Assembly (NCBI GenBank): GCA_038078835.1
Contig: JBBTQI010000003.1
Span: forward strand, 2,196 to 66,195
Direction: 5' to 3'
Length of the DNA: 64,000 nucleotides
Source of the DNA: Patescibacteria group bacterium
Lineage (GTDB): Bacteria > Patescibacteriota > UBA1384 > XYA2-FULL-43-10 > 1-14-0-10-43-13
Shown here: one piece after another, positions 1-64,000 of the stretch
Position numbering within the stretch: the first letter of the stretch is position 1
Layout of the letters: each line of letters begins with the position of its first letter
The notes under the pieces: generated by a model
Databases searched by the model: none
The model's input: the letters and a program-made list of their open reading frames with translations, nothing else
What the model was told of the DNA's origin: nothing
Translations under genes and position numbers: made by a program

Positions 1-1779
1 GAACCAGCGCCGGCGCATCATTGATACCATCGCCAACCATTGCCACTCTCTTGCCGGCTTGCTGCAATTCTCGAACTTTATCCTGCTTGTGCTCCGGTAA
101 AACTTCGGCAAAGAAGGTTTTGATGCCAAGTTCGCGCGCAACCGTGGCGGCCACCGCCTGGGAATCACCGGTGATCATAGCCGTCTCCACCCCCATTGCC
201 CCAAGCGCGCGAATCGCCTCCCGCGATTCCGGCCGGATTTGATCGGCCAGAGTGATAACGCCGACAATATCCCTACCCCTGATAACGTAGATGATTGATT
301 CGCCGCGGTCCTCGGCTTGCTTGATCGGCTCCCGCAGAAGAGAGGGAACCTCGATCTTAAGCCCCTCAAGTAATCTTGGGCCGCCAACGGACACCCTGGC
401 TCCGGCGACTTTGCCCTCAATGCCGCGGCCGGGCAAAGCCCGAAAGTCAGAGGCCGCCGGAATTTCAACCCTCTCCCCCTTGGCTTTTTGAACGATAGCC
501 TGCCCGACAGGATGCTCTGACATTGCTTCAACTGCCGCCGCCAGCGCCAAAATATCTCTGGCTTGCTCTGATTTTACCGGAACAACACCGCCAACCCCCT
601 GTTCACCCCGTGTCAGTGTCCCGGTCTTGTCAAAAAGAACAATATTGATCTCCCGCGCCGCTTCGAGTGCCAACCGCTCGCGGACAAGCATACCGTTCTT
701 GGCGCCAAGTGTCGTCGAAATTGCCACAACCAGCGGAACAGCCAGGCCCAGAGCGTGCGGGCAGGCAATCACCAGCACTGTTACCGCTCTCTCCAGAGCA
801 AAACCCAAGGAAGCACCGGCCAGAAGCCAGCCGGCAAAGGCAAAGAGTGCAACCGCCAGAGCAACAATAGTGAGATAAAAAGCCGCTCTGTCCGCCAAAA
901 CCTGAGTTCGGGAACGGGAAGATTGCGCCTCAAGCACCAGAAGGGTAATCCGACCCAGAGCGGTATCCTGGCCGGTTTCGGTAACCCTGACCTGAAGGGC
1001 GCCATCAATATTGATTGTACCGGCAATCGCCCTGTCTCCAACCTCCTTGGCAACCGGTTTCGACTCGCCGGTAATGGCCGCTTCGTTAGCACTCGAGACA
1101 CCCTCAATTACCTTGCCATCAGCCGGAAAACGCCCTCCCGGCCTGACCAGAATAATATCACCGGCTCTCAGATCCGAAACCGGAATTCTCTGTGTTTCGC
1201 CGTCAACGACTTTCTCCGCCGTATCCGGCAAGAGTTTGGCTAGCTCCTTCAGCGCTCCCTCCGCCGCCCCGATCGAGCGCATCTCCAGCCAGTGGCCCAG
1301 GAGCATCACCGAGATCAAGGTAGAGAGCTCCCAAAAAAACTCGACGCCAACAATGATAAAAGTGGTCGCCAAGCTATATCCGTACGCCGTGATGATGGCC
1401 AGCGAAATAAGCGTCATCATCCCCGGCTGCCGGCTTTTAAGCTCCGAGGCAGCACTTCGAACAAAAATGGCGCCGCCATAAAAGAAGATAACGGAGCCCA
1501 AAATAGCCGGGATAAGGTCGGAGCCGGGAAAAGCGGGCGGAGAGAAGCCAAAAACACCCTGGATAAAGGGCGAATAAGCGAGCACAAACAGCGTTAAAAT
1601 CAAAACAATCCGGAAGCGCCGCCGGAAAAGTTCGGCGCTGTGACCGGCGTGCTTATCATGTGCCGGATGAGGTGTCTCTACATCCCGTCCGTGCCGGGCG
1701 TGTGACTCGTGTTCGACCCGATGATTATTTGCCGGTATTACCTGCCCGCGGTTGTGGTTATGATGGTCTTCTGCCACCT
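1..1779 (-). CDS. Heavy-metal P-type ATPase, CopB-like (P1B); the 3' end runs off the window start
   Basis: Reverse-strand translation gives a His-rich N-terminus (VAEDHHNHN...), a CPH motif (LVIACPHALG), DKTGTLT at rc ~610-630 and GDGINDAP at rc ~140-170. A GTG start near 1779 with an upstream AGGAAAAAGG is inferred. The ORF track does not list it because the stop lies outside the window. Confidence 0.8.
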
Positions 1780-1784
1780 TTTTC

Positions 1785-2078
1785 CTACTTGTCTAGCTGA
1801 CCGAGAATCTCTTCGACCTCTCGACTGCCGGATTCAAGTTCTTCTGCCTGCTCTTTATCATATTTCAAGAGAAGGGCCTGAAACTCGCCAACATGCTCCT
1901 TTTCCTCCTTGGCGACATCCAACAGAACGGTTTTGATTCTTTCATCACTCGCTTTGGCCGCCATCTGTTCATAGAAACTGACAGCGTCCAGCTCGGCGAT
2001 GATGCCGGCCCGTAAAATCTCTGCGTCAACCGTCCCCCGATCAACACCGTCAATATTGATTGGCAACTGCGACAACAT
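1785..2078 (-). CDS. Small ferritin-like diiron-domain protein (EncFtn / rubrerythrin-like)
   Basis: About 97 aa with ELDAVSFYEQ...KEEKEHVGEFQALLL, i.e. E..Y and ExxH metal-ligand spacing typical of encapsulated-ferritin-like proteins. Start taken at the internal Met (rc ATG at 2076-2078) preceded by GGAAGAGG. Confidence 0.55.
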   Translation of the reverse strand: MLSQLPINIDGVDRGTVDAEILRAGIIAELDAVSFYEQMAAKASDERIKTVLLDVAKEEKEHVGEFQALLLKYDKEQAEELESGSREVEEILGQLDK

Positions 2079-2136
2079 CCTCTTCCTTTCGCTTAATTCT
2101 CTACTTTTAATTATATCACAGCCGGAACACCTCAAC

Positions 2137-3363
2137 CTACAAATTACCACGATGCTTTTCGGCGGCGATGATCCGCTTAATCGCGATAGCGTAGGCGGCA
2201 GTGCGAAGATCAATCTTGTTTTTGTGCTCTTTGGCACACGCATTAACCCGATTCCAGGAGCCAAGCATCATCTTCTTGAGCTTGGCCCGCAAATACTCCT
2301 CATCAAGAATATTGCCGGTGCGGTTCTGCGCCCATTCAAAGTAGGAAACAACCACACCGCCGGCATTGGCCAGAATATCCGGCACAACGGTAATGCCGTT
2401 GGAGAAGAGAACATCATCAGCATAAAGGTCGACCGGACCGTTAGCCAGCTCAATAATATTTTTAGCCTTGATTCGAGCCGCATTCTTTTCGGTAATCTGA
2501 TTTTCAAGAGCAGCTAGGACTAAAACGTCCACCGGCAATTCTAAGAGCTCTTCGTTGCTGATCTTGTCGGCATCGTGATAAGCGGCCACATTGCCCTGCT
2601 CATCCTTGATCTTCAGCAGGTTGGCCACATTTAATCCATTTTTATTATGGATCCCGCCCTTGCTGTCTGAGGCCGCCGCCACATTGTAGCCATCTTCCGA
2701 GATCATATGGGCAAAGTGAGCACCGGCATTGCCAAAACCCTGGATGGCAACCGTTATCTGCTCCTTATTCTTTCTGATTTTCTTAACTAACTCTTTAAAA
2801 ATAATATAGCCGCCCTTGGCGGTCGAGTCGGCTCGAAGAGCAATCCCGCCAAGCTCGACGGGCTTGCCGGTAATCATACCCGGCTCGTGATGGCCAACCT
2901 GCTTTTCGTATTCATCCAGCATCCAGGCCATAATTTGCGGATTGGTATAAACATCGGGGGCCGGCACGTCTTTATCCTGCCCGACATATTTAGAGAACGC
3001 ACGCATATAAGCGCGGCTAATCGCCTCAAGCTCTTTCTTATCCCTGCCCTTCGGATTAATCCTCACTCCGCCCTTGGCGCCGCCGTAAGGCAAACCGGCA
3101 AGCGAGTTTTTGAGGCTCATCCAAAAGGCCAGGGACTTGATCTCATCCTCGCACACCTCGGGGTGAAAACGAATCCCGCCCTTGCCCGGTCCGAGAGCAT
3201 TGTTGTGGATAATGCGCCAGGCCTGATAGCTCTGGCCATTGATCTTGAGTTCGGCTTTATTGATTTGGCGCGATTTGGCTAAATAGTCAATCTCGCTCTG
3301 GTTCAAACCAACGATTTGTCCCACCTGCTCCAGGCGCCTAATAATCGTTTCGAATGTCGACAT
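2137..3363 (-). CDS. gdhA: Glutamate dehydrogenase (Glu/Leu/Phe/Val dehydrogenase family)
   Basis: GGAKGGVRINPKG catalytic-lysine motif and GFGNAGAH NAD(P)-binding motif, 408 aa. Confidence 0.9.
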   Translation of the reverse strand: MSTFETIIRRLEQVGQIVGLNQSEIDYLAKSRQINKAELKINGQSYQAWRIIHNNALGPGKGGIRFHPEVCEDEIKSLAFWMSLKNSLAGLPYGGAKGGVRINPKGRDKKELEAISRAYMRAFSKYVGQDKDVPAPDVYTNPQIMAWMLDEYEKQVGHHEPGMITGKPVELGGIALRADSTAKGGYIIFKELVKKIRKNKEQITVAIQGFGNAGAHFAHMISEDGYNVAAASDSKGGIHNKNGLNVANLLKIKDEQGNVAAYHDADKISNEELLELPVDVLVLAALENQITEKNAARIKAKNIIELANGPVDLYADDVLFSNGITVVPDILANAGGVVVSYFEWAQNRTGNILDEEYLRAKLKKMMLGSWNRVNACAKEHKNKIDLRTAAYAIAIKRIIAAEKHRGNL

Positions 3364-3377
3364 CTTTGGCCCTCAAG

Positions 3378-3719
3378 TTAATTATCAATAACACTCTTGA
3401 GCTCTGCAACAATATCATCCTTAGGACGCACGCCGATAATCTCCTTGGCAACCTCGCCGCCCTTAAAAATCTTCATATTGGGAATGCTCATAATTTTATA
3501 CTTATGAGCAAGATCCTGGTTTTCCTTCTCTTCAACGTTTAATTTGACAATCTTCGCCTTTCCGGCAATCCCCGGCTCTCCGGCAACCTCATCCAAAACG
3601 GGGGCCATCATCTGACAGGGCATACACCAGGGCGCCCAAAAATCAACCAGGACCGGCACATCCGACTCGAGAACTTGAGCCTCAAAATCCTTGGCGCCGA
3701 TCTCCACCGCCTTTGCCAT
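3378..3719 (-). CDS. trxA: Thioredoxin
   Basis: WAPWCMPCQ (WCxPC active site), 113 aa. Confidence 0.9.
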   Translation of the reverse strand: MAKAVEIGAKDFEAQVLESDVPVLVDFWAPWCMPCQMMAPVLDEVAGEPGIAGKAKIVKLNVEEKENQDLAHKYKIMSIPNMKIFKGGEVAKEIIGVRPKDDIVAELKSVIDN

Positions 3720-3763
3720 TACTCTCCTTTCGTTAGCTTTTCCACCCTCCCAATATACCAGCC

Positions 3764-5110
3764 TTAATTTTTGCCGGTCAATGGGGAACTGCTAATAGTG
3801 CCGCCGCCGAGGACAACCTCCCTGTCATAAAACACCGCCGCCTGGCCGGGAGTAATAGCCCGGATCGGGAGATCAAACCGAATTGTTAAATCAAAGTTTG
3901 GCGAGATGCTCGTATCGAGACTTGACGAGATATTGTTCGAAGCCTCAAGCTGAGAACCATAAACCATTGCCGGCTCTGCCGGACTTCGGTATCTTATCTT
4001 TACGCCGACCTTAATCGGAAGTTTAGGAACTTCGCCGATCCAGTGAACATTACTAACTTTGGCTTCATCTGAATACAAATCATCCTTATCGCCAACGTAA
4101 ATTTCGTTCTTCTTAACATCTTTACCAATAATATAATACGGCCCGCCGCCATCTTTGATATCAAAACCATGCCGCTGGCCAATAGTATAATACCAAGCCC
4201 CGTCATGCTCCCCTAACGTACGACCGTCGATGCGCTTTACCAAGCCTTTCTTCGGTTTAATGTAGTCTTTTAGAAATGACTTCATTTTGAGAGGCCCGAT
4301 AAAGCAGACTCCCTGGCTATCTTTCTTTTCAGCCGTTGGTAAATCAAATTTCTTAGCCAGTTCCCGAACCTCCGGCTTGGTATAATCGCCAATTGGAAAA
4401 AGAGTGCGTTCTAAGTGGCGTTGTTTAAGGGTGTAGAGAAAATATGATTGGTCCTTATTCTTATCAACCGCCTGGCAAAGTTCATAAATGAACGACGAAC
4501 CACCTAACGACGAACAACGAATATCATTATCCTCACCCCTGCCCTCTCCCGTCACACCAGGAGAGGGAGTTCCTTCTCCCTCTGGGAGAAGGTTAGGATG
4601 AGGGTTGTGAATCTGTTGTCCATTTGTCTGCTGTCCATTTATGACATTTATGCGAGCATAATGTCCCGTGGCCACATAATCAGCCCCTTCGGCCATGGCT
4701 TTATCAAAAAACAAGCCGAACTTGATCTCCTTATTGCACATAATATCCGGGTTGGGGGTAATTCCAGCCTTGTAAGCCTCCAGCATGTATGTTGCGACCT
4801 TTTCGCCGTACTCTTTGGTAAAGTCCCAGGTCAAGAGCGGAACGCCCAGCTTGGCCGCAACTCTCAAAGCGTCCCGACGCTCCTCTTTCCAAATGCAACC
4901 GGGGACCGCCGGGTTGGGGACTGTCGCCCATGGCGACTGTCCCCTTGACTTCGGACTTTTATCCCCCGTAGCCTCGGCGGAGGGGGACCAAAACTTCATA
5001 AACACGCCCACGACAAAATAGCCCTGTTCTTTCAGCAAGACCGCCGCAACAGAGCTGTCCACCCCGCCGCTCATCGCCACATAAACCTTTTTCTGCTTCT
5101 TCGTATCCAT
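3764..5110 (-). CDS. mnmA: tRNA-specific 2-thiouridylase MnmA, carrying in-frame repeat insertions
   Basis: PP-loop YVAMSGGVDSSVAAVLL. Start moved to the internal Met MDTKK (rc ATG at 5108-5110). About 449 aa versus a typical ~360 aa, because of in-frame palindromic repeat insertions at 4531-4608 and 4917-4945. Confidence 0.85.
   Translation of the reverse strand: MDTKKQKKVYVAMSGGVDSSVAAVLLKEQGYFVVGVFMKFWSPSAEATGDKSPKSRGQSPWATVPNPAVPGCIWKEERRDALRVAAKLGVPLLTWDFTKEYGEKVATYMLEAYKAGITPNPDIMCNKEIKFGLFFDKAMAEGADYVATGHYARINVINGQQTNGQQIHNPHPNLLPEGEGTPSPGVTGEGRGEDNDIRCSSLGGSSFIYELCQAVDKNKDQSYFLYTLKQRHLERTLFPIGDYTKPEVRELAKKFDLPTAEKKDSQGVCFIGPLKMKSFLKDYIKPKKGLVKRIDGRTLGEHDGAWYYTIGQRHGFDIKDGGGPYYIIGKDVKKNEIYVGDKDDLYSDEAKVSNVHWIGEVPKLPIKVGVKIRYRSPAEPAMVYGSQLEASNNISSSLDTSISPNFDLTIRFDLPIRAITPGQAAVFYDREVVLGGGTISSSPLTGKN
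4531..4608. repeat. REP-like palindromic element, family 1 (CCCTCACCCC..CCCTCTCCC / GGGAGAGGG), composite copy inside mnmA
   Basis: cctcacccctgccctctccc...ggagaggg...ccttctccctctgggagaagg. It is in frame in mnmA (encodes HPNPLPEGEGTPSPGVTGEGRG). Confidence 0.6.
4917..4945. repeat. Palindromic element, family 3 (GGGGACTGTCCCC pair), inside mnmA
   Basis: ggggactgtcgcccatggcgactgtcccc; the same element occurs in iscS and nifU. Confidence 0.6.
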
Positions 5111-5278
5111 ATCCGATGAATTATACCGGAAAACCTGCCATGAGTCCATGTAAGAAATAAAAAGGGCTACCCGTATGGTGGCGGACAGCCCTTTTGCGCG
5201 TCGACCGCCTTGCGGCGGTGAATCCAAGGATCAAATGGCAAGGAGCCAAAAGTTCAAAGGATTCAAGAAATCGAGGCT

Positions 5279-6208
5279 CTACTGCGGGAGGAAGCCCGAG
5301 GCAGAGCCGTAGCGGGCACCGTAGCCGCCGACCCCGTACGCGCCGAACCTGACCCTGCCGTCGCAGAAGAGGAAGAAGAACGGCGCGTAGCCGAAGCGGC
5401 CATCGGCTCCCAGAGCAAACTCGTCACCGGGGAGATCCTCGTGGAGCTGCTCCCTGCGAACGAACCGCTCGGGATGCGTCAACGCGATGGCGCCGCCAGC
5501 CAGGCTGCCGAGGCCGTACTCGTTGACCACGAAGGTCTCGCGGGCCCGGCACGTGGACTTGCCGCGGTGGCGCAGGCCGAGCTGGGCGGCGATGACCAGG
5601 ATATCGCCCCCCGTCTGTACCTCAATGATGCGCTCCATGGCTTGCGCCGTGCGAGCGTGCATCCGCAGGTAGCCGGGCGTGATCTGGCCGTCGCGGTAGT
5701 TGTAAAACGGACGCGAGGCCTTGATCTGCGCCAAGGTCAAGAGAATGGCCTGGCAATACTGCTCTGCCGGATCCTTGACCTTCGGGAAGTGCGCCCTGGC
5801 CAGGGCGCCGATCGACGGGATGGCAAACCACCCCTCGGCGCCTTCCGGAAGCTCGGGCAGACGTGCCGCGTAGTCGAGGGCTATCGCCGTGTCGAGGCAG
5901 GGGAAGATCTCGGCGATCATCCTGATCTGCTCGACGATCGGTTTCGGACCCTTGTACTCCGGCGGGTAGACGTAGTTCGACCTGACAACCTCACTGGCGT
6001 ACTTGTTACCCGAGCGATTTTCGGCGATGAAGGCGGTGATCAGGTCGACCAACCCAGGCGTGTTGTTGATACGCTGGGCTTCCTCTTCGGTAAGCCGCGC
6101 CTTGTTGTACGCGGCTTCGACGACCGAAACGAACTTGTGACCCTTCGGGTCTCGGGACGTGACAGACGGAGCCAATGTTGCCATCGGAGCCATCTCCTTT
6201 CGTTTCAT
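5279..6208 (-). CDS. Hypothetical protein on a ~65% GC island (probable horizontal acquisition)
   Basis: A 309-aa ORF whose GC content is visibly higher than the flanking ~50% GC DNA. It has no palindromic-repeat insertions and no recognisable motif. The true start may be an internal Met. Confidence 0.5.
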   Translation of the reverse strand: MKRKEMAPMATLAPSVTSRDPKGHKFVSVVEAAYNKARLTEEEAQRINNTPGLVDLITAFIAENRSGNKYASEVVRSNYVYPPEYKGPKPIVEQIRMIAEIFPCLDTAIALDYAARLPELPEGAEGWFAIPSIGALARAHFPKVKDPAEQYCQAILLTLAQIKASRPFYNYRDGQITPGYLRMHARTAQAMERIIEVQTGGDILVIAAQLGLRHRGKSTCRARETFVVNEYGLGSLAGGAIALTHPERFVRREQLHEDLPGDEFALGADGRFGYAPFFFLFCDGRVRFGAYGVGGYGARYGSASGFLPQ

Positions 6209-6336
6209 GCGGGGGTTCGTAGCTGTCCCATGAGTGGAACAAGCGTACTACCAATCAACCATGACTGGCAAAACGCTTGTTCCAAAAAACCGCAATAACG
6301 TGGCTACTATACACCATCATTAGACTTCTGTCAAGG

Positions 6337-6389
6337 TTGACAACCGTTAAAGCATAGTGCTAATCTAATAACAGACTAATTTAGTCTGG
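6337..6389 (+). promoter_or_regulatory. Putative sigma70 promoter (TTGACA-N18-TAATCT) plus a palindromic operator upstream of the rrf2-iscS-nifU operon
   Basis: ttgaca at 6337-6342 and taatct at 6361-6366, followed by the perfect palindrome cagactaatttagtctg at 6373-6389. This fits an Rrf2/IscR-type autoregulatory site. Confidence 0.4.
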
Positions 6390-6443
6390 ATTTGTGTGAT
6401 ATTTGTTATTAGATATTTGGATAATTCGTTATTCATTCCTGAT

Positions 6444-6833
6444 ATGCGCATCTCGACCAAAACCTACTATGGCCTGCGAGCGATGATCAACCTCGTTCGG
6501 AAAGAGGAGGTTTCTCCGATCGCCGATATCGCCTTTGAGGAAGATATCCCTTTTGCTTTTCTCGAAAAGATCTTTCAGCAACTAAAGCGCGCCGGATTAG
6601 TCAGGTCAAAGAAGGGATCACTAGGCGGCTATGAGTTAGCTCGATCTCCTAAGGAAATTACAGCCGGACAAGTCTTTGAAGCGTTGGGGGAAGAGGTCAT
6701 TTCCTCATTCTGTCCCGGCGATTCGAGCTGCTCCAGGCTTAATTCTTGCGGAACCAAGGACTTCTTGTCTAAACTAGAATCTTCGATCGGCCAAACTCTT
6801 GATTCAATGACACTAGAAAGACTGGCTAACTAA
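6444..6833 (+). CDS. Rrf2-family transcriptional regulator (IscR-like)
   Basis: N-terminal MRISTKTYYGLRAMINL... wHTH, conserved GGYELAR, and three C-terminal Cys (CPGDSSCSRLNSC). Start taken at the ATG at 6444. Confidence 0.8.
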   Translation: MRISTKTYYGLRAMINLVRKEEVSPIADIAFEEDIPFAFLEKIFQQLKRAGLVRSKKGSLGGYELARSPKEITAGQVFEALGEEVISSFCPGDSSCSRLNSCGTKDFLSKLESSIGQTLDSMTLERLAN

Positions 6834-6834
6834 A

Positions 6835-8088
6835 ATGAAACACATTTATCTTGATCATTCAGCTACAACGCCGCTCGATCCGAAGGTTCTTTCGGCGATG
6901 ATGCCGTACTTCGGCGACAACTTCGGCAATCCGGGATCCTTGCACTCGTTCGGTGTTGAGACCAAGAAAGCAATCAACGACGCGCGCAAAAACATTGCCG
7001 CTTTTTTGGGCTGCGATGAATCCGAGATTATTTTCACCTCTGGTGGATCAGAATCAGACAATCTGGCCATTCGAGGACTCGTATCACGTAGCAAAGGGGA
7101 CTGTCCCCTAAAGGGGACTGTCCCCGAGAACGCCAAGAAGCCCCACATTATCACGTCGGCGTTTGAGCACAAGGCTGTTTTGGATACAGTTAAATCGCTT
7201 GAAAGGGAGGGAATAATCAAGGCTACCTATATTAAACCGGGCGCGGACGGAGTTATTAAAGTTGATGATATTAAAAATGCCATTCGCGATAACACTGTTT
7301 TAGTCTCGATTATGTACGTCAATAACGAGATCGGCACCATCCAGCCAATCCGTGAAATTGGTAAGGTCATTTCCGGGCTTAATTCTAAAATCGAAAATCG
7401 AAAATCAAAAATCTATTTCCACACCGATGCCGTTCAGGCCACGGAGTTCTGTCCGATAAATGTCCGTGATCTCGGCGTCGATCTGCTCTCCCTCTCCGCC
7501 CACAAAATCCACGGTCCCAAGGGCGTTGGCTTACTCTATGTCAAATCAGGCACACTTCTCAAGCCAGAGATTACCGGCGGCGGACAGGAGAGAGGGTTCC
7601 GCGCCGGAACGGAAAACGTTCCCGGTATTGTTGGGTTTGCTAAAGCAATATCATTAATTAGCAGCTCAAATCCCAAAGTCATACCCCCCCTTTCTAAGGG
7701 GGGGCGAAGAGAGGTTGAGAAGCTTCGCGACAGACTTATCGACGGTATCTTGGAGCGGATTCCCGGCTCGATTTTGAATGGTGATCGTGACCATCTGGCG
7801 CCGCATATTGCCAATATCAGTTTTATTAATGCCGAAGGCGAGGCTATCCTTTTAAACCTCGATTTTCTGGGTATTGCTGTTTCGACCGGTTCGGCCTGCA
7901 CTTCGCGCACGCTTGAGCCCAGCCACGTTTTAACCGCGATGGGTATCCCGCCCGAGCAAGCCCATGGTTCTATTCGGTTCTCCTTGAGCCGGAACACAAC
8001 CGAGGCAGAGATTGATCGAGTACTGGATGTCCTGCCGGGTATCATTGAAAAATTGAGGACAATGAGCCCATTTGACACAAATGGATAA
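6835..8088 (+). CDS. iscS: Cysteine desulfurase (IscS/NifS family), carrying in-frame repeat insertions
   Basis: PLP-lysine motif SLSAHKIHGPKG and a C-terminal active-site Cys region (GSACTS). In-frame insertions at 7097-7125 (GGGGACTGTCCCC pair), a microsatellite at 7383-7409 (aaaatcgaaaatcgaaaatc) and the palindrome cccccctttctaaggggggg near 7683. Confidence 0.9.
   Translation: MKHIYLDHSATTPLDPKVLSAMMPYFGDNFGNPGSLHSFGVETKKAINDARKNIAAFLGCDESEIIFTSGGSESDNLAIRGLVSRSKGDCPLKGTVPENAKKPHIITSAFEHKAVLDTVKSLEREGIIKATYIKPGADGVIKVDDIKNAIRDNTVLVSIMYVNNEIGTIQPIREIGKVISGLNSKIENRKSKIYFHTDAVQATEFCPINVRDLGVDLLSLSAHKIHGPKGVGLLYVKSGTLLKPEITGGGQERGFRAGTENVPGIVGFAKAISLISSSNPKVIPPLSKGGRREVEKLRDRLIDGILERIPGSILNGDRDHLAPHIANISFINAEGEAILLNLDFLGIAVSTGSACTSRTLEPSHVLTAMGIPPEQAHGSIRFSLSRNTTEAEIDRVLDVLPGIIEKLRTMSPFDTNG
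7097..7125. repeat. Palindromic element, family 3 (GGGGACTGTCCCC TAAA GGGGACTGTCCCC), inside iscS
   Basis: Direct and inverted pair; encodes GDCPLKGTVP in frame. Confidence 0.6.
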
Positions 8089-8257
8089 CTAATTCATCCA
8101 AATGACTAATGACGAATAATATAACCCCCTACGCCCATCCTTCTCACACCCCACCCGACCTTCCCGCAGACAGGGGAGAAAACAAAAGAAGGAGAAAATC
8201 TGAATTAGTCATTCGTCATTTAGACCAATTCGTTATCCATTTGTGGTCAGGAGTTTG

Positions 8258-8710
8258 ATGGAACAGTATTCAAAAACAGTCTTAGAGCACTTTTATAACC
8301 CGCGCAATGTCGGGGAAATTGCCGATGCCGACGGCGTTGGCGAGGTGGGCAATCTTCGCTGCGGCGATGTTATGTACGTCTATATCAAAGTAGAAAGGCG
8401 AAAGGCGAAAGGCGAAAATGGTGCAAGGGGACTGTCCCCAAAGGGGACTGTCCCTGGATTTGCCGAAGAAGAATACATTAAGGACATTAAATTTAAAACC
8501 CTGGGCTGTGCGGCGGCCATTGCTTCGACCAGCATTATGACCGAGATGGTTCGAGGTATGAGCTTAGACGAAGCAATGAGGATCACGCGCGACGACATCA
8601 ATGATGCCCTGGGAATTCTCCCCAAACAAAAATACCACTGCTCTATCCTCTCGGCCGACGGTATCCATAAGGCAATCGAAAATTACAGGGCAAAAAAGCA
8701 ATTTAGCTAG
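8258..8710 (+). CDS. nifU: Fe-S cluster assembly scaffold (IscU/NifU N-terminal domain)
   Basis: FYNPRNVGEI...GDVMYVYIKV...LGCAAAIASTSIMTEMV conserved Cys ligands. Start at the ATG at 8258 preceded by AGGAG. Carries a family-3 repeat and a (aaggcg)n microsatellite in frame. Confidence 0.85.
   Translation: MEQYSKTVLEHFYNPRNVGEIADADGVGEVGNLRCGDVMYVYIKVERRKAKGENGARGLSPKGTVPGFAEEEYIKDIKFKTLGCAAAIASTSIMTEMVRGMSLDEAMRITRDDINDALGILPKQKYHCSILSADGIHKAIENYRAKKQFS
8427..8453. repeat. Palindromic element, family 3, inside nifU
   Basis: ggggactgtccccaaaggggactgtccc; encodes RGLSPKGTVPG. Confidence 0.6.
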
Positions 8711-8754
8711 TTAGCGTTTTAGCTAATTTGCTAACGCACTAATTTGCCAACATG

Positions 8755-11052
8755 CTATTTGGGCCATTCGGCAATCATGATGGACTCGACCAAATCAGGA
8801 GAGATCTCTCTTAACTCCTGCCAAACTGCCTCCGTCACAAAGGGCATAAAGGGATGAAGCATTATAAGGGTTTCGGATAGAACTTTGACGAGAGCTTTTT
8901 TAGTGTTTTTCTTGATCTGCTCATCGCTATGTTTATCAAAATATATCTTTGTCTCCTCGATATATATATCGGCGAACGTGTGCCAAAAATAGTCGTAGAG
9001 TTTCTCCCCAGCTAAAGAGAATTTGAAATCACTTAGTAACCGTGTTGTCTCTTTCTTAAGAGATTCGTGTTCGTTAAGCATTCTTTGATTTTCCACGGTA
9101 TGCTTTCCGCCTTCGATGAAATCTAAATCAGATAGTTTGTCAGTGCCAATTACACCCGTCTTGAGGTCGCCTTCTGAAACCCGAAGGATAACGTAGCGCG
9201 AAGCATTCCAGATCTTGTTGGCAAAGTTGCGCATACCGCGAATCTTTTCTTCGGAGATAATAACGTCGTTGCCGGCAGCAACACCGAAAACCAAAGCCAT
9301 TCGAACGGCATCGGTACCGTATTGTTCTGCTACGCCAAGGGGATTGATAACATTGCCTTTGGACTTGCTCATCTTCTGCCGATCCTTATCCCGAACCAAA
9401 CCATGTAGAAACACATGTTTAAACGGCACCTTGTCGGTGACATAGAGTCCTAGCATAATCATTCTGGCGACCCAGAAAAAGAGGATGTCCCAACCGGTCT
9501 CCATGACAGAGGTTGGATAGAACTTTTCAAAATCACTAGGCTTTGTTGTCTGGAGAGCGGCAAAGGGCCACTGACCGGAGGAGAACCAGGTGTCAAAAAC
9601 ATCAGGATCAGACACAAGATCAGCACAACCACAATCTGGACATTTTTCTGGTTTTTCCCCTTCTGTCACTATTGGTTTTCCACTAATTTTACTTATCCTA
9701 CCTGGAATTGTTCCCTCTTTTACTGCGGCTCCGTAAGTAATATCTGTAGCGACCTCGTTGCTACAATTTTGACAATACCACGCCGGAATTCTGATTCCCC
9801 AAACAATTTGGCGGGAGATATTCCAATCCCGAATGTTCTCCATCCAGTGAGTAAAGATCTTCTCAAAACGTTTGGTGACAAACTTGACTCTGCCGTCTTT
9901 TACGACTTTTAGAGCATCTTTGGCTAATATCTTGCCTGATTTGCCGGGCTTATTGACGGCAATAAACCACTGTTCGCGTGGCAGCGGCTCGATAACACTT
10001 TGGCACTTATAACAAACACCCACAGAATGGAGGTAGTTCTCATTTCTTTTTTCAACCAACTCATCCAACTCCTCCGCCACAAGAGCGCGAGCCTCGGCAG
10101 TTCTCTTGCCTGATAACCTTTCTATAATCTGGGGTTTTGCTTTGGCTTGTTCCAGATTGGCAAGACGCCCTCTATCATCAATAACCGCCAAAATCTCAAG
10201 GCCATGGCGCTGGCCGATTTCAAAGTCGGTCGGATCATGGGCCGGAGTAACCTTAACCGCCCCGGTGCCGAATTTCATATCAACGGCTTCGTCGGCAATG
10301 ACCGGAATATCGCGGTCTGTTAAGGGCAACGGCACACTCTTGCCAATCAAATCTTTATACCCCTCATCGTTCGGATTAACGGCGATAGCCACATCGCCAA
10401 ACATTGTCTCCGGTCTGGTTGTCGCCACGGTAATCGGGCCATATTTGATATAGTACAATGGATCTTGTCGCTCTTCGTATTTTACTTCAAGATCCGAGAG
10501 TGAGGTCTGGTGTTTCGGGCACCAGTTGACCAGCCTAAAAGCCCGATAAGCCAGGCCGTCGTCATAGAGCTTTTTAAAGGTCTCGTAAACGATCTTAATA
10601 ATGTCGGGGTCGAGGGTAAATTTCTCTCTCTGCCAGTCGCAACTGGCGCCTAGCTTTTTGAGCTGGGCTTCCATTGCCTTCTTGTTTTCCTGAGTGAAAT
10701 CCCACATCATTTGGTAGAGTTCGTCTCTTGGAATTTGGAATCGGCTCTTGCCCTCCTTCTCCAGCTTCTTTTCAAAAACAACCTGGGTTTCAAAGCCGGC
10801 GTGATCGGCGCCCGGCAGCCACAGAGCGGCTTTTCCTTTAAGTCTGGCATACCGGATCATAATATCTTCAAGGGTAACGAAAACGGCATGGCCGATATGA
10901 AGCGAACCGTTGGCATTGGGCGGCGGCATGATAATACTGAATGGTTCGCCCCCTGGATTTACCTCCGGCTTAAAATAGCCCGCTTTCTCCCAGCGTTGGT
11001 ATAGATTCTCCTCAAATTTTTCCGGCTGCCACGCCTTGTCGATCGTTTTCAT
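8755..11052 (-). CDS. valS: Valyl-tRNA synthetase (class I aaRS)
   Basis: HIGH motif PPPNANGSLHIGHA, WLPGADHAGFETQ, and KMSKSKGN. The N-terminus MKTIDKAWQPEK matches the ValRS start (rc ATG at 11050-11052). Confidence 0.85.
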   Translation of the reverse strand: MKTIDKAWQPEKFEENLYQRWEKAGYFKPEVNPGGEPFSIIMPPPNANGSLHIGHAVFVTLEDIMIRYARLKGKAALWLPGADHAGFETQVVFEKKLEKEGKSRFQIPRDELYQMMWDFTQENKKAMEAQLKKLGASCDWQREKFTLDPDIIKIVYETFKKLYDDGLAYRAFRLVNWCPKHQTSLSDLEVKYEERQDPLYYIKYGPITVATTRPETMFGDVAIAVNPNDEGYKDLIGKSVPLPLTDRDIPVIADEAVDMKFGTGAVKVTPAHDPTDFEIGQRHGLEILAVIDDRGRLANLEQAKAKPQIIERLSGKRTAEARALVAEELDELVEKRNENYLHSVGVCYKCQSVIEPLPREQWFIAVNKPGKSGKILAKDALKVVKDGRVKFVTKRFEKIFTHWMENIRDWNISRQIVWGIRIPAWYCQNCSNEVATDITYGAAVKEGTIPGRISKISGKPIVTEGEKPEKCPDCGCADLVSDPDVFDTWFSSGQWPFAALQTTKPSDFEKFYPTSVMETGWDILFFWVARMIMLGLYVTDKVPFKHVFLHGLVRDKDRQKMSKSKGNVINPLGVAEQYGTDAVRMALVFGVAAGNDVIISEEKIRGMRNFANKIWNASRYVILRVSEGDLKTGVIGTDKLSDLDFIEGGKHTVENQRMLNEHESLKKETTRLLSDFKFSLAGEKLYDYFWHTFADIYIEETKIYFDKHSDEQIKKNTKKALVKVLSETLIMLHPFMPFVTEAVWQELREISPDLVESIMIAEWPK

Positions 11053-11087
11053 AGTACTACCAAAATACCATAAATCCACTCGTGATT

Positions 11088-11540
11088 CTACCCTTCCAGC
11101 ATCTCGCTGATCTTGTCGCGGATCTCCTCCAATCGCTTCCTCTCGGCTAACAGTAATCGCTCATCAACCGAATAACCACGTAGTAACAAATTCTTCAGCG
11201 TCTTTGTTGCCCAGATCCGAAACAGAGTCGCTTTTTGGGAATTTACTCGATATCCGACAGACAAAATCGCGTCTAGATTGTAAAATTTAGTCTTATATTT
11301 CTTTCCGTCTTTGGCAGTACATTCCAAAATGGAATGAACTGATTTTTCTTCGAGTTCACTTGATTTAAAAACATTATGCAAGTGCTTTGCAATTGCTGGC
11401 TGATTTACGCCAAAAAGATCAGCCATTTGATTCTGGTTTAGCCAAAGAGTCTCATCCTTCAGGCGAGCCTCAATATAGACCTCACCCTTATAGACCTCAC
11501 CCTTCGGTGAAGTGTAAATGGCAATTTGATTCACTTCCAT
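11088..11540 (-). CDS. RhuM-family (virulence-associated DNA-binding) protein
   Basis: LWLNQNQMADLFGV...KYKTKFYNLDAILSVGYRVNSQKATLFRIWAT resembles the RhuM family consensus. Confidence 0.55.
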   Translation of the reverse strand: MEVNQIAIYTSPKGEVYKGEVYIEARLKDETLWLNQNQMADLFGVNQPAIAKHLHNVFKSSELEEKSVHSILECTAKDGKKYKTKFYNLDAILSVGYRVNSQKATLFRIWATKTLKNLLLRGYSVDERLLLAERKRLEEIRDKISEMLEG

Positions 11541-11549
11541 AGCACAATT

Positions 11550-13013
11550 TTAGCCCAACTCCCAGTTGGCGTCTACTTTAATCTTGCCCCAAGAAGAAAC
11601 ATTGTTTCGCAGAACGTGATAGTAGGCCGCCAGACCAATCATCGCCGCATTATCGCCGGTTAAAGCTATTGGCGGTACCAGAAAATCTACTTTCGACTTT
11701 TCACTTTCAACTTTCAACTTGCTTCGAAGGTGTTTGTTTGCAGCAACGCCGCCGGCCAAAACAACGGTTTTGGGGGTAAATTGTTCAACCGCTCTCATTG
11801 TTTTAGTTACCAGCACATCAACAACTGCATCCTCAAAGGCAGTGGCAATCTCCGCTTTATCGATATCATCAAGACCCTCACCCCTACCCTCTCCCAAAGG
11901 GCGAGGGAGTTTTAAGGAAATCCGACGCTTAACTTCCAGAAGAACAGCTGTCTTTAAACCGGAGAAAGAAAAATTAAAAGTGCCATTGTTAATAATCGGC
12001 CGAGGAAGAACTAATTTGCTTAAGGCTGGAGGCTTAAGGCCGACCTTCGACAAACTCAGGTCGCCCTGAGTGGAAATTGAATGGGCGGAGGCCACATCCT
12101 TCCCGCCTTCAGCCTTCGGCCTTGGGCCTTGGGCTGATTCGCCTTTAGGATCATTTCTAAATTGCTCCGCCAATTTAGAAATGATCGGTCCCCCGGGATA
12201 ACCAAGACTAAGCAACTTGGCCACCTTGTCAAAAGCCTCTCCCGCCGCGTCATCCAGGGTCTGGCCGAGAGTCTCATACTGATCGTGACCCTTCATCAGA
12301 ACAAGCGAAGTATGCCCGCCAGAAACCACTAAAGCCAAAATTGGAAATTTTGGCTCGTCCAAGGCCAAAGGCCCAAGGTCTAAGGTCTTTTCGTCTCGGC
12401 CTTCGACCTTCGACCTTCGACCTTCGACATTTACTCCGCTTAAAGCGGAGTAAATATGTCCTTCGATATGGTTGACGGGAATAATCGGCTTATCCAGCAC
12501 GTAAGCGATCGATTTGGCGGCGTTAAATCCAATCAAAAGAGACCCGATCAACCCCGGTCCCGCCGTTACCGCGATGTGGGTAATCTCATTTTTTAGATAA
12601 TCCTGACTTTCCTGAAAATTACTACCCTCACCCCAACCCTCTCCCTGAAAGGGAGAGGGAGTATTAAAGGTTCCATCGCCCCGTTTCACGGGGAGAGGGT
12701 TAGGGTGAGGGGTTATAATAGATCCGTTTCCTTTATTTTGCATTTTGCATTTTGCATTTTGATTTTTAGCCTGTAAGAGTGCTTGTACGATTACAGGCGT
12801 TATCGCTTCCATATGCGCCCGGCTGGCCACCTCCGGCACTACCCCGCCCGTCTTGGCATGGAGATCGATTTGAGAGCTCACCACATTCGACAAAATGACA
12901 GGCCGAAAGCCTGTCATCCCGGACTTGATCCGGGATCCATCTTTTCCTACCCCAATAACCGCCGCAGCGGTCTCATCACAAGACGACTCGATGGCAAGAA
13001 TTAGAGGGGACAT
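11550..13013 (-). CDS. tsaD: tRNA N6-adenosine threonylcarbamoyltransferase TsaD (Kae1/YgjD), strongly expanded by in-frame repeat insertions
   Basis: LILAIESSCDETAAAVI, HIEGHIYSA, and GGVAANKHLR. Start at the internal Met MSPLILAIESS (rc ATG at 13011-13013). About 487 aa versus a typical ~340 aa. It contains family-1 repeats (11875-11910, 12625-12712), family-2 repeats (12085-12135, 12352-12430) and a (cattttg)n microsatellite at 12738-12762. Confidence 0.85.
   Translation of the reverse strand: MSPLILAIESSCDETAAAVIGVGKDGSRIKSGMTGFRPVILSNVVSSQIDLHAKTGGVVPEVASRAHMEAITPVIVQALLQAKNQNAKCKMQNKGNGSIITPHPNPLPVKRGDGTFNTPSPFQGEGWGEGSNFQESQDYLKNEITHIAVTAGPGLIGSLLIGFNAAKSIAYVLDKPIIPVNHIEGHIYSALSGVNVEGRRSKVEGRDEKTLDLGPLALDEPKFPILALVVSGGHTSLVLMKGHDQYETLGQTLDDAAGEAFDKVAKLLSLGYPGGPIISKLAEQFRNDPKGESAQGPRPKAEGGKDVASAHSISTQGDLSLSKVGLKPPALSKLVLPRPIINNGTFNFSFSGLKTAVLLEVKRRISLKLPRPLGEGRGEGLDDIDKAEIATAFEDAVVDVLVTKTMRAVEQFTPKTVVLAGGVAANKHLRSKLKVESEKSKVDFLVPPIALTGDNAAMIGLAAYYHVLRNNVSSWGKIKVDANWELG
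12625..12712. repeat. REP-like palindromic element, family 1, composite nested palindrome inside tsaD
   Basis: ccctcaccccaaccctctccc-tgaaa-gggagaggg ... ggggagagggttagggtgaggg. The outer arms at 12625-12645 and 12692-12712 are reverse complements. Confidence 0.65.
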
Positions 13014-13032
13014 TAGAGGGGACGGTTCTCTT

Positions 13033-13683
13033 TTAGGCACAGTTTTTCGCTTTCTTTGATTTTCTGGCCACCTTTTCCTGTTCTCGGTATCTTTGATAAT
13101 TACTGCCCCAGATATTTTTACCATAAGTTTGCTCAATAATTTGGTCTACCACCAGTTTTTGATAGCTAATTTGTCTATCTTGTGCATCCTGTCCGATTGC
13201 CTCATAAAGAAAATCGGGGGTGATTAATAAATCTGTTTTACCTCGAACGTAATGGAGATAGCTTGAGTATTTGTAATCTTCCGGCCTTTCTACTAATCTC
13301 GCCCTGACCGGATTAAGTTCAATATACTTTCCGCACTGGATAAAGTAGGCGTCCTTACCGACCGCCTGACTTTTATAGCGATCTTGCCAAAAGTGGCCAA
13401 TCCAATCATAGGACTGCCGATAGTGTTGGAAATAGGCCAAATTTAACTTTTTCATAAAAGTCGAAAAGTCGAGAGCTTTCTTGGTTTGAATTAAAAAGTG
13501 AGTGTGGGTAGGCATCAAGCAATAATGATAAAGGTCAAAAGGATGTTCTGATTTATACCTGCCAATAAGTTCTAAAAAATACAAATAATCATCATCTGAC
13601 CTGAAAACCTTATTCCGGTTGTTGCCCCGGGTCATTATATGATAAAAACTCTGAGATAAAAGAAATCGTCGTGTTCTTGGCAT
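13033..13683 (-). CDS. REP-associated tyrosine transposase (RAYT, IS200/IS605 TnpA-like HUH enzyme)
   Basis: HUH motif CLMPTHTHFLIQ, plus WQDRYKS and YIELNPVRARLV with the catalytic Tyr region, 216 aa. A 12-bp direct repeat (cattagagggga x2) at 13001-13024 lies just downstream. Confidence 0.7.
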   Translation of the reverse strand: MPRTRRFLLSQSFYHIMTRGNNRNKVFRSDDDYLYFLELIGRYKSEHPFDLYHYCLMPTHTHFLIQTKKALDFSTFMKKLNLAYFQHYRQSYDWIGHFWQDRYKSQAVGKDAYFIQCGKYIELNPVRARLVERPEDYKYSSYLHYVRGKTDLLITPDFLYEAIGQDAQDRQISYQKLVVDQIIEQTYGKNIWGSNYQRYREQEKVARKSKKAKNCA

Positions 13684-13789
13684 AACGTAAGTTTACTAGA
13701 ATTCAGTAAAAAGCGAAATATCGAGATAAAAAGAGAACCGTCCCCTTAAGCTCTTAAGCTTATTAACAAAAATCCCTATAAAAATCAAA

Positions 13790-13820
13790 TGGAGCGGCCG
13801 ATCTTCGATCGGCCGCTCCA
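13790..13820 (-). terminator. Perfect GC-rich hairpin downstream of the GC-rich gene at 13857-14639
   Basis: ggagcggccgatc-ttc-gatcggccgctcc, a 13-bp stem, followed on the minus strand by an A/T-rich tract. Confidence 0.4.
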
Positions 13821-13856
13821 AGGGTCCAAGAGGGGGAACCCCAAGCACACAGCGCC

Positions 13857-14639
13857 CTAGGAAGCAAGGACTCCCAGAGGGCGAACCGCCGCGCGGCGCC
13901 AGCGGCCGTCGGCAAAGTTGTAGCTGACGCGCACGAGGCCGCCGTAGTTCGAATCGCCACCGACGAGGCGGTTCGACGCGTCCCCGAAGAACTCCTCGTA
14001 CCAGACCCACGTATCGGTCTGGCCGTCGTTCGCACGGGGGCACATGGCGGGGTATGCCTGCGGGACGATGTTCGCCTCGATAATGGTCTCGAGGCGCATC
14101 CGCTGAGCCGGGAGGCCGAGCAGCTCGGCGACCACCGAACGGAGGTGGTTGTCCCACTCCACGGGCGAGACACCGAAGCGGCTCTCCTGAGGGCCGTACT
14201 CGTACTTGACGAGCTTGCCATCTGCCCGAAGGCGGGCGATCAGCTTGCCCAGGAAGTTGGCGTCGTTTGCGAACATCTGCCGCCCGCCGTCGTACGACGG
14301 CTTGCAACGCGTGTCCACCAGGGCAACGATGCCCTCGAGGCCAACTTCGGTCATCGAAGCCAGCTCGCCGCTGGCGTTGCGCCGCTTGATGTTGCCGGCG
14401 CCGATCTGTTCCCAGAACCAGAACTCCGGCTTCTTCTTCCAGCCCTTGAGGCTGGTCTTAGCGGTAAGCACGAGCTTGGGCAGGAAGTGCACCTCGAGAC
14501 CGAGGGCATTCCAGGCCTTCACGCGCTCTTGGCCTGTGGCCTCGAGCACCTGGCGCATCAGCGCCAGGTTTTGTGTCTGGCCGAAGAATGCCTGGTGGCA
14601 TTTCTCTTCGGCGGCAATGATCTTGCCAATCCAATCCAT
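13857..14639 (-). CDS. Hypothetical protein on a second ~65% GC island (probable horizontal acquisition)
   Basis: Start at the internal Met MDWIGK (rc ATG at 14637-14639). GC-rich versus its flanks and free of repeats. Its C-terminal half shows faint similarity to the 5279-6208 protein (TFVVNEYG versus TWVWYEEFFG; ERIIEV versus ETIIEA). Confidence 0.5.
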   Translation of the reverse strand: MDWIGKIIAAEEKCHQAFFGQTQNLALMRQVLEATGQERVKAWNALGLEVHFLPKLVLTAKTSLKGWKKKPEFWFWEQIGAGNIKRRNASGELASMTEVGLEGIVALVDTRCKPSYDGGRQMFANDANFLGKLIARLRADGKLVKYEYGPQESRFGVSPVEWDNHLRSVVAELLGLPAQRMRLETIIEANIVPQAYPAMCPRANDGQTDTWVWYEEFFGDASNRLVGGDSNYGGLVRVSYNFADGRWRRAAVRPLGVLAS

Positions 14640-14774
14640 GGTCGTTCTCCTCTCTGAAACGTTGCGTTTATGATAGCGCGAACGCTTGCAGCGTACCACG
14701 AGTTGATAGTCTAAGACTATACACTATTTTCCTGTCACTGTCAATGTTTCTGGACTTGATATTTTCTGCTATCC

Positions 14775-15719
14775 TTGAAGTTAATGTCCACCTCTCTTTT
14801 CCAAACCCCCGAGTGGGGGGATTTTAAGTGCCAAACCGGCTGGAGCAAGCAGCATCGCCTTGACGGTATTTTGGTGCTGGAGAAAAAATTACCCCTTGGA
14901 CGGACGATGCTATATTCACCGATGATCAATGAGGCTCAAGGCCGGAGGCTCAAGGCCGGAGGCTTTTTGGAACAGATCAAAAACATCGCTCAAAAGCGCA
15001 ATGCCATATTTTACCGGGTGGAATTCGACACCCCGCTCCCAACCTTCGACCTTAAGCCTTCGACCTTCGGCGCCCGTCGGGCTTTCGAGGAGATGCAGCC
15101 GGAGCATACGCTGATTCTCGATATCACCCAGAGCGAGGAAGAGATTCTGGCTCAGATGAAACCAAAGGGGCGGTATAACATTAAAGTGGCCGAACGAAGC
15201 GGAATCGAGATAACGGAGTCAACTGATCCCAAGGGGCCGGAACTCGACAGCTTTTACACACTCTACGAGTCTATGGCCAAGCGGCAAAGAATTTCCTATC
15301 GAGATAAAAAATACTTCGAGGCTCTACTTGAAATCCTGGGCAAAAAGGATTATGCTCGACTGTACGATGCCTCTGTTAATATTGATGGCAAAACTACTAC
15401 CCTGGCATCAGCCATTGTCGGGAACTTTGATCGGCGGGTGACCTATCTCTTCGGCGGCTCAAGCAATGAACACCGTAATTTGATGGCGCCCTATCTCCTG
15501 CATTGGCAGATAATCAAAGATGCTAGAGCGCAGGGCTGCACTGAATACGACTTGTTCGGTATTGCCCCCAATGATGACCCCAAACATCCCTGGGCCGGCG
15601 TAACGCGGTTCAAAAAACAGTTCGGCGGCCGCGAGGTCCACCTGGCCGGAAACTGGGATCTGGTCTTTAGACCGGTTGAATATCAATCATTCAAGATAGT
15701 CGAGAAAATCCGAAGATAG
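14775..15719 (+). CDS. FemAB-family peptidoglycan interpeptide-bridge aminoacyltransferase
   Basis: FemAB-like architecture: LILDITQSEEEILAQMKPKGRYNIKVAER, then ...YLFGGSSNEHRNLMAPYLLHWQIIKDARAQGCTEYDLFGI. Carries two family-2 repeat insertions (14936-14966, 15041-15072). Confidence 0.8.
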   Translation: MKLMSTSLFQTPEWGDFKCQTGWSKQHRLDGILVLEKKLPLGRTMLYSPMINEAQGRRLKAGGFLEQIKNIAQKRNAIFYRVEFDTPLPTFDLKPSTFGARRAFEEMQPEHTLILDITQSEEEILAQMKPKGRYNIKVAERSGIEITESTDPKGPELDSFYTLYESMAKRQRISYRDKKYFEALLEILGKKDYARLYDASVNIDGKTTTLASAIVGNFDRRVTYLFGGSSNEHRNLMAPYLLHWQIIKDARAQGCTEYDLFGIAPNDDPKHPWAGVTRFKKQFGGREVHLAGNWDLVFRPVEYQSFKIVEKIRR

Positions 15720-16003
15720 CAAGCTATCTCTACTACGAAATTACAAATTCACCGAAGGTACAAATATTACCAGTGTTGCGTAATTAATTGGCGATTCCTC
15801 GAATTGTCATCTCGAATCCGCCAACCGGCGGATGAGAGATCTCCGATGTAGCAGCAAACCAATTCGAAGATTTCTCGCCTCCAAGGCCTCGAAATGACAG
15901 ATTGTGGGCATGATTGCGCAACATTGGTAAATATTACAAAACTACAAATTTGTAATTACGTAAGATTCGTAATTTTGTTCAATTTGTAATTTTGTAGGAG
16001 ACA

Positions 16004-17350
16004 ATGAGAAAAATATTGTCGAAGATATTATCTCAGTCAACCAAGAATAAATATCATAAAATCCAAGCCGATTGGGCGTCTTTTCGTTGTGGCAAGCCGA
16101 GCCGAAAAATTAAGGTTATCGGCGTCACCGGCACCAAGGGAAAAACCACAGTTTGCAATATGATCGCCTCTATCCTTGATGAGGCCGGCATCAGGAACGC
16201 GATGGAGACAACCATCAACACCAAAATCGGCGACCGGCTTATCTCGCACACAACAAAAGCGCGCTGGGTCACTACCCCGCCCGCCGCGGTCCTGCAGAGC
16301 TTTCTGCGCCAAGCGGCTCGGGAAAAGTGCCGCTACGCCATTCTGGAGGTTACCTCGCAAGCAATCGATCAATACCGAACTTGGGGCATTAACTTTGATC
16401 TTCTTGTCTACACCAATCTCTCTCACGATCACCTGGACTATCATAAAACCAAGGAGAATTACCTGGCCGCCAAACTAAAGGTTTTTCAGCAAAATCCCCA
16501 GGCGCGGTTTGTCATCAACGCGGATGACGCCTACTGGAATCGCTTTTACTCCCTATCCGCCGGCGACAAGCTCCTCTATTCAATCAAGCAATCAATCGAC
16601 CACGGCGCCGTCGCCCGCAAAATACTCCTTGGCGCCGCCACCGCCACCTTTACCGTTGCTTACGATAACGGGCAAAGCATCATTCACCTGAGCCTCCCCG
16701 GTATTTTTAATGTCCAGAATGCCCTCGCCGCCTTTTGTGTCGGCCGGGTCCTCCGGCTGGATCCGGAAAAGATAAAGGCGGGACTGGAACAGATCAAGCT
16801 GGTGCCGGGCCGGATGGAATCGATCCGCATCTCACCCAAGCAGAATTTTAGCGTTATCGTCGATTATGCTCACAATCCTGACTCCCTGAAGAATGTTTAT
16901 GAAGCCATCCGTGACGGTATAAAAAATACAGAGGGGAGACTCATCGCCGTTCTCGGCGCAACGGGGCGGCGGGATAAGACAAAGCGGCCGATTATGGGAG
17001 CGCTCGCCGGCGGCTATGCCGATCTTGTCGTCTTTACCAACGAGGATCCTTACGACGAAGATCCGGCGACCATTATGGAGGAGATGGCGGCCGGCATCCA
17101 TAGGGGCGGCCAGCGCAAGTATCAGTGGCACCTTAATCGAAACTACTGGAAGGTACTTGACCGAACCCAAGCAATTCATAAAGCGATCAAGGAAGCACGC
17201 AAAAATGACGTGGTGGTCATAACCGGTAAGGGCGCCGAGGAGGTTATGGCTGTGGGTCAAGATAAATTTGTCCCTTTCTCCGATCGGGCAGTGGTGCGGC
17301 AAGAACTCCTGATGCGCTTTCCAGTCACAAACGGACAACAAACCTCCTAA
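16004..17350 (+). CDS. murE: Mur ligase, MurE-like (UDP-MurNAc-L-Ala-D-Glu:diamino acid ligase)
   Basis: VIGVTGTKGKTTV P-loop, LEVTSQAIDQYR, NLSHDHLDYHKTKENY, VVDYAHNPDSL. Confidence 0.75.
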   Translation: MRKILSKILSQSTKNKYHKIQADWASFRCGKPSRKIKVIGVTGTKGKTTVCNMIASILDEAGIRNAMETTINTKIGDRLISHTTKARWVTTPPAAVLQSFLRQAAREKCRYAILEVTSQAIDQYRTWGINFDLLVYTNLSHDHLDYHKTKENYLAAKLKVFQQNPQARFVINADDAYWNRFYSLSAGDKLLYSIKQSIDHGAVARKILLGAATATFTVAYDNGQSIIHLSLPGIFNVQNALAAFCVGRVLRLDPEKIKAGLEQIKLVPGRMESIRISPKQNFSVIVDYAHNPDSLKNVYEAIRDGIKNTEGRLIAVLGATGRRDKTKRPIMGALAGGYADLVVFTNEDPYDEDPATIMEEMAAGIHRGGQRKYQWHLNRNYWKVLDRTQAIHKAIKEARKNDVVVITGKGAEEVMAVGQDKFVPFSDRAVVRQELLMRFPVTNGQQTS

Positions 17351-17363
17351 CAACGAACATCCC

Positions 17364-18491
17364 TCACTTTAATCCTCTCCCTTTGAAGGGGAGAGGGGAG
17401 GGGGAGGGTTTGGCTTGTGAGCGTTTGCCGTGAAAAGCTTGGTGAACTTCGCGCAGATGCTGATCGGTAACATGGGTATAGACTTGAGTGGTGGTGATGG
17501 AAGAGTGGCCCAAAAGCGACTGGACGCTCCGAACATCGGCGCCGTTAATTAAGAGATCGGTGGCAAAGGAGTGGCGCAAGGTGTGCGGCGATACCTTTTT
17601 AGTGAGACCGGCTTTCCTGGCCGCTTTCTCGACAATACGCTGGACACTTCGAACCGCGAGACGCCCGCCCCGGGGGGAAGAGAAAAGGGGCTCATTATCA
17701 CTTAAGGCCGGAGACCTAAGGCCGGAGACCAAATTGCTATTACCTTCAGCCTTCAGCCTTAGACCTTGGGCTGATTTGCCTTCAGCCTTAGACCTTCGGC
17801 CTTGAGCTGATTCGCCTTGGGCCTTGGGCATGGGGCCTTCGGCATAATTCTTCAACCAATATTTTGCGCTCTCTGAAAGAAAAACGACCCGAAGCTTCTT
17901 GCCCTTACCCAACACGGCAATCTCACCTCGTTCGAGATTTATCTGGTCCCGGTCAAGGGCGACCAACTCCGAGACTCGCACCCCCGTTGAAAAAAGAACC
18001 TCCAGAATCGTCCGATCGCGCAAACCGGAAGTTTTAGCAACATCGACAGACTCTAAAACGCTTCTAAGCTCCTCCGTTTCCAGAAAACTGATCTCGCGAT
18101 CCCCCGTTTTAGCGATAACAACCTTCTCCGGCGGTAAAGTCATAATCCCCCGCCAAGAGAGATAGCGCAAAAAAGCCCTAAGGGCTAGGGCATGATAATT
18201 TTGTGTCGTCTTCTTAAGCTCTTGCCCCTTCTTGTCGCCCAATCGATTGATGTAAAGCCGGTAGTGCCGCACCGTCTCTTGGGTAATCATTTCTGGCATA
18301 AGGCCGGAGGCCACATCCTTTTCGCCTTCGACCTTAGGCCTTTGGCCTTCGGCAACATAATCCTTCAGCCACGTTAAAAAACGATTAAGGTAGCGGTCAT
18401 ATCCGGCAATCGTTAAAGTTGACTGGCCCTTGTCCAGCTCGCAATACTCCAAAAACTCGCGTTTTAATTGAAATAAATCATTCATTATCAT
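17364..18491 (-). CDS. xerD: Tyrosine recombinase XerC/XerD family, carrying in-frame repeat insertions
   Basis: HTLRHSFATDLLINGADVRSVQSLLGHSSITTTQVYTHV (R..HxxR..Y catalytic box). Two family-2 repeat insertions (17697-17835, 18298-18360). The C-terminal tail and stop codon lie inside a family-1 palindrome (17361-17410). Confidence 0.85.
   Translation of the reverse strand: MIMNDLFQLKREFLEYCELDKGQSTLTIAGYDRYLNRFLTWLKDYVAEGQRPKVEGEKDVASGLMPEMITQETVRHYRLYINRLGDKKGQELKKTTQNYHALALRAFLRYLSWRGIMTLPPEKVVIAKTGDREISFLETEELRSVLESVDVAKTSGLRDRTILEVLFSTGVRVSELVALDRDQINLERGEIAVLGKGKKLRVVFLSESAKYWLKNYAEGPMPKAQGESAQGRRSKAEGKSAQGLRLKAEGNSNLVSGLRSPALSDNEPLFSSPRGGRLAVRSVQRIVEKAARKAGLTKKVSPHTLRHSFATDLLINGADVRSVQSLLGHSSITTTQVYTHVTDQHLREVHQAFHGKRSQAKPSPSPLPFKGRGLK
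17697..17835. repeat. GC-rich palindromic element, family 2 (AGGCCGAAGGC / GCCTTCGGCCT theme), inside xerD
   Basis: aaggccggagacctaaggccggagacc...ccttcagccttcagccttagaccttgg...ccttcggccttgagctgattcgccttgggccttgggc. The translated segment KAQGESAQGRRSKAEGKSAQGLRLKAEGNSNLVSGLRSPALSDN recurs in uppP and tsaD. Confidence 0.6.
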
Positions 18492-18608
18492 AAATGGATG
18501 ACTAATTGGTCTAAATAACAAATGACGAATATTCATATCCCCTCTATCTCCCTCCCGCATCGAGTACGGGACAGGCTCTACCTTAGGGGGAGAACCATTG
18601 GTTGTTCG

Positions 18609-19241
18609 TTATTTGGAAAATTCGTTATCCATTTCTGGTTGTGCTGTGGCATACTCCCAATGCCTCTCATATTTATGAACAAAGCGATAGGCCAGAACAC
18701 CGGACAAAACTCCCAGGATGGCGCCGGCGGCAGTATCAGAGGGGTAGTGCAGGCCCGTTCCAATCCGACCCAGCGCCACGCCGAAAGCAAGGATAAGCAA
18801 AGCTATGCCCAAACGACGGTGGCCATAGAGATAAACACTGATAGCAATGGCAAAAACAATATAGGTGTGACTGGAGGGAAATGAGCTCATCCTCTCGACC
18901 GAGAAGAGACTAAGAGAGGGATTAACGATGTCTTCGTGGGTAACAAAGGGGCGGGGGCGGCGCCAAAAAACGAAAATGATCAGGTCGGTCATTGCACCAA
19001 GGCCCATCGCGATGAAGGAGCAGATAAAAGCATTGATTCTTTTGCGCCAGATCAGATAGGTGAAGGAAAGCAGAAAAATCGCCATACCGAACTTGGCAAA
19101 GAAAAAAAAGAGTCGGTAAAACCAGGGATTGCCCTCGCCTAAATTATAGAAGAAATAATAAATCGTAAAATCATAACTACGCAAAGAATCAAAAAAGCTT
19201 TCCATAACCCTATGATAACACTCAGAGAAACCGGTTAGCAA
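18609..19241 (-). CDS. PAP2-family phosphatase (acid phosphatase / undecaprenyl-PP phosphatase-like membrane protein)
   Basis: PAP2 motifs ...RRPRP, SFPSSHT, RIGTGLHYPSDTAAG. The true start may be the internal Met MESFFDSL (~19205). Confidence 0.7.
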   Translation of the reverse strand: MLTGFSECYHRVMESFFDSLRSYDFTIYYFFYNLGEGNPWFYRLFFFFAKFGMAIFLLSFTYLIWRKRINAFICSFIAMGLGAMTDLIIFVFWRRPRPFVTHEDIVNPSLSLFSVERMSSFPSSHTYIVFAIAISVYLYGHRRLGIALLILAFGVALGRIGTGLHYPSDTAAGAILGVLSGVLAYRFVHKYERHWEYATAQPEMDNEFSK

Positions 19242-19261
19242 ATCAGTGTTTCTTTGATAAA

Positions 19262-20170
19262 ATGATAACTATGCAAGAATTCTTTCAGTCTCTGGTAATC
19301 GGCGCCATCCAGGGCATCACCGAATTTCTGCCGATCTCCTCGTCGGGGCACCTGGTCTTGGTCCCTTATCTTTTTGGTTGGGACTATCAGGGTCTCTCAT
19401 TTGATGTCGCCCTTCATTTTGGCACCGCCCTTGCTGTTATTGCCTACTTCCGGCGGGACTGGATAAAGATCATCGCTAAAGGCCTAAGGCTGAAGGCTGA
19501 AGGCAATAGCAATTTGGCCTCCGGCCTTAGGCCTCCGGCCTTAGGCTTTTCCGCTTCCAGCCCTAGGCCTCCGGCCTTAGGCAAAAATTTGCTGTGGCAA
19601 ATTTTAATCGCTTCCATTCCGGCGGCGATTGCCGGCATCTTGATCAACGACTATGTTGAATCAACTCTCCACTCTCCTCTCTTGCTCGCCGCTAACCTGA
19701 TTATCTTTGGCTGGCTTCTCTGGTATGCCGACAAACGAGCTGCCTTCGGCCTTTGGCCTTCGGCCTTCGCCCATTCGATTTCCACTCAGGGCGATCTGAG
19801 TCTATCGAAGATCGGCCTTCGGCACGCCTTGTTTATTGGTCTGGCTCAATCTCTTGCCCTGGTCCCCGGCGTCTCCCGCTCCGGCATCACCATCACCGCC
19901 GCTCGCAGCCTCGGCCTGAATCGGGAAGCGGCAACCCGCTTCTCCTTTCTCCTCGGTACTCCGGCGATTGTCGGCGCCTTTCTCTATAAATTCAAGGATA
20001 TCGATATTGCCCTAATTAACCTTCCCTTTATTGTTGCCACACTGGCGGCAATGGTCTTTGGTTTTCTTGCGATCAAGTATTTGCTACAATATTTAAGAAA
20101 GAGCGATTTCTCCGTTTTTTTGTGGTATCGAGTCGCACTAGCCATAATCGTGCTCTTCGGAGGGAAATGA
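19262..20170 (+). CDS. uppP: Undecaprenyl-diphosphatase UppP/BacA, carrying in-frame repeat insertions
   Basis: N-terminus LVIGAIQGITEFLPISSSGHL, and a C-terminal GVSRSGITITAA motif. Family-2 repeat insertions at 19478-19582 and 19742-19772 encode LRLKAEGNSNLASGLRPPALG and FAHSISTQGDLSLSKIGL. Both peptides also occur in xerD and tsaD. Confidence 0.85.
   Translation: MITMQEFFQSLVIGAIQGITEFLPISSSGHLVLVPYLFGWDYQGLSFDVALHFGTALAVIAYFRRDWIKIIAKGLRLKAEGNSNLASGLRPPALGFSASSPRPPALGKNLLWQILIASIPAAIAGILINDYVESTLHSPLLLAANLIIFGWLLWYADKRAAFGLWPSAFAHSISTQGDLSLSKIGLRHALFIGLAQSLALVPGVSRSGITITAARSLGLNREAATRFSFLLGTPAIVGAFLYKFKDIDIALINLPFIVATLAAMVFGFLAIKYLLQYLRKSDFSVFLWYRVALAIIVLFGGK
19478..19582. repeat. GC-rich palindromic element, family 2, inside uppP
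   Basis: aggcctaaggctgaaggctgaaggc...ggcctccggccttaggcctccggccttaggc. Confidence 0.6.
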
Positions 20171-20872
20171 ATGGCCGAGGAAACCAAGGTAAAACCTGCC
20201 GCAACCGAACCAAAACCAGTGAAGGTTGCGGCAAATGAGCAAAAGATCGATATCAAAAAGTACTTTCCTTTGATCAAGTGGTTAATAATAACCGCAATCG
20301 TTTTAGCTGTTCTCTACTTTGGGACACTGCCTGTCCGCAGCCGCCTCTCGGAAAAGTATCTCAAGCAAGGCGACCAACTCTTGGTTCAAAAACAGTATCT
20401 CTCTGCCGACCTGGCGTACCGGAAAGCCGAGATACTCTCGTCTAAAAACAAAGTAATCAAAGAGCGCCGGCACACTGCCAAAGAAGCGGCAGCCGATATT
20501 AAACTGCTTCTTCCCTTCTGGCAAGAGAAGGGCGAGCTGACTCAACTAAGTCTCTATGATGATGCCAATGCCGTGCCGGCAAATGAAGTTGAAGCAGTCA
20601 GGCTGGCACGCCGCCTGATTGAGCAAAATGAGCCCCAACTGGCGCTGATTCCAACCCAAACCGCCCTGGATATGGATAAAAACTATCGCGACGCCTGGCT
20701 CTACCTTGGCGCCGCCAACCTTCAGGCCGCCAAGATCCTCGAGATCTCCGCCGATGCCCGCAGTCATTACCTTAATCAGGCCAAATCCGCTCTCGAGAAA
20801 GCCCGGGAGCTCGACCCGACCTATAAACCAACCCACGACCTCCTGGCTCAGATCACAGAACCGAAAACTTAA
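20171..20872 (+). CDS. Hypothetical membrane-anchored protein, possibly TPR-like
   Basis: N-terminal TM helix (LIKWLIITAIVLAVLYFG), then a helical region with YRDAWLYLGAANLQAAK... resembling TPR. Confidence 0.4.
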   Translation: MAEETKVKPAATEPKPVKVAANEQKIDIKKYFPLIKWLIITAIVLAVLYFGTLPVRSRLSEKYLKQGDQLLVQKQYLSADLAYRKAEILSSKNKVIKERRHTAKEAAADIKLLLPFWQEKGELTQLSLYDDANAVPANEVEAVRLARRLIEQNEPQLALIPTQTALDMDKNYRDAWLYLGAANLQAAKILEISADARSHYLNQAKSALEKARELDPTYKPTHDLLAQITEPKT

Positions 20873-20899
20873 ACAAGAGTAAGAAAAATAAAGTCGTAG

Positions 20900-21448
20900 A
20901 TGAAAAAAGAGATTCCTAAAAAATTCTTCAATGGAAAAATATGCATTTTTATCGACGCCGCGAATGTTATTTATTCGCTGCGAAATTTGGGTTGGAAAAT
21001 TGATTACAAATTGCTTCAAAGATTCTTTGAAGCGCAGGGTGAATTGGTAGATATTTTCTTTTATACAGCATACTTTGACTCTGATCTCGGCCTGAAAAAT
21101 CTGCTGGAAATGCTTTCCAGAAAAGGTTTCATAATCCGAAGCAAAGAAGTAAAACAAATTAGAACACCTGGGGGTATCATACATAAAGCAAACTGTGACG
21201 TTGAGCTTGCCATGGATGTGATGACGCACTATTCGCGGCTTGATACCGCAGTAATAATGAGCGGTGACAGTGATTTTACGCCCCTGATAAAATTTCTTAA
21301 ATCCAAAAAGAAAAAGGTTGTGGTAATCTCGACTAGAGGACATGTCTCAAAAGAGGTAGTAGAATCAGCAGATATTTTTCTTCATTTCGGCCTCTTTAGA
21401 GATAAATGGGAACTAAAATCAAAGAACCCCGCGAAGCGAGGCTCTTGA
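20900..21448 (+). CDS. NYN-domain (LabA-like, PIN-like) protein
   Basis: ICIFIDAANV...CDVELAMDVM...IMSGDSDFTPL conserved acidic residues of the NYN/LabA family. Confidence 0.7.
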   Translation: MKKEIPKKFFNGKICIFIDAANVIYSLRNLGWKIDYKLLQRFFEAQGELVDIFFYTAYFDSDLGLKNLLEMLSRKGFIIRSKEVKQIRTPGGIIHKANCDVELAMDVMTHYSRLDTAVIMSGDSDFTPLIKFLKSKKKKVVVISTRGHVSKEVVESADIFLHFGLFRDKWELKSKNPAKRGS

Positions 21449-21508
21449 TGAAGTTTCTGTCTAGAGACTAACATGAAGCAACTGTTTCTGTCAAGAGGAA
21501 ATTTTTGC

Positions 21509-23320
21509 ATGACTATAGAGGGATTTAAAAAAGTTGTCTCTATCACTCTCCTTACGGCCACGCTGACCGCCCTTTTGCCAGTGGGACAGATCAATGCTCA
21601 AGAGCCCTCAGGACTCAATCCAGGCACTAACACCGGCCAACCCAAGACCCCAGCACCGCCCGCCGCAACCACGCCGTCACCACCAGATCCATCAGATGAA
21701 ACTAAGTGGGAATATATTGTCAGCGAATCTGGTTCTAACGCTTCAATGGCAGAAGAAAGCTTAAAAGACAAAACGATTAGCGGAAGGGTTTTCCCTACCG
21801 ACCAACGAGGGAAATCTTATTTTGAATATGACAATCAAAAATTATCTGCTTTTATGGTAACTGTAAATTCTTCCGGTAATTTTCCAAAAACGCTCTATCT
21901 TCTTACTGGATACAAGGGCTACTCCGAAAAAGAGGCGATTCTATACATGGCTCTGCCATTTTATTTCTCTGATCAAAGCGGCCTTGTAACTTCCGATAAA
22001 AATACTCTTGCCTTTATGCGAGATCCGGAAAATTATTATATCGGAGACGAAAACACACTCGACTCCGTCTCGTATTTTCAGCCCAATAGTACAATGGGTG
22101 GAAAAAGTCAGGGAAAGGTATTAAAAGAAAAACTCTATAACGGGAGGTACTTAGTCATAATACACTCCAATAATGGGGGGTTAGCCACAGGCAAGGCGCG
22201 AGAAAACATGGCTTACAACTATTTTGGCCTCAGTGCAACCAATAACTTAAATGAAATTAATTACCTGAATCGACTAATCGGTGCCGTTCAGGATAACGAA
22301 GAAATTGATGTTAGAGAGGTGAGACCGAGCACGGGAATTGATGACTGTAAAGATAAGTTTATCACTCCATTAATGAGCTCGGAAACAAACCGCCAAAAAC
22401 TAGCTGATGAGCTCAACAAATACAAAGAACAACTCGAGAAAGCCAACCAAGATAAAAAAGATCGTTATAAAAGCCTGATTAATGCCTATGATGCCATCTT
22501 GGGAGGAAAGAAGGTAACTAAAGATAACGTAAAAAACTTAATCTCCGAAAAGGATGACAAGGAGCTTTATAATACCTTCTATGCCTCTGACGAGGCAATG
22601 AAAGGGCAATATTCGGATCGTAAACCGACAAACAAAATGCTCGCCCAATTTTCAGATTTAACAACCAGTTATGCCGCCAAATTACCGTACTACAAAATGG
22701 ATTATGACAAGGGTGATATCACCACAACTGCCGCCGGAACCGGAACCGGGGCTGTTATATCAATAAGCGCTCTCGCGGCTTCAGCAAAAATAGCAGCTGG
22801 GGCGGCGGCGGCTAACGCCGCAACAGCAATAAATCCTGCAATAGTGTTGGCTGGTAATTCTTCCGGCATAGTGATGACCGGTGCCGCGCTTGGTACAGTG
22901 GGCGGTATTGCTGTTGGTGTAGCAGGAGCATCGGCAACGTATATGACCTATATAATTCAAGAAAGGGTTGCCTTCGCGCATGCCAACCAAGACGCAATAC
23001 GCTTTTATACCAAGATGTCGTTAGCTCTGTATTATGCTTACCAGTGCAACGAGTACAACAAGTGTTTAAAAGCTAACGATGATGATGCGGGTTATGTAAA
23101 TGAAAAAATAATTGCCGATTTAATTGACCACATGAACCAAGCGCAAAAAACAAAAGAGTTGGTCGAAGCCGAATGTAACGTCAGCGAGGGTGGTAAAGTA
23201 GAGGAAATGATTAAGGAAGCGCTTTGTAATCTCCTCCAGATAATTCACAATTTTACTAAATCGGTTTTTGAATTTGGTGCTACCAAGCTCGAGGAGTCAA
23301 TTGGTATCCAAGTTAAATAA
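21509..23320 (+). CDS. Secreted hypothetical protein with a Gly/Ala-rich hydrophobic C-terminal region (first gene of the T4SS-like locus)
   Basis: Start moved to MTIEGFKKVVSITLLTATLTALLPVGQINAQEP (signal peptide). A Pro/Thr linker follows. The C-terminal part has ~70 aa of G/A/I-rich helices (ISISALAASAKIAAGAAAANAATAINPAIVLAG...). Confidence 0.45.
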   Translation: MTIEGFKKVVSITLLTATLTALLPVGQINAQEPSGLNPGTNTGQPKTPAPPAATTPSPPDPSDETKWEYIVSESGSNASMAEESLKDKTISGRVFPTDQRGKSYFEYDNQKLSAFMVTVNSSGNFPKTLYLLTGYKGYSEKEAILYMALPFYFSDQSGLVTSDKNTLAFMRDPENYYIGDENTLDSVSYFQPNSTMGGKSQGKVLKEKLYNGRYLVIIHSNNGGLATGKARENMAYNYFGLSATNNLNEINYLNRLIGAVQDNEEIDVREVRPSTGIDDCKDKFITPLMSSETNRQKLADELNKYKEQLEKANQDKKDRYKSLINAYDAILGGKKVTKDNVKNLISEKDDKELYNTFYASDEAMKGQYSDRKPTNKMLAQFSDLTTSYAAKLPYYKMDYDKGDITTTAAGTGTGAVISISALAASAKIAAGAAAANAATAINPAIVLAGNSSGIVMTGAALGTVGGIAVGVAGASATYMTYIIQERVAFAHANQDAIRFYTKMSLALYYAYQCNEYNKCLKANDDDAGYVNEKIIADLIDHMNQAQKTKELVEAECNVSEGGKVEEMIKEALCNLLQIIHNFTKSVFEFGATKLEESIGIQVK

Positions 23321-23326
23321 GGTGAC

Positions 23327-26161
23327 ATGACAAGACTTTGGCAAAGAAAAATTTTTAAGACTGGAGCAATTTTAACGCCAGCTCTTCTTGTTCTGTTAAT
23401 TCCAAGCATAACTTATGCCATTGAGCCGGTCTGGAAAGTCCTCTCCGACACCACCACAGAGACCAGTTTTGGTTACGCCGTGGCCGAACGATGGAAAACT
23501 GTCCTAAACATGATTAATACATTAGTGGTGGCTGTTCTCATTTTTGTCGCCTTTGCCCAAATTCTCCACCTTAACATTAACACTTATGGCATTAAAAAGG
23601 TTATGCCCAGCTTGATATTTGCCGTTATCGCCGCCAACTTCAGTTTTCTAATTTGCCGTTTCTTAATTGATATCGCCAACATCGCCATGATCGCTCTTAT
23701 CAAACCGGAAGAAGCAAACAATGCCGCAGCTAAATTTACCGGTGCTTTTGGCACCCCTGAATTTCACAATCCTTTCGCCGTCCAGCCTGGAAAAACTCCG
23801 ATAGAATTATTGCTTGATATGATCTTTATGTTGGTCGCCGGAATAATGATGCTGATGCTGGCCTATCTCCTCTTTATTCGCAACTGGATCCTATATTTTC
23901 TGGTTGTTCTCGCTCCCCTGGCCTTTATGGCCACCGTTTTGCCGCAGACCAAAAGTGTTTTCAACCAGTGGTGGTCCAACTTTATCAAGTGGACTTTTAT
24001 GCCCGTTGTTTCGATCTTTTGGATCTGGCTAGCAAGTCTATGGATAACTGATAAAACCTCCGGGCAAGCAATCTATCTGACAACACTATTTGCCTTGGCA
24101 GCGATGTACCTTGCCCTGACAACGCCGTTTAAGATGGGCGGGGCGATTATGGGCCAGTGGGCCGGCCTGGGCAAAAAACTCTGGGGGTCAACCGGCGGTG
24201 CACTCCTGGGAAACGCCGGCGCTCTGGCAAAAGCCAAGGGTCAAAGTTGGCTTGAGTCGCAAGGTGCGGGCGACAAGTGGTATAGCAAGGCTAATCCGCT
24301 TGGCTGGCTAAAAAACTCCAAAGCAAGTTATGAGCGCGTATTGGAACACGAGAAAAAGACCCAAGAGCAGTACCAACAAAAACGCCGGGGGAATCTTCTG
24401 GGGCGCAATAAGAAATGGCAAAATATGTTTGCCGAAGAACAGACGTTTGGCGGCGACTGGGAGATGGCTGAGAAAAAGGCGATGAAAAATCTTCAAGAGT
24501 CGCCAAGGGGCCAAAGGTGGATGAAAGGTCGGGAAGAATGGCGAGCTGAGATGAAAGCCCTGGAAACGGAAATTGCCCATCGCGACAAAGAAGCCGCCCT
24601 AGGGGTCAGAGACGACCAAACAAACGCGGAGTTTTTTAAAAGAATTCTTGTAGCCACCAGACATGGTGCCATTGCCGAGAATGAAATCGCCGAACTTGAC
24701 AAGACTTTATCGGTTAATTTTGCCCGGAAAGAGGGGCCATTTGCAAATGATAAAGACCGGCGATTGTCCGACCTGTACTTTGCCACCCTAACTCGTAGTA
24801 AAGAACTTGACGAAATGGTCACAAAGGCCGACAACGATCGAGTCGAAGCTATACTTGCCGACCAGCTCCATGTCCATGACACCAAAGAAGCAATTGACAG
24901 AGGTACACGAGAATTGCAAAAGTTAAACCAACAAGAAGAAAGAATGCAAGAATTGATGCGGCGCGAACCAGCAAATGCTGCTGAACTAGTTGAACTAGGA
25001 GAGCTTCAACGCCAAGGGGGCGCAAGAAACATAAGGAAAAGTGAAATAGTTAGCGAACAAAACAGTGCTATCGCCAAAGCCCGCACTTTTGTCGAGGAAG
25101 GTATTGAGCAAGGCAAGACCTACCTTGCCGGTATGGTCGAGGGCAATACCATTAGAGGCTTTGCTGGACTAGTTGGCAACGATGAAGATCTAGGGAAACT
25201 AATGGCTTCCCGAGCCGGCAAGCTTATGAGTGCTGAAGTAAAAAGTGATGCCGACAAGTTACTTGACAAGATGACACCGGCAATGATCGCCGAAGAATTA
25301 CAAAACATCAACCCGCAAGTTTTAGAAAATTTTAAACAAGGCCGAAGATACGTCAATGTCCCCCTAGGACCTGAAGAAGGAGACGTGCCCACACTTAATC
25401 GAAAAATTGAAGCTCATGTTTTGGCTCTGGCTAAAGTTGCGCGCCAGGCAAATCACCCCGAGGCGCCCGATGCTCAAGTTGGTCTTGTTGGTATGCTAAC
25501 AGATAACGGCCTAGCCAAAGCAATAAATGCTTACAACAACCGCGTCCAACCTGCAGAACAGATCCAGACAAGAGAAGATCTTATCAGGAAGATGCGAGAC
25601 GGGGGAAGACCCGGAAGAGCCGCCTTTACCGCTGTTGTTAATCAACGTGACGTTGGCCTTCTGGATAATCCATCAGGTTATCTCTCGCTTGGTACGGATG
25701 AGGGGTCAACAGAGACCGCCAAAAGAATTATTCAGACCGTACAGCAGATCGACCCTCCCAACCTCCAGGCGCAAAATCTTAATTATCTCTACACAATAGC
25801 TTCCAAGGCTCACACTCCAGAATTCAGGGATATCGTCAAATTATTAAAACAAAACGGTGAATACACTCGAGAACTCTTAAGAGAAGCGCAAAAATCCCGA
25901 TATTTATTGGCAGCAGAAGAAACTCTGCATCGCGCCGGGATTACTGTTGATCAACACAACACCAGAGAATTAGCCCAGATCATTAAGACTGAACTGAAAA
26001 AGAGTGTTAGGGAGCGTAATCCCGAAGCGATGGTTGGCGGTATAAATAACTACATCCGAGGGAAAAATCCCAACACCAATTTCAGTATCGAGTCTATTTT
26101 GCACGAAACCCAAACACCAAATACGAAAGCAGCGAGTAATCCGACGGAGCCACGCAGATGA
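23327..26161 (+). CDS. Polytopic membrane protein, VirB6/TrbL-like, with a long C-terminal coiled-coil extension
   Basis: The N-terminal ~270 aa contain about six TM helices (LTPALLVLLIPSITYA, TLVVAVLIFVAFAQIL, LIFAVIAANFSFLICRFLIDIANIAMIAL, IFMLVAGIMMLMLAYLLFI, WILYFLVVLAPLAFMATVL, MPVVSIFWIWLASLWI). The next ~650 aa are charged and helical. The call is by architecture and context only. Confidence 0.4.
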   Translation: MTRLWQRKIFKTGAILTPALLVLLIPSITYAIEPVWKVLSDTTTETSFGYAVAERWKTVLNMINTLVVAVLIFVAFAQILHLNINTYGIKKVMPSLIFAVIAANFSFLICRFLIDIANIAMIALIKPEEANNAAAKFTGAFGTPEFHNPFAVQPGKTPIELLLDMIFMLVAGIMMLMLAYLLFIRNWILYFLVVLAPLAFMATVLPQTKSVFNQWWSNFIKWTFMPVVSIFWIWLASLWITDKTSGQAIYLTTLFALAAMYLALTTPFKMGGAIMGQWAGLGKKLWGSTGGALLGNAGALAKAKGQSWLESQGAGDKWYSKANPLGWLKNSKASYERVLEHEKKTQEQYQQKRRGNLLGRNKKWQNMFAEEQTFGGDWEMAEKKAMKNLQESPRGQRWMKGREEWRAEMKALETEIAHRDKEAALGVRDDQTNAEFFKRILVATRHGAIAENEIAELDKTLSVNFARKEGPFANDKDRRLSDLYFATLTRSKELDEMVTKADNDRVEAILADQLHVHDTKEAIDRGTRELQKLNQQEERMQELMRREPANAAELVELGELQRQGGARNIRKSEIVSEQNSAIAKARTFVEEGIEQGKTYLAGMVEGNTIRGFAGLVGNDEDLGKLMASRAGKLMSAEVKSDADKLLDKMTPAMIAEELQNINPQVLENFKQGRRYVNVPLGPEEGDVPTLNRKIEAHVLALAKVARQANHPEAPDAQVGLVGMLTDNGLAKAINAYNNRVQPAEQIQTREDLIRKMRDGGRPGRAAFTAVVNQRDVGLLDNPSGYLSLGTDEGSTETAKRIIQTVQQIDPPNLQAQNLNYLYTIASKAHTPEFRDIVKLLKQNGEYTRELLREAQKSRYLLAAEETLHRAGITVDQHNTRELAQIIKTELKKSVRERNPEAMVGGINNYIRGKNPNTNFSIESILHETQTPNTKAASNPTEPRR

Positions 26162-26595
26162 ATGATAAAGATTTAAATCTAATCATACGCCAATTGATGG
26201 TGCTTGAGGTGGCAGTGGAAACAATCGGCGTCTTGTCCGACCCTGATTATATTAATGATATACTTTTAAGGATTAAAACTCTAAGAGTGCATACTCCCCA
26301 GAAGATAATATCAACACACCAACACCTGCTAGAAACGCTGAATAAGGTCGACAGCCCCACTACGCGCCGTGAACAAATCCCCCCTCTTGTCCGCGATGCT
26401 CTGACACAAGCTGGAGTCGGGACCCAAGTCCCTCCGAGTCAACCCCAAGCCCGCGCTTGTCTACTAAAAACCATCAAAGCAACAGAAGCTTATATTGATT
26501 ATTTCAACGATTACCCCAATCAGCCGATTGATGTCGACAAGGTTAATGAGATAGCCATTAGAAAATTGCTGCGACAAAAGTTTGGGGAGGAATAG
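26158..26595 (+). CDS. Hypothetical protein
   Basis: 145-aa ORF that overlaps the previous stop (ATGA) and sits in the same operon-like run; no recognisable motif. Confidence 0.35.
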   Translation: MNDKDLNLIIRQLMVLEVAVETIGVLSDPDYINDILLRIKTLRVHTPQKIISTHQHLLETLNKVDSPTTRREQIPPLVRDALTQAGVGTQVPPSQPQARACLLKTIKATEAYIDYFNDYPNQPIDVDKVNEIAIRKLLRQKFGEE

Positions 26596-26597
26596 TT

Positions 26598-27740
26598 ATG
26601 ACCGAATTGGAAAAAATTCACTCTGTTGAAGATTATTTCACCACGATCGTTCCGCCGGAGCGAGGCGGGGTCTTGCAGGAAAAATGGCAAGAGTTGCGTG
26701 CGACGGGCAAGATCGATGTTGAGAGTTTAGGCAAGATACCCGATAGCGAGGGACGATTTAGGGTTGTTGAGGCTCTGGCTTCCTTGATTGAAAAAGGTAA
26801 GATCAATGCAGAGGATATCTCCGACCTGATTGAATCCTTCGGCTACGAAGAGAGGAGTTCTATAAATTACAACGGTGCTCATGGCGTGGCCGGATTTTAC
26901 AGCGGCCACGTTCGGGTTCATAACAAGCTTTTTGAGCGCTACGCCGAGGGAGAATTTGCCGGGCAATATCGGCATGAACTCGATCACAATATCGCCCACG
27001 AGATCGCCCACGCCATCATCGAATATGCCGACAAAAGTGAGAATATTCAACTCGCCGCCACTGAAGGATTGGAGACCGAAGTAGAAACCCCTCTCGAGTT
27101 AATTGCAGAAGCTTTAGGAGGCATTGACATTGATGCCGAGTCAATCACTGTGCAGGAAACAAAAGGTGCTCCGGCCGTCAACCGAAAAGAGCGCTTGGCT
27201 GAGGCCTTGGCAGTCTATATCGCTTCCGGCGGAGAAGAAAACGAATTTTTAAGGCGGCGGATCAGTCTTATCCAAAAAGATCATCTGGAAACATTCTTTG
27301 TCGCGCCAGCAAGCAAAGAGCTGAGTTTGACTAACACAATTGCTCAGGCAACCGAAAGAGGAAGAGTATTAATCGCATCGACAAAAGCACTTTTTCAAGC
27401 CATAGACGACAATTGGGAGAGACTAAAAGCCGGCGCTAAATCCGCCGCTCAAGGCGATACTGAGATCGACGGCATCTTTGATCTCTGGGGTCCCGAGAGT
27501 CAGCTAAGCGACTTGACTCAAGCGGCAACATTTTCTCCGGCCGCATCAGCACCGTCTCAACAACCAACGGCACCGGCCGAAAATAAAGCCGCCGGACAGT
27601 CTGGCCGGAAAACAAACTCCATTAGCCATCTTCCCGGCGAAAAGGCGGGGCATTCAAACGAAGTACTAAGCGCCTTGGGGGGATTACTTAAATCTTTTGA
27701 GGAGATAAATCCGATAAAAATTACACCGGCCAGTGTTTAG
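26598..27740 (+). CDS. Hypothetical protein with an HExxH-like motif (possible zinc-metallopeptidase fold)
   Basis: YRHELDHNIAHEIAHAII contains HEIAH. The Ser/Ala/Pro-rich C-terminus is low complexity. Confidence 0.4.
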   Translation: MTELEKIHSVEDYFTTIVPPERGGVLQEKWQELRATGKIDVESLGKIPDSEGRFRVVEALASLIEKGKINAEDISDLIESFGYEERSSINYNGAHGVAGFYSGHVRVHNKLFERYAEGEFAGQYRHELDHNIAHEIAHAIIEYADKSENIQLAATEGLETEVETPLELIAEALGGIDIDAESITVQETKGAPAVNRKERLAEALAVYIASGGEENEFLRRRISLIQKDHLETFFVAPASKELSLTNTIAQATERGRVLIASTKALFQAIDDNWERLKAGAKSAAQGDTEIDGIFDLWGPESQLSDLTQAATFSPAASAPSQQPTAPAENKAAGQSGRKTNSISHLPGEKAGHSNEVLSALGGLLKSFEEINPIKITPASV

Positions 27741-27986
27741 GGGGCGGCATTGCGGAGCGAAATACGTCCTCTCGCCAAAACCAAACGTCCGGATTTTTTG
27801 GCGCTTCTGCTCAAGTGCCCGAGGGCAATACCTGAACTTAAATTGTAGCAACTAACGATAGCCGGACAGAAACCCTACTGTCAAGAGCGAGTAAGCACAA
27901 ATCAACGAGGCCGCCGGTATCAACACCGTCACGTCAAAATGAACCCATAGACATCACATCCGGAAAACGCACTAAAACTATCATTA

Positions 27987-28036
27987 CCCTCACCCTAAAC
28001 CCTCTCCCTTTCGGGGAGAGGGAATAAGAGGGAGTG
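27987..28036. repeat. REP-like palindromic element, family 1, intergenic copy
   Basis: ccctcaccctaaaccctctccctttcggggagagggaataagagggagtg. Confidence 0.6.
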
Positions 28037-28069
28037 CGACCCTGTTGTATGACACCTGTGGTTACTCCC

Positions 28070-28099
28070 TTGACAAATTGGCAGCAAAATTGATATAAT
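28070..28099 (+). promoter_or_regulatory. Putative sigma70 promoter TTGACA-N18-TATAAT upstream of abiEi
   Basis: ttgaca at 28070-28075 and tataat at 28094-28099. Confidence 0.4.
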
Positions 28100-28128
28100 T
28101 TCATTAGATTATTAAAAATGATAATTTA

Positions 28129-28749
28129 ATGAAATACAATCAGCTCAGATTACAGATAAACAAGCCTTATTTCACGCTGGACGATCTGCGCTTGCGGGGA
28201 CTCAAGGTTTACAGCTACCAATTTTCTCTTTGGCAAAAAAGGGGATATATTAAACAGCTCAAGCGCGGCACATATGTCTTTGCGGACAAAGAGGACGAAC
28301 TAGCACCCCCCGAGATCTCCTTTCTTCTCTATCAGCCGAGCTATCTGAGCTTAGAAACAGCGCTAAACCATTATGGGCTGATTCCCGAGATCGTTCAGGC
28401 TCAAACCGCCGTCACCGCCAAAATCAATCGCCGCTTTAAAAACTCTTACGGTTCTTTTATTTATCGGCACTTGAAACCCTCTCTTTTTTTCGGCTACACC
28501 CCCGCGCAGACAAAATACGGAAAATATTTGCTGGCCGAACCGGAAAAGGCCCTGCTTGATTATCTGTATCTAAATTTGGGAAAAATAAATACCCAAAATG
28601 ATATCGAAAACTTGCGCCTGAATTGCCAAATCCTGCGAGAAATCATCACCAAAGGGAAACTTGACCGCTATCTTAAAATATTTGATAGCCGGAAACTCAA
28701 TCGAACAATTAACCAACTCTTAAGGCAATGCTCACCTACGAACAGCTGA
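28129..28749 (+). CDS. AbiEi-family antitoxin / transcriptional regulator (type IV TA system, abortive infection)
   Basis: N-terminal FTLDDLRLRGLKVYSYQFSLWQKRGYIKQLKRGTYVF (AbiEi_4-like wHTH). Overlaps the downstream toxin gene. Confidence 0.7.
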   Translation: MKYNQLRLQINKPYFTLDDLRLRGLKVYSYQFSLWQKRGYIKQLKRGTYVFADKEDELAPPEISFLLYQPSYLSLETALNHYGLIPEIVQAQTAVTAKINRRFKNSYGSFIYRHLKPSLFFGYTPAQTKYGKYLLAEPEKALLDYLYLNLGKINTQNDIENLRLNCQILREIITKGKLDRYLKIFDSRKLNRTINQLLRQCSPTNS

Positions 28750-29504
28750 AAAAATATTATTCCGATGGTCTAGCCGCTAAAATGCCGAAAAATATTTTAG
28801 TGGAGTATCTTCAGTATGAACTTCTTGACTCCCTCTTTAAACAAAAGAGGAGCGAGTTGCTGGTATTTATCGGCGGGACAGCAATCCGAATAATTTATGG
28901 CAGCAGCCGGTTTTCCGAGGATTTGGATTTTGACAACTTTGGCCTGCCGTTTGATGAATTTGAAGAAATTGTGGACAATGCGGGAAAAGATTTAGAGTTA
29001 AAGGGGTTCTCTGCTGAATTGCGCTTTGTCGAGAAGGGCGCCTACCACTGCTATTTAAAATTCCCGGAAATCCTCTATGACAACAACCTCTCCAGCTTGC
29101 TTCAGGAAAAAGTGCTCATTCGCCTTGATACAGTTAATAAAGAGCCCTCTTATCGGCCGGTTATTCATACTCTCAACAAATTTGATGTCTTTCGCAATAT
29201 TTTGGCGGCGCCGGCAGATATTATATTGGCCCAAAAACTGATCACGATTATGGAGCGCAAAAGGGAGAAGGGGCGGGATTTTTACGATGCCAGCTTTCTC
29301 CTTGGTCTGACTAAACCTGATTTTCTCTACATCAAAAAGACGACCGGACTAGCCCAGGATGAATTTGGGGGGAAATTTTTGGAACGTTTGAATCAGCTTG
29401 ATTTCAACTTTTTGGCCAAGGATGTGGAACCGTTTCTGGCCGCCCCGGAACAGTCGGAGCGGATTAAAAACTTTAAAGACTTTGTCGTCCCCCGCCTCCG
29501 CTAA
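28728..29504 (+). CDS. AbiEii/AbiGii-family nucleotidyltransferase toxin (DUF1814)
   Basis: LVFIGGTAIRIIYGSSRFSEDLDFDNF signature of the AbiEii nucleotidyltransferase fold. Confidence 0.75.
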   Translation: MLTYEQLKKYYSDGLAAKMPKNILVEYLQYELLDSLFKQKRSELLVFIGGTAIRIIYGSSRFSEDLDFDNFGLPFDEFEEIVDNAGKDLELKGFSAELRFVEKGAYHCYLKFPEILYDNNLSSLLQEKVLIRLDTVNKEPSYRPVIHTLNKFDVFRNILAAPADIILAQKLITIMERKREKGRDFYDASFLLGLTKPDFLYIKKTTGLAQDEFGGKFLERLNQLDFNFLAKDVEPFLAAPEQSERIKNFKDFVVPRLR

Positions 29505-29520
29505 ACTGTGGCGAGCGGTT

Positions 29521-29549
29521 TTGTTTTGCGTCGAGCGTTTTGCTATAAT
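29521..29549 (+). promoter_or_regulatory. Putative sigma70 promoter TTGTTT-N17-TATAAT upstream of prgI-like gene
   Basis: ttgttt at 29521-29526 and tataat at 29544-29549; GAGGGGAA ribosome-binding site before the ATG at 29581. Confidence 0.45.
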
Positions 29550-29580
29550 CAAACAAGCAGGCTAATTAAGTTGAGGGGAA

Positions 29581-29976
29581 ATGCGCTATAAGGTACCGCA
29601 AAATATTGATATGCAGGACCGGATTTTAGGACCACTAACAATGGTCCAGTTTCTCTATGCCATCATTGGCGGCGGCCTCTGCTACTCCATCTTTATGACC
29701 GTCCCTCGGCCACTCTCTTATGTTTTTGTTGTGCCGCTCGCCCTTTTTACCTTTGCCCTAAGCTTTCTTAAGGTGAACGAGCGGCCATTCTTGGACTTCT
29801 TTCTAGCCGCCATCAACTACTATTCAACCCCCAAAAAGCGGATCTGGCACCACCATGCTGCCGATAACCTCAGTGTCACGATCTTTGAAGCGAAAGCAAA
29901 GAAGAGCGAGGTGCAAACTAAACATATTTCTCACGAGAAGATTGAAGAACTGGCCGGCAAATTAGACCAAACATAA
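29581..29976 (+). CDS. PrgI-family protein (VirB3-like T4SS inner-membrane component)
   Basis: MRYKVPQNIDMQDRILGPLTMVQFLYAIIGGGLCYSIF... then a second TM helix; matches the PrgI family N-terminal pattern. Confidence 0.65.
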   Translation: MRYKVPQNIDMQDRILGPLTMVQFLYAIIGGGLCYSIFMTVPRPLSYVFVVPLALFTFALSFLKVNERPFLDFFLAAINYYSTPKKRIWHHHAADNLSVTIFEAKAKKSEVQTKHISHEKIEELAGKLDQT

Positions 29977-30130
29977 CCAAAGTCAAAATTCAAATGTCAA
30001 ATGTCAAAATGATAAAGGATAAACACAGGGCAATAAGGCTGTAGTGCTAGTAAGGCAGTAGAGTATTTATGGCAGCCCTATTGCTTTACAGGCTTTACTT
30101 GCTTATTATTCGATATTCGGATTTTACAAA

Positions 30131-31189
30131 ATGTCCCAATTTTCAACTCAACAATCAATCGACATTGCCGGGATTAAGGAGGGTGTCGTCATCCTCAAGA
30201 ATGGCGGCTACCGCCTGATCTTTTCGGTGGCGGCAATTAACTTTGCCCTAAAGAGCGAGCAGGAACAGAACTCGATTATTTTCCAGTACCAAAGCTTTTT
30301 AAACTCCCTTCACTTCCCCATTCAGATCGTGATGAGATCCAAGCGTTTAGACCTCGACCCGTATTTGCAAAAAGTCTCCAAGCTGGCCGGAGATCAGCAA
30401 AACGAGTTATTGCGAATTCAAACTGAGGATTACGTCGACTTTGTCGGCAAACTCATCAATATCGCCAACATTATGAAAAAGACCTTCTACGCCGTCATCC
30501 CCTACCAGCCCCTCTCTCTCCAAAACACGGGCGCTCTGGGCAAACTGTTCCGGCGAGAAAAAACGGTGACAGAGCTTAAGATCTCTGAAACGGAGTTCAA
30601 TCATAATATCCAGGAGCTTAAACAGCGCGCCGGCGTTGTCGCCAGCGGCCTGGGCTCGATGGGCCTGCGCTGTGTTCAGCTCTCAACCGAGGAGGTCATT
30701 GAGCTCTTTTATCAAGTCTACAACCCCGAAGAAGCCGGAACGGAGAGAGTCAGCGATGCCGAGAGCCTGACCTCGCCCGTTGTCATTCACAAAAGCGAAG
30801 CGCCCGAAGAAGCCGGAGGTCAAAGGCCGGAAGGTGAAGGCGATAATACGGCCGAGAGCCTAAGGCCGAAGGCCGAAGGGGGTCAAGCTGAAGGCGAAAG
30901 GCCGGAGGCTGAAAGCCAAAGAGAAGAGGTAATTGACAATTCGGCCTCGGTACTGGCGCAACAAAAAGAACAAGCTATGCTCCACCGCCAGGAGATGATG
31001 AAGGAGGGAGAGCGCAATATAGCCCAAGGCCAAAGGCCGGAGGCTGAAGACGACAACACCCCCAATCCGCCACCGGCAACGCCCGAACCAATAACTCAAA
31101 CGCCGAATCAAACCACTACTCAAACAAATCAGCCCGACAACTCGAACCCCGAGGAACAGGATGAAACCCAACAGCACAAGCCCCAATAA
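30131..31189 (+). CDS. VirB4/TraC-family ATPase, N-terminal fragment (split gene) with a low-complexity repeat-derived tail
   Basis: DIAGIKEGVVILKNGGYRLIFSVAAINFALKSEQEQNSIIFQYQSFLNSLHFPIQIVMRS matches the VirB4 N-terminus of Gram-positive conjugation systems. The C-terminal ~130 aa (EAPEEAGGQRPEGEGDNTAESLRPKAEGGQAEGERPEAE...) are encoded by family-2 repeats at 30812-30918 and 31021-31048. Confidence 0.55.
   Translation: MSQFSTQQSIDIAGIKEGVVILKNGGYRLIFSVAAINFALKSEQEQNSIIFQYQSFLNSLHFPIQIVMRSKRLDLDPYLQKVSKLAGDQQNELLRIQTEDYVDFVGKLINIANIMKKTFYAVIPYQPLSLQNTGALGKLFRREKTVTELKISETEFNHNIQELKQRAGVVASGLGSMGLRCVQLSTEEVIELFYQVYNPEEAGTERVSDAESLTSPVVIHKSEAPEEAGGQRPEGEGDNTAESLRPKAEGGQAEGERPEAESQREEVIDNSASVLAQQKEQAMLHRQEMMKEGERNIAQGQRPEAEDDNTPNPPPATPEPITQTPNQTTTQTNQPDNSNPEEQDETQQHKPQ
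30812..30918. repeat. GC-rich palindromic element, family 2, inside the virB4 N-terminal fragment
   Basis: ggaggtcaaaggccggaaggtgaaggc...gcctaaggccgaaggccgaaggg...gaaaggccggaggctgaaagcc. Confidence 0.55.
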
Positions 31190-31592
31190 AGGCTCCCTCC
31201 AATCCCCTCTCCTCCGAGAGGAGAGGGTGAGGGTGAGGAGAAAATTAAGAGTTAACTCAACTCCAGCTGAACAGATAATCTGGCACAAAATAAGATCAAG
31301 ACAATTAAACAACCTGAAGTTTCGGCGGCAACATCACTTTGGAAAATATATCGCCGATTTCTATTGCCCAGAGAAGAAATTGGTAATCGAGATCGATGGT
31401 GATGTTCATGATTTAGAATGTCAGAGAGAGCACGATAAAAAAAGAGGCCATTATTTAACGAGCTTAGGTTTGCGTGTCTTACACATTACCAATGATGAAG
31501 TGAGAAATAATCTTACAGGAGTACTAGAAAGCATCTTGCTGCAACCCCATCCCTCACCCCAACCCTCTCCCTTAAAAAGGGGGAGGGAGTAA
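31161..31592 (+). CDS. DUF559-family endonuclease-domain protein (Vsr/restriction-endonuclease-like fold) inserted between the two virB4 halves
   Basis: RKLRVNSTPAEQIIWHKIRSRQLNNLKFRRQHHFGKYIADFYCPEKKLVIEIDGDVHD...LGLRVLHITNDEV matches the DUF559 consensus. It is flanked by family-1 palindromes at 31194-31228 and 31551-31592. A likely alternative GTG start lies near 31231. Confidence 0.65.
   Translation: MKPNSTSPNKGSLQSPLLREERVRVRRKLRVNSTPAEQIIWHKIRSRQLNNLKFRRQHHFGKYIADFYCPEKKLVIEIDGDVHDLECQREHDKKRGHYLTSLGLRVLHITNDEVRNNLTGVLESILLQPHPSPQPSPLKRGRE
31194..31228. repeat. REP-like palindromic element, family 1, left flank of the DUF559 cassette
   Basis: tcccctctcctccgagaggagagggtgagggtgagg. Confidence 0.6.
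31551..31592. repeat. REP-like palindromic element, family 1, right flank of the DUF559 cassette
   Basis: tccctcaccccaaccctctcccttaaaaagggggagggag; encodes the DUF559 C-terminal tail HPSPQPSPLKRGRE. Confidence 0.6.
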
Positions 31593-31602
31593 TAAGGTTT
31601 AT

Positions 31603-33441
31603 ATGGCAAATCCAGCTGATCAAAATATGACCGCCTCTCCGGATGCGCGAACGATTGCCCAAAGCAATGTCGAGGCGAGAGAAAAAGCATCCAAACTCGC
31701 CTTTTGGAAACAGAACGGCGAGGATTTCTCGCGGGGCGCAACCTCCGTCCGCGATATCATCGCGCCGGCCGCCTTTGTTGTGAACTCAAACTACCTTCAG
31801 ATCGGTCCGCACTATGCCCGCACCCTCTTTGTCTTTACCTATCCCCGCTACCTCGAAACCAACTGGCTCTCGCCCATTATTAATTACGATATTACCGTCG
31901 ATATGGGAATGTACATCCATCCGCTCGAGTCCAAGGATGTAATGCACCAGTTAAAGACCCAGGTCGGCAAACTTGAGTCGACGATGATGATCGAACAGGA
32001 GAAGGGCCAGCCGCGCGACCCGGAGATCGAAACGGCTCTCGGCGACGTTGAGGCCCTACGCGACGTCCTCCAGCGCGGCGAGGTCCGCCTCTTTCAGTTC
32101 GGGCTCTATTTTACACTCTACGCCAAGTCGCTCGAGGAGCTAAAAACCATGACTGAGCAGCTTGAATCTACCCTCGGCGGTCTCCTTATCTACACCAAAG
32201 AGTCGCTCTTTCAGATGGAGCAGGGTTTTACCGCCACCCTGCCCTTAATGCACGACAAACTGGAGATCCTGCGCAACCTTGACACCAGCTCTCTCTCCTC
32301 CACCTTCCCCTTCACCTCCTCTGAGCTGACCCAGGACGACGGCATCCTCTACGGCATCAACCGCCACAACAATTCGCTGATAATATTCGACCGGTTTCAT
32401 CTTGAGAATGCCAACAGCGTCGTCTTTGCCAAATCCGGTTCGGGTAAATCTTACTTTGTCAAGCTTGAAGCCCTGCGTTACCTGATGCTTGGCACCGATA
32501 TCATCATCGTCGACCCGGAGAAGGAGTACAAAACGCTCTGCGATGCCATCGGCGGCAGTTACCTTGACATCTCTCTTAACTCTGATAAACGGATAAACCC
32601 CTTTGATCTGCCCCTGAATCCCAAAGCGGAGGCCAATGAGACGGGCGAGGATGTCCTCCGCTCCAACATCGCCTCCCTTCACGGCCTGATTAATCTGATG
32701 GGCGGCGGCCTCTCGCCGGAGGAAGACGCGATCGTCGACAAGGCGCTCTACGAAACCTATGCCCTAAAGGATATTACCGCCGACCCGGAGAGCCAGAAGA
32801 ACGAACCGCCTCTGCTTCAGGATTTCTACAACGTTCTGGGCAATATGCAGGGCACCGACTCTCTCCGCGCCAAGCTCTCCAAATACACCGAGGGCTCCTT
32901 TGCCTCCCTCTACAACCAGCCGACCAACTTTGAATTGAAGCCCGGTATGGTCGTCTTCTCTGTGCGCGATCTGGAGGAACAGCTCCGTCCCCTGGCGATG
33001 TATATGATCTTAAACTATATCTGGACCAAGATCCGCCAAAATATGCGGCGGCGGATTATGATTATCGATGAAGCCTGGTGGATGATGCAGTTTGAAGATT
33101 CGGCCAAATTCCTTCACGGCCTGGCTAAGCGGGGCCGGAAGTATTACCTGGGCCTGACGATTATCAGCCAGGATGTCGAGGACTTTCTGGGTTCGCGCTA
33201 CGGCAAGGCGGTGGTGGCCAACTCCTCGATGCAGATCCTGATGAAACAGTCCACGGCGTCGATTGACGTTGTCGCCGATGTCTTTAACCTGACCGAGGGG
33301 GAAAAGTACCTCCTGCTCGAATCTGACGTCGGCGAGGGGCTCTTCTTTGCCGGCCTGAATCACGTCGCCGTCAAAGTCGTCGCCTCTTACGCCGAGGATC
33401 AGATCATCACCACCGATCCGAAGCAATTACTCGGAGAGTAA
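31603..33441 (+). CDS. virB4: VirB4/TraC/CagE-family T4SS ATPase, C-terminal (ATPase) portion
   Basis: Walker A VVFAKSGSGKSYF, Walker B-like RIMIIDEAWWMM, and a mid-region DIIAPAAFVVNSNYLQIGPHYARTLFVFTYPRYLETNWLSP typical of VirB4. Confidence 0.8.
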   Translation: MANPADQNMTASPDARTIAQSNVEAREKASKLAFWKQNGEDFSRGATSVRDIIAPAAFVVNSNYLQIGPHYARTLFVFTYPRYLETNWLSPIINYDITVDMGMYIHPLESKDVMHQLKTQVGKLESTMMIEQEKGQPRDPEIETALGDVEALRDVLQRGEVRLFQFGLYFTLYAKSLEELKTMTEQLESTLGGLLIYTKESLFQMEQGFTATLPLMHDKLEILRNLDTSSLSSTFPFTSSELTQDDGILYGINRHNNSLIIFDRFHLENANSVVFAKSGSGKSYFVKLEALRYLMLGTDIIIVDPEKEYKTLCDAIGGSYLDISLNSDKRINPFDLPLNPKAEANETGEDVLRSNIASLHGLINLMGGGLSPEEDAIVDKALYETYALKDITADPESQKNEPPLLQDFYNVLGNMQGTDSLRAKLSKYTEGSFASLYNQPTNFELKPGMVVFSVRDLEEQLRPLAMYMILNYIWTKIRQNMRRRIMIIDEAWWMMQFEDSAKFLHGLAKRGRKYYLGLTIISQDVEDFLGSRYGKAVVANSSMQILMKQSTASIDVVADVFNLTEGEKYLLLESDVGEGLFFAGLNHVAVKVVASYAEDQIITTDPKQLLGE

Positions 33442-33497
33442 CATTGCCGAAGGCTGAAGGCCTAAAATAGTCGCCTTCGGCCTCAAGCAAATTATTA

Positions 33498-34748
33498 ATG
33501 TCTGAAAAACCAAACCAAAATCCTGTCGAGCCGAATCAAACAGTTGAGAACACAACTGAAGTTAAAAACACCGGTCTTTCCATAAAGACAATTTTGATAG
33601 TGGCTATCTGCTCATTCCTGCTCCTCTTTGGCGGCGGAGCCGCCATCGCCGTCCCCCTCGCCTTCCTCGGTCTCGTCGATCCCGGCGAACCCTCACCGCT
33701 TGCGGCAAAGATTTTCGGAAGTAGTGGAGATAATAGTTGCTGGCTATCAGATGATGCATTTAAAGACACAACTACTATCACGGAGGCTGATCAAATAGCA
33801 CGACTGATGGGTAACGACAGGAGACTATCGAATCCCCCAGAACAAAAAGATCGACTTAAAGTGATCATTGATGAGTCGAGAAGAAAAGTGGTCAATGATA
33901 AACAAACCGGCATAAACCCTGCGATCTTGGTTTCTTTTTGGGCGGGAGAACAGGGTTTCAGTTATGATTCTAACGATAAATATGACCCCGATCGCGATAT
34001 GAAAGCTTTTGGTTGTAGTGTCACTGGACCAGGCGTTAACAGCTATCCGTCATTTGAAGGACAAGTAAAATGTGTCCTAGATCAAGTTCAAAATGCAATC
34101 AACAAAGAGGGAAATTATAGGGAACCGGAAATTCCCGGTACCTGGGATCGTCTAATTTATCATTATATCGGCACAGAAGATCAGAAAGTTGCGCTAAAAA
34201 CTTATGGCCATGTCACCACCGCAAGTAATACCAGGATCAAAATATTGAAGAAGCTCGTCCCCGACCAAGTCACCTGTGCGGCAATTCAAGGTGCAAGCAC
34301 ATCAAATAAAATCGTTGGTGCCGCCCGCGGGCAAGTCGGATACAAGACTCAGAAATCAGATTGTGCCATTTACAACGAAAAAACTATCGACGAGAGCCGG
34401 CAGTATCAATGGTGCGTCAGTTTTGTCTCCTGGGTCTATCGCAAAGCCGGGCATAATGTTCCTCTTATGGTCGGTACCGAAGAGATTATGAATTATTTTA
34501 AAAACGAGCAAACGTGGATCGAAAGAAAAGATATTAAATCAGCAAACGATATTAAGGCCGGAGATGTCTTAATTGAAACCAGCGCCTCGAGCAGCAGCGG
34601 CAAGCATGCCGGGATTATTGATATCGAAAACGGCCGCTATTTCACCATTGAGGGCAACACCTCAAAAGATATGGTCGAGCGTCGAGAGATCGGTGATATG
34701 AACGCTTTTGTCAGGAATCTTGTCGACCTCGGCCGGATAAAGGAGTAG
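33498..34748 (+). CDS. Membrane-anchored CHAP-domain peptidoglycan hydrolase (T4SS-associated lytic enzyme)
   Basis: N-terminal TM helix. The C-terminus has QWCVSFVSWVY (catalytic Cys) and GKHAGIIDIENGRYFTIEGNTS (catalytic His), consistent with CHAP. Confidence 0.6.
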   Translation: MSEKPNQNPVEPNQTVENTTEVKNTGLSIKTILIVAICSFLLLFGGGAAIAVPLAFLGLVDPGEPSPLAAKIFGSSGDNSCWLSDDAFKDTTTITEADQIARLMGNDRRLSNPPEQKDRLKVIIDESRRKVVNDKQTGINPAILVSFWAGEQGFSYDSNDKYDPDRDMKAFGCSVTGPGVNSYPSFEGQVKCVLDQVQNAINKEGNYREPEIPGTWDRLIYHYIGTEDQKVALKTYGHVTTASNTRIKILKKLVPDQVTCAAIQGASTSNKIVGAARGQVGYKTQKSDCAIYNEKTIDESRQYQWCVSFVSWVYRKAGHNVPLMVGTEEIMNYFKNEQTWIERKDIKSANDIKAGDVLIETSASSSSGKHAGIIDIENGRYFTIEGNTSKDMVERREIGDMNAFVRNLVDLGRIKE

Positions 34749-34749
34749 A

Positions 34750-36018
34750 ATGAAAAATGATATTTATCAATATCTGAACGCGCGGATATATTTGGCGCTC
34801 TTTGTGATGGTCTCGGCTCTCTTTGGCCTCTACTGGTTTGCGACTCACTCCTACCTCACCATCAAGGTCACGCCGCCGGACGCTATGGTCACGATCAATA
34901 ACGCGCCGGTCTCGCTCTCCGCCGCCGGCAAAATAAAACGGGCTCTCGCGCCGGGCGCCTACTCGCTTCGGATTGAGGCTGACGGCTACGTCGGCTATAT
35001 CGAGGAGGTTGCCCTCAAACGAACTCAGCGCAAAACCGTCTCGGCCAGCCTCACGGAGGCGCCAAAGGTCCAGACTCTGGCGGAATCAGCGAAATTCCTC
35101 TCCGCCGGGCCGGACTTTAACACCATCCACTATCTGGGCGATGATGGCAGAACGCTCTACCGCGCCAAGACAACACTGGAAAACGGCGAGGTCAAACTCA
35201 AAGAGCACCTCCCGATAACCGAGCCGCGGTTCTCCGGCCTTGAGGAGATTGTCTGGTCGCCCGGCAAGGAGCTGGCTCTCCTGCGCAAGAGCGAGGGCAT
35301 CTATCTCTTCGATTTTAAAAAATACGATTTTATCAATCAAACCGAGACATTGTGGGCCAAGAGCGCCGGCAGTCTTGCCTGGTCGCCGGACAACTCCAAA
35401 ATCGCCTATTATTACGCCGACGACAAGGAGAAATCATTAATCTTTACTAATATTGCCAACACCGAACCGGTACGGGTGGCTAATCTGGCCGAGATGAATA
35501 TCGTCAATCCGATTCTGCGCTGGTCGCCGGACTCCGAATGGCTCCTTGTCATACCTCGTAATACTTTTTCATACGATTTAAGCAAAGTTTATGCCTTTAA
35601 CGCCTACAGTCGCTCCTTTATCGAACTGACGGAAACGGGCAGCCAGCTTGACGCCAGCTTCTCGCCGGACGGCAACAGAATCATCTACGGCACGTATTCG
35701 GAGCTCTCCAGCAATCCCGTCACTTCTCTAATATCGATTATGGATAAAGACGGCGCAAACAAACGCTCGCTTAATTTACGCGCCGATATCAGCCGGATGG
35801 CCTGGAAAAAAGACAGTAAAACCTTAGTCGCGGCGACTTATAATCCCTCAAGTCACAAAGAGTCGCTCTTTGGCTTTGACACCGAGAAGAAGCAGAAGAT
35901 TGATTTCTCCGTTAATGCTCTTGATTCGGGTTACATCCGCACTCTGGCCATTTCTGACGACGAAAAGATCATCATTTTTGAGTCGGGGAACGGGATATAC
36001 GGCATCGCAATAGAGTAA
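34750..36018 (+). CDS. Membrane-anchored PEGA-domain plus TolB-like beta-propeller protein
   Basis: TM helix, a PEGA-like LTIKVTPPDAMVTINNAPV...GAYSLRIEADGYV, then repeated WSPD / FSPDG motifs (WSPDNSKIAYY, RWSPDSEWLLV, FSPDGNRIIYG). Confidence 0.5.
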   Translation: MKNDIYQYLNARIYLALFVMVSALFGLYWFATHSYLTIKVTPPDAMVTINNAPVSLSAAGKIKRALAPGAYSLRIEADGYVGYIEEVALKRTQRKTVSASLTEAPKVQTLAESAKFLSAGPDFNTIHYLGDDGRTLYRAKTTLENGEVKLKEHLPITEPRFSGLEEIVWSPGKELALLRKSEGIYLFDFKKYDFINQTETLWAKSAGSLAWSPDNSKIAYYYADDKEKSLIFTNIANTEPVRVANLAEMNIVNPILRWSPDSEWLLVIPRNTFSYDLSKVYAFNAYSRSFIELTETGSQLDASFSPDGNRIIYGTYSELSSNPVTSLISIMDKDGANKRSLNLRADISRMAWKKDSKTLVAATYNPSSHKESLFGFDTEKKQKIDFSVNALDSGYIRTLAISDDEKIIIFESGNGIYGIAIE

Positions 36019-36245
36019 ATCTCAAACAACAAGCACCAAATATCAAATAATTTCCAAATCACAAACCTCAAATAACAAATAAATTCCAGATTGCAATTAC
36101 CAGCTACAAAAGCGTTTGAAAATTAGAGATTGGGACTTGGAACTTATCTAAGATTTGTTATTTGGGATTTAAATTTTACTTGTGGTTTGGTGCTTGGTAT
36201 TTGAGGTTTCTCCGCTTTGGCGGAGAGGAGGGGTTTTGGCAACCG
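36019..36245. repeat. ~220 bp AT-rich MITE-like inverted-repeat element, copy 1
   Basis: ...caagcaccaaatatcaaataatttccaaatcacaaacctcaa...ttacttgtggtttggtgcttggtatttgaggtttctccgctttggcggagaggagg. The arms are imperfect reverse complements. It ends in a small hairpin plus GGAGAGGAGG. Confidence 0.5.
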
Positions 36246-37672
36246 GTCGGCAAAATCGGGAGGAGTACGAGGCCTTAAGGCGCAACCTTAAGGCGGCAAT
36301 CGGGCGGCGGAGTCCGACCGTTTATAGCATTGCCCAAAAGATGAACTCCTTGGGCGTCTCCGACCCCGAGCTGGGACCGATCATTGAAGCCCTCGCTTCC
36401 CGCCAATTCAGCGCTATGGCCGAAGCCCAGCGCCATTTTGGCGTGAAAACACCATCAAACCGCCCTGATTCGGCCAGACCATCGGAATCGCCAGGGAGCG
36501 GAACTGAAACCGGCACTCCCTTTGAAAATGCCGGCGAGGGCATCAAGGCCAAGAAACCGAGTGATATCGGCCGGATCGGACAGGTCGCTAAAAATATCAG
36601 AGACCTGCAAAAGCGAGCTCAAAACTACCTTCGCGCCCTCAAGGCGGCCGGCATTTTGGCCAATCCCTGGACATGGGTGGTGATCGGCATTGCGATTTTA
36701 ATTATCCTAATTATTCTCTTTGTCGTCATTCTCTCGATTGTTTTGAACAAAAACCAGATGACGCCCCATCCCGGCGGCAAATCCCAAGCCCAGGCCGCCG
36801 ACCCCATCGCCGACCGCGAATTTGTCCGGAAATTACTGGCTCTAACCGGAGACCAAGATATTAAAAACGAGGCGATCGCCGGCAACAATAAAAAACTGCT
36901 AACCCAAATCGACGACCTCATTACCGAGATCAGAAAGCCGGAAAACGCCGACCTTCCCGATCGCGACCAAATTAAAAAGGACTATCTCGCCATCAGGGAT
37001 ATCGCTCAAAATATCAGCCCCAGCAATTCCAATAATGCCGCTCTCTACGACCAGGTTATCGCCAAGCTTAAAGAAACAAGAAAATATCTCTCCGCTCCCC
37101 TCGCCGCCTACCCCGGCCCTTCGACCTTGCCGCTAAATTTGCCTCGGGATCAAATTAGAACCGGGAATAGCCTTCACCATTGCACCCGCTGGCGGCCAGA
37201 TCACTGTTTTAAAGGCTCTGGTCACGGCACCTTTGTAATGAACAGTAGCAAGCGCTCCGATGCCGTTGATCTCTCACCCACTACAAAACCTGTCCACGAT
37301 GTCAAAATCATCGCCGTTTTCGACGGCACTATTAAAGATAAAGAGCATGGCGGTGTAGACACCAAGAAAGAGTATTTTTATCTCACCGATACAACTGGCC
37401 AATATAAGGCGGTTTATGCCCACGTTAAGCTCAATGATGGTACAAAAAATGTTAAGAAGGGCGATGAAATCGGCTATATTCTCGACAGTATCGGCCATCT
37501 TCACTTTGAGCTTTACCAAATTACAAAGATCGGTTTGAGGCCATTAAATTATACCGAGGAAGATATTAAAGCTTGCGGCCTGGATAAAAATCCGCTCACT
37601 CCCAACTGCCCCAACGGCCGCCGCATCGGTGATTATTATTGGGATTACCTTACTTTGATTTTGCAGAAATGA
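36182..37672 (+). CDS. M23-family (LytM-like) metallopeptidase with an N-terminal TM helix; start uncertain
   Basis: C-terminal HCTRWRPDHCF...GDEIGYILDSIGHLHFELYQ (M23 HxxxD / HLH motifs). TM helix WTWVVIGIAILIILIILFVV. The listed ATG lies inside the MITE-like element; the real start is probably downstream (for example Met ~36344). Confidence 0.65.
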   Translation: MVWCLVFEVSPLWRRGGVLATGRQNREEYEALRRNLKAAIGRRSPTVYSIAQKMNSLGVSDPELGPIIEALASRQFSAMAEAQRHFGVKTPSNRPDSARPSESPGSGTETGTPFENAGEGIKAKKPSDIGRIGQVAKNIRDLQKRAQNYLRALKAAGILANPWTWVVIGIAILIILIILFVVILSIVLNKNQMTPHPGGKSQAQAADPIADREFVRKLLALTGDQDIKNEAIAGNNKKLLTQIDDLITEIRKPENADLPDRDQIKKDYLAIRDIAQNISPSNSNNAALYDQVIAKLKETRKYLSAPLAAYPGPSTLPLNLPRDQIRTGNSLHHCTRWRPDHCFKGSGHGTFVMNSSKRSDAVDLSPTTKPVHDVKIIAVFDGTIKDKEHGGVDTKKEYFYLTDTTGQYKAVYAHVKLNDGTKNVKKGDEIGYILDSIGHLHFELYQITKIGLRPLNYTEEDIKACGLDKNPLTPNCPNGRRIGDYYWDYLTLILQK

Positions 37673-40600
37673 AAGCGGTTTTCCAAAAATCTATCTGTAT
37701 TCTTCTGGTAATCGGGTCGCTTTTAATTCAAGTGGCGCCGATTCTGTCGTTTCCAACAAAAGTTAGAGCCCAAGAAGACATCGCCAATGAAACAACCAAT
37801 CTTAATGTGGAAACGGTCGGACCAGATGGTGAAATCTATGGTGATGTCCCGCCAGAAGTTAAGGCGTACGAAGAAACTAACTCCATCTATGATCAGATGG
37901 AGAAGCTTTACGACTTTGCCGAGGAAGCCAATTTCCGCGACGATGATCCCACCCGCCTCTCGCCAAGCGATCTCTTTGGCACGAGCGATGCAAGGATAAT
38001 TCTGCGGCAGTCGGATTATCTCAAGGTCAAAGCCCTTTACTGCATCTCGGAGTCGGTCGGGGGGTATCCCGACTACGAGAATGATCTGGCGCTTTTAGCT
38101 AAGGATTCGGGGCGAGACGAGGGCAAGCTCACCGAACTCAAAAACAGCCTGGCTGTGGCTGATCGGGTCGAGTTCAGACGAATTATGCGGGGCACCCTGG
38201 TCAAGTGGGGTGAGAGTTACGATATTAAAGCGAAACTCAAGGATGAGGCAAATCTCCGGACACTTGAGTGCATCACCGGCCTCTCCGGCAACGCGCTGGC
38301 CGAGCTTCGCGCCAGCCAAAAGGAGAAACTGGATCCGATTATCGACGATGCCGTGGAGGGATTGAAGATCGACATTAGAATTATAAAGACCCTCGTTTAT
38401 CTTGTCACACCAAAAGAGAAGGGTGGAGCGGGGCATTATCGTATTCGAGTCCACCGCATCTTTCAGATCAAAGAGCTCTCGACCGAATCCGATGCCATCC
38501 TCGGCCGCAACTTAAAACAGCAAAAGGACGGCACGGCCGCCGATATCGGCCAGGCCGAACGGGAAGGCGCCGATGCCACAATTGAGGATGCCTCCGGCAA
38601 CGCTGTCGCCGATGCCTATCTCGAAGAGATAACGCAAGAAGAGGACAAGGTTGAGGCCAACCGCTCCGCCCACGCCGACGGCCAGGCGGTTGATATTTCC
38701 GAGATTGACGACATTCGCTGCACCGTTGTCGGCCGGCGACGAGTAGGACAAGACAAAGTCGAGAACAAACCGGCCCAGCCCGTCCGACTGTCTTGGCAAA
38801 CCAATGATGGCTACAGCGCCTCCGGCGGCAACAACGCCTATGATCTTATGGAGCTGATGCGGGAAAGCGCCAAGGAAAGCCTGCGCGAGCTGGCCAATGG
38901 TCTCGGCGGCGACATCACCGATTACGAGGGCGACCTCTCCAGGGCCAACCTCGAGGACTTAACCACCCTGATCGGCAAATCGCTCTTTGCCGAGATCATT
39001 AACTCTCCCGGCGCTTTTCTTTCGGGCTACGATGTCGGCGACACGATGGAGAAGCTGGGGTCGATGTATCTGGCCGATTACCTCGGTCTCCCGCGCGAAG
39101 TCTTTGCCGGGCGCGGCATCGAGAGCTTTGACGACATCTCCGTCCTGGTCGGCGAGGCTTCGATTGAAAAGAAGCTGAATCAGCCGATCGGCCTGCTCGA
39201 GCCGATTATGGAGCCCTCGCCTGGAAATAGTCTCTCCGATCTTGAATTTTGGCTGCGCCAGATCGGCCGGCGCAAGATCGCTCTGGAGATGAATTTAAAC
39301 CTAAACGACCTCGTCGATTACTCCGGTGATAAGCCGATATCTCTTCTGGTGGGTCAAAAGGCGATCGAGAAGGGTATTGATCTTCCCCCCGGCTCCTTCA
39401 ATTATCACAGCGCCAGCTTTAACGAGCTCAAAAGTCATATCGGCACGATTAAGGTCCAAGTCATTCAAACCGACCCCGCCTGGGTCGATCGGACGCTTCA
39501 CATTCCTCTCGGTTCAACCAAGAAATTATTGGACAACAAGGATAGCGAGGAGGCTCTGGCCGAATTCATCGCTTTGGTCGGAACCACCCGGATTGAAGAC
39601 ACGGTCAGAGGATTTAAATACCTTGCCGCTCACAGCAGTGCGTACAACCTGCCGGATGACGACTGGGAGAGAGCGGTCAACGGCGACCCTGACGGCCTAA
39701 CTCAGATCGGCATCTTTATGGCCGCCCGCGCTTTTGCCGAGGATAATGACGACTACCAGCGTCTGGCCATCCAGCAATGGATTAATGATGCGGTGAGCGG
39801 CTCTGATAACGGCGCTTGCGTCAATAATCCTTACATTAAAAAGAACGTTGAGATTGCCAAAGCCGAACCCCAGTTGGTTCTGACCGAGAGCGGACAATTT
39901 AAGGAGATCACCATCTCCGAGGACAGCGCCCGCAAGGCCGGTCTGGCCGAGGGCGATCTCTGCCAGATGTTCGGACAGAAGGCCGCCGCCGCCTATGATA
40001 TCTTTGAGCGCATCGGCGAGCGCTATCTCTACTATGCTTTTGTCAACGCTGTCGCCAACGAAGAGAGAGTCAAGGTCGATTTGATGCAGGATCCCGCTTA
40101 CCATATCACCAACACCGAAGTTCTCTTCTACACCACCCGGGTTGAAAAAGCTCAGACGCTCTCCAAGAAGATCAAAAAAGATTGGGAAACGCTCAAGAAA
40201 GACGAGCGCCTAAAAGATGATCCCGAACTGATGAGCGCGCTTGACGAGATCATCGCCGCCTCGGCTGATATCTCCTCCACCCAAACCAATATATCCGGCA
40301 TCAGAGATAAGTCGCGGCAGCTAACCGCCAAGAGCAGCCGGATCAGCGCCCGGCTTCGGCAAAAGAGAGCCGAACTCTCCGATCTCTCCGACCACATTAA
40401 CGCGCTGGTTCGGGACACCCGGGAGCTCTATCGAACAGTGATGGAGTTAATCGAGGGCCAGCCGATTCCGGCCGCCTCGCTCCTGGAGGCCAACCAGATT
40501 AAAACGACCGATTTAAGCCGGCGCGAGAACGGCCGCAACAATAGTAATGTCAAAGTTACGACCGCGCCGACGCTGGTCGCCGCTTTTCTCAAGGGCCGGA

Positions 40601-43600
40601 TCAAGCCGGCACAATTCTTCAAGAAGCTGGCGATATCCAAAGTCGAATCCGAACTCAACCTCCCCAAAAATTCCGTCACCTATTACGTCCAAAACTGGGA
40701 GATCAAAGGGGTCGAGGGTAATAATATCGACGCTTTCTATCAGGCGATCGGCCAGGCCAAAATTGAGGAGAAGCTGGGTCTGCCGGAATTTTATTTCCAG
40801 GGACCGATCTATAAAGATGTTAAGGATTACAGCCAAATTGCCTGCAATGCCATCCAAGACGGCGACAATTGGCAGCTGGCGGTGGATGAACGCTCCGATA
40901 AGCTGTACGGCGAACTTCAAAATTTCTATCGAGAATCGAACAAAACAATCAAAGTTCCAGGAAGCGGCGACAATATCAACATCGACAACGAGAATCAGGT
41001 TTGCGATCTCCTCCTTCGAGCCAAGAGCGGCACGGCCGTCCGCCACCGGGAAGCCAAGCAGGTCTGGCGCGAGATTGAACGGGCCGCTATCTCGATCTTT
41101 CGGCGAGAGCAGAATGAAAAGAACAAAAATACCGACAGCACTATGACCGATGTCGCCAGGAATGTCGATTATCAGAAACTCGCCGACGGCATCAGGGGCG
41201 GCAACAATGATGTTATGCTCCGCTTCGGTCTGGCCGGCAGCCTGGAAGCCGCTTTTAATCAACTTTATTGGTCAGCTAATCCGGGCAGCCGGCAGCGCGC
41301 CGAGAAAATTGATCGTGATCTGGGCATTACCGCCGCCGGCAAAAGTCGATCCACCAACACCCAGGCTCTCTTTACCGGCGAAACTCTTCTCTGGCGCGAC
41401 GGCCAGGATATGCTGACGGAGACGGAGAAAAATTCTCTTGCCGAGAGCGGACTCACCCTCACGCAAACCCTCTCCGGCACAGAGGAATATGCGCGTAAAA
41501 TCGCTCTGTCGGAGGATGTTTTAAACCGTTATCTTCAGGTCCTAAACAACGAGATCGACCTAAACGGTTTTAAGAACTACAAACAGCATCCCGTCTCTTA
41601 TAATTCGACCAATCGCTACCAAAAGGACAGAAGAACCAATGACGACGCCGAGAAGAGCTGCAAGATAACCTACACCAAAAAGGATGGCTTTGAGGTGGCG
41701 GAAAACTCGATTCAGGATGACGCCTATGTCTATGTTGACGCCCAAGGCAAGCCCTACTCCTTCCGCAATAAGGAGGCGGCGGCGGCCTTTATTAAGGGAC
41801 AGGGATTTGAGGAGCAATATTATATCTCGCTCTTAGCTCAATACCTCTATGATCTCGGCCAATATATTCAATCCGAATATGGTCCCTTTAGCCAGGAGTA
41901 CCGCGAGCGTTTCTCGTCGACTGCCCGCGTTCAGGACGCCCTGGAACGCTTCTTGCAGCAGGCGGACATTGACCTCCTGCCCTTTGCGGAAATTATCGAT
42001 AAAGCGGAGGCAAAAAATCATCAATTCACGCCGGAAAACCAGATCCTCTTCGGCAACACTTCTCTCTCTACTCTGCGCAAACTCTTCGGCCAACCTCTCC
42101 TGGCCGACAAACCCCTTCAGCGCTACCGCCATATTGTCGGCTCGGCCGAAGCTAAAAGGATATTGACCGCCACACTCCTGCGCAACGTTGGCATTACAAT
42201 CAATCCCGAAGATTTCGGACCGGAGGATTTCCTGGCCATTCTCTCCGGCGACTACCGCCCCCTCACCCGTCTGGGAGCAACCTTAATCGACAAAAGCATG
42301 GATCTTCCCCAGGGCTCAACCCGGGCGCTCTTTGCCATTCAGTCGCTGGACGATATCACCTGCGTTTTGAGTGATATCGGCGCTCAACGCCTGGGCAAGC
42401 TGGTCGGCCTGAAACGCCTGCCCCTAAACGGCGAGATCGGCGCGCACTATCTCTCCCAGCTCTATCACAATATGGGCCAGGCCAAGATCGAGGAAACTCT
42501 GGGTCTCCCCTACGGCAGTTTCCGCGGCCAGGCTCTCTCAACTTATCCGGGCAGTCCGGGCCTCATCGAGAACATTGGGCACCTTAACTTTGCCCTGGCT
42601 TTTGAAATCCCCCTTGAGGGCGTAATTGAAGGTTCAAATGAGACTATCGCCAGCGCCGCCCTCCAGGTTATCGGCGAGATAATGGGCCAGGCCGCGGTTG
42701 AGAAGTATCGGAAAGCCTCAACAACCAATCTCTTAAAGCTCATTCGCGACAATCTGGCTTACACTACCAGCCGCAAGATCAATTCATTAGAATCTCTCGA
42801 TCGGACAATATATTACCGGGTTTCCGAACTAGTCAAAGCCGATGACAAAAACGGCAAGTTCTGGCAGGGCGATCTTAAAAAAGAAACGGAGGACTTCTTT
42901 GCCCGCCTGCGCTATCTCGACGGCGTCTTTGAGCTTGATTCCCTCTCGGCCGACAGTCGAACCTTCGCCCTCTTTAACGGCAAAATTAAGCCCGACGCTT
43001 ACGCCGAGCGGGTGGCGGCGATGATGGCCCGGCGCTTAACCGCAACCTCATTGGCTAACGCCTTCGGTATTGACGAGGAGGACGCTAAGGACGCTAAGGC
43101 CGCCTATGAGATTATCCGCAACTGGAACAATATCTTTCACTGCTATGATAAAGACTTCAATTCATACTCCGGTCCCATGGGGCTTGACGATGCCTGCGCC
43201 GGCTGGAACCAGAACTGGGGCAAGCTCTATGACGGCTTAAGTAAAATTGTCGATGTCGATCTGGATGACCGGGCCGGCTTGTCGGACGGCAGTATGCGGG
43301 CGATGATCAACAATCCCGAGATCGCCCCCCAGATTCTTCTGGCCAACGGCGCCGCCGATCTGGATGAGAAGTGGGAGCTTGACACACCCTCTGCCGCCGA
43401 TATAACCGGCGCCGTCATTGGCGCTCTCGGCGGGAGTGGTATTGCCGACATTAAAGACGGCACCTTTGCCACCGCCTATACTTCAGCCCTGAATTGGCAG
43501 GCTTATAAAAACTTTACTCCGGCCGAGCGGGCCAACCTGAGCAATGTCCGGAGTTTTTGCGCCAAAAACTACGCCGATCCCGACTTAAATTTGCTGACCG

Positions 43601-45960
43601 CCGCCGAACGGGAACAACTCGAGAGTAAAAGCGGCGACAAGGTTACGCTCGATATTATCCGCGACCGGGCCATCCGCCGCTGTAGCGAAAATTACCGGCT
43701 GGATGGATCGATTGATCCTCCGACCAAACAGGCGGGCAAAAACCGCTATGCCGGACTTCAAAGATATCTTTCCGGCCGCATCTCGGCCAAAATCAGCGAC
43801 GCGACCGGGGGAACAATTAAAATGCCGGCGGCCGACCTCGAACGGCTCGTCTTTGAGGGCGATATGCGCTTTGTGGAGATTGCCGCCGTCTCTTATCTTA
43901 TGAATATTACCGTCAATGACACCGGCGGCAAGGAAAAGGCGCCCAACGGATATATCATAAGCTACGACGATATCAGGCTGGCGATTGTCGGCGACCGGGG
44001 CGCCGAGGAGAGTGCCGCCCTGACTCAGCAATACGTGGCGGCCCAAGGGGTGACCGTGGTGCCGGAGGAAGCCCAGCGGCCCTACGGCGCCACCTGCCCC
44101 GACGGCTCCTCCGATGTCCAGTGTATCGCCCTGACGCAGGACGCCAGCCAGTCTTTAGCCAGGAACCACGGCGATCTGACCAAGGCCAACACCGCCGCCA
44201 TCCGCCACGATAACGGCATCGACCCCAACCTGACCGAGGAGCAGATGAAGGAAGCGATCGCCGCCCGCCAGATCGAGTGGGAGCGCACGGTGGCGGAAAA
44301 AGATTGCCGGCGGATTACCGCAACTATTGATACAACGGAAGCCGGCCAGCAAAACGCCGCCTCGCCTGAAGATGTTGCCGCCTGCCGGCAGGCCATGGAC
44401 GGCCTCAAGCGTCTCGAGGGCGCCGACTTGGAGGGGCGCGGTCAGGCCCGCCAATACTTCCGCGACACCCTGATGTACCGCACTCTGGATATTATGCTCT
44501 GGAAGATGGACCAAAACATCTACCCGGGCTTTGCCTACGATATGATTAAGGGCAATTGGCAAACCCGCATTAAAGCTATTGGTATTTACGTCTTAAACGG
44601 CGCCGAACGAGGCGAGCTCTTCGGCCAAAAACTGCCCGAGTGGGCCAAGGAGGCCGCCGAGATCGGACTGGCAGTCGACTACCTTGTCAACATCAGCGGC
44701 CGCCGCAACGGCGACCGCGTCCTGGATCAATTCATCACCGACAGAAAAGTTTATAACTTCTTCGAAAATAAACTAAGAGACTACTTTCAGGAGCAGTTTA
44801 ACGTCGGCCTGCCGGCCGGCATCCTTGGCGGCGTTCTGATCGGCACTGTCACCAGCGACTGGGGCTTTAACACCGGCAATGAGAATTATAAATTCACCGT
44901 CGGCGGTAAGGAACAGACCTTTGCCACTCTTAAGAACATTATTGAAGAATCAGTCAAGCGAACCATTTTCCGCTGGGCCGATAAAAAACTTAATATACCG
45001 GCCGGCACGATCTACCAAGCCTATAACCTTTATCGCGACATCACCAAGGCCCGCTTCGCTCTCAACAACTTCAACGCGGCCGGCGGCGTGGCTGGAGTCG
45101 GTCTGACCAATGCCGAAAACCTTGCCTCGCTTTCAACCGGCAGTAAAGTGACATACCAAGGCGTAGAGTGGACAAAGCAGGCAGACGGCAACTTTATGGC
45201 TACGGCCGATGGTACGGATACCATTATTGATGCCGATACACTTGGCGAGGCACAAGCAACCAAACAGGGCGACACTCTTAAACAGGGTATCAATGCCGCC
45301 AAGGCCGCCTTTGTTACTTATGTCGTCACAACGGTAGTTAACAAACTCTTCGGCGAGGCGATGGCCAAGTTCGATCAATCCTTAGGATTGGTGCCGGGAA
45401 CAACGGGAATGATTGTTAACACAGCGATCGGCGTCGGCGTCGGTATGGCCTTTGGTATTATGCCCGATCCTTGGTTGATCGGCGCCCAACTCCTTTATAT
45501 CGTTGCGATGAATCTCTTTAGTGTTTACAAAACCGACGTTTACTGTACCGCTGACGGCTTTTACCCCGACAAGCAAGCCGCCCGGCGGACGCAGCAGTTA
45601 AACTCGGCGGTTAATCCGACCGGGCTGGGCATTTGGGACGGCAGCAACACCGACACCCATCGTGATAAGTCGATCGGCGCCGCTCAAGCCCGCGCCCGCC
45701 AGCTTATCGGCGATGTTTTGCAAATGCAGTTTAATCCCTACTTTGCCGATGTTATTCCCAACCAGATAATGACCGGGCGCGAGGAGGATGTTGCCTACTG
45801 GAACGAACTCGCTAATGAAAACTTATGCCGCCGTATGGGGCCGGAGTGGAGTGCTGATGCTGCCGGCGTCTGCACCACCAGCGAAACTCATACCCCGGAT
45901 GAACGCGCCGGAGTATGGGCCAATCCGCAGACAGTCGGGTTTACGCATATCGGTTTCTAG
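37669..45960 (+). CDS. Giant secreted/surface protein (~2764 aa) with internal repeats and a C-terminal hydrophobic anchor
   Basis: Start at MKAVFQKSICILLVIGSLLIQVAPILSFPTKVRAQE (signal peptide). One uninterrupted 8.3 kb ORF. The motif [IL]G[QE]A[KS]IE[EK][KT]LGLPxGxF recurs near 39150, 39355, 40741 and 42473. The last ~120 aa contain two to three TM helices. Confidence 0.6.
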   Translation: MKAVFQKSICILLVIGSLLIQVAPILSFPTKVRAQEDIANETTNLNVETVGPDGEIYGDVPPEVKAYEETNSIYDQMEKLYDFAEEANFRDDDPTRLSPSDLFGTSDARIILRQSDYLKVKALYCISESVGGYPDYENDLALLAKDSGRDEGKLTELKNSLAVADRVEFRRIMRGTLVKWGESYDIKAKLKDEANLRTLECITGLSGNALAELRASQKEKLDPIIDDAVEGLKIDIRIIKTLVYLVTPKEKGGAGHYRIRVHRIFQIKELSTESDAILGRNLKQQKDGTAADIGQAEREGADATIEDASGNAVADAYLEEITQEEDKVEANRSAHADGQAVDISEIDDIRCTVVGRRRVGQDKVENKPAQPVRLSWQTNDGYSASGGNNAYDLMELMRESAKESLRELANGLGGDITDYEGDLSRANLEDLTTLIGKSLFAEIINSPGAFLSGYDVGDTMEKLGSMYLADYLGLPREVFAGRGIESFDDISVLVGEASIEKKLNQPIGLLEPIMEPSPGNSLSDLEFWLRQIGRRKIALEMNLNLNDLVDYSGDKPISLLVGQKAIEKGIDLPPGSFNYHSASFNELKSHIGTIKVQVIQTDPAWVDRTLHIPLGSTKKLLDNKDSEEALAEFIALVGTTRIEDTVRGFKYLAAHSSAYNLPDDDWERAVNGDPDGLTQIGIFMAARAFAEDNDDYQRLAIQQWINDAVSGSDNGACVNNPYIKKNVEIAKAEPQLVLTESGQFKEITISEDSARKAGLAEGDLCQMFGQKAAAAYDIFERIGERYLYYAFVNAVANEERVKVDLMQDPAYHITNTEVLFYTTRVEKAQTLSKKIKKDWETLKKDERLKDDPELMSALDEIIAASADISSTQTNISGIRDKSRQLTAKSSRISARLRQKRAELSDLSDHINALVRDTRELYRTVMELIEGQPIPAASLLEANQIKTTDLSRRENGRNNSNVKVTTAPTLVAAFLKGRIKPAQFFKKLAISKVESELNLPKNSVTYYVQNWEIKGVEGNNIDAFYQAIGQAKIEEKLGLPEFYFQGPIYKDVKDYSQIACNAIQDGDNWQLAVDERSDKLYGELQNFYRESNKTIKVPGSGDNINIDNENQVCDLLLRAKSGTAVRHREAKQVWREIERAAISIFRREQNEKNKNTDSTMTDVARNVDYQKLADGIRGGNNDVMLRFGLAGSLEAAFNQLYWSANPGSRQRAEKIDRDLGITAAGKSRSTNTQALFTGETLLWRDGQDMLTETEKNSLAESGLTLTQTLSGTEEYARKIALSEDVLNRYLQVLNNEIDLNGFKNYKQHPVSYNSTNRYQKDRRTNDDAEKSCKITYTKKDGFEVAENSIQDDAYVYVDAQGKPYSFRNKEAAAAFIKGQGFEEQYYISLLAQYLYDLGQYIQSEYGPFSQEYRERFSSTARVQDALERFLQQADIDLLPFAEIIDKAEAKNHQFTPENQILFGNTSLSTLRKLFGQPLLADKPLQRYRHIVGSAEAKRILTATLLRNVGITINPEDFGPEDFLAILSGDYRPLTRLGATLIDKSMDLPQGSTRALFAIQSLDDITCVLSDIGAQRLGKLVGLKRLPLNGEIGAHYLSQLYHNMGQAKIEETLGLPYGSFRGQALSTYPGSPGLIENIGHLNFALAFEIPLEGVIEGSNETIASAALQVIGEIMGQAAVEKYRKASTTNLLKLIRDNLAYTTSRKINSLESLDRTIYYRVSELVKADDKNGKFWQGDLKKETEDFFARLRYLDGVFELDSLSADSRTFALFNGKIKPDAYAERVAAMMARRLTATSLANAFGIDEEDAKDAKAAYEIIRNWNNIFHCYDKDFNSYSGPMGLDDACAGWNQNWGKLYDGLSKIVDVDLDDRAGLSDGSMRAMINNPEIAPQILLANGAADLDEKWELDTPSAADITGAVIGALGGSGIADIKDGTFATAYTSALNWQAYKNFTPAERANLSNVRSFCAKNYADPDLNLLTAAEREQLESKSGDKVTLDIIRDRAIRRCSENYRLDGSIDPPTKQAGKNRYAGLQRYLSGRISAKISDATGGTIKMPAADLERLVFEGDMRFVEIAAVSYLMNITVNDTGGKEKAPNGYIISYDDIRLAIVGDRGAEESAALTQQYVAAQGVTVVPEEAQRPYGATCPDGSSDVQCIALTQDASQSLARNHGDLTKANTAAIRHDNGIDPNLTEEQMKEAIAARQIEWERTVAEKDCRRITATIDTTEAGQQNAASPEDVAACRQAMDGLKRLEGADLEGRGQARQYFRDTLMYRTLDIMLWKMDQNIYPGFAYDMIKGNWQTRIKAIGIYVLNGAERGELFGQKLPEWAKEAAEIGLAVDYLVNISGRRNGDRVLDQFITDRKVYNFFENKLRDYFQEQFNVGLPAGILGGVLIGTVTSDWGFNTGNENYKFTVGGKEQTFATLKNIIEESVKRTIFRWADKKLNIPAGTIYQAYNLYRDITKARFALNNFNAAGGVAGVGLTNAENLASLSTGSKVTYQGVEWTKQADGNFMATADGTDTIIDADTLGEAQATKQGDTLKQGINAAKAAFVTYVVTTVVNKLFGEAMAKFDQSLGLVPGTTGMIVNTAIGVGVGMAFGIMPDPWLIGAQLLYIVAMNLFSVYKTDVYCTADGFYPDKQAARRTQQLNSAVNPTGLGIWDGSNTDTHRDKSIGAAQARARQLIGDVLQMQFNPYFADVIPNQIMTGREEDVAYWNELANENLCRRMGPEWSADAAGVCTTSETHTPDERAGVWANPQTVGFTHIGF

Positions 45961-46016
45961 TGTAAAGCACCAGAAACCGATTATAAGACCTATATGTCCC
46001 ATAAGTCTTATATGAC

Positions 46017-46289
46017 TTATCCTAAATTAATAATCCTGATTGATTTCACGTACTTCTTCCCCATTTTGGAGTTAATGAGGTCGATCAGCACCTCCTCCTT
46101 CATTTGAAGTTCCTGGGCGGCGGCGGATGAGGCAACGGAAACCTTTAAAATCGCCCGGGAGAAAGATTCGGCCCGAAAAAGATCGTTGCCCTGTTCGTTG
46201 GCCAGAAAGCAAACCTGAGCGCTTAGAGCGGTTTTACCCAAGCCCTTCTTGGCCAGGGTTCCCAGTATAAAATCACCGAGTTTTTTCAT
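46017..46289 (-). CDS. DUF721-family small protein (the small gene typically found next to recF)
   Basis: MKKLGDFILGTLAKKGLGK...LKVSVASSAAAQELQMKEEVLIDLINSKMGKKYVKSIRII matches the DUF721 pattern, and it sits immediately downstream of recF. Confidence 0.5.
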   Translation of the reverse strand: MKKLGDFILGTLAKKGLGKTALSAQVCFLANEQGNDLFRAESFSRAILKVSVASSAAAQELQMKEEVLIDLINSKMGKKYVKSIRIINLG

Positions 46290-46303
46290 AAGTCTTATAC
46301 GTC

Positions 46304-47347
46304 TTATAATTCTATTATTTTTGCCTTCTTTAAAATCTTTTCCGGCAACAGCCCTCGGTCGGCGGCGGTGATAATTGTCTGATGATCGCTGATTAAGCTA
46401 AGCAGATGCTCCCGCCGCTGGGCATCGAACTCTGAAAAAACATCATCAAGGAGAAGAAGGGGTTCTGCACCTTCACCTCCACCCCGGGAGACGCCTTCTA
46501 AGAATTTCAGTTCGGCAACCTTTAGCGCCAAGATGGCGGACTTAATCTCCCCTCTCGAGGCAAAGTTTGCCATATCCCGATTATCCAATAAGAAGATAAG
46601 GTTGTCCGTATGCGGACCAAGATTGGTCCTCTCGTCGGCAATATCGCGGCCGCGAGAGAGGGGCAGATCCCGGACCAGATCGTTCGATCGCCGGTCATAA
46701 TTCAACTTCAACATAACATTATCAGAATTGGCAATAACCGCATAATGATCCGAGATAAAAAGATTCAGATTGTCAACAGCGCTCTGCCGTCTTTGGCCGA
46801 TAAATACACCGAGCCGAATTAACTCGCCATCCCAATAATTCAACTCGGAAACCGCAGCGCTCTTTTGCTTAATCAGACGCAAAAGGCGATTGCGCTGGCG
46901 CCTGATTTTAGTATAGTCAACCAGGGTACGCAGATACTCATAATCGGTTTGGCTGATGAGAATATCAAAAAATCGGCGGCGATCGCCGGGAGAACCGGTA
47001 ATAATCGCCATTGTCTCCGGAGAGAAGATTACCGCCCTTAAGATGCCGACAAGGCCCGTTGTCCGCCGCGGCACGCCCTTGACCCGGACCTTCATTATAA
47101 ACTGCGGTTCTCGGCATAAAACCAAATCCAGATCATCGCCGGTCAGGCGGGCAAAATTCTGGTGATAGTTAATCAAGTTCTGTTTCTTCTCCTCCCGATA
47201 AGACCGGCAGAAGGAGAGCATTGCTATCGCCTCAATAATATTGCTCTTGCCGGCGCCATTCCGACCGGTAATAATAGTAAGAGGAGAGAAATCCAGTCTT
47301 AAGTCCAGATGATTGCGAAAGTTTTGGAGATGAAGAGTTTTAAGCAT
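46304..47347 (-). CDS. recF: DNA replication and repair protein RecF
   Basis: MLKTLHLQNFRNH...ITGRNGAGKSNIIEAI Walker A, and an SMC-like C-terminal LLLDDVFSEFD. Confidence 0.9.
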   Translation of the reverse strand: MLKTLHLQNFRNHLDLRLDFSPLTIITGRNGAGKSNIIEAIAMLSFCRSYREEKKQNLINYHQNFARLTGDDLDLVLCREPQFIMKVRVKGVPRRTTGLVGILRAVIFSPETMAIITGSPGDRRRFFDILISQTDYEYLRTLVDYTKIRRQRNRLLRLIKQKSAAVSELNYWDGELIRLGVFIGQRRQSAVDNLNLFISDHYAVIANSDNVMLKLNYDRRSNDLVRDLPLSRGRDIADERTNLGPHTDNLIFLLDNRDMANFASRGEIKSAILALKVAELKFLEGVSRGGGEGAEPLLLLDDVFSEFDAQRREHLLSLISDHQTIITAADRGLLPEKILKKAKIIEL

Positions 47348-47386
47348 AAGTCTTATATGACCTATAAGACATATGGGTCTTATGGA

Positions 47387-48493
47387 CTAATTATCTATCT
47401 TCAGCGGCATCACTATATATAAATAGTCCCTATCATCATCAAAGCCGAGAACGCCCGAGGAGGAGCCGTCATTAAGTTTGAGTGAGATATTCTTGCTGGA
47501 GACGGCACCAAGAGCATCAATAAGATAACGGGCGTTAAAGGCGATTTCCATCTCTTCGCCGGAGACCTCGGCCGAGACCCTGGAGGTAGCATCGCCCGAC
47601 TGGGCCAGGGCGGAGTTAACAACCAGCTCCGTTTTTTTGGTTGTTACCCGAATGTTGTTAGCCGCATCCTTGGCAAACAACGCCGCCATCTTGATTCCAG
47701 CTAAAAACTCCTTGCTGTCGGCCACAGCCGTGACCTTAAAATCCCGAGGAATGATCTGGTTATAGGGCGGAAAAGCGCCCTCAATCAAGCGCGAGACAAG
47801 ACTGGTTTCCCCGGCTGAAAAGAAGATCTGGTTTTCGGCGGCCGAGATACTGATAACATTAACCTCCGCCTGGCTGGAGATCACCCTCACAACCTCGGCC
47901 ATTGTTTTTGTCGGAACGATCATCTTGCGCTCCGGGACCTCGGTCTCGAGAATTAATTTCTTTTCTGCCAGGCGGTACGAATCAGTGGCCGCCAAGACCA
48001 GGTCCTTGCCGGAAAAGTGGCAGTAAATTCCGGCCAGCGTCGGACGGGTTTCATCGTTGGCCGGCGCGATTATTACCTTCTTGACCGCATCAATAAAATC
48101 CGCCTTCTTTATCCGGCAAGAGAAGTCGGTCGGGATCTCGGGAATTGTGGGGAACTCATCTGCGCCAATTCCGTTAATATTTGCCTCGAAGTGAGCCGAC
48201 TTAAGGTTCAGTTTAAGATCGGTCGCTTTCATCTCGATCGAGTCATCGTTGTTATTCACGATGAAGTCAGCTAATAGGCGCGCCGGCACCGTTAGTTCGC
48301 CCTCGGTCTCAACCTTGCCGCCGACAGTCGTTTTAATTCCTATCTCCAAATCCGTCGCGGCAAGCGTTATCTGTCCCTTTTTTGCCGACAAAAGAATATT
48401 ACTAAGCACCGGCAGAGTTGTCCGTGTTCCAACTACACGTGAAACCTGGTTCAGCGCTCGGGTAAAATTAACTTGTTTGATTGTTGCTTTCAT
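47387..48493 (-). CDS. dnaN: DNA polymerase III beta sliding clamp
   Basis: MKATIKQVNFTRALNQVSRVVGTRTTLPVLSNILL typical DnaN N-terminus; three-domain length. Start at the internal Met (48493). Confidence 0.9.
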   Translation of the reverse strand: MKATIKQVNFTRALNQVSRVVGTRTTLPVLSNILLSAKKGQITLAATDLEIGIKTTVGGKVETEGELTVPARLLADFIVNNNDDSIEMKATDLKLNLKSAHFEANINGIGADEFPTIPEIPTDFSCRIKKADFIDAVKKVIIAPANDETRPTLAGIYCHFSGKDLVLAATDSYRLAEKKLILETEVPERKMIVPTKTMAEVVRVISSQAEVNVISISAAENQIFFSAGETSLVSRLIEGAFPPYNQIIPRDFKVTAVADSKEFLAGIKMAALFAKDAANNIRVTTKKTELVVNSALAQSGDATSRVSAEVSGEEMEIAFNARYLIDALGAVSSKNISLKLNDGSSSGVLGFDDDRDYLYIVMPLKIDN

Positions 48494-48793
48494 CACAATA
48501 CCTTTCGCTAATATTTTCCTGTGGATAACTCCCTGATTTATCCGCAACCCTGTGGATAACTTATGAAAAACTCGTCGCCTGTAAGGGCGCCGGTTTAAGC
48601 CGGTATATTCTTATCCCCGACACCGGGTATTAATCCACATCTTTTCCCCCACCTTTGTCCAGAACTTATCCCCAACCTCCTCCTTTGTTTTTGATATTTG
48701 ATATCTGATATTTGATATTTATCCACTTATCCACAAGCCTTACTATTACTACTATTAAGTATTTATTATCTTTTCAATAAAACAGGGGATAAG
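48494..48793. other. Chromosomal replication origin (oriC) between dnaA and dnaN, with DnaA boxes and an AT-rich unwinding element
   Basis: TGTGGATAA at 48520-48528 and 48551-48559, TTATCCGCA near 48538, TTATCCAC/TTATCCACA at 48719-48735, plus AT-rich (tgatattt)n repeats at ~48690-48725. A further TTATCCACA lies upstream of dnaA at 50228-50236. Confidence 0.7.
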
Positions 48794-50182
48794 TTAACGA
48801 AGAAAAGTGTAAATTCTCTCTTTAATCATCAATATATCATCTTTGACTCGATCGTTTTTATTTAACTCGGATTCAATCTTGCGATAACCGTGAATGACTG
48901 TCGAGTGATCTTTCCCGCCCATAATACGGCCGATATCGGGAAAGGACAACCCGCCCTCGCTTTTGAGTAAAAACATTGCTATCTGCCGCGGCAAAACCAA
49001 CTCTTTTGTTCGGCGTTTTCCCAGGATATCATCTATCGGAACCTTGAAGTGGCGATGAATCTCCCGCATAATGAGATCGGGAGTGATTGTTTGGCGCCGC
49101 TCTTTAATCATCTCCCCCAGAATTTCATTGACGCAATCGGTATCAATCGGGACATTTTTAAGCTCGCATGTCGCGATAATCTTGGTTAGGACCCCTTCAA
49201 GCTCACGAATGGAGGAGTGGATATTTTCGGCGATAAAACGGATTACCTCGGGTTCGATGTGGACTCCGTGCTTGCGCGCCTTATGACGCAGGATAGCCTC
49301 TCGTGTTTCCAGGTCGGGCTGGCTGATGTCGGTCACCATTCCCCCCTCGAAGCGTGTTTGGAGCCTGATTTCAAGTCCTCTGATGGATTTGGGGTGGGTA
49401 TCGGCGGTTAAAACCACCTGTTTTTTGTTTTGGTGTAGGTGATTAAAGGTGTGAAAGAATTCATCCTGAGTGCTTTCTTTGCGGGAGAGGAACTGAATAT
49501 CGTCGATCAGAAGAAGGTCGACATTGCGGTACCGGTCTTTAAAGTCCTTTGCCCGGCCGTGCCCCGCCTCAACGGCGGTGATAAAATCATTAATGAAGGT
49601 TTCGCTTGAGATATACAAAACCTGTTTGCCGGGACTCTTCTCTAAGAAAGCGTGGCCGATTGCCTGAATAAGATGAGTTTTGCCTAATCCCGAGTTGCCG
49701 TAAATAAAGAGCGGATTGTACTGACTGCCGGGACGGCTGGCGACGGCAAGGGCGGCGGCGTGAGCAAGTTGATTTGAGGGACCGACAATAAAATCATTAA
49801 ATTTATAATCCTCGTTCAAATTGTTGCCGATGAGCGACTTTTGCCGGTTGGCATTGACGCGAGCCGGCTCAGAGTTATCCACAGGGCTGTGGATAACTCT
49901 GGATTTTTGAAGGATATTTTTAAACTCCGGCGGGGGTGAGGCGATCTTGAACTTGATGCCGACGACTGTTTCTGTCACCTGCTTTTGCAGGGCGTTTTGT
50001 ATCTCTTTTAAATACTTACGTTTCAGCCAGTTTTCAAAGAAGATATTCGGCGCCCCGATTGTAAAATAACCCTTTTTAAAATCAGCTAAAAAGGCGCCCC
50101 GAAACCAGGTTTGATAGTTGGCTGTTGAGAGCGAAACCTCTAACTCATTCAGAACATTGCGCCAAATTTGGACTAAATCCAT
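48794..50182 (-). CDS. dnaA: Chromosomal replication initiator DnaA
   Basis: AAA+ Walker A GNSGLGKTHL, LLIDDIQF, and a C-terminal DNA-binding domain (...HSTVIHGYRKIE). Start at MDLVQIW (50182). Confidence 0.95.
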   Translation of the reverse strand: MDLVQIWRNVLNELEVSLSTANYQTWFRGAFLADFKKGYFTIGAPNIFFENWLKRKYLKEIQNALQKQVTETVVGIKFKIASPPPEFKNILQKSRVIHSPVDNSEPARVNANRQKSLIGNNLNEDYKFNDFIVGPSNQLAHAAALAVASRPGSQYNPLFIYGNSGLGKTHLIQAIGHAFLEKSPGKQVLYISSETFINDFITAVEAGHGRAKDFKDRYRNVDLLLIDDIQFLSRKESTQDEFFHTFNHLHQNKKQVVLTADTHPKSIRGLEIRLQTRFEGGMVTDISQPDLETREAILRHKARKHGVHIEPEVIRFIAENIHSSIRELEGVLTKIIATCELKNVPIDTDCVNEILGEMIKERRQTITPDLIMREIHRHFKVPIDDILGKRRTKELVLPRQIAMFLLKSEGGLSFPDIGRIMGGKDHSTVIHGYRKIESELNKNDRVKDDILMIKERIYTFLR

Positions 50183-50401
50183 AGCTGGAAAATCCCTTAA
50201 AAAAATAGACAACTCAAATATAGCAAGTTATCCACAGGGTACGTCAATAGAGCGTTGGGCAAGGCATCCATCGTCGCTAAAGTGACTTCTCCTACAAAAT
50301 TACAAATTTTACAAATACTATGGTGAACAGGTTCGAATCAATTTGTAATATTTGTAGTTTCGAAAGATTTGTAATTTTGTAGGATATTTAGGTGTATTGT
50401 G

Positions 50402-50430
50402 TTGACTTTAGTTTTAAGATAAGCTAAACT
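50402..50430 (+). promoter_or_regulatory. Putative sigma70 promoter TTGACT-N17-TAAACT for rpmH (short or leaderless 5' UTR)
   Basis: ttgact at 50402-50407 and taaact at 50425-50430; the ATG is at 50440 with no obvious SD. Confidence 0.35.
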
Positions 50431-50439
50431 ATCTCTGTT

Positions 50440-50574
50440 ATGAAGAGAACATTTCAACCAAACAGACAGCGCCGGGCCAAGAAACACGGCTTTTTAAAAC
50501 GTATGGCCACTCTTAGCGGTCGTCTTGTTATTAAGCGTCGCCGCAACAAGGGCAGATCAAAATTGACAGCATAA
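50440..50574 (+). CDS. rpmH: 50S ribosomal protein L34
   Basis: [44 protein letters not shown] (44 aa). It is below the ORF-track size cutoff and was translated by hand. Confidence 0.9.
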
Positions 50575-50742
50575 ATGTAAGTGTGAAGGTACTAAGCGTG
50601 AAAGGGGAATGAAAGCGCTGACTTAATATCTCACACTTTCATCTGCTATCTTTGCGGCGAGCTTCGGCTCGCTTTTTGATTGGCGTGTTGGTCGAACTTG
50701 TGTTATGATTAGAAAAGGCCGACTTCGGCCTGTTTTCAAGCA

Positions 50743-51090
50743 ATGCTCAAATCAGAGAACCGCCTTAAAAAAGACACGGAGTTTCGTCGGATTTTTCGTT
50801 CAGTCCGCCCCGTCTGCACGACCAATCTTGCCGTGCGGGTCCAGGAGTCACGCACCAATGTGACAAGGTTTGGTTTTGTTATTGGTATAAAAGTTGAAAA
50901 GCTTGCCGTCAGGCGCAATGCTCTGCGGCGGCTTTTCCACCGGGCGGCCAGGGAATTTTTGCCGCTGATTAAAACCTCCCTTAATATCGTTGTCGTGGTC
51001 AAGCAACCCTTTCCCTATCCCTATGGTCCGAATGAAATCAAGCGGCAGTTGGAGGAAGGGCTGAGAAAAGCCGGGGTACTGAAACAATGA
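50743..51090 (+). CDS. rnpA: RNase P protein component
   Basis: Basic protein with LKKDTEFRRIFR...RFGFVIGIKV...VRRNALRRLFH conserved RnpA motifs, downstream of rpmH. Confidence 0.85.
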   Translation: MLKSENRLKKDTEFRRIFRSVRPVCTTNLAVRVQESRTNVTRFGFVIGIKVEKLAVRRNALRRLFHRAAREFLPLIKTSLNIVVVVKQPFPYPYGPNEIKRQLEEGLRKAGVLKQ

Positions 51091-51317
51091 AACAGTTGAT
51101 GCTAAAACTTATTAACCTATATCAACAAACTTTATCCCGCGACCGGGGCTGGAATTTAATTCGATACCCCGGCGGATATTGTAAATATATCCCTCACTGT
51201 TCAGAGTATTGCAAGAGATCGATCGATAAGCGCGGCCTGATTTATGGCGGGATTGCCTCAATCTGGCGGGTGCTGCGCTGCAATCCCTGGAGCGAGGGAG
51301 GGATTGATTTACCATAA
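51087..51317 (+). CDS. yidD: Membrane protein insertion efficiency factor YidD
   Basis: CKYIPHCSEYCKRSIDKRGL...RCNPW conserved Cys motifs; overlaps the rnpA stop. Confidence 0.85.
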   Translation: MKQLMLKLINLYQQTLSRDRGWNLIRYPGGYCKYIPHCSEYCKRSIDKRGLIYGGIASIWRVLRCNPWSEGGIDLP

Positions 51318-51382
51318 ATATTTAGCAATTTAGTATGTTAGCTAATTAGCTGTCTTGCTAACCTGCTAGCAAGCTATTAAAA

Positions 51383-52285
51383 ATGATGGACATTATCAAA
51401 ACAATTTTATATCAGCCCCTGTACAACCTCCTGATCTTTTTGGCGTGGGTGCTTCCCGGCCATTCGTTGGGTTGGGCGATTATCGCTTTAACGATTATTG
51501 TACGCGTCCTGCTTTTGCCCAGCTCGATTAAGGCGGCCAAAGCTCAGGCCAGAATTCAACTGCTTCAGCCCAAGATTATGGAGATCCGCAAAAAGTACAA
51601 GGATCACACCGAGCAGAGCCGGGCGCTTTTTGATCTCTACCGCCAGGAGGGCGTCTCTCAGTTTGGCTCCTGCTTGCCGCTCTTGATTCAGTTTCCGATT
51701 CTGATTGTTTTATACCAGGTTTTTCGTGTCAGTCTCGATACCTCCCAATACTCCCTGCTCTATCCCTTTACACCCCATCCGGCGGCGATTAACACAACTT
51801 TTTCGGGTATCGATCTGGCCGTGCCCGACCCCTGGGTTTTACCAATAGCGGCCGGTTTGAGCCAGTTCCTGTTGTCACGCCTGATGACGCCAAAGCCGAT
51901 TGCTTCCACGGACGGCAAAGAGGATCCCTCTATGCTGATGATGCGGCAAATGAACTACATCTTTCCTTTGGTCACGGTTTTTATCGGCCGAACCTTTCCA
52001 GCGGCGCTGGCGCTATATTGGGTCGCCTCAACCCTCTTTGGCGTTATCCAGCAGATTTATGTTAATAAAAACATCAAAGATCAAAATACCCCTTCTTTCT
52101 CTTCCCCTAAGATAGTGGGAGATGGCGGGGGTATGAAGGGGGAAGGTTTAGTTAAGGAAGAGCCGTCGATTTCCCGGGCCGATAAACCAAAGAAGGATTT
52201 AATGTCCAAGATGGTCCAGCGGCGCCTGGCGAAACAGGAGAAGAAAAGCGGTGTTAGCGTGACCGTAAGGAGCAAAAAGAGATGA
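51383..52285 (+). CDS. yidC: Membrane protein insertase YidC/Oxa1 (short form)
   Basis: ...IIALTIIVRVLLLPSSIKAAKAQARIQLLQPKIMEIRKKYKD...GSCLPLLIQFPILIVLY typical YidC core. Confidence 0.85.
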   Translation: MMDIIKTILYQPLYNLLIFLAWVLPGHSLGWAIIALTIIVRVLLLPSSIKAAKAQARIQLLQPKIMEIRKKYKDHTEQSRALFDLYRQEGVSQFGSCLPLLIQFPILIVLYQVFRVSLDTSQYSLLYPFTPHPAAINTTFSGIDLAVPDPWVLPIAAGLSQFLLSRLMTPKPIASTDGKEDPSMLMMRQMNYIFPLVTVFIGRTFPAALALYWVASTLFGVIQQIYVNKNIKDQNTPSFSSPKIVGDGGGMKGEGLVKEEPSISRADKPKKDLMSKMVQRRLAKQEKKSGVSVTVRSKKR

Positions 52286-52734
52286 ACGAGGCATTAGAGA
52301 TTAAAAAGAAGATAGAGATGCTGGTTAGCCGGCTGGGTTTTGGCGGCGAGGCGATCGTGAAACAGCGCGATCAGGCCTTTCTGGTTCATCTGGCGGTTGA
52401 CACCCCGGCCATCCTGATCGGCCGGGACGGCGAGGGCCTGTATGCTCTCCAACACCTTCTGCGCCTCCTCTGTTTACGGCCGCAGGCAGAGGGAAGCCGG
52501 CCGATAATTCTGGATATCAACGGTTATCGGGAAAAAAAGGAGGATTTTATCACTCAATCGGTAAAGGCGGCGATCGCGGCGGCGGAAGCGACCGGGCAGG
52601 AGCAAATCCTGCCGCCGATGAATTCCTTTGAACGTCGCCTCATTCATGTTTTAGTTGCTAAGCACCCCGGTTTTACGAGTGAAAGTACAGGGGAGGGTCC
52701 GGAGAGGCAAGTGGTGATTAAACCAGCTGGGTAA
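52282..52734 (+). CDS. Jag/KhpB-like RNA-binding protein (KH/R3H)
   Basis: C-terminal R3H-like SFERRLIHVLVAKHPGFTSESTGEGPERQVVI; in the conserved yidC-jag position. Confidence 0.7.
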   Translation: MNEALEIKKKIEMLVSRLGFGGEAIVKQRDQAFLVHLAVDTPAILIGRDGEGLYALQHLLRLLCLRPQAEGSRPIILDINGYREKKEDFITQSVKAAIAAAEATGQEQILPPMNSFERRLIHVLVAKHPGFTSESTGEGPERQVVIKPAG

Positions 52735-52782
52735 GGCCAACCTTGTGATTCCCGTCAATTTCGGGTTTAATAATAGGGAAAC

Positions 52783-52872
52783 GGAAGTGTGGCAGAGCGG
52801 TTGAATGCGCCGGTTTCGAAAACCGGTAGCCGAGCAATCGGCTCAGAGGTTCGAATCCTCTCGCTTCCGCCA
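52783..52872 (+). tRNA. tRNA-Ser (anticodon CGA), class II with a long variable arm, CCA encoded
   Basis: GGAAGTG acceptor stem pairing with CGCTTCC, anticodon stem CCGGT/ACCGG with loop TTCGAAA (anticodon CGA), ~18-nt variable arm, T-arm AGAGG-TTCGAAT-CCTCT, and a 3' GCCA. Confidence 0.85.
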
Positions 52873-52914
52873 TAATCCCATACGTCTCATAGGACATATA
52901 AGTCGTATAGGATT

Positions 52915-54564
52915 ATGCCTGATATTTCCGGCACAATTTACCACCTAAACCGCGAGCAGGAGGAGCGCCATACGCAGGAAATGGCGGCTAAGTTGAATTT
53001 GCCCTATATTAATCTGGTCGGCTATCCCCTGACGAAGGATGTGCTTGATCTGGTCACCGAGGAGATCGCGATTAAGCATCAGATTATTCCTTATCTCAAA
53101 GTCGGCAAGACGGTCAAGGTCGGTCTCGTCCGCCCCGGCGACAAGACAACATCTGACTTTCTGGGACAACACCTAAAGCGACTCGGGGTTGATTTTGCGA
53201 TCTCGGTTATCTCCCAATCCAGTTTTCTCTACGGTATATACTTTTATGACAAGTTAAAGAAGGAATCGGGACTCAAGGCGGAAACGGCCAAGAGAGAGCA
53301 GGAGGAGTCGTTTTCGACCGAAATCAAGGATATCCAAAGCGCCGGCGCGGCGGCAAAAAAGGTGAGCGTGACGCGCCTGCTTGACGTGGTGGTGATGGGT
53401 GCGATCAAGACCAAGGCCTCCGATATTCACCTTGAGCCGGGCGAGAAGGATTTTCTGATCCGCTACCGCGTTGACGGCGTCCTGCAGGATGTCGTGCGTT
53501 TGTCTCTGTCTCAGTTCCACCAGTTGATCTCCCGCATCAAATATCTGGCCCAGCTGCGGATGGATCTCGCCAATCAGCCGCAGGACGGCCGTTTCTCGGT
53601 TAAGGGTTTGGGCGGGGAGAATATCGATTTGCGTATCTCGATTATGCCGACATCCTTCGGCGAGGCGGTGGTGATCCGACTGCTCGGCCAGGAGAAGTCG
53701 ATATTGGAGCTGGACAAGCTCGGTTTCCACCCGGAGGCGCTCTTGGCGATCCGCCAAGCGATCGGCAAGCCCCACGGTATGATTCTCACCTCCGGCCCGA
53801 CCGGTTCGGGTAAATCCTCTACCCTCTATGCCGTTTTGATGGAGTTGAAAAAGCCCGGGGTGAAGATTATCACGCTTGAGGATCCGGTGGAGTATCGGAT
53901 TGAGGGTATCGAGCAAAGCCAGGTCAAACCTGGGGCGGGGTATGAGTTCTCCCAGGGTCTTCGGGCCTCCCTGCGCCAGGATCCGGACATTTTAATGGTC
54001 GGCGAGATCCGTGATGCCGATACCGCCGAAATCGCCATCCAGGCGGCTCTCACCGGCCACCTGCTCATCTCCACTATTCACGCCAACTCCGCTCCGGCCG
54101 TCTTTGCCCGCTTTATCGAGATGGGTGTCAAGCCCTTCCTTCTCTCGGGTTCGATTAACTTGGTGATGGCTCAACGTCTGGTGCGCAAAACCTGTCCTTA
54201 TTGCCGGGAGCAATTTGCCCCCCGGCCGGAGATTTGGCAGGAGATCAAAAACTCTCTTTTGCCAATCAAAGCGCGGCTCGACCAAAAGACCCAGCAGATT
54301 CTAGATAACCCCAAACCGGTCCTTATCCGCGGCCGGGGCTGTGCCCGCTGCAACAACACCGGTTTCCTGGGACGGCAGGTGGTGGTGGAGGTGCTGGTGC
54401 CGGACGAGACGATCGAAGCTCTGATTGCCAAGAGTGCTTCAATCTCGGAATTTGACAAGGCCGCCAGGGGACAGGGTATGATAAGTATGGAACAAGACGG
54501 TTTAATCAAGGTTCTCTCCGGCTCAACGACGGTTGAGGAGGTGTGGAGAGTAACCAAAGATTAG
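52915..54564 (+). CDS. Type II/IV secretion system ATPase (PilB/GspE family)
   Basis: N-terminal GSPII_E_N-like domain, Walker A LTSGPTGSGKSSTLYA, Asp box, MVGEIRD, and a tetracysteine CPYC...CARC motif. Confidence 0.8.
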   Translation: MPDISGTIYHLNREQEERHTQEMAAKLNLPYINLVGYPLTKDVLDLVTEEIAIKHQIIPYLKVGKTVKVGLVRPGDKTTSDFLGQHLKRLGVDFAISVISQSSFLYGIYFYDKLKKESGLKAETAKREQEESFSTEIKDIQSAGAAAKKVSVTRLLDVVVMGAIKTKASDIHLEPGEKDFLIRYRVDGVLQDVVRLSLSQFHQLISRIKYLAQLRMDLANQPQDGRFSVKGLGGENIDLRISIMPTSFGEAVVIRLLGQEKSILELDKLGFHPEALLAIRQAIGKPHGMILTSGPTGSGKSSTLYAVLMELKKPGVKIITLEDPVEYRIEGIEQSQVKPGAGYEFSQGLRASLRQDPDILMVGEIRDADTAEIAIQAALTGHLLISTIHANSAPAVFARFIEMGVKPFLLSGSINLVMAQRLVRKTCPYCREQFAPRPEIWQEIKNSLLPIKARLDQKTQQILDNPKPVLIRGRGCARCNNTGFLGRQVVVEVLVPDETIEALIAKSASISEFDKAARGQGMISMEQDGLIKVLSGSTTVEEVWRVTKD

Positions 54565-54790
54565 ACCAAAAAATCCCAAATTACAAGCACCAAATAACAA
54601 ATAATTTCCAAATCACAAACCTCAAGTAATAAATAAATTCCAGATTTCAATTACTAACTACAAAAGCGTTGAAATTGAAATTAGAGATTGGAACTTGGAG
54701 CTTATCTGAGATTTGTTGTTTGATATTTGTAATTTACTTGTGGTTTGGTGCTTGTTGTTTGAATTTTCTCCGCCAAGGGCGGAGAGGAGG
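54565..54790. repeat. ~220 bp AT-rich MITE-like inverted-repeat element, copy 2
   Basis: Close to colinear with copy 1 (...acaagcaccaaataacaaataatttccaaatcacaaacctcaag...tacttgtggtttggtgcttgttgtttgaattttctccgccaagggcggagaggaggg). Its terminal GGAGAGGAGG acts as the SD for the ATG at 54795. Confidence 0.5.
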
Positions 54791-54794
54791 GATT

Positions 54795-55619
54795 ATGACA
54801 AGGAGGGGACGGAGGAGAAAATTTTCACCCCGGAGATGGCTTATGCTGGGCATTTTTTCGATTCTGGCGGTAGTTTTTGCCGCGAACTTAAATTTGATCT
54901 CCGCTGATACTAGGGCGGCTGATCCGCTCAAAGGGTCCAAGCTGGAGACTGATGTTGACAGTCCGTACGGCGACCGAGTTGTGGCCGAGTTTCCCAATAA
55001 TCGCGACTGCATCTTTTTTAGCGTCAATGCAATTAAAAAGGATGGCGGCGCCTTAACCGGAGAGAAGATGAGAATAGATCTTTTTAACGGCGCTCATCTG
55101 CGGGACGCCTCTTCGCGAGCCGAGATTGATGCCGGCAATCAGAGCACGGGCGGCGGCCAAACCAGATACTGTCTGACCTCCTCGGAGGCAAGGAAGGGAA
55201 CGGTGACGGTGAAGCTGGCGAACTATCCGAGAACCAAGAAAAAATTCAAAGTTAGTTTTAAACCTGTCGGCAAAGTTGCCAACACTACCGACACTGGCAC
55301 CTTCTTTGGCGACCAGGCGGTCACCTTTGCCGCCGAGATCGCGCCTTGGATGACTAATAATATTAAAGAGGCGAAACTGGTTTACTCCTACCGCCGCCGC
55401 TACAACTCCTGGGGGAGATGGAAGAATCGGGCTGAGACCGAGGAGAAGGCGCTCACCTGCATTGACAGCCGCTGCGAGGCGACGATCGGCGGCTATAAAG
55501 ACGGCCCGACCTCTCTCAACCGCGTTAGCAAGGGCCGCTTTACTTATACTTTTCAATTTACCGACGAGAACGGCAAAAGTTTCAAAAAGTCATTTAGAGG
55601 CAAACTAAAATCACCCTAA
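54795..55619 (+). CDS. Secreted hypothetical protein with an Arg-rich N-terminus plus TM/signal helix; paralogue of 60669-62039
   Basis: MTRRGRRRKFSPRRWLMLGIFSILAVVFAANLNLISADTRAADPLKG resembles MAKRRRSRRGFSARTRVRLLIGTAAILLAVVGV...ADADPNLKA of the paralogue. Start taken at the ATG after the MITE-derived SD. Confidence 0.5.
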   Translation: MTRRGRRRKFSPRRWLMLGIFSILAVVFAANLNLISADTRAADPLKGSKLETDVDSPYGDRVVAEFPNNRDCIFFSVNAIKKDGGALTGEKMRIDLFNGAHLRDASSRAEIDAGNQSTGGGQTRYCLTSSEARKGTVTVKLANYPRTKKKFKVSFKPVGKVANTTDTGTFFGDQAVTFAAEIAPWMTNNIKEAKLVYSYRRRYNSWGRWKNRAETEEKALTCIDSRCEATIGGYKDGPTSLNRVSKGRFTYTFQFTDENGKSFKKSFRGKLKSP

Positions 55620-55629
55620 TGCTTACATA

Positions 55630-55673
55630 ATCCACCTGGAAGGTGAATGCGCCCAAACACCTTCCAGGTGGAT
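55630..55673. terminator. Conserved hairpin CCACCTGGAAGGTG-N12-CACCTTCCAGGTGG, copy 1 (terminator-like)
   Basis: atccacctggaaggtg aatgcgcccaaa caccttccaggtggat, directly after the stop of the 54795-55619 gene. Confidence 0.5.
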
Positions 55674-55738
55674 TACTCGCTCGAACTATAACAAAAACCG
55701 CTTCGATCGCGAGCGGTTTTTGCTGTTATCACTAAGAT

Positions 55739-56056
55739 TTAATTAACGGCAGTATTGGCAGTGCCGGCAACGGCGTTGACGATGACGTAAGCCAGAACGA
55801 TGATGATGATGCCGATAATGGCGTTAACCACGCCCTGCTGGCCCTTCTTGGCGGCATCGGGGTTGCCGGCGGCGGTCAAGTAGAGAATGCCGGAGTAGAT
55901 CAGGTAGATAACGGCGATGGCGCCGGCAATCGGCAGAACCACGCTTGTAATAGCGCCGCTGATTAATGGAACAACTCCCTCCTCTCCGCCCTTGGCGGTG
56001 TCCAGGGTTATGTCACTCAAACCCTCATCAGCAAGGGCTCTTTGAACCAAATTCAT
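55739..56056 (-). CDS. Small VirB2/TrbC-like (T4SS pilin-like) two-helix membrane protein, paralogue 1
   Basis: ...VVLPIAGAIAVIYLIYSGILYLTAAGNPDAAKKGQQGVVNAIIGIIIIVLAYVIVNAV. Start at the internal Met MNLVQ preceded by GGAGGAG. Shares the core motif with the four other pilin-like copies. Confidence 0.5.
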   Translation of the reverse strand: MNLVQRALADEGLSDITLDTAKGGEEGVVPLISGAITSVVLPIAGAIAVIYLIYSGILYLTAAGNPDAAKKGQQGVVNAIIGIIIIVLAYVIVNAVAGTANTAVN

Positions 56057-56189
56057 CTCTCCTCCTTTTATTAGGTCTAAATGAAAAATATTGTGCCTGC
56101 GATCGACCCTCGCTCTATGCACACCGCAGGACATGCTTAATAGCTAACTTGCTTTCTAAATCCTACCACACCCCTCAAATCTTTTGCAA

Positions 56190-56513
56190 CTATAATTTTA
56201 ACAAAGTGCCGCGGACGGCCCGGACAATGGCGTAGGACAAAACGATGACGGCGATGCCGATGATGGCATTAACCACTCCTTGCTGGCCCTTTTTGGCGTT
56301 ATCGGGATTGCCGGCGGCGGTGATGTAGAGAATGCCGGAGTAGATGAGGTAGAGCACAGCCAGAGCGCTGGCGATCATTAAGAGAATGTTGACGATGCCG
56401 GTGATGAGGCCGGCAATATTGTCGGTGCCGGTGGCAAAGGCGGTGCCGCCGGAGAGATCGCTGACGGCGTCGCCGGCCGAGGTGGCGGCGCGGCTTGATT
56501 CAATTATCTTCAT
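56190..56513 (-). CDS. Small VirB2/TrbC-like pilin-like membrane protein, paralogue 2
   Basis: ...LLMIASALAVLYLIYSGILYITAAGNPDNAKKGQQGVVNAIIGIAVIVLSYAIVRAV, nearly identical in its core to paralogue 1 (tandem duplicate). Confidence 0.55.
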   Translation of the reverse strand: MKIIESSRAATSAGDAVSDLSGGTAFATGTDNIAGLITGIVNILLMIASALAVLYLIYSGILYITAAGNPDNAKKGQQGVVNAIIGIAVIVLSYAIVRAVRGTLLKL

Positions 56514-56538
56514 TTATCCTCCATGATAACTCACCGCC

Positions 56539-56586
56539 AACCCACCTGGAAGGTGTTTGGCCACACTCACCTTCCAGGTGGGTTGG
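56539..56586. terminator. Conserved hairpin CCACCTGGAAGGTG-N12-CACCTTCCAGGTGG, copy 2
   Basis: aacccacctggaaggtg tttggccacact caccttccaggtgggtt, between pilin-like genes 2 and 3 (downstream of the stop of gene 3 on the minus strand). Confidence 0.5.
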
Positions 56587-56590
56587 AATA

Positions 56591-56932
56591 TCACCCTAAA
56601 AATTTATTTGTTGTCAAGATTGCCACGATGGCGCGGGCGGCCAGGACAAGGATCAAACCCAGGATGGCCCAAGTCAGGGTTTTCTTGGCGTTCTCCGCCT
56701 CCGCCTCGTTTCCTTGCGATTTCACGTACAAAAAAGCGGCGTAAAGAATGTAGATAAAAGCGACCACGGCGGCGGCGTTAAGGGCCATAGTGATAATAAG
56801 CCCGACATAGCCGCCATTCTCACTATTATAAATATCACCAAGACCCTTCTTGGTGCCGTCAAAACCGCGCCCGTCCCAGATGCTCTCGGGTAAACTTGCG
56901 GCGTAAGTTTTTTGAATTAAGAAATCCATCAT
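56591..56932 (-). CDS. Small VirB2/TrbC-like pilin-like membrane protein, paralogue 3
   Basis: ...MALNAAAVVAFIYILYAAFLYVKSQGNEAEAENAKKTLTWAILGLILVLAARAIV. Confidence 0.5.
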   Translation of the reverse strand: MMDFLIQKTYAASLPESIWDGRGFDGTKKGLGDIYNSENGGYVGLIITMALNAAAVVAFIYILYAAFLYVKSQGNEAEAENAKKTLTWAILGLILVLAARAIVAILTTNKFLG

Positions 56933-56952
56933 TTAGAAAAATTTTACTCCCC

Positions 56953-59900
56953 CTACCCCTTCTTCACAAGAGGGATGATGACGCTGGTGGTGAGGCGGAC
57001 GAGGGCGTAGGCCAAAATTAAGACAATGACGCCGGTGACGGCGTAAGTTAAGACCTTTTTCGCTTTGTCGGATTTGCCGGTGTCGCCGCCGGAGGTGATG
57101 TACATAATGCCGCCGGAGATAAGAGCGAGGAGGGAGAGGGTCATTACCAGCCAGTAGAGAATCTCGACGATTCGCACTGCCAGCTCGTAAATACTGTTAA
57201 TCATACTGCCGCCGATCAGCTCATTCGGTTTCAGACCGCCGCCCCCGCCTTGGTCAGGCGGACAAATCGGCTTGCTGCCGTCGGCTGGGTCAGTACAGCC
57301 CTTATTGCTGGCGTTGGGGTCGAGTGTGATCGCCCGCTCGGCCTTGCCGGTGCATCTTGTAACCGTGTCATCGCTTAAATCGGCGATCTCGTTAAGGGTG
57401 TATCCCTCTCCGGAATCGTTGTCGGCATCAATCGCCTCCTCACTATCATCCGATGTTAGCCCCAAGGTTTCACCAGATCTCAGATCGGCGATGATTTTAG
57501 CGCGGGAGGCCTGCGCGCCTCGAGCGATCTGCTTAATCAGCTGGCTTAAGATAATATCGCTATCATCACTGTTGTAACTCTCCTCTTTCAATCCAGTATC
57601 CCCTTTGTCGGTATTAGTGTCATTAGATTGGCCGTCAGTTTGATCATTCACTTTGGTGCTATTGGTATTTGGCTGATCGACCGGTGTTTCGGTCTCGCCT
57701 GTCGGACTCTCCTCCAGACCTGTTGTCGAACCCGCCTCGATTAATCCCCGCTCAATCTCACCAAACGCACTCCGGCAATTCTCCAGCTGATCGATATCAA
57801 TGCCGCGATAGGTTTTAACCCGGATATAGTGAAGGCCGGCCTCACTGTCGCTGTTCGGCCAATCGGTGTAGACAAACTCCTCGGCCTCGCCCTTGTTATT
57901 TTTGTTAAAAGTACAGGCTTTTTTAAGACTCCACTCCTCTTCTTTAAGGTTTTTAAGATCATCGGCGCTGCCTACCTTGGGTGAGATATAAAGCTTTAAG
58001 ACATCACTGACACTCAAGTCATCGGCACGGCGTTTCTCCAGGGGGGGTCTCACTTTGATTTTAGTCATCGCCGCCGCCTGTTTATCGGGATCGGTCGCCT
58101 TTTTAATCTGGCTCGGCGCGTTGATAGAGATGGAACAGCCAAAACAGCCGTTGACCTGGTTATCGTCATTTTCGCCATTCGGTCCGAAAATTTTGAAGTC
58201 TTTTGTCGCTTCACTGATTATTGTTCCACTGTTAGTAATAGTAATCCTAAATTGGTGATTTCCGATTCCAAGAGGACCGCCCTTGTCATTGCCACCGGAA
58301 ACTTGACCGGAGAGCGCCGATGTATGGAATGCGGCATTGAGATCCCAAAGAAACTCACCCTCATAACCGATTGTACCGGCAATAAATTTGGTATCCGCAA
58401 GATAGTTTGGACTATCCTTGGAGATAATTTCTAAAACCGCCGAAAAACCGCCGCCCTTAACTTGACTTAAAATTTTATCATTGGGGTTTACTTTATAAGG
58501 AATGGAGACACTGTTGCCGTAATTGCGGAAGATTTTATCGAAGTTGGAATTTTTATCATCGCGGCCGTCAATATACTCTTTGGTCAAGCGGAAGGAGGCG
58601 GGGGCGGTGATTTTGATCTCGTCGTTGCCCCACTCCTCCAGGGCGTAAGACATATAGCTGTCGTAAATCCGCTGGATGATCTCTTTGTCGTCACTGCTTT
58701 TGGCTTTTCCCAGAGCCTCCTTAAGCAGAGCGGCCGCCTTGGAGTTGGCGCGGGCGTTTTCGTACTTGCCGCCCTCATACCGGCCGGGAGAAGAGATAGA
58801 GCAGATTTGTACTTGTTTATCGAGATTAACCAAGACTTGAACATTGGGATCCTCGCCCTCATTCATGCCCTTGCAGGTGCCAGAGGGCCCGCCGTAGATA
58901 TCGAGCCATTTATAGCTGCCCTGGTCGCGCCAAGCGTAAAAGGTCGGGTTTTTAATCGCGTCTTTAATGGTTTGGATCGACTGATGAGCGTCAACTTTGT
59001 CGCTCAGGTTGTCGCCGGCATTATCCTCAATAAATTTATAGATCTCCTGAATGTAGCCCCAGGTCTTCTCGTCGTTCTTCTGGTCAATGACAATAACCTC
59101 ATCCCGCTTGATCTGACGGGATAGAGTAAGTTCTTCTCCTTCGACCAAATTGAAGGGATAGAAGTAAACTCTCTCGGTTAATTCGGAGATCGCCTTGGCT
59201 TTACTCCGACCGTCTTTGAGCTTGCCGGAGATGCCGCAGAGAACAAAGTTTTCGCCGTTGACGCCGTAAGGCTTGTCAAAACTGCCGCAGTTTTTGAGAG
59301 CGAGATAGGAATTGATATAGGTGCGGAGGTTGTTAATGGAGGCAAGGGCTTTACTGGTATCGCCGCCGGATTCATTATCCTCGGAGGCATCCCGAACCGC
59401 TTCGTACATCTTTAAAATCTTACCGGCAAGAGCGGTGGTGAGCGGCGTTGTTGCCTCCGAAATGTAATAGTTGGCCGCCATTTCCCGGGGGATGACGGCA
59501 TTATCACCCTGGAAGAAGGGCCAGGCTTGAATCGGCATGCCGTTAAAGTGGCCGACGTTTTTAATGTTATTGATATCTTCCTCGGTGAGGCCGTATTTTG
59601 AATATTTGTAAACCAGAAACGAATCGATTGTTTTGTAAGTAACGACCTCGTAAACCCCGTTGGACTCCTGCTTGGCCTTGAGCGCCTCGCCGATGGTGTT
59701 AGACCACCCCTCGGCCTGCTGGTAATCAGTCTGGGCTTCCTTCTCGCCATCAGCTTTATTGCCGCCGCGCTGTTTGGCGCTGGTCATAATCGCCTTGTAG
59801 ATCTTTTGAAGATTTTTCCAGTTGGGACGGGTTAAGGTGTTAACCTCAATCTTGCTGGCGAGATAGGGGTTGGCATTAAGTTTTAAGGTATCGGCACTGC

Positions 59901-60465
59901 CGTCATACTCCGCCTGGTAGATATTAAAGTTGAGAGTTTGCCGCTCCTCCGCTTTTTTGACGTGCTTGCTTAAGTCGTAGAGGGTAAAACCGTTGTACGA
60001 GCTGTAGCTGGCCTGACTTTTGCTTAAGCGCCGGCTAACCTCCTGCATAACGCGGCGGGCATGGCCCTCATTCACCAGGTTTCTCTCGCGGCGGGCGGCG
60101 CTCTGGATATCGCTATAAGTGCCGTAAACCGCCTTCCAGCTGTCATAGAGACGCTCAACCTTCTTGCTCTCGCTATCGTAAATGTCGTCGATGGCACTTG
60201 GCGCCAGGACAATTGGCAGTTCCAGCTGTTTGTTGCTTCTAATAAATTTGGCGGTGGCGTCGTTAGCCTTAATTTTGTCATAATCCTCTTTTGAGAGACG
60301 GTAATAGACAAAATTATCGCCGGCACGGTCATAGGTTTCGTTGGGGTTAATATCGGCGCCGACCTGCAGGCGGGAATAAGCGAGGATTCCGCCGATCATC
60401 AAAAAGAAGGGCAGTGCCAGCAGCCCGCTAAACTTCCAAAATTTTCGGCTCAAACCGAGTTTCAT
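56953..60465 (-). CDS. Large (~1170 aa) membrane-anchored protein whose C-terminal ~70 aa form a pilin-like domain (pilin fusion, candidate tip/adhesin subunit)
   Basis: C-terminus ...LVMTLSLLALISGGIMYITSGGDTGKSDKAKKVLTYAVTGVIVLILAYALV matches the pilin-like core. N-terminal TM helix LLALPFFLMIGGILAY. Start moved to MKLGLS (rc ATG at 60463-60465), because the upstream in-frame extension is encoded by hairpin copy 3. The middle of the protein has no recognisable domain. Confidence 0.55.
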   Translation of the reverse strand: MKLGLSRKFWKFSGLLALPFFLMIGGILAYSRLQVGADINPNETYDRAGDNFVYYRLSKEDYDKIKANDATAKFIRSNKQLELPIVLAPSAIDDIYDSESKKVERLYDSWKAVYGTYSDIQSAARRERNLVNEGHARRVMQEVSRRLSKSQASYSSYNGFTLYDLSKHVKKAEERQTLNFNIYQAEYDGSADTLKLNANPYLASKIEVNTLTRPNWKNLQKIYKAIMTSAKQRGGNKADGEKEAQTDYQQAEGWSNTIGEALKAKQESNGVYEVVTYKTIDSFLVYKYSKYGLTEEDINNIKNVGHFNGMPIQAWPFFQGDNAVIPREMAANYYISEATTPLTTALAGKILKMYEAVRDASEDNESGGDTSKALASINNLRTYINSYLALKNCGSFDKPYGVNGENFVLCGISGKLKDGRSKAKAISELTERVYFYPFNLVEGEELTLSRQIKRDEVIVIDQKNDEKTWGYIQEIYKFIEDNAGDNLSDKVDAHQSIQTIKDAIKNPTFYAWRDQGSYKWLDIYGGPSGTCKGMNEGEDPNVQVLVNLDKQVQICSISSPGRYEGGKYENARANSKAAALLKEALGKAKSSDDKEIIQRIYDSYMSYALEEWGNDEIKITAPASFRLTKEYIDGRDDKNSNFDKIFRNYGNSVSIPYKVNPNDKILSQVKGGGFSAVLEIISKDSPNYLADTKFIAGTIGYEGEFLWDLNAAFHTSALSGQVSGGNDKGGPLGIGNHQFRITITNSGTIISEATKDFKIFGPNGENDDNQVNGCFGCSISINAPSQIKKATDPDKQAAAMTKIKVRPPLEKRRADDLSVSDVLKLYISPKVGSADDLKNLKEEEWSLKKACTFNKNNKGEAEEFVYTDWPNSDSEAGLHYIRVKTYRGIDIDQLENCRSAFGEIERGLIEAGSTTGLEESPTGETETPVDQPNTNSTKVNDQTDGQSNDTNTDKGDTGLKEESYNSDDSDIILSQLIKQIARGAQASRAKIIADLRSGETLGLTSDDSEEAIDADNDSGEGYTLNEIADLSDDTVTRCTGKAERAITLDPNASNKGCTDPADGSKPICPPDQGGGGGLKPNELIGGSMINSIYELAVRIVEILYWLVMTLSLLALISGGIMYITSGGDTGKSDKAKKVLTYAVTGVIVLILAYALVRLTTSVIIPLVKKG

Positions 60466-60518
60466 TGCCAAAAAAGCGATGCTAATGACGAATTTACATG
60501 CGAATGACCAGAATGCTT

Positions 60519-60562
60519 GCCCACCTGGAAGGTGAATGTGCTCAAACACCTTCCAGGTGGGC
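60519..60562. terminator. Conserved hairpin CCACCTGGAAGGTG-N12-CACCTTCCAGGTGG, copy 3
   Basis: gcccacctggaaggtg aatgtgctcaaa caccttccaggtgggc, downstream of the stop (60669) of the secreted paralogue gene. Confidence 0.5.
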
Positions 60563-60668
60563 AACACAGGTGGGCAACAGAAGACTCCCTGGTTGGCGAT
60601 TAACGGTTCGTTTCGTTTATGATTTGTCCGGATGTGCCTATCGGATCATCTTTTATTTTTCACAGGAT

Positions 60669-62039
60669 CTACTCCGCCTTTACTTCCGGCCAGTCGATCT
60701 TGACGGTTTTCTTGTGCGTCTTGCCGTCGCTGGTCTTGAACTTGAAGGTGTACTCGTTAATCTGGCGGACAATGCTTTCCGGGTAAACCTTTCTGATTTT
60801 GTTATTGTTGCGAATTATCTTAATAATATCGCTTGGGACCGTGACCTGTCCGCTAAAAGAAAACGATACATTGGCATATGTCTGTTGGGCAGAGTAGGCG
60901 CCCTTGCCTTCGTTAAAGTTTAAAGTGTGATCATCGGTAATATTTTTTTTGCCGGCGTCGGTGTTGTACTGCCAATTTTGGCCGTCGGTGGTTTCGCAGG
61001 CCGGACAACCGATGATATCTTGCCGCCAGAAGAGATCATATTTTACCTCAAGCGTGGCTTCGGTAATGTCGGCGATGGCGGCCGGATTAACTTTGGCGGC
61101 GTAAAGATACTGGCCGGCGGTTCTGTTTTTGACGGCATCCTGGTCGGTAATATCCTCAACCATAAGATCAGGTGCGACAAAGCTTACTTTAAGGTCGGCT
61201 GATTTTCGGGTATAGTTCTTGAGTTTGACCTTGATCTCTTTGTTTTTTATCTCTTTATCGGAGGTAAAGACCCACTGCGTCTCGCCCGAACTGGTATCAG
61301 CCTCAACCGTCGTGCCCTCCTTGCCCTCCATCCTGACGTTTTGGGGCAGTTCGATGATAACCGGCTGATTGGCGAGGGCGGAATCATCGGCTTTGTAAAA
61401 TCGCGCCGTTACTCTGATGCCGTGTTCCACTTTGCCGGTGTTGTAGCCGGTGGGAGTGCTGTCGTTGTCAAGCGGCGAGGATGTTTCAAATTTGATTTGG
61501 GCATTTTTGAGAATATCCTGTTCACCTGCCGTGGCATCGGGCGTCTCGACGAAGACGGTCTTTATAGTGAATTTGCGGTAAACTTTCGGCTGACCGAGGA
61601 CATTTTCGCCGATCTTAAACCAGAAATAAACCTTCTTGACGCCTTTTTTCTCGGAGGTGATGCACTGATCAAGGGTGCCGTCTCCGGTTGTCGATTCAAA
61701 GGTGCCGGTTTGGCCATTAATAGTGATGTTGGAGCTGTTCTTGGGCGCTTTCATCCAGAGTGTCTGGTCAAAGAGCGGCGACTCTTCTTCGTCCTCAAAA
61801 TCTATGATCGGATTGGCGCAGTCTTTACCGTCGGCTATCGCCTGCAGGGTGGATGACTCTGTGTCCAGTGTGACCCTGGCTGTTTTTAGAAAGGCTTTAA
61901 GGTTGGGATCGGCGTCGGCCGAGGCGGTGTTGTAATTCATTACTCCGACCACGGCCAATAATATCGCTGCCGTGCCGATCAGCAGACGAACTCTGGTCCG
62001 GGCGGAGAATCCGCGTCGCGATCGTCTCCTTTTTGCCAT
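60669..62039 (-). CDS. Secreted hypothetical protein, paralogue of 54795-55619 (Arg-rich N-terminus plus TM/signal)
   Basis: MAKRRRSRRGFSARTRVRLLIGTAAILLAVVGV, start after GAGGAGGA (rc of tcctcctc at 62042-62049). Beta-rich body with no recognisable domain. Confidence 0.5.
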   Translation of the reverse strand: MAKRRRSRRGFSARTRVRLLIGTAAILLAVVGVMNYNTASADADPNLKAFLKTARVTLDTESSTLQAIADGKDCANPIIDFEDEEESPLFDQTLWMKAPKNSSNITINGQTGTFESTTGDGTLDQCITSEKKGVKKVYFWFKIGENVLGQPKVYRKFTIKTVFVETPDATAGEQDILKNAQIKFETSSPLDNDSTPTGYNTGKVEHGIRVTARFYKADDSALANQPVIIELPQNVRMEGKEGTTVEADTSSGETQWVFTSDKEIKNKEIKVKLKNYTRKSADLKVSFVAPDLMVEDITDQDAVKNRTAGQYLYAAKVNPAAIADITEATLEVKYDLFWRQDIIGCPACETTDGQNWQYNTDAGKKNITDDHTLNFNEGKGAYSAQQTYANVSFSFSGQVTVPSDIIKIIRNNNKIRKVYPESIVRQINEYTFKFKTSDGKTHKKTVKIDWPEVKAE

Positions 62040-62062
62040 ATTCCTCCTCTTTTTATAGTGAT

Positions 62063-62419
62063 TTAACAATAAAACAATTTGATAATCGTCGAAGTTGTCT
62101 TTGTCGGATCGGGGAGGGCGAGGAAGCTGAGGATCAGTTTAACCAGCCAGAGCGTGGCTAAGCCGAGGATGGCTCCCAGAAAAATCTCTTTGGCCTCGCC
62201 GATGGCGGTCTGGTTGCCGGCGGAGGTGATGTAGCGGTAGCCGGCATAAATAATCATCAAAACGGCCAGGGCGGAACCGAGCTTTAAGGCAAAGCCATAC
62301 ATATCGGCAATATAGGTGGCGTAAGTGTAGCTGGTGCGGCTGCTGCCGGGAATGCCGACACCGATACCGACACCCTCGGCGGCATACACCTTTGTTAAGT
62401 TTATAAAGTTATTTACCAT
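62063..62419 (-). CDS. Small VirB2/TrbC-like pilin-like membrane protein, paralogue 5
   Basis: ...GSALAVLMIIYAGYRYITSAGNQTAIGEAKEIFLGAILGLATLWLVKLIL. Confidence 0.5.
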   Translation of the reverse strand: MVNNFINLTKVYAAEGVGIGVGIPGSSRTSYTYATYIADMYGFALKLGSALAVLMIIYAGYRYITSAGNQTAIGEAKEIFLGAILGLATLWLVKLILSFLALPDPTKTTSTIIKLFYC

Positions 62420-63801
62420 CCTGTCTTTCTTAAGCTCTCGGTAATGGTGTTGGCGGCGAGGTCGAGAGCGGCTTGGGGTTCCTGGGTATCATTGTTTACT
62501 GCATTGATTGCCAGGCGGAAGGCATCATCAAAGTTGCCGGGGTAGCGGCCCTTGACCAGCGATTTGGCGGTGGCCAAGGAGAGTTTCTCGGGATTATTGC
62601 CTTTGCGCTCATCAATCGAGATATCATAACTTTTGGCTTTGGCGGCAGTGTAGAGACGGGTAGCCGAGTTAAAGCTCTTGGCGGCATCGTCAACCAGAAT
62701 CTTGACCGCCCCCCAAGAGGTGTTTGGCGCTTTGGAGAGGCGATTGACGCCAAAAGCCTGGAAGCGGGTGTAATCAACGATCTTCTCGGCGTCCTGCTCG
62801 ACTTGCGGCACAAAGGCCTTTTTGTACTTAAGATCAGGATACTTTTGGTCAAAATAATTAGCCAGGCCGCTGTAGCCAAAGATCATTGCCGCCTTTCCGT
62901 TGGCGAAGGCCTCAATCTCACTGCCAAGCGAGTCGTTCCAAGTATGGTTATCACTGCCGGGATCGGCAAAGGAGGTGTAGAATTCCAGCGCCCGGCGGCC
63001 GGGGTAGTCGTTGCCGCCCCGGGCGGTGGCGGCCGGCAGATTAAAGGTAGCCAAATTCATCTCCGAGGCGACAACCGGAGTTTCGTTTTGCATCATCAGG
63101 AGATAGAGAATGTCGGGGGCGAGAGTGACGTTGCTGGTGCCGAGCGCGACGCCGGCCCTTTCGATGTCATCGCCATCGGTTTCGGTCAGAAGGTTGGCCA
63201 GCTCGATAAAGTCAGTCCAGTTTGCCGGTATTGTCTTGAGCAGGTTAGAATACTGCGCTTTGGTTTCGGGATCATCTCCGTATTCCTCCTTGATCTCCTC
63301 TTTGGCCGAGTCAAAGATGGCAGGGTTGTAGTAAACCATTAAGGGTTCGGCCGAGGGCGAGAGAGCGTAGATCTGATTGTTAAAATAGACCGATTGTTTG
63401 ACGGCCGGCACAAATTGGCTATCAAGACTCACAGTCTTGGCTAGTGCCGTCGGCATCGGCTGGAGCTTCTCTTTGTGGCGATAGACCCAGTCGTTGGGCA
63501 TCGCCCAGATATCGGGTTTTTGGGTCGAGAGCACCGAGTTCATCACCCGGTTTTCGTAATCGGCATCAAAGGTCTGTTTCTCGTAGACCAGAGCGTAGCC
63601 CTCATATTCACTTTCAAATTTCTTCTCAACCGGCTTCCAGGCATCTTCATCCTCAAAACTCCAGACGACAATCTGCTTGGAGGCCGGATCCTCGGCCGAT
63701 TTCTTTTTGGGGATAATGGTACAGCCGGAGAGCAGGAATGAAAAAAGAACGCCAAAGGCGGTGTACTTAACAATTCGACCGATCTTTTTAGTTGGACTCA
63801 T
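62413..63801 (-). CDS. Lipoprotein, extracellular solute-binding protein (ABC transporter family-1 SBP-like)
   Basis: Lipobox FLLSGC after a signal peptide. Mature body ~440 aa with SBP-like segments (IVVWSFEDEDAW..., KAAMIFGYSGLANYF). Confidence 0.55.
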   Translation of the reverse strand: MSPTKKIGRIVKYTAFGVLFSFLLSGCTIIPKKKSAEDPASKQIVVWSFEDEDAWKPVEKKFESEYEGYALVYEKQTFDADYENRVMNSVLSTQKPDIWAMPNDWVYRHKEKLQPMPTALAKTVSLDSQFVPAVKQSVYFNNQIYALSPSAEPLMVYYNPAIFDSAKEEIKEEYGDDPETKAQYSNLLKTIPANWTDFIELANLLTETDGDDIERAGVALGTSNVTLAPDILYLLMMQNETPVVASEMNLATFNLPAATARGGNDYPGRRALEFYTSFADPGSDNHTWNDSLGSEIEAFANGKAAMIFGYSGLANYFDQKYPDLKYKKAFVPQVEQDAEKIVDYTRFQAFGVNRLSKAPNTSWGAVKILVDDAAKSFNSATRLYTAAKAKSYDISIDERKGNNPEKLSLATAKSLVKGRYPGNFDDAFRLAINAVNNDTQEPQAALDLAANTITESLRKTGW

Positions 63802-63814
63802 ATCTCCCTCTCCT

Positions 63815-63990
63815 GTTCAAAATCCCAAACAACAAATATCAAATAACAAATAATTTCCAATTTTCGAATTTCAAAAACTTTGGACTTTGGTAGTTGAAAT
63901 TTATTTGGGATTTGGTTTTTGGATTTTGTAATTTCCGAAACTTTGTTTTACAAAGTTTCGGCTGTTTCTCTTATAAACTTCGCAAACTCG
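63815..63990. repeat. Diverged third copy of the ~220 bp MITE-like element (upstream of the SBP gene start)
   Basis: aaatcccaaacaacaaatatcaaataacaaataatttccaa ... ttggatttggtttttggattttgtaatttccgaaactttgttttacaaagtttcgg. Shares the 5' arm words and the inverted structure with copies 1 and 2. Confidence 0.35.
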
Positions 63991-64000
63991 CCATTGATAT

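Follow-up and report, generated by a model that had tools for sequence, protein, structure and literature searches.

Hairpin doublets inside mnmA, iscS and nifU of a Patescibacteria genome lie near a putative RAYT-type transposase

TIRtrons carry TIRYT terminal inverted repeats (TIRs) that share the sequence GGGGWSAS, according to the available text of Di Nocera et al. 2013 (PMC3733652). In that text and in the available part of Quentin et al. 2018 (PMC6006769), the TIR repeats are described as forming dimers, clusters and genomic families, and the latter gives TIRYT subclass 2.1 a C-terminal HTH (Bac_DnaA_C, HTH_23 or HTH_28). Palindromic repeats inside genes have also been reported: in the available text of PMC3733652, intragenic REPs and the Rickettsia palindromic elements (RPE) lie in frame, often as dimers, in housekeeping genes such as those for tRNA synthetases and DNA repair, and dimeric or grouped inserts add 20-30 aa. 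Patescibacteria (CPR) are absent from both papers as far as their available text extends, and literature searches on CPR/Patescibacteria turned up no account of REP-like or MITE-like repeats there.

We analysed a 64,000-nucleotide stretch of DNA from a Patescibacteria genome (the window), in which mnmA, iscS and nifU each contain a doublet of short palindromic units. On comparison of sequences, the doublets appear to match the published TIRtron/TIRYT repeat type, and REPs inside genes are already known. We consider it probable that the doublets are copies of a small selfish hairpin associated with RAYT/TIRYT transposases (GGGGWSAS TIR repeats), carried as loop-tolerated passengers near a Y1 transposase, and that their link to sulfur genes reflects gene proximity. 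This reading replaces a regulatory hairpin of the sulfur relay with a concrete mobile-element explanation and would place RAYT/TIRYT-type transposases and their repeats in Patescibacteria.

Doublets in mnmA, iscS and nifU

The doublets are real, non-random repeats of 29-30 bases. The iscS copy (7096..7125), in the iscS/nifS cysteine desulfurase gene (6835..8088, + strand), consists of two perfect units, GGGGACTGTCCCC-TAAA-GGGGACTGTCCCC, and encodes GDCPLKGTVP. In the nifU/iscU scaffold gene (8258..8710, + strand; 150-aa version) the doublet at 8427..8455 reads GGGGACTGTCCCC-AAA-GGGGACTGTCCCT, with a 3-nt spacer and T as its final base, and encodes GLSPKGTVP. The copy in mnmA (tRNA 2-thiouridylase; 3764..5149, - strand; the 461-aa version is the call in public assemblies) is a variant, GGGGACTGTCGCC-CAT-GGCGACTGTCCCC, at 4916..4944. 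The initial annotation had reported all three as in-frame elements of one pattern. Its iscS doublet (7097-7125) was confirmed; for nifU the frame was correct and the extent (8427-8453) was not, and for mnmA (4917-4945) the copy is in frame as a variant, not in the pattern as written. The surrounding ORFs are intact, reading KGDCPLKGTVP in iscS, RGLSPKGTVPG in nifU and, on the - strand, RGQSPWATVP in mnmA.

At ≤1 mismatch, the 13-mer has 9 matches in the 64-kb window against 0.04 expected, and none of 100 shuffles equalled 9. These counts, together with the match to the transposase TIRs at 14/17 positions described below, rule out a chance origin. The region is 100% identical in three independent Logan assemblies, which rules out an assembly artefact; the ENA contig differs from them solely by an N-gap and 2 SNPs, outside this region. 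Absence from independent sequencing had been named as a finding that would count against the element, and all three assemblies carry the doublets unchanged. The three copies are spread over less than 3.6 kb, for which a rough post-hoc probability under uniform placement is ~0.01, consistent with copies of a mobile repeat but weak as support.

Each doublet folds as one 13-bp hairpin (DNA dG -12 to -15 kcal/mol, z -3.4 to -5.6), with a 13-bp stem, one central mismatch and a 3-4-nt loop. Values were -14.7 kcal/mol (z -5.6) for the mnmA copy and -14 (z -5.6) for the iscS copy. The two substitutions of the mnmA copy compensate in inter-unit pairing only, that is, in the long hairpin. Likewise, when paired changes at other loci were read by eye, ~7 doublets kept inter-unit pairing versus 1 that kept intra-unit pairing only. 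Two small hairpins per doublet were rejected on the basis of the folding and the compensating changes. The discrete palindromic element proposed at the outset, and the stable hairpin suggested for it, were thus borne out, in the form of one long stable hairpin per doublet.

The central T lies on the + strand in 3/3 copies, although mnmA is transcribed from the opposite strand; no single oriented motif is therefore common to the mRNAs. On the - strand the unit reads GGGGACAG in all three. An oriC at ~48.7-50.4 kb would make the - strand, reading GGGGACAG, the lagging-strand template, which is consistent with mobilisation by a transposase but weak as support. The orientation of the copies may reflect a strand bias.

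The neighbouring transposase and its terminal repeats

A 216-aa ORF at 13036..13683 (- strand; 200 aa in public assemblies), 4.9-8.1 kb from the doublets, is predicted from its sequence to be a Y1/HUH tyrosine transposase of the RAYT/TIRYT type. It matches Pfam Y1_Tnp and scores 81.1 bits on NCBIfam REP_Tyr_transpos (NF047646), a small margin over the cut-off of 80; its homologues score 68-80 bits on the same model. Its best PDB match is E. coli TnpArep 4ER8, and the HUH histidines (H-x-H), WQ and Y-x-E-x-NPVRA are invariant in the alignment. An IS200/IS605 element was rejected, as the IS200 model scores far under its cut-off (23.8 bits against 55) and the ends, which in such elements would be subterminal hairpins of like orientation, are inverted and without a fold of their own. 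A C-terminal extension of ~70 aa is kept among CPR homologues. No Pfam HTH was detected in the C-terminal 84 residues, even at E up to 10, which distinguishes the local transposase from the TIRtron type.

Perfect 17-18-bp TIRs lie on both sides of the gene. The left TIR (13017..13034, + strand) reads A-GGGGACGGTTCTCTTTT, and the right (13729..13746, - strand), AAAAGAGAACCGTCCCC-T, is its exact reverse complement. A tandem duplication (ATTAGAGGGGAC x2, 13000..13023) comprises the left TIR tip and flank and overlaps the tsaD start codon region. When both strands of the 64 kb were searched with the 17-nt unit AAAGGGGACTGTCCCCT at ≤3 mismatches, the two TIRs were the only non-doublet matches, equal at 14/17 positions with the AAA and T context included; ~0.25 matches were expected by chance. 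The local TIR (GGGGACGGTTCTC) is thus related to the doublet but distinct. Its tip, GGGGACGG, agrees with GGGGWSAS at 7/8 positions, and the doublet unit on the - strand at 8/8.

As in TIRtrons, a RAYT-homologous Y1 gene is bordered here by TIRs rather than classical REP hairpins, and the self-complementary repeats form dimers. Within the 64 kb, all three dimers lie ≤8.1 kb from the transposase; they differ from TIRtron repeats in that all three are intragenic, and their units depart from the local TIR at 3/17 positions. There is also a likeness to the REP/REPIN-RAYT systems of E. coli (TnpA(REP), PDB 4ER8) and Pseudomonas (REPINs): the enzyme here fits the model of REP-associated tyrosine transposases, and paired short imperfect palindromes form one longer hairpin near its gene. 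However, the whole doublet is only 29-30 nt, its units are direct copies that leave a T-T mismatch, and there is no GTAG or CGTC tag, which published families have next to an imperfect palindrome of 20-40 bp. TGTC and CGTC occur inside the units and not beside an 8-9-bp stem, unlike in families CGTC-1 to CGTC-4, and GTAG- or CGTC-tagged REP families were rejected because the anatomy does not fit. In REP/REPIN-RAYT systems the RAYT gene is bordered by the REP/REPIN that is dispersed in the genome, with tens to hundreds of mostly extragenic copies; the three copies visible in the 64 kb examined here are all intragenic.

The same TIRs border homologues of the transposase (65-72% identical) in four other Patescibacteria loci (L125, L127, L129 and L130), and end-plus-flank duplications like that at 13000..13023 adjoin the homologues in L125, L129 and L130. 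More distant homologues, RAYT-like genes in L043 (Planctomycetota) and L135 (metagenome), have the doublet itself on both sides in inverted orientation, so that it serves there as the TIR and differs in this from the related flanks of the local gene. The flanking doublet of L135, GGGGACTGTCCCCAAAGGGGACTGTCCCC, is the exact nifU sequence.

The transposase, between its GGGGAC-tipped inverted repeats, is the best lead for mobilising the doublets. By analogy with TnpA(REP) and the IS200/IS605 enzymes, DNA that is single-stranded at the replication fork would fold into the hairpin, which the transposase would cut and rejoin. Intragenic copies would persist when the frame is kept, no stop codon arises and the surface loop is tolerant. 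On the same analogy, the local transposase may have mobilised the three doublets. Around the four other CPR homologues, no doublet units were found up to a distance of 10 kb, which weakens a specific pairing of enzyme and repeat.

That absence would suit an origin without any transposase, in which slippage or template switching duplicated a 16-17-nt unit, hairpin-templated correction followed, and the likeness to the TIRs is secondary. TRF calls a perfect tandem duplication of 17 nt at the iscS copy, and the two units have their T on one and the same strand, which makes them direct copies; the end-plus-flank duplications at the transposase termini and the richness of the genome in short tandem arrays point the same way. 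We nevertheless judge such de novo palindromes unlikely. Many phyla have the identical 29-nt sequence, a 14/17 match to both TIRs is improbable by chance, and the inverted doublets that border the RAYT-like genes in L043 and L135 would not result from independent slippage.

Coding sequence and the sulfur-gene question

The three genes are neighbours, and in each the doublet occupies a surface loop, probably as a harmless passenger. In iscS the doublet coincides exactly with a 12-residue gap relative to solved cysteine desulfurases, which the homologue alignment places in variable loop 1, and the insert is modelled as coil with pLDDT <50 at residues 89-96. The nifU doublet belongs to a stretch of 22 residues (54-75) that is inserted relative to solved NifU/IscU, and the mnmA doublet lies within an insertion relative to solved MnmA structures. 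A 13-mer that lacks stop codons in each of its six frames, and whose translation is in every case a Gly-x-x-Pro turn, should be unusually easy to tolerate. The inserts are probably translated. As with RPE and intragenic REPs, these are palindromic in-frame inserts in housekeeping genes, presumed to be tolerated passengers; at ~10 aa they are much shorter than the 20-30 aa of those inserts. Compared by inspection with RPE-1 to RPE-8 of Rickettsia, they differ in sequence, length and host and have only the in-frame habit in common.

Selection at the protein level would require that the host enzymes gain from the Gly-x-x-Pro loop or from the Cys in GDCP. The ORFs are intact, IscS retains catalytic motifs such as the SAHK lysine and the GSAC cysteine, and the iscS frame does encode the Cys. 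This benefit is nonetheless very improbable, as the three genes read the doublet in three frames (GDCP/GTVP, GLSP/GTVP and GQSP/ATVP), all six are used elsewhere, and the IscS insert, modelled as low-confidence coil, is not conserved in homologues (0/22 of the closest). Neither an insertion polymorphism nor an empty site was found, the nearest IscS homologue being only 71% identical.

The initial annotation had suggested that the repeats were restricted to sulfur-relay and tRNA-thiolation genes, either by coincidence or through a shared regulatory RNA structure. We found the same doublet at >120 genome loci, which represent many phyla, and at 78 loci in metagenomes. Elsewhere at least 15 unrelated genes contain it in frame, among them those for ValRS, CobQ, a UvrD-like helicase, Era, SucD, FolP, IspG, urocanase and glycosyltransferases, and each of the six reading frames is used; in other phyla it also occurs in intergenic, terminator-like contexts. 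Coding locations elsewhere were counted only for ORFs confirmed by Pfam; the open-frame test is uninformative in high-GC genome loci, where long spurious ORFs are common. One 29-nt hairpin is thus common to many phyla, and this spread over unrelated genes argues against enrichment in a functional class. Nor did the restriction hold for the other repeats: heptamer arrays occur in many unrelated genes, and TsaD matches the Pfam tRNA N6-adenosine threonylcarbamoyltransferase, so that it makes t6A and is no thiolation enzyme.

Hairpins acting in the mRNA to coordinate sulfur-trafficking and Fe-S genes are largely refuted, and we give them almost no weight. Stable folding and the location of 3/3 window copies in mnmA, iscS and nifU would fit, but the three genes, being physical neighbours, do not count as independent cases. 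The copies are oriented with the DNA strand and not with transcription, the element has unrelated and intergenic sites in other phyla, the insert is missing from the IscS homologues, and an Rfam search of the window matched solely a tRNA, with no family over the doublet region. Least credible are operator sites for the Rrf2/IscR-type regulator encoded at 6396-6833, directly upstream of iscS, for although proteins of the Rrf2 type bind palindromes and GACT...AGTC is found in the type-1 sites of E. coli IscR, the doublets lie at least 260 nt inside coding sequence rather than in a promoter, a different 23-nt inverted repeat (6235-6284) precedes the Rrf2 gene, and the element is cosmopolitan and associated with Y1 transposases. 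Coincidence was essentially the correct option: the position of the three genes as neighbours near the transposase, not a shared function, explains their co-occurrence. The doublets have no special link to sulfur metabolism.

Heptamer arrays and repeat-derived loops

Heptamer arrays are a genome-wide feature separate from the doublets, and many belong to a dispersed (AAGGCNN)n family. We observed 23 arrays against ~0.7 expected, spread over many unrelated genes. The microsatellites annotated in three genes all proved real, with corrected extents. In iscS, (AAAATCG)3.9 lies at 7387..7413 (previously 7383-7409), in variable loop 2, modelled as coil between H172-185 and E194-198. The nifU array, given as a hexamer (aaggcg)n at 8390-8418, is the heptamer (GAAAGGC)3.6 at 8393..8417, immediately 5' of the doublet and within one insertion with it; it is a member of the (AAGGCNN)n family, which forms parts of 58-65-nt elements common to unrelated genes. 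The tsaD array, (cattttg)n at 12738-12762, extends over 12735..12766 as (ATTTTGC)4.7, within an insertion at residues 84-141 relative to solved TsaD. The perfect palindrome noted in iscS near 7683 was found at 7684..7704 as C7-TTTCTAA-G7, with a 9-bp stem (dG -10.7, z -3.2); it occupies variable loop 3, modelled as coil with pLDDT <50 at residues 278-287. Every repeat examined in IscS, NifU and MnmA, and 5/6 arrays in TsaD, thus lie in variable, low-confidence loops.

An excess of heptameric simple repeats is known in prokaryotes, and arrays with a 7-nt period are strongly over-represented here too; here, most are intragenic with ~4 copies each, and many derive from the one dispersed family. 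Cyanobacterial STRR repeats are also heptamers and a possible parallel. A literature search on heptamer repeats in CPR/Patescibacteria found nothing relevant.

Housekeeping proteins of this lineage are unusually long, and these loops suggest that doublet and heptamer modules are the source of much of the added sequence. Such loops bear on annotation, on homology models of CPR proteins and on the way in which selfish DNA is accommodated in compact genomes. A broader proposal, which we put forward only tentatively and regard as doubtful, is that the 13-nt core doublet GGGGAC-N-GTCCCC is, as a hairpin, a conserved cross-phylum substrate of one RAYT/TIRYT clade. Together with at least two other families, the (AAGGCNN)n modules and CCCTCACCC-type hairpins, it might systematically colonise surface loops of essential proteins in streamlined CPR genomes with almost no intergenic space, as a main source of large, lineage-specific length expansions of housekeeping proteins, such as those of TsaD (487 aa versus 343 aa) and of the IscS homologues (377 to 468 aa). 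If so, mobile hairpins would be a continuing generator of new protein loops. One SNP between assemblies, at 12755, falls inside the tsaD array.

Paired palindromes within mnmA, iscS and nifU

With up to one mismatch allowed and both strands counted, the window contains nine matches to the 13-mer GGGGACTGTCCCC, against ~0.04 expected; none of 100 shuffles attained nine. These matches fall at six positions, which group into three pairs. The pairs, here called doublets, are GGGGACTGTCCCC-TAAA-GGGGACTGTCCCC in iscS (7096-7125), GGGGACTGTCCCC-AAA-GGGGACTGTCCCT in nifU (8427-8455) and GGGGACTGTCGCC-CAT-GGCGACTGTCCCC in mnmA (4916-4944). All three host ORFs are intact and were assigned by Pfam to Aminotran_5 (cysteine desulfurase), NifU_N and tRNA_Me_trans (MnmA), respectively. 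The common pattern reported for these genes in the initial annotation was confirmed with corrections; the mnmA copy is a variant.

The window derives from a groundwater Patescibacteria population, sequenced at ~7x coverage under ENA ERZ1292632, whose closest relatives are Berkelbacteria-like. The doublet region is 100% identical in three independent Logan assemblies, and an ENA contig of the same region, Hain_H43_01um_R2_148, differs from the window by a scaffold gap and two SNPs only, all outside the doublet region. The element is therefore retained in independent sequencing of the locus, and an assembly artefact was ruled out. Both SNPs lie within other repeats, one in the (ATTTTGC)n array of tsaD (12755) and one in the loop of a perfect palindrome at 13790-13820 (13809).

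Each doublet folded into a single hairpin, whose 13-bp stem is interrupted by a central T-T (or A-A) mismatch and closed by a loop of 3-4 nt. The free energy as DNA was -12 to -15 kcal/mol (z -3.4 to -5.6) on either strand, which bears out the stable hairpin suspected from the initial annotation. The substitutions in the mnmA copy (G at position 11 of unit 1 and C at position 3 of unit 2) re-establish pairing only between the two units. Among variant doublets elsewhere, read by eye, approximately seven carried paired changes that preserve inter-unit pairing, versus one that preserves intra-unit pairing only.

A neighbouring RAYT-type transposase and its ends

Pfam identified a Y1_Tnp ORF at 13036-13683 (- strand), which encodes a protein of 200-216 aa. 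This ORF scored 81.1 bits on the NCBIfam model for REP-associated tyrosine transposases (RAYT; cut-off 80). Assignment to an IS200/IS605 element was rejected, as the score on the IS200 model was 23.8 bits against a cut-off of 55. The closest solved relative is E. coli TnpA(REP) (PDB 4ER8), and the HUH histidines, WQ and Y-x-E-x-NPVRA are invariant in the protein and its homologues. The gene is flanked by a perfect terminal inverted repeat (TIR; GGGGACGGTTCTCTTTT at 13018-13034, complement at 13729-13745), with ends of the GGGGACGGTTCTC type. When the 17-nt unit AAAGGGGACTGTCCCCT was searched in the window on both strands with up to three mismatches, only the two transposase ends matched besides the doublet units. 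The chance expectation was ~0.25 matches, and both ends agree with the unit at 14 of 17 positions.

In other genomes the doublet itself acts as the terminal repeat of related transposase genes. At a Planctomycetota locus, it stands in inverted orientation on both sides of a RAYT-like gene with 33% identity to the window's transposase. At locus L135, the 29-nt flanks of the RAYT-like gene are exact reverse complements of one another and equal the nifU doublet except for its final base.

Patescibacteria have many members of this transposase protein family, at 60-75% identity. Homologues at four loci (L125, L127, L129 and L130) have the same GGGGACGGTTCT(C) ... GAGAACCGTCCCC ends, frequently tandemly duplicated together with their flank, and no doublet units were found within 10 kb of these four homologues. 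A tandem duplication of TIR tip and adjoining flank is also present in the window (ATTAGAGGGGAC twice, 13000-13023), where it overlaps the tsaD start; similar ones lie at 9915-9950 in L125, at 10677-10715 in L130 and directly after the right TIR in L129 and L127. These end duplications suggest repeated nicking and rejoining, or slippage, at transposase ends. The L127 gene (10001-10801) is a second RAYT-type gene, 70% identical, on another, 72-kb contig with the same sample and coverage as the window's. It adjoins an MvaI/BcnI-type restriction-modification pair and could be either a paralogue from the window's own genome or a gene of a different CPR population.

RAYT homologues with TIRs have been described by Di Nocera et al. 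(2013; PMC3733652), who named the elements TIRtrons and the enzymes TIRYT. According to that work, GGGGWSAS is common to many TIRtron TIRs, some TIRs are self-complementary, and some form genomic families as dimers or clusters. It also describes in-frame REPs, often dimers, within housekeeping genes; Opitutus, Rickettsia (RPE) and Thauera are among the hosts. GGGGWSAS is matched at seven of eight positions by the TIR tip in the window, GGGGACGG, and at all eight by the - strand reading of the doublet unit, GGGGACAG. Unlike classical REP families, the doublet lacks the GTAG or CGTC tag architecture, and membership of those families was rejected. TIRYT enzymes form TnpA(Y1) subclass 2.1, with a C-terminal HTH domain (Quentin et al. 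2018; PMC6006769); no such domain was detected in the window's transposase. We therefore consider that the doublet works like repeats of the TIRYT/RAYT class and probably belongs to that class. It is a real element, explained here as a case, in a CPR bacterium, of the already known RAYT/TIRYT-associated palindromic repeats inside genes.

The three doublets lie within 3.6 kb, at 4.9-8.1 kb from the transposase gene, and none was present in the remaining ~50 kb of the window; a post-hoc estimate gives such clustering a probability of ~0.01 under uniform placement. The window also contains the chromosomal replication origin region (48560-50440), with dnaA (48794-50212, -), dnaN, recF and rpmH (50440-50575, +). 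This region is marked by DnaA boxes (TTATCCAC, 48719-48734), an inverted DnaA-box pair (49870-49901), AT-rich ATTTGTAAT repeats (50279-50381) and a cumulative GC-skew minimum near 50 kb. Given this origin position, the lagging-strand template at the doublets is the - strand, which reads GGGGACAG in every one of them. Such a uniform orientation fits single-strand transposition, but with three copies the evidence is weak. We propose that the local transposase may mobilise the doublets via single-stranded hairpins at the replication fork, and that the inserts would be translated and neutral. The main alternative, that the copies arose locally by slippage or template switching, with no transposase involved, is unlikely; the related transposase ends and the doublet-flanked RAYT-like genes elsewhere speak against it.

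Host genes, reading frames and protein loops

One genome per GTDB species was scanned with the pattern GGGGACNGTCCCC-N2-6-GGGGACNGTCCC, which yielded at least 120 doublet loci. Taxa among the matches listed were Oxalobacteraceae, Planctomycetota, Kuenenia, Omnitrophota, Thermoleophilia, Actinomycetes, WOR-3, Aminicenantes, Saccharibacteria and Patescibacteria. Copies were numerous in the genomes of Telluria SMAG_U2348, Actinomycetes MFD02242 and Kuenenia. A metagenome scan for the AAA-loop form found 78 loci. Many doublets in other genomes seem intergenic and terminator-like, with flanks that lengthen the stem and are followed by a T-run. Others are in frame. Pfam-verified hosts among the genome loci were ValRS, an aminotransferase-CobQ fusion, a UvrD-like helicase-nuclease (two copies), Era, a PKD-domain giant protein and a zinc-finger protein. 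Metagenome loci added NAD-dependent epimerase, succinyl-CoA ligase alpha, dihydropteroate synthase (two copies), heptosyltransferase (two copies), a MiaB-like radical-SAM enzyme, IspG, urocanase and a glycosyltransferase. The Saccharibacteria ValRS (L040, 2556-5201) contains, beside its doublet (ARGLSPSGTVPG), other repeat-like in-frame peptides (SRESGNLVAKDPRVKPEDD, DPRVKPEDD again), and in-frame palindromic inserts may be common across CPR lineages.

The many copies in unrelated genes refute, by its own criterion, the restriction to sulfur-relay genes noted in the initial annotation; the doublet has no functional restriction. As mnmA, iscS, nifU and the Rrf2 gene lie next to one another, the functional coincidence of three sulfur-related genes follows from their physical clustering. 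A shared regulatory RNA structure, for which the hairpin might speak, is very improbable given copies in so many unrelated genes. It is also very improbable that the doublets serve as Rrf2 operators: a 23-nt inverted repeat (83% complementary, 6235-6284) in the interval that separates the Rrf2 gene from the divergent ORF 5279-6208 is a better candidate operator of this Rrf2/IscR-type regulator.

The doublet unit is free of stop codons in all six frames, and its peptide, read from the sequence directly, is always Gly-x-x-Pro (GDCP, GTVP, GLSP, GDSP, GQSP). Since iscS, nifU and mnmA each read the doublet in a different frame, it is defined at the DNA level, not as a peptide, and selection for the encoded protein sequence is a most unlikely explanation despite the recurrent Gly-x-x-Pro. 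Doublets elsewhere occupy all six frames. The value of the element lies in this tolerance, and in the conservation of a 29-nt hairpin across phyla.

All three doublets are located in loops or insertions of their host proteins. Compared with solved cysteine desulfurases, a 12-residue gap falls precisely at SKGDCPLKGTVP in IscS. NifU residues 54-75, inserted relative to solved structures, comprise a heptamer array and the doublet, and an insertion between MnmA residues 43 and 70 (counted from Met at 5104) holds the third copy. An alignment of 23 IscS sequences (homologues of 377-468 aa) contained three hypervariable loops, one holding the doublet, another the (AAAATCG)n array and the third the C7/G7 palindrome. 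The doublet peptide was not found in any homologue of this alignment. The AlphaFold model of IscS (mean pLDDT 80) has coil at all three repeat sites, and pLDDT falls below 50 at residues 89-96, where the doublet lies, and at residues 278-287, the site of the C7/G7 palindrome. TsaD has 487 aa versus 343 aa in the E. coli structure, with five insertions, and five of its six heptamer arrays fall within them. These sites suggest that a large share of the additional loop sequence in CPR housekeeping proteins is built from miniature repeats. Two palindromic repeats of tsaD (11553-13013) are also inside insertions, and two further short palindromes lie near them (12149-12186 and 12429-12455).

Heptamer arrays and other repeats

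Arrays of period 7 or 14 numbered 23 in the window, versus ~0.7 expected from triplet-block shuffles. They occur in tsaD (six), iscS, nifU, FemAB, an XerC-like integrase, BacA/UppP, ORF 30131-31189 and intergenic DNA. The coding microsatellites noted initially in iscS, nifU and tsaD were thus found, with the correction that the nifU unit is a heptamer and not a hexamer. The nifU array belongs to a dispersed (AAGGCNN)n family (41 matches versus 0.23 expected) at 8388-8413, 12022-12417, 14931-15067, 17704-18349, 19472-19774, 30855-31051 and 33443-33461, with copies inside nifU, tsaD, FemAB, the XerC-like integrase, BacA/UppP and other ORFs.

Parts of this family form two longer modules that recur in unrelated genes. 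One, of 65 nt, occurs in the integrase gene (17703-17767, -) and bacA (19479-19543, +) with 94% identity; the other, of 58 nt, occurs in tsaD (12036-12093, -) and bacA (19762-19819, +) with 90% identity. Sense and frame are alike in each gene, giving common peptides such as GLRLKAEGNSNL.SGLR.PAL and AHSISTQGDLSLSK.GL, as if in-frame modules had recently moved or undergone gene conversion. Arrays in many unrelated genes and intergenic DNA, together with the shared modules, indicate that the microsatellites are a genome-wide feature, and not one that characterises sulfur genes. Other CPR loci contained heptamer arrays as well, and bacteria have been noted before to carry heptameric repeats in excess (PMC4692102).

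Several other repeats were observed in the window. A CCCTCACCCCWACCCTCTCCC family lies at 4530-4562, 11875-11907, 12625-12711 and 17361-17393, with one copy in mnmA. Two inverted copies in tsaD form an 87-nt hairpin (DNA dG -29.6 kcal/mol, z -7.0) that reads as HPNPLP...GEGWGEG in the protein. A 42-nt inverted repeat (86% complementary) occupies either side of the iscS-nifU spacer (8076-8117 and 8204-8245). Related copies are at 18482-18543, 6401-6441 and 18597-18637, and the Rrf2 gene, nifU and ORF 18609-19241 each have AT-rich relatives (AATTCGTTATCCATTTGTGGT) at their 5' ends; this repeat may be a MITE or a promoter-associated repeat. Finally, a perfect 18-19-nt inverted repeat, CCACCTGGAAGGTG-12 nt-CACCTTCCAGGTGG, is present in three copies (55628-55675, 56537-56586 and 60517-60564), which constitute another hairpin family and are possibly terminators.

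Follow-up and report, generated by a model that had tools for sequence, protein, structure and literature searches.

The two GC-rich genes of the window, by which we mean the whole 64,000-nucleotide stretch of DNA analysed here, are probably target genes of diversity-generating retroelements (DGRs), encoding the variable proteins of an established type of hypermutation element that is common in Patescibacteria; comparison with their sequenced relatives leads us to put the probability of this reading at roughly 0.85. The contig of 70.6 kb to which the window belongs is part of a groundwater Patescibacteria MAG (Hainich H43), and because it carries no TR-Avd-RT module (template repeat, accessory protein Avd and reverse transcriptase), the two genes, here called gene A and gene B, are orphan or remote targets. 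DGRs and targets without recognisable domains are already known in the CPR (PMC8144416; PMC5758913), and A and B are new, unnamed orphan members of this group. Their high GC content, which an earlier note on this DNA had read as a possible trace of a high-GC donor, marks a gene class and not a donor. A story of inter-phylum transfer thus gives way to one of identity, that of two DGR targets without a retroelement in a groundwater patescibacterium, and the case illustrates that compositional islands can mislead.

In known DGRs, a template repeat (TR) is transcribed and then reverse-transcribed with misincorporation at adenines, and the resulting cDNA replaces the variable region (VR) of the target gene, its last 40-45 codons, thereby rewriting a ligand-binding surface. 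The features of the window that bear on this reading are as follows:

5279..6184, minus strand: gene A, probable DGR variable protein of family A, 301 aa (MEK9155802.1, AAB360_00670)
5281..5414, minus strand: VR_A, putative variable region of about 134 nt up to the stop codon, from divergence from the consensus of 20 family TRs
5204..5219, minus strand: weak hairpin ACCGCC-GCAA-GGCGGT, starting 60 nt past the stop codon of gene A
13857..14639, minus strand: gene B, probable DGR variable protein of family B, 260 aa (MEK9155810.1, AAB360_00710)
13870..13990, minus strand: VR_B, putative variable region of about 120 nt, from divergence from the consensus of 17 family TRs
13790..13820, no strand assigned: GC-rich perfect inverted repeat with a 14-bp stem and a 3-nt loop, then a T-run, 37 nt past the stop codon of gene B

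Composition and extent of the two genes

Both genes stand out sharply from their surroundings. Gene A, taken over the open reading frame 5279-6208 as first given, has a GC content of 0.640 (GC1/2/3 = 0.62/0.46/0.835) and gene B (13857-14639) one of 0.641 (GC3 0.847), compared with 0.499 for the window, and the description of two single-gene islands in DNA of about 50% GC is therefore borne out, with 64% GC and GC3 of 0.84 and 0.85 inside the islands against 50% across the window. GC and codon-usage profiles, which had been suggested as a check, show both genes as outliers: measured against 20 native genes (mean GC3 0.554, sd 0.079), z for GC3 is 3.7 for A and B alike, and their codon usage is much alike (RSCU r = 0.80). 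Every remaining window ORF of at least 100 aa has a GC3 between 0.42 and 0.76. The sole further 800-nt stretch with a GC content of at least 0.60 lies at 43.6-44.7 kb inside a giant ORF that is moderately GC-rich over its whole length and is not an island.

At both genes the step in GC coincides with the ends of the ORF, and the periodicity of GC1, GC2 and GC3 indicates that these are real coding sequences. The coordinates of gene B agree with the NCBI call; for gene A, public gene calls and the alignment of homologues place the start at 6184 (MATLAPS...), 24 nt inside the 6208 of the earlier note. A structured RNA as the origin of the islands is ruled out by this clear codon periodicity and by the lack of an Rfam family matching either island. 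We also reject a real antisense gene overlapping A or B, reasoning that the long antisense ORFs seen there are an expected by-product of low A3, because the stops of their frame correspond to sense TTA, CTA and TCA codons.

DGR cassettes beside relatives of genes A and B

DGRs were suspected because, in the alignments of both families, the last ~45 residues are hypervariable among otherwise near-identical A or B homologues, with the variable residues set on an invariant scaffold. Family A is large, with 1367 hits in a word-indexed search and 1912 clusters at 50% identity, and family B is smaller (44 hits). We fetched 65 genome loci for family A, 53 of which were tested for a TR, and 51 metagenome loci for family B. 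A clear copy of the 3' end of the gene, ~130 nt long, 80-90% identical to it and usually about 400 nt downstream, was found in 21/53 family A loci, and across 20 ungapped TR-VR pairs 371 of the 387 mismatches fall at TR adenines. Family B gave the same picture, with a TR about 330 nt downstream in 25 of the 51 loci and 393/448 mismatches at TR adenines.

The arrangement around these repeats is shared by the two families: 330-430 nt separate the gene from a downstream TR, behind which come Avd and RT. The Avd beside the relatives scores 84.7 bits against NCBIfam DivGenRetAVD (cutoff 80), the RT carries the motif IGNLTSQ, and the RTs of A-type and B-type loci are related, with 42-65% amino-acid identity to the RT of one reference locus (L019). 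In the closest homologue of gene A (66% identity), bAvd and RVT_1 likewise follow the gene. Natural activity is seen in B-type DGRs: in two pairs of cassette-bearing B-type loci whose flanks are 99-100% identical, all 10 differences (L071/L074) and all 15 differences (L076/L083) lie inside the VR, nearly all of them at codon positions 1-2.

For the window copies themselves, we infer DGR action from family membership and from the signature that their VRs carry, a search of the window and both contig ends, and so of the whole 70.6-kb contig, having returned no RT, Avd or cognate TR (blastn with word size 7, tblastn). Membership in this class does not make A and B relatives of each other. The earlier note had raised the possibility that they are distant paralogues, which we reject, as no sequence or profile homology is detectable between them (BLASTP E = 1.7; hhalign profile-profile probability 0.6%) and their Foldseek results differ. 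The faint C-terminal similarity on which it drew is statistically unsupported by the same two values, but the place it pointed at was apt, because both C-termini are probably DGR variable regions.

Variable regions, hairpins and predicted folds

Set against the consensus of the 20 family TRs, VR_A differs at 21/29 consensus-A sites (72%) and at 11/83 non-A sites (13%), and the corresponding figures for VR_B, with a consensus built from 17 TRs, are 16/28 (57%) and 10/70 (14%). Judged by these comparisons, both VRs still carry the adenine-specific divergence signature. A3 is about 0.02 in the VR_A bin of gene A. The 3' end of VR_A reads CCGCAGTAG, a VR-type ending (CAG), and in all family A VR-TR pairs CAG in the VR stands opposite AAG in the TR.

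Both genes combine an IMH-like 3' segment with a downstream hairpin, B with a 14-bp hairpin, A with the VR-type ending but only a 6-bp hairpin. The perfect GC-rich hairpin reported at 13790-13820 by the earlier note is there as it was described, with its 14-bp stem, 3-nt loop and T-run behind, and relatives in family B bear hairpins of differing, unrelated sequence 30-49 nt past the stop codon. In the phage BPP-1, a hairpin downstream of the VR is needed for efficient retrohoming (PMC3240598), and by analogy the hairpin of gene B is a candidate DGR target-recognition hairpin or cruciform; it may also act as a terminator, as had been proposed. The hairpin of gene A, with its 6-bp stem and GCAA loop, falls below the 7-bp threshold of our hairpin survey and occupies the position where family A relatives bear 9-15-bp hairpins. 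Hairpins of at least 7 bp are present in 29/53 of these relatives, many of them 46-96 nt past the stop codon.

The proteins resemble little at the level of sequence: gene A's product has no Pfam, NCBIfam or PHROG match, and that of gene B has no match in Pfam, NCBIfam, PHROG or PDB. For gene B, an AF2 model of high confidence (pLDDT 96.3) points to an FGE-type C-type-lectin fold as the predicted structure. The top 50 Foldseek matches of this model in PDB are all FGE/EgtB/SenA/PvdO/ToxD-type chains, the DGR protein TvpA (2y3c) and one PorKN chain, with weak scores throughout (best E = 1.5e-3, TM 0.35-0.43, identity 10-14%). For family A, neither PDB nor BFVD gave a recognisable fold, and confidence in the modelled VR is low, so that a C-type-lectin fold is unconfirmed there. 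By inspection, neither protein has an obvious signal sequence at its N-terminus.

Comparison with known systems

The model of gene B is like TvpA of Treponema denticola (PDB 2y3c) in its FGE-sulfatase-type CLec fold with a C-terminal VR; it differs in that the match is weak, with no Pfam or PDB match at sequence level and no obvious signal sequence in B. Cellular DGRs of the candidate phyla radiation are reportedly also treated in work by Paul et al. from 2017. The cellular DGRs of the CPR that make up 'DGR clade 2' of Roux et al. 2021 (PMC8144416) occur in the same patescibacterial, often groundwater, hosts, share with the relatives of A and B the cassette target-TR-Avd-RT and adenine-specific mutagenesis, and have targets that, like A and B, are without transmembrane segments or recognisable domains. 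They differ from the window in having the full cassette, whereas the window has target genes only.

The experimental prototype BPP-1 (mtd-avd-TR-brt) agrees with what we see here in that the target ends in a 3' VR, the TR departs from this VR at adenines, Avd and RT are both present, a conserved 3' segment tells VR from TR, and a GC-rich hairpin, needed for homing, lies downstream of the VR (PMC3240598). BPP-1 is phage-borne, however, whereas the A and B families are chromosomal and cellular, and the hairpins of these families lie 30-96 nt past the stop codon, compared with 4-34 bp in phage DGRs, with loops that are not always GRNA. Remote or orphan DGR targets described previously (PMC5758913, PMC8144416) are the same kind of VR-bearing target without an adjacent RT; A and B differ from these in that no cognate DGR was found for them, which makes action in trans only a possibility in their case.

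Stranded targets or targets served in trans

In the reading that we slightly favour, A and B would be stranded targets with frozen VRs. An identical A protein occurs in at least 5 contigs and an identical B protein in at least 10, from several assemblies, and within the 90% clusters, which hold 1-2 sequences each, there are no VR variants of the A or B of the window; it is this recurrence of identical proteins together with the lack of VR variants that tips the balance slightly towards frozen VRs and away from diversification in trans. B-type loci with a cassette, by contrast, differ in the VR alone between strains with near-identical flanks. The alternative, to which we would give somewhat less than an even chance, is that both genes are remote active targets, with a DGR elsewhere in the genome rewriting VR_A and/or VR_B in trans. 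This would fit the intact ORFs of both genes, their conserved VR scaffolds and VR-type 3' ends, and the perfect 14-bp hairpin that B retains at the family-typical position; remote DGR targets are known (PMC8144416), and about half of the well-flanked family loci are without an adjacent cassette (20/38 for A and 6/19 for B). However, no VR sequence is common to A and B, so that two different TRs would be needed, the hairpin of A measures only 6 bp, and the lack of VR variants extends across 5-10 contigs from several assemblies. Concerted VRs in paralogues, looked for as a sign of trans-action, were not seen either: L011 and L057, two A paralogues of one MAG, have no common VR.

A GC excess confined to the target ORF

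The composition that drew attention to A and B recurs throughout their families. The GC content of the A gene exceeds that of its flanks in 57/58 loci, by a mean of 0.155, across hosts whose GC ranges from 29 to 55%, and the B gene exceeds its flanks in 46/51. Taken as the difference between the GC3 of the target and the median for its neighbouring ORFs, the excess is +0.25 for A (46/47 loci) and +0.13 for B (21/25 loci), and for the adjacent RT the same difference is -0.01 at A loci and -0.07 at B loci. Within family A cassettes, GC is 0.55 in the body of the gene, 0.62 in the VR and 0.52 in the TR, compared with 0.40 in the spacer, 0.35-0.37 in Avd/RT and 0.39-0.41 in the flanks. The GC-rich part of an intact cassette thus comprises the target ORF and the TR only, while spacer, Avd and RT are host-like, and GC changes abruptly at the stop codon without a 5'-to-3' gradient. 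These patterns suggest that a GC content of 64% is an intrinsic trait of these target-gene lineages that is confined to the ORF.

The excess is larger where a cassette adjoins the gene, both for A (0.174 with an adjacent cassette vs 0.130 without, p = 0.03) and for B (0.130 vs 0.052, p = 0.0009), the p values being uncorrected for phylogeny and including some near-duplicate loci. It is not a general property of DGRs, as four phage and viral DGR controls, unlike the A and B families, have no target GC3 excess. Depletion of adenines over the whole gene by off-target DGR mutagenesis was also considered and rejected, as the depletion outside the VR affects A and T about equally and shows no 5'-to-3' gradient.

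Exchange of target genes among Patescibacteria

Sequence comparison supports a horizontal exchange of family A bodies among divergent Patescibacteria, one that appears to proceed independently of the RT and to take the GC-rich composition along. A bodies with 87-97% identity in nucleotide sequence occur in genomes between which the flanks and RTs reach 58-75% identity or are unalignable. In the syntenic pair L025/L030, for example, the A body is 96-99% identical, the VR 77-84%, Avd/RT 60-73% and the flanks 62-86%, and the identity of A body versus RT is 0.971 versus 0.674 for this pair and 0.911 versus 0.578 for L005-L007. The two values agree for L016-L030 (0.888 versus 0.892), where the whole cassette lies in a different context. 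The A genes of L029 and L040 are 88.7% identical in nucleotide sequence (dS = 0.107) in hosts of 0.357 and 0.507 GC with unalignable flanks.

The A body is under purifying selection (median dN/dS 0.20). Among L021, L025, L026 and L030, the dS of A keeps within 0.10-0.15, with flanks anywhere between 73% and 88% identical, and such a steady dS despite varying flank identity argues for recent allele replacement and against a uniform synonymous constraint. That exchange of A bodies is independent of the RT supports horizontal mobility, and to this extent the horizontal transfer proposed by the earlier note is supported in a modified form, by the exchanged A bodies and by a relative that has no B, although its high-GC donor is not.

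The relative in question, L131, is the sole syntenic one found for the site of gene B and reads BacA-PAP2-integrase-MurE-FemAB-[108 aa]-TsaD-ValRS. It lacks the Y1 transposase and the RhuM gene as well as B, which is missing between its FemAB and TsaD. The comparison of presence and absence that had been recommended could thus be made for B, in a distant relative (ValRS about 65% identical); for the site of A, no syntenic relative was found. A neighbourhood shared with other loci (isc, mnmA, valS, tsaD, femAB, murE) was considered and dismissed, as by a rough estimate the matches do not exceed those expected by chance in ~1-Mb genomes. Carriage of A and B by phages was likewise rejected: IMG/VR has just 4 loci for A, each of them with Avd and RT, and none for B, and neither protein has a PHROG match.

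Possible causes of the GC excess

The excess may stem from a recombination hot spot with GC-biased gene conversion, from selection at synonymous sites, or from an unsampled GC-rich reservoir. Recent acquisition of A and B from a high-GC donor, such as the host of an episymbiont, with a composition that has not yet ameliorated, is the explanation that the earlier note had put forward, and we regard it as highly unlikely. The two genes are strong compositional outliers (z = 3.7) of like codon usage (RSCU r = 0.80), the syntenic L131 has no B, the mobility of family A is demonstrated, and one A homologue (L048, 44% identity) sits at native GC on a 470-kb contig labelled Acidobacteriota, a single observation that keeps a GC-rich reservoir conceivable. 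Homologues of both genes are nearly all patescibacterial, however, and the best matches reach 66% identity for A and 57% for B, which is no closer than the match of the organism's ValRS in its nearest relative (65%). A recent import would further be expected to share its composition across the co-transferred unit and to decay towards host GC, whereas the same excess is found over a host range of 29-55% GC, in 57/58 A loci and 46/51 B loci, irrespective of host GC, and the adjoining RT and Avd are host-like. The one B homologue on a high-GC actinobacterial contig (L137, labelled Thermoleophilia) lies in a mobile island of 42-50% GC within a genome of 62% GC, and the IMG/VR loci number only 4 for A and none for B.

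We find barely credible the view that A and B are native genes whose high GC3 stems from codon selection for strong expression, unconnected with mobility or DGRs. It would account for a GC1/GC2/GC3 periodicity typical of real coding sequence and for an effect bounded by the ORF, but the A homologue of L125 has a GC3 of 0.72 compared with 0.56 for S12, 0.51 for S7 and 0.52 for EF-G of that locus, and that of L124 one of 0.77 compared with 0.34 for HU. The trait is moreover common to two unrelated families whose sole known common feature is that of being DGR targets. We tentatively propose, while holding it rather doubtful, that patescibacterial DGR targets might be recombination hot spots with GC-biased conversion or might be under a selection at synonymous sites that is tied to retrohoming. 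Target GC3 values of 0.6-0.86 in hosts of 30-50% GC and the swapping of bodies between divergent lineages and between cassettes with unrelated RTs would both follow from this proposal. If it is true, orphan DGR targets could be recognised by composition alone, and the mobile unit would be the target and not the retroelement.

The GC excess confined to the ORF and the RT-independent exchange of A matter for understanding the evolution and spread of DGR targets in ultra-small symbiotic bacteria, and also for the finding of orphan targets that RT-centred surveys miss. In the literature, of which our coverage was incomplete, we met neither a report of a GC excess limited to the target ORF nor one of targets being exchanged separately from the RT.

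Finally, A and B indeed lack the palindromic insertions that occur in their neighbours, but this is uninformative as a sign of recent arrival, for which it had been taken: with about 8-9 copies of the repeat in the first 22 kb, we estimate that ~0.7 copies are expected in the 1.7 kb of the two genes together, and the probability of finding none is near 0.5.

A fixed end difference in family A

In every family A pair of template repeat (TR) and variable region (VR), spanning loci L004-L059, the last difference between the two is constant, with the TR reading ...CCGAAGT and the VR ...CCGCAGT. This difference, a constant K-to-Q change directly 5' of the stop codon, probably marks IMH versus IMH*, the conserved 3' segment that distinguishes VR from TR, and A, the family A target gene in the window, has the VR form at this site.

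Numerous members of family A are found at the end of a contig or in two pieces (for example L036, L050, L058, L060/L062 and L063-L065), and in Wolfebacteria GW2011_GWA1_44_24 the gene is divided between two contigs of one MAG. Assemblies may tend to break within the family A gene, possibly because of VR heterogeneity or multiple copies. In another assembly of the contig that carries the window (70,635 nt; P0166), the gene call for A covers just 119 aa, with MERIIEVQ at its start, which is why the exact A protein is not among the homology-search matches listed; a sequence difference or an artefact of gene calling upstream may lie behind this shorter call.

Genomic settings of A, B and their homologues

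The valS-tsaD interval of the window holds the following gene:
11088-11540, minus strand, RhuM/Bro-N-type gene

This gene is missing from the syntenic relative L131, in which TsaD and ValRS are adjacent, and the corresponding valS-tsaD interval of L005 carries a complete A-type DGR cassette.

Two homologues come from contigs not labelled as Patescibacteria:
L048 9986-10918, A homologue, 44% identity, on a 470-kb, 60% GC contig labelled Acidobacteriota
L137 8001-8831, B homologue, 45% identity, on a contig labelled Thermoleophilia

The A homologue is flanked by ruvA and other core genes, has GC native to its contig and is without a DGR. Around the B homologue is a low-GC island with Replic_Relax, ParE/Phd and HTH genes.

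Transposase, repeats and the T4SS-like/pilus region

In an AT-rich patch adjoining B, the family B target gene, lies a Y1 transposase of the IS200-like type (Pfam Y1_Tnp, E = 6e-19), which may be REP-associated. Housekeeping ORFs (tsaD, integrase, bacA) contain GC-rich palindromic repeats from several families, and translation seems to continue in frame through some of these repeats, giving e.g. PHPNPLP...GEG peptides.
13033-13635, minus strand, Y1 transposase
12036-12148, 12356-12429, 12622-12661, 17358-17397, 17703-17821, 18295-18367, 19479-19560, 19762-19819, 31188-31227 and 31548-31587, GC-rich palindromic repeats

Further along lie these features:
21473-46000 and 52900-63900, T4SS-like and pilus gene set
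37639-45960, 2773-aa ORF with internal ~1.6-kb repeats
36017-36215, 54571-54773 and 63819-63934, three long AT-rich intergenic modules
55632-55671, 56542-56581 and 60521-60560, three copies of a 40-nt perfect-stem palindrome (CCACCTGGAAGGTG...CACCTTCCAGGTGG)

The gene set comprises TrbL-like, TraG-type P-loop ATPase, T2SSE ATPase and at least five T4SS_pilin genes together with the 2773-aa ORF, which has no Pfam match and is moderately GC-rich along its whole length (GC3 0.54-0.74). The AT-rich modules are composed of 32-nt periodic units plus inverted copies of these, and all three copies of the 40-nt palindrome adjoin pilin genes.

Follow-up and report, generated by a model that had tools for sequence, protein, structure and literature searches.

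In-frame BoxC/TMECO-type repeats in housekeeping genes of a Patescibacteria genome and their association with a DUF559 nuclease gene

The DNA analysed here (the window) is a 64-kb stretch of a Patescibacteria contig; the host is an ultra-small groundwater bacterium. A unit pattern scan located 10 units of one short repeat, called TM units below, spread over seven places. Six of the ten lie in frame within open reading frames (ORFs), namely tsaD, mnmA, xerD and an ORF for a DUF559 nuclease. The features concerned are the following.

3764-5149, (-): mnmA
4530-4567 (+) and 4572-4604 (-): hairpin-to-hairpin TM pair in mnmA, encoding about aa 182-207
11550-13013, (-): tsaD, a host gene encoding 487 aa; compared with E. 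coli TsaD, the protein has five insertions
11875-11907, (+): single TM unit in tsaD, an exact match to the TMECO pattern
12625-12659 (+) and 12673-12711 (-): hairpin-to-hairpin TM pair in tsaD
17364-18560, (-): xerD
17361-17397 (+) and 17373-17408 (-): two TM units at the 3' end of xerD (17361-17408 together), with one hairpin in common and a tail to either side of it
27987-28022, (+): single intergenic TM unit
31161-31592, (+): DUF559 (PF04480) nuclease ORF, Vsr/restriction-endonuclease-like, 143 aa, Pfam 109.6 bits
31205-31239, (-): TM unit forming the left of the two inverted cassette ends around DUF559, hairpin outermost and G-rich tail toward the gene
31551-31589, (+): TM unit, right inverted end, C-rich tail toward the gene and hairpin outermost

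The pattern consists of a tail, 2-4 nt, a pyrimidine arm, a loop of 1-10 nt and a purine arm, with a few mismatches tolerated, and it produced one match in total over 30 shuffled versions of the window. Similarly, CCCTCACCCCNACCCTCTCCC with up to three mismatches occurs eight times in the window, where 100 shuffles that preserve dinucleotides give an expectation of 0.00. A further match, at 41456, lacks a hairpin partner and is probably due to chance, and lone 9-mers at 469 and 57132 were also taken as chance. Each unit runs from a pyrimidine tail of 9 nt through a loop of 3 nt to a 9-nt pyrimidine arm, followed by another loop and a purine arm of 9 nt; single units measure 33-39 bp and pairs 75-87 bp. 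The intergenic copy folds as a hairpin of -10.8 kcal/mol (z -3.9). An initial annotation of this DNA had described a nested palindrome inserted in frame in housekeeping genes and not recognised as part of any described system. The insertion of a palindromic repeat in frame is borne out, with 10 units at seven places and almost none attributable to chance. However, the trait that defines the unit is its third, mirror-repeat segment rather than nesting, and the family has been described before. The published TMECO pattern, CCCTCNCCC-N3-CCCTCNCCC-N3-6-GGGNGAGGG, which tolerates one mismatch (PMC4666352), is matched exactly by two of the window units, all ten fit a looser version with a few mismatches, and positions 12691-12711 are identical to the E. 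coli HPG1 21-mer GGGAGAGGGTTAGGGTGAGGG. Judged by these sequence patterns, the window repeats are members of the BoxC / PIT / TMECO / HPG1 family of intrastrand-triplex motifs of E. coli. Rfam at gathering thresholds reported only tRNA over the whole window.

The triplex fold of TMECO has been shown in vitro by CD and NMR (Holder 2015, PMC4666352), and DMS footprinting did not detect a triplex in vivo in E. coli (PMC4666352). HPG1 and HPG2 were described as G-quadruplex-hairpin motifs of E. coli and its relatives (Kaplan 2016, PMC5100583). The BoxC-type repeats of E. coli are reported to lie strictly between genes and to have neither an associated protein nor a known function (PMC4666352, PMC5100583), and a 2026 review considers the relevance of bacterial triplex DNA to be largely unresolved (PMC13463272). 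The window and E. coli share the same pattern and the occurrence of single units as well as palindromic pairs. They differ in that the E. coli copies are intergenic, whereas six of the ten in the Patescibacteria window are in frame within ORFs; units in the window also bracket a DUF559 gene and are far denser (10 in 64 kb, as against 23 over the whole chromosome of E. coli K-12 MG1655). Since the intergenic location is a reported habit and not a structural definition, the window units are still filed under BoxC / PIT / TMECO.

For tsaD, Pfam TsaD matches with 265.7 bits broken into four stretches, and NCBIfam TIGR03723 with 340.9 bits; alignment with E. coli TsaD (PDB 4ydu) leaves gaps at query aa 24-37, 84-141, 191-214, 285-332 and about 361-375. 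In the AlphaFold2 model (pTM 0.84) the core has pLDDT >90 and the inserts are low-confidence coil. The TM pair at 12625-12711 encodes about aa 101-130, and its (+) unit, 12625-12659, is one of the exact matches to the published TMECO pattern. Folding, which the initial annotation had recommended, shows this pair to be stable both as DNA (-31 kcal/mol, z -7.1) and as mRNA (-59.9 kcal/mol, z -8.2). The single unit at 11875-11907 (+) encodes about aa 369-380 (PRPLGEGRGEG). The length of 487 aa given previously for TsaD is correct; however, from the unit coordinates the TM family accounts for only about 42 of roughly 144 extra residues, and the remaining three insertions derive from other repeats, namely heptamer arrays and an SGMTG-type palindrome.

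In MnmA, the TM pair falls within an insertion (aa 168-223) located between residues 135 and 145 of PDB 2hma (S. pneumoniae), so that the tsaD and mnmA copies alike, aligned as had been proposed, lie where 4ydu and 2hma have no residues. In xerD the final 18 residues and the TGA stop codon (17364-17366) both come from the repeat, the stop falling within its tail; upstream of this tail the catalytic VYTHV motif is intact. Of the six reading frames of the consensus TM unit, only one has a stop, the TGA that ends xerD; the other five are open. Translation reproduced the peptides quoted earlier for TsaD (TPHPNPLPVKRGDG..TPSPFQGEGWGEG and LPRPLGEGRGEG), for the XerD C-terminus (KPSPSPLPFKGRGLK*) and for the DUF559 ORF (HPSPQPSPLKRGRE). 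Units in coding regions sit at surface loops or C-termini in stop-free frames, which read as segments rich in Pro, Ser, Gly and Glu. Judging from the open frames, these segments are probably translated, and predicted peptides spanning an insert junction include TPSPFQGEGWGEGSNFQESQDYLK (TsaD) and PLGEGRGEGLDDIDK.

Five contigs encode the same TsaD protein, and each of the two loci shown is from a different sample assembly, which makes it unlikely that the TM units are assembly artefacts. The closest orthologue is 52-54% identical, and the protein collection held no near relative with an empty tsaD site. A syntenic relative (L123) carries the unit of 11875-11907 at the same tsaD site and in the same orientation. 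The G-rich strand of this unit is identical between the two at 22 of 23 nt, as against 39% of third codon positions over the gene, and the hairpin arm CCCTCGCCC is kept despite a different reading frame, so that conservation acts on the nucleic acid and not on the peptide.

Beyond the window, the 20-base TM core occurs in at least 120 genome loci with unrelated flanks, in many phyla which, among the matches listed, include Pseudomonadota, Myxococcota, Planctomycetota, Chloroflexota and Cyanobacteria, and further Verrucomicrobiota, Acidobacteriota, Bacteroidota, Omnitrophota and Parcubacteria. This breadth is not that of a lineage-specific REP, the class to which the repeats had at first been likened. 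A query with enterobacterial BoxC has matches in 4318 of 5426 E. coli genomes, whereas TMECO is reported to be missing from Salmonella. Adjacent units are nearly all inverted (37 tail-to-tail and 18 hairpin-to-hairpin, vs 2 direct). Copies in frame were also found in other phyla, with Pfam confirming the host genes as Mfd, HsdR, IspG, UDP-galactopyranose mutase and CtaA. A literature search returned nothing on in-frame repeats of Patescibacteria or on peptides encoded by the repeats (PAFAGMT, LRFAQND and others), and the in-frame copies within real genes, in the window and in other phyla, appear to go beyond the literature searched.

The intact TM-DUF559-TM cassette of the window spans 31205-31589, and both termini of the DUF559 ORF are encoded by TM units. 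The left unit lies at 31205-31239 and not at 31194-31228 as initially annotated, and the first 22 nt of the right end (CCCTCACCCCAACCCTCTCCCT) are the same as in the tsaD unit at 12625. Residues D40, E51, D53 and H57 are present and are invariant across seven aligned sequences. The family profile matches PDB 3hrl at 1e-34 and PDB 3r3p, a 'mobile intron protein', at 0.0014, and the homing-endonuclease model of PADLOC gives a weak match (3.7e-4). The literature search found no biochemical characterisation of DUF559 and no paper linking DUF559 or YcjD with BoxC-type repeats.

The association was examined in 80 metagenomic DUF559 loci that had been selected irrespective of TM; these are the loci most similar to the window copy, and the frequencies therefore hold for that subfamily only. 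A canonical TM unit lies within 200 nt of DUF559 in 35 of the 80, and 17 have an inverted pair. Within the same distance, 25 loci have a TM(-) unit upstream and 24 a TM(+) unit downstream, the latter starting most commonly 4-26 nt past the domain. TM density is 1.67 per kb close to the gene vs 0.09 per kb farther off. A generalised detector, defined as a pyrimidine-arm hairpin with a mirrored tail, found the motif on at least one flank in 54 of the 80 and on both flanks in 28, against 0.6% (14/2272) of control windows. The polarity of the cassette is reversed in 7-8 of the 80. When the window was instead combined with the loci picked by TM, six of eight DUF559 matches adjoin TM units. The canonical TM arm is itself mirror-symmetric. 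Among the variants beside DUF559 whose arms are asymmetric, the third segment is mirror only in 48 cases (22 distinct cores) and direct only in one, and a mirror rather than a direct segment is what a triplex requires. The sequence of the motif differs between DUF559 lineages and the mirror design is retained. Across bacteria, a cassette of about 385-565 bp with a single DUF559 ORF is bounded by TM units, or variants of the same design, as its inverted ends.

In other lineages, whole cassettes also lie within coding sequences. In-frame cassettes with canonical TM borders were found in MetRS, an HrpA-like helicase, a class II aminoacyl-tRNA synthetase (aaRS) and FdhD, all confirmed by Pfam. PriA has an in-frame cassette with reversed TM polarity, and HsdR and HsdM have DUF559 in frame with other TM arrangements. 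The bracketing of DUF559 by inverted TM units, and the presence of cassettes in frame in housekeeping genes, likewise seem to extend beyond the literature searched. In E. coli K-12, a BoxC repeat lies between fabI and ycjD, and ycjD is a DUF559 gene; this BoxC is single, about 170 nt off and of non-canonical polarity.

The reading given somewhat better than an even chance takes the repeats as TM units of the BoxC/PIT/TMECO type, as shown above, and holds that TM-DUF559-TM would be a selfish mobile cassette and DUF559 the agent of their spread. On single-stranded or supercoiled DNA, the nuclease may recognise the cassette end in its folded, triplex-type form, and its cuts would let TM units spread. 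Single and paired units would be non-autonomous remnants of the cassette, comparable to REP/REPIN and their RAYT transposase, and the 37 tail-to-tail pairs do resemble cassettes without an ORF. Copies borne by genes would last only where they are in frame, stop-free and on a tolerant loop. A more specific form, held at slightly below even, is that BoxC / TM repeats generally are the inverted ends of an unrecognised selfish element whose sole gene is a triplex-recognising DUF559 nuclease and which settles in essential genes without splicing. Such settling would be made possible, in this reading, by ends open in five of six frames and by flexible Pro/Ser/Gly/Glu linkers.

A less probable competitor, considered unlikely overall, holds that TM units are passive structure-prone repeats without a dedicated enzyme, which slippage during replication, illegitimate recombination, gene conversion or horizontal transfer would spread and keep uniform. 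DUF559 would then be a bystander, or a host nuclease directed against triplex or hairpin obstacles, and its gene would merely attract such repeats or be regulated by them. This would agree with the report that TMECO is tied to local instability and that mobility genes were not found nearby (Holder et al., PMC4666352), with the non-canonical position and polarity of the BoxC by E. coli ycjD, and with the lack of target-site duplication at 19 cassette ends. No pair of filled and empty sites was found in E. coli at the fabI-ycjD and flgG-flgH spacers: the O157:H7 difference at the former is an unrelated TetR/RND island, and at the latter, where strains exchange BoxC, REP and BIME repeats for one another, the whole spacer is replaced, and clean boundaries of the element emerged at neither spacer. 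However, the units flank DUF559 in inverted orientation at fixed short distances in many phyla and vary in sequence by DUF559 lineage with a constant mirror design, and passive repeats would not be expected to conserve one 21-mer unchanged from E. coli to Patescibacteria. Moreover, the whole TM-DUF559-TM cassette lies in frame in unrelated genes (MetRS, PriA, helicase, aaRS), and its three parts must therefore have arrived together. Copies of the cognate variant motif near their own cassettes number 0.053 vs 0.023 per kb, in loci that are short (up to 4.3 kb).

The remaining alternatives concern the other gene next to tsaD and the nature of the extra protein segments. A gene at 13033-13683, 20 nt from tsaD, scores 81.1 bits with NCBIfam REP_Tyr_transpos (cut-off 80) and is surrounded by inverted repeats, and the TM units could be REP/REPIN sequences mobilised by this RAYT-type Y1 transposase. 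However, its own inverted repeats, 37 nt long with the core AAGAGAACCGTCCCCT, have no relation to TM and in the window occur at the RAYT ends only. A RAYT homologue is present in none of the 120 TM loci listed, nor in any of the 80 DUF559 loci on the strand that was searched, and the relative L123 has the tsaD unit without RAYT. The gene was rejected as the partner enzyme, and this origin is very improbable. Still more doubtful is removal of the segments before the protein matures, in the manner of an intron or intein, or decay of the host genes into pseudogenes, which the initial annotation had named as what would overturn it. The very stable mRNA hairpin of the tsaD pair and the distant relationship of DUF559 to a homing-endonuclease domain would suit removal, but Rfam in E-value mode over tsaD gave no intron or ribozyme and only sub-threshold matches to generic hairpin and miRNA models. 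Every intragenic unit is in frame and stop-free, which splicing would not need, TM units are far too short for inteins, and the invariant catalytic residues of the host genes, including the catalytic motifs of TsaD, are retained. Least credible of all, and already contradicted, is that the segments are ancestral or convergent low-complexity loops of Patescibacteria proteins, the other outcome named at the outset. It is true that TsaD orthologues in this group range from 348 to 546 aa with length variation at the same loops, and that one relative has a unit at the same site. However, the unit is absent from 118 of the 120 closest TsaD orthologues (TM-derived peptides occur in only two), the same nucleotide unit is found in non-coding DNA of the window, in unrelated genes and in many phyla, and its arm is conserved across different reading frames.

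The selfish-cassette reading can also be set beside known systems. Rickettsia palindromic elements (RPEs), to which the window repeats had been compared, are about 150 bp according to the summary of Ogata et al. (2000, 2002) given in PMC10969869. Both are palindromic repeats that lie in frame in unrelated housekeeping genes, at sites the protein fold can accommodate, and with in-frame additions, a retained core and intact catalytic motifs the comparison is fair for the effect on proteins. It does not extend to size and anatomy, the features by which the two were compared: the window units are of 33-39 bp, and their core occurs in many phyla. RPEs form ordinary hairpins, and to our knowledge they are confined to Rickettsia and have neither a mirror third segment nor a linked enzyme gene. 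REPs are largely extragenic and species-specific, with GTAG or CGTC heads. The REP/REPIN-RAYT system resembles the present one in having short structured repeats, single or as inverted pairs, that flank a small gene for a candidate mobilising enzyme without target-site duplication. The enzyme here, however, is a PD-(D/E)XK DUF559 nuclease and not a Y1 HUH transposase, and the TM repeat has a triplex-type mirror tail and lacks GTAG/CGTC heads.

Vsr-like (EDxHD) homing endonucleases such as I-Bth0305I (PDB 3r3p) are likewise small nucleases of related fold found in conserved genes, sharing as hosts aaRS, helicases and restriction-modification subunits. They differ in that neither an intron nor an intein appears to surround the DUF559 cassette and that the homology to 3r3p is weak (E 0.0014). 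Nothing would then remove DUF559, which would stay in the protein via linkers encoded by the repeats. MITEs are similar as short, non-coding, multi-copy sequences with inverted ends matching those of a gene-bearing element. TM units, however, are much shorter, show no target-site duplication at the 19 cassettes, and have a putative parent element without a recognised transposase, DUF559 not being a known one.

Few short repeats of bacteria are as conserved as those of the BoxC / PIT / TMECO family, and their origin, spread and function have been left open. The polarity-specific link to DUF559 names a candidate enzyme, for which E. coli YcjD is a tractable homologue, and mirror covariation over many variants provides comparative evidence for selection on a triplex design. 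The copies in TsaD, MnmA, XerD, IspG and Mfd, together with the aaRS and helicase cassettes, suggest a general way for selfish DNA to add loops and domains to essential proteins. If the selfish-cassette reading is true, this would be an intein-free life inside proteins in many phyla, especially dense in Patescibacteria, and it would help to account for the inflated, loop-rich proteins of this group. It also has a bearing on how genes are called, orthologues aligned and statistics of protein length compiled for metagenome-assembled genomes. The DUF559 subfamily itself is rare both in phages (3/50,697 records) and in plasmids (40/72,556 records).

A triplex-motif (TM) repeat, built of a pyrimidine tail, a short loop, a pyrimidine arm, a second loop and a purine arm, recurs through the window, which comes from a Patescibacteria (CPR) population of Hainich groundwater. 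With up to 3 mismatches allowed, the sequence CCCTCACCCCNACCCTCTCCC matches 8 times where 0 matches are expected, and a pattern describing the whole unit finds 10 units in 7 places, compared with 1 match in total over thirty shuffles of the window. The repeat reported in the initial annotation is thus confirmed, and the peptides quoted there were recovered again.

TM units (whole-unit pattern) and neighbouring genes in the window
4530-4567 (+) and 4572-4604 (-): TM units in mnmA
11088-11540: ORF of 150 aa with a Virulence_RhuM domain (precomputed Pfam match), directly downstream of tsaD, between tsaD and leuS
11550-13013 (-): tsaD (Pfam TsaD 265.7 bits over four separate stretches; TIGR03723 340.9 bits)
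11875-11907 (+), 12625-12659 (+) and 12673-12711 (-): TM units in tsaD
13033-13683 (-): gene for a REP-associated Y1 tyrosine transposase, RAYT (NCBIfam REP_Tyr_transpos 81.1 bits; cut-off 80)
17361-17408: TM unit at the 3' end of xerD
27987-28022 (+): intergenic TM unit
31205-31239 (-) and 31551-31589 (+): TM units bordering a DUF559 ORF on both sides

Searching the literature for the two 9-mers pointed to the TMECO motif, 5'-CCCTCNCCC-N3-6-GGGNGAGGG-N3-GGGNGAGGG-3', previously known first as BoxC and later as PIT (potential intrastrand triplex), to which the window unit corresponds (Holder et al. 2015, PMC4666352). TMECO has 3610 copies across 262 proteobacterial genomes, and the 23 in E. 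coli K-12 are all intergenic; it has been linked to local genome instability, and a transposase or integrase was never found in its neighbourhood (PMC4666352). The same 21-mers, GGGAGAGGGTTAGGGTGAGGG and a CCG variant, have been described as a G-quadruplex/hairpin switch found only in intergenic DNA (Kaplan et al. 2016, PMC5100583), and window positions 12691-12711 are identical to the first of them. The Enterobacter sp. 638 genome paper lists 100 CCCTCTCCC..GGGAGAGGG hairpins at gene 3' ends (PMC2869309). From these matches it follows that the repeat, almost certainly identical in kind to BoxC/TMECO, is not the undescribed family it had been taken for; its likeness to the Rickettsia palindromic elements (RPEs) extends to behaviour, namely in-frame insertion, but not to membership.

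The TM core was found in at least 120 loci when one genome per species was scanned. The matches listed have unrelated flanks and come from Pseudomonadota, Myxococcota, Desulfobacterota, Planctomycetota, Verrucomicrobiota, Chloroflexota, Cyanobacteria/Melainabacteria, Acidobacteriota, Bacteroidota, Omnitrophota, Parcubacteria and others. An enterobacterial BoxC query matched 4318 of 5426 E. coli genomes, where the repeat is unannotated. The repeat family itself is already known; new to the searchable literature are its in-frame life in essential genes and its occurrence, at this density, in Patescibacteria.

Compared with E. coli TsaD (PDB 4ydu), the window protein has five extra segments (aa 24-37, 84-141, 191-214, 285-332 and ~361-375). 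TsaD aa ~101-130 derive from the TM pair and aa ~369-380 from the single unit; heptamer arrays and an SGMTG-type palindrome account for the three remaining insertions and part of the second. The MnmA TM pair (aa ~182-207) lies inside an insertion spanning aa 168-223, which falls between residues 135 and 145 of PDB 2hma, and in XerD the repeat provides an added 18-residue tail and the TGA stop, leaving the catalytic VYTHV motif intact. The TM segments thus sit at insertion positions, as had been proposed. An AlphaFold2 model of TsaD (111-sequence alignment; pTM 0.84, core pLDDT >90) places low-confidence coil at ~95-130, 191-220, 291-332 and 369-378, and the invariant catalytic residues, including H182, H186 and D454, are retained. 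The identical TsaD protein is encoded on 5 contigs, the two loci shown coming from two different Hainich sample assemblies.

We are confident that these are genuine in-frame insertions of TM units. That the TsaD loops are ancestral is extremely improbable, being contradicted by the insertion data and by the closest 120 orthologues (all Patescibacteria, 348-546 aa), of which only the window's own protein and P0005, the TsaD of a syntenic relative, carry TM-derived peptides. Splicing or pseudogenes are highly improbable, contradicted by the insertion data and Rfam and, for pseudogenes, by the catalytic residues and motifs kept in TsaD and XerD. The TM segments are in-frame additions to functional genes, neither ancestral sequence nor signs of decay. 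The tsaD pair is an unusually strong structure for the interior of an essential ORF, folding at -31 kcal/mol as DNA (z -7.1) and -59.9 kcal/mol as mRNA (z -8.2) in ordinary programs, which model no triplexes.

The contig encoding P0005 (L123) shares the window's gene order (uppP-PAP2-xerD-mur ligase-femAB-tsaD-...-leuS-nifU-iscS); its 21.5 kb contain one TM unit, whose site in tsaD and orientation match those of a unit in the window. Third codon positions of the two tsaD genes are 39% identical, whereas the G-rich strand of the unit agrees at 22 of 23 nt; the hairpin arm CCCTCGCCC is identical, and loops of 3 and 8 nt place it in different reading frames (LPRPL versus FPSPVLT). Because strand and arm are kept despite divergent third positions and a shifted frame, what is conserved at this site is a nucleic-acid motif, which may reflect an ancient insertion under constraint, gene conversion or repeated insertion at the same site.

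In-frame copies also occur beyond this genome. Among open frames crossing the motif in the 120 listed loci, Pfam places TM units inside Mfd (a Bordetella MAG), the ATPase domain of HsdR, IspG (Omnitrophota), UDP-galactopyranose mutase (Muribaculaceae) and CtaA, and in the linker of a double ABC ATPase. Of its six frames the consensus unit has five without a stop, reading PSPQPSP, PHPNPLP or LTPTLS forward and LPLPFRERVGVR or PSP..GEGWGEG in reverse; the sixth, a reverse frame, contains a TGA from GGGTGAGGG, and it is in this frame that xerD ends.

Foremost among what is new, as far as the searchable literature shows, is the association of TM units with DUF559 (PF04480), a Vsr-like PD-(D/E)XK nuclease domain, in a cassette that also lies in frame in aaRS and helicase genes. 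A complete domain with a TM unit on each side occupies open frames of MetRS (Variovorax) and PriA (Gastranaerophilales), and the window ORF (31161-31592) is bordered likewise, one end being identical over 22 nt to a tsaD unit. Six of eight DUF559 matches in the window and the TM-selected loci adjoin TM units. In 80 metagenomic DUF559 loci fetched by protein pattern alone, a canonical unit lies within 200 nt in 35 (TM(-) upstream in 25, TM(+) downstream in 24, both in 17), the downstream unit starts 4-26 nt past the domain end in 19 of 27 cases, and TM units number 1.67 per kb close to the gene versus 0.09 farther off. Loci failing the strict pattern are flanked by variants of the same anatomy, such as AATCCCCC-TTGA-TCCCCCTTT-loop-AAAGGGGGA and TCCTCCCC-AG-CCCTCCTTT-loop-AAAGGAGGG. 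A more general search, for a pyrimidine-arm hairpin with a mirrored tail that faces the gene, marks at least one flank in 54 of the 80 loci and both in 28, against 14 of 2272 control windows at least 400 nt away. We place high confidence in this physical association. Among arms that lack mirror symmetry, 48 (from 22 different cores) have a mirror-image tail and 1 a directly copied one; mirror tails are the exact requirement of a Y*R:Y or R*R:Y intrastrand triplex, and this covariation is sequence-level evidence for the predicted fold.

The cassettes are 385-565 bp long, with ends extending as CT-CCCTCTCCC...GGGAGAGGG-AG, and comparison of the ends of 19 cassettes found no target-site duplication. 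Longer ORFs enclose about 10 of the 80, with Pfam-confirmed hosts HsdM, HsdR (ATPase domain split), HsdS, FdhD, a class II aaRS and an HrpA-like helicase (between its two RecA domains); the last three have canonical TM borders, as in MetRS. Adjacent TM units in the 120 listed loci are inverted with few exceptions, standing tail-to-tail in 37 cases (gaps 12-98 nt), hairpin-to-hairpin in 18 and directly in 2, and the tail-to-tail pairs read as the cassette arrangement without its ORF. Cassettes of reverse polarity, tails outward and hairpins inward, are a minority, 7-8 of the 80 and the PriA case (for instance at loci L052, 2407-2839, L138 and L186), a layout also seen in the hairpin-to-hairpin pairs of tsaD and mnmA. 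In E. coli K-12, BoxC lies between fabI and ycjD, a DUF559 gene; BoxC was first noted beside envM, the same gene as fabI. A DUF559 profile matches PDB 3hrl at 1e-34 and gives a weak match (E 0.0014) to 3r3p, a 'mobile intron protein'; PADLOC yields weak matches to restriction-type and homing-nuclease models. No link of DUF559 or YcjD with TM/BoxC repeats was found in the searchable literature.

The identity of the repeat, its tolerant in-frame sites, the cassette anatomy, the mirror covariation and the occurrence of cassettes in unrelated genes we regard as established. We propose that TM-DUF559-TM is a selfish cassette and that single and paired units would be its gene-less derivatives, mobilised in trans by the DUF559 nuclease, which would recognise the folded TM end on single-stranded or supercoiled DNA; selection would retain only copies in frame, stop-free and on loops. 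This package, from repeat identity to nuclease-driven spread, is modestly favoured, and the role of DUF559 as mobilising enzyme is put forward tentatively, at slightly less than even chances. The rival view, in which the units are passive repeats prone to form structure and DUF559 is a bystander or a repair nuclease, seems rather unlikely and is still viable because movement, empty sites and footprints all went unseen and the E. coli ycjD case is non-canonical. Mobilisation by the RAYT beside tsaD is very unlikely, since its own 37-nt inverted repeats (13017-13053 and 13710-13746, bracketing the gene) are unrelated to TM and TM units elsewhere, in the 120 listed loci, lack an accompanying RAYT. 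As L123 has no RAYT gene, this gene is probably a separate, recent insertion; its repeat core, AAGAGAACCGTCCCCT, has no further exact copy within the window. Through E. coli YcjD, the long-standing question of the nature and spread of BoxC/triplex repeats becomes open to experiment.

Other repeats occur besides the TM units. A second family with a 7-nt period (GGCCTTC / AAGGCCG variants; 12019-12135, 12356-12429, 14935-15071, 17701-17843, 18295-18354, 19476-19583, 19739-19819 and 30811-31059) lies in frame in tsaD, femAB, xerD, uppP and one more ORF, encoding peptides such as EGRRSKVEGR and AQGPRPKAEGG; its arms at 17703-17767 and 19479-19543 are 94% complementary. A third, palindromic element (~12903-12944, TsaD aa 24-37) encodes DGSRIKSGMTGFR and occupies the same site in the TsaD proteins P0002 and P0010 of our alignment, and in other Patescibacteria TsaD the same loops carry IPAFAGMT, VIPAKAGIQ, CHPEQSEGS..LRFAQNDK or HSREGGN peptides. 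Across the phylum, these loops appear to be colonised by several unrelated repeat families; no mention of the peptides was found in the searchable literature. TM units in Patescibacteria adjoin short tandem heptamers, (TTTTGCA)3-4 in tsaD (12741-12770) and TTGACAT / GTAACNG runs in a Parcubacteria locus (L086, ~719-800), which hints at nested insertion or a common target preference. The window also holds three AT-rich composite palindromes of ~200 nt (36016-36215, 54570-54773 and 63819-63934; 80-91% alike) with heptamer-like building units such as AAATCACAAACCTCAAATAACAAAT, and a perfect-stem palindrome of 40-46 nt, CCACCTGGAAGGTG...CACCTTCCAGGTGG, that is present three times (55629-55674, 56539-56584 and 60520-60561). 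L123 has different genes at the position of the Virulence_RhuM ORF. At the E. coli flgG-flgH spacer (loci L206, 1440-1720, L207 and L208), different repeat families replace each other, with a BoxC pair, a single REP or a BIME-like REP pair according to strain.
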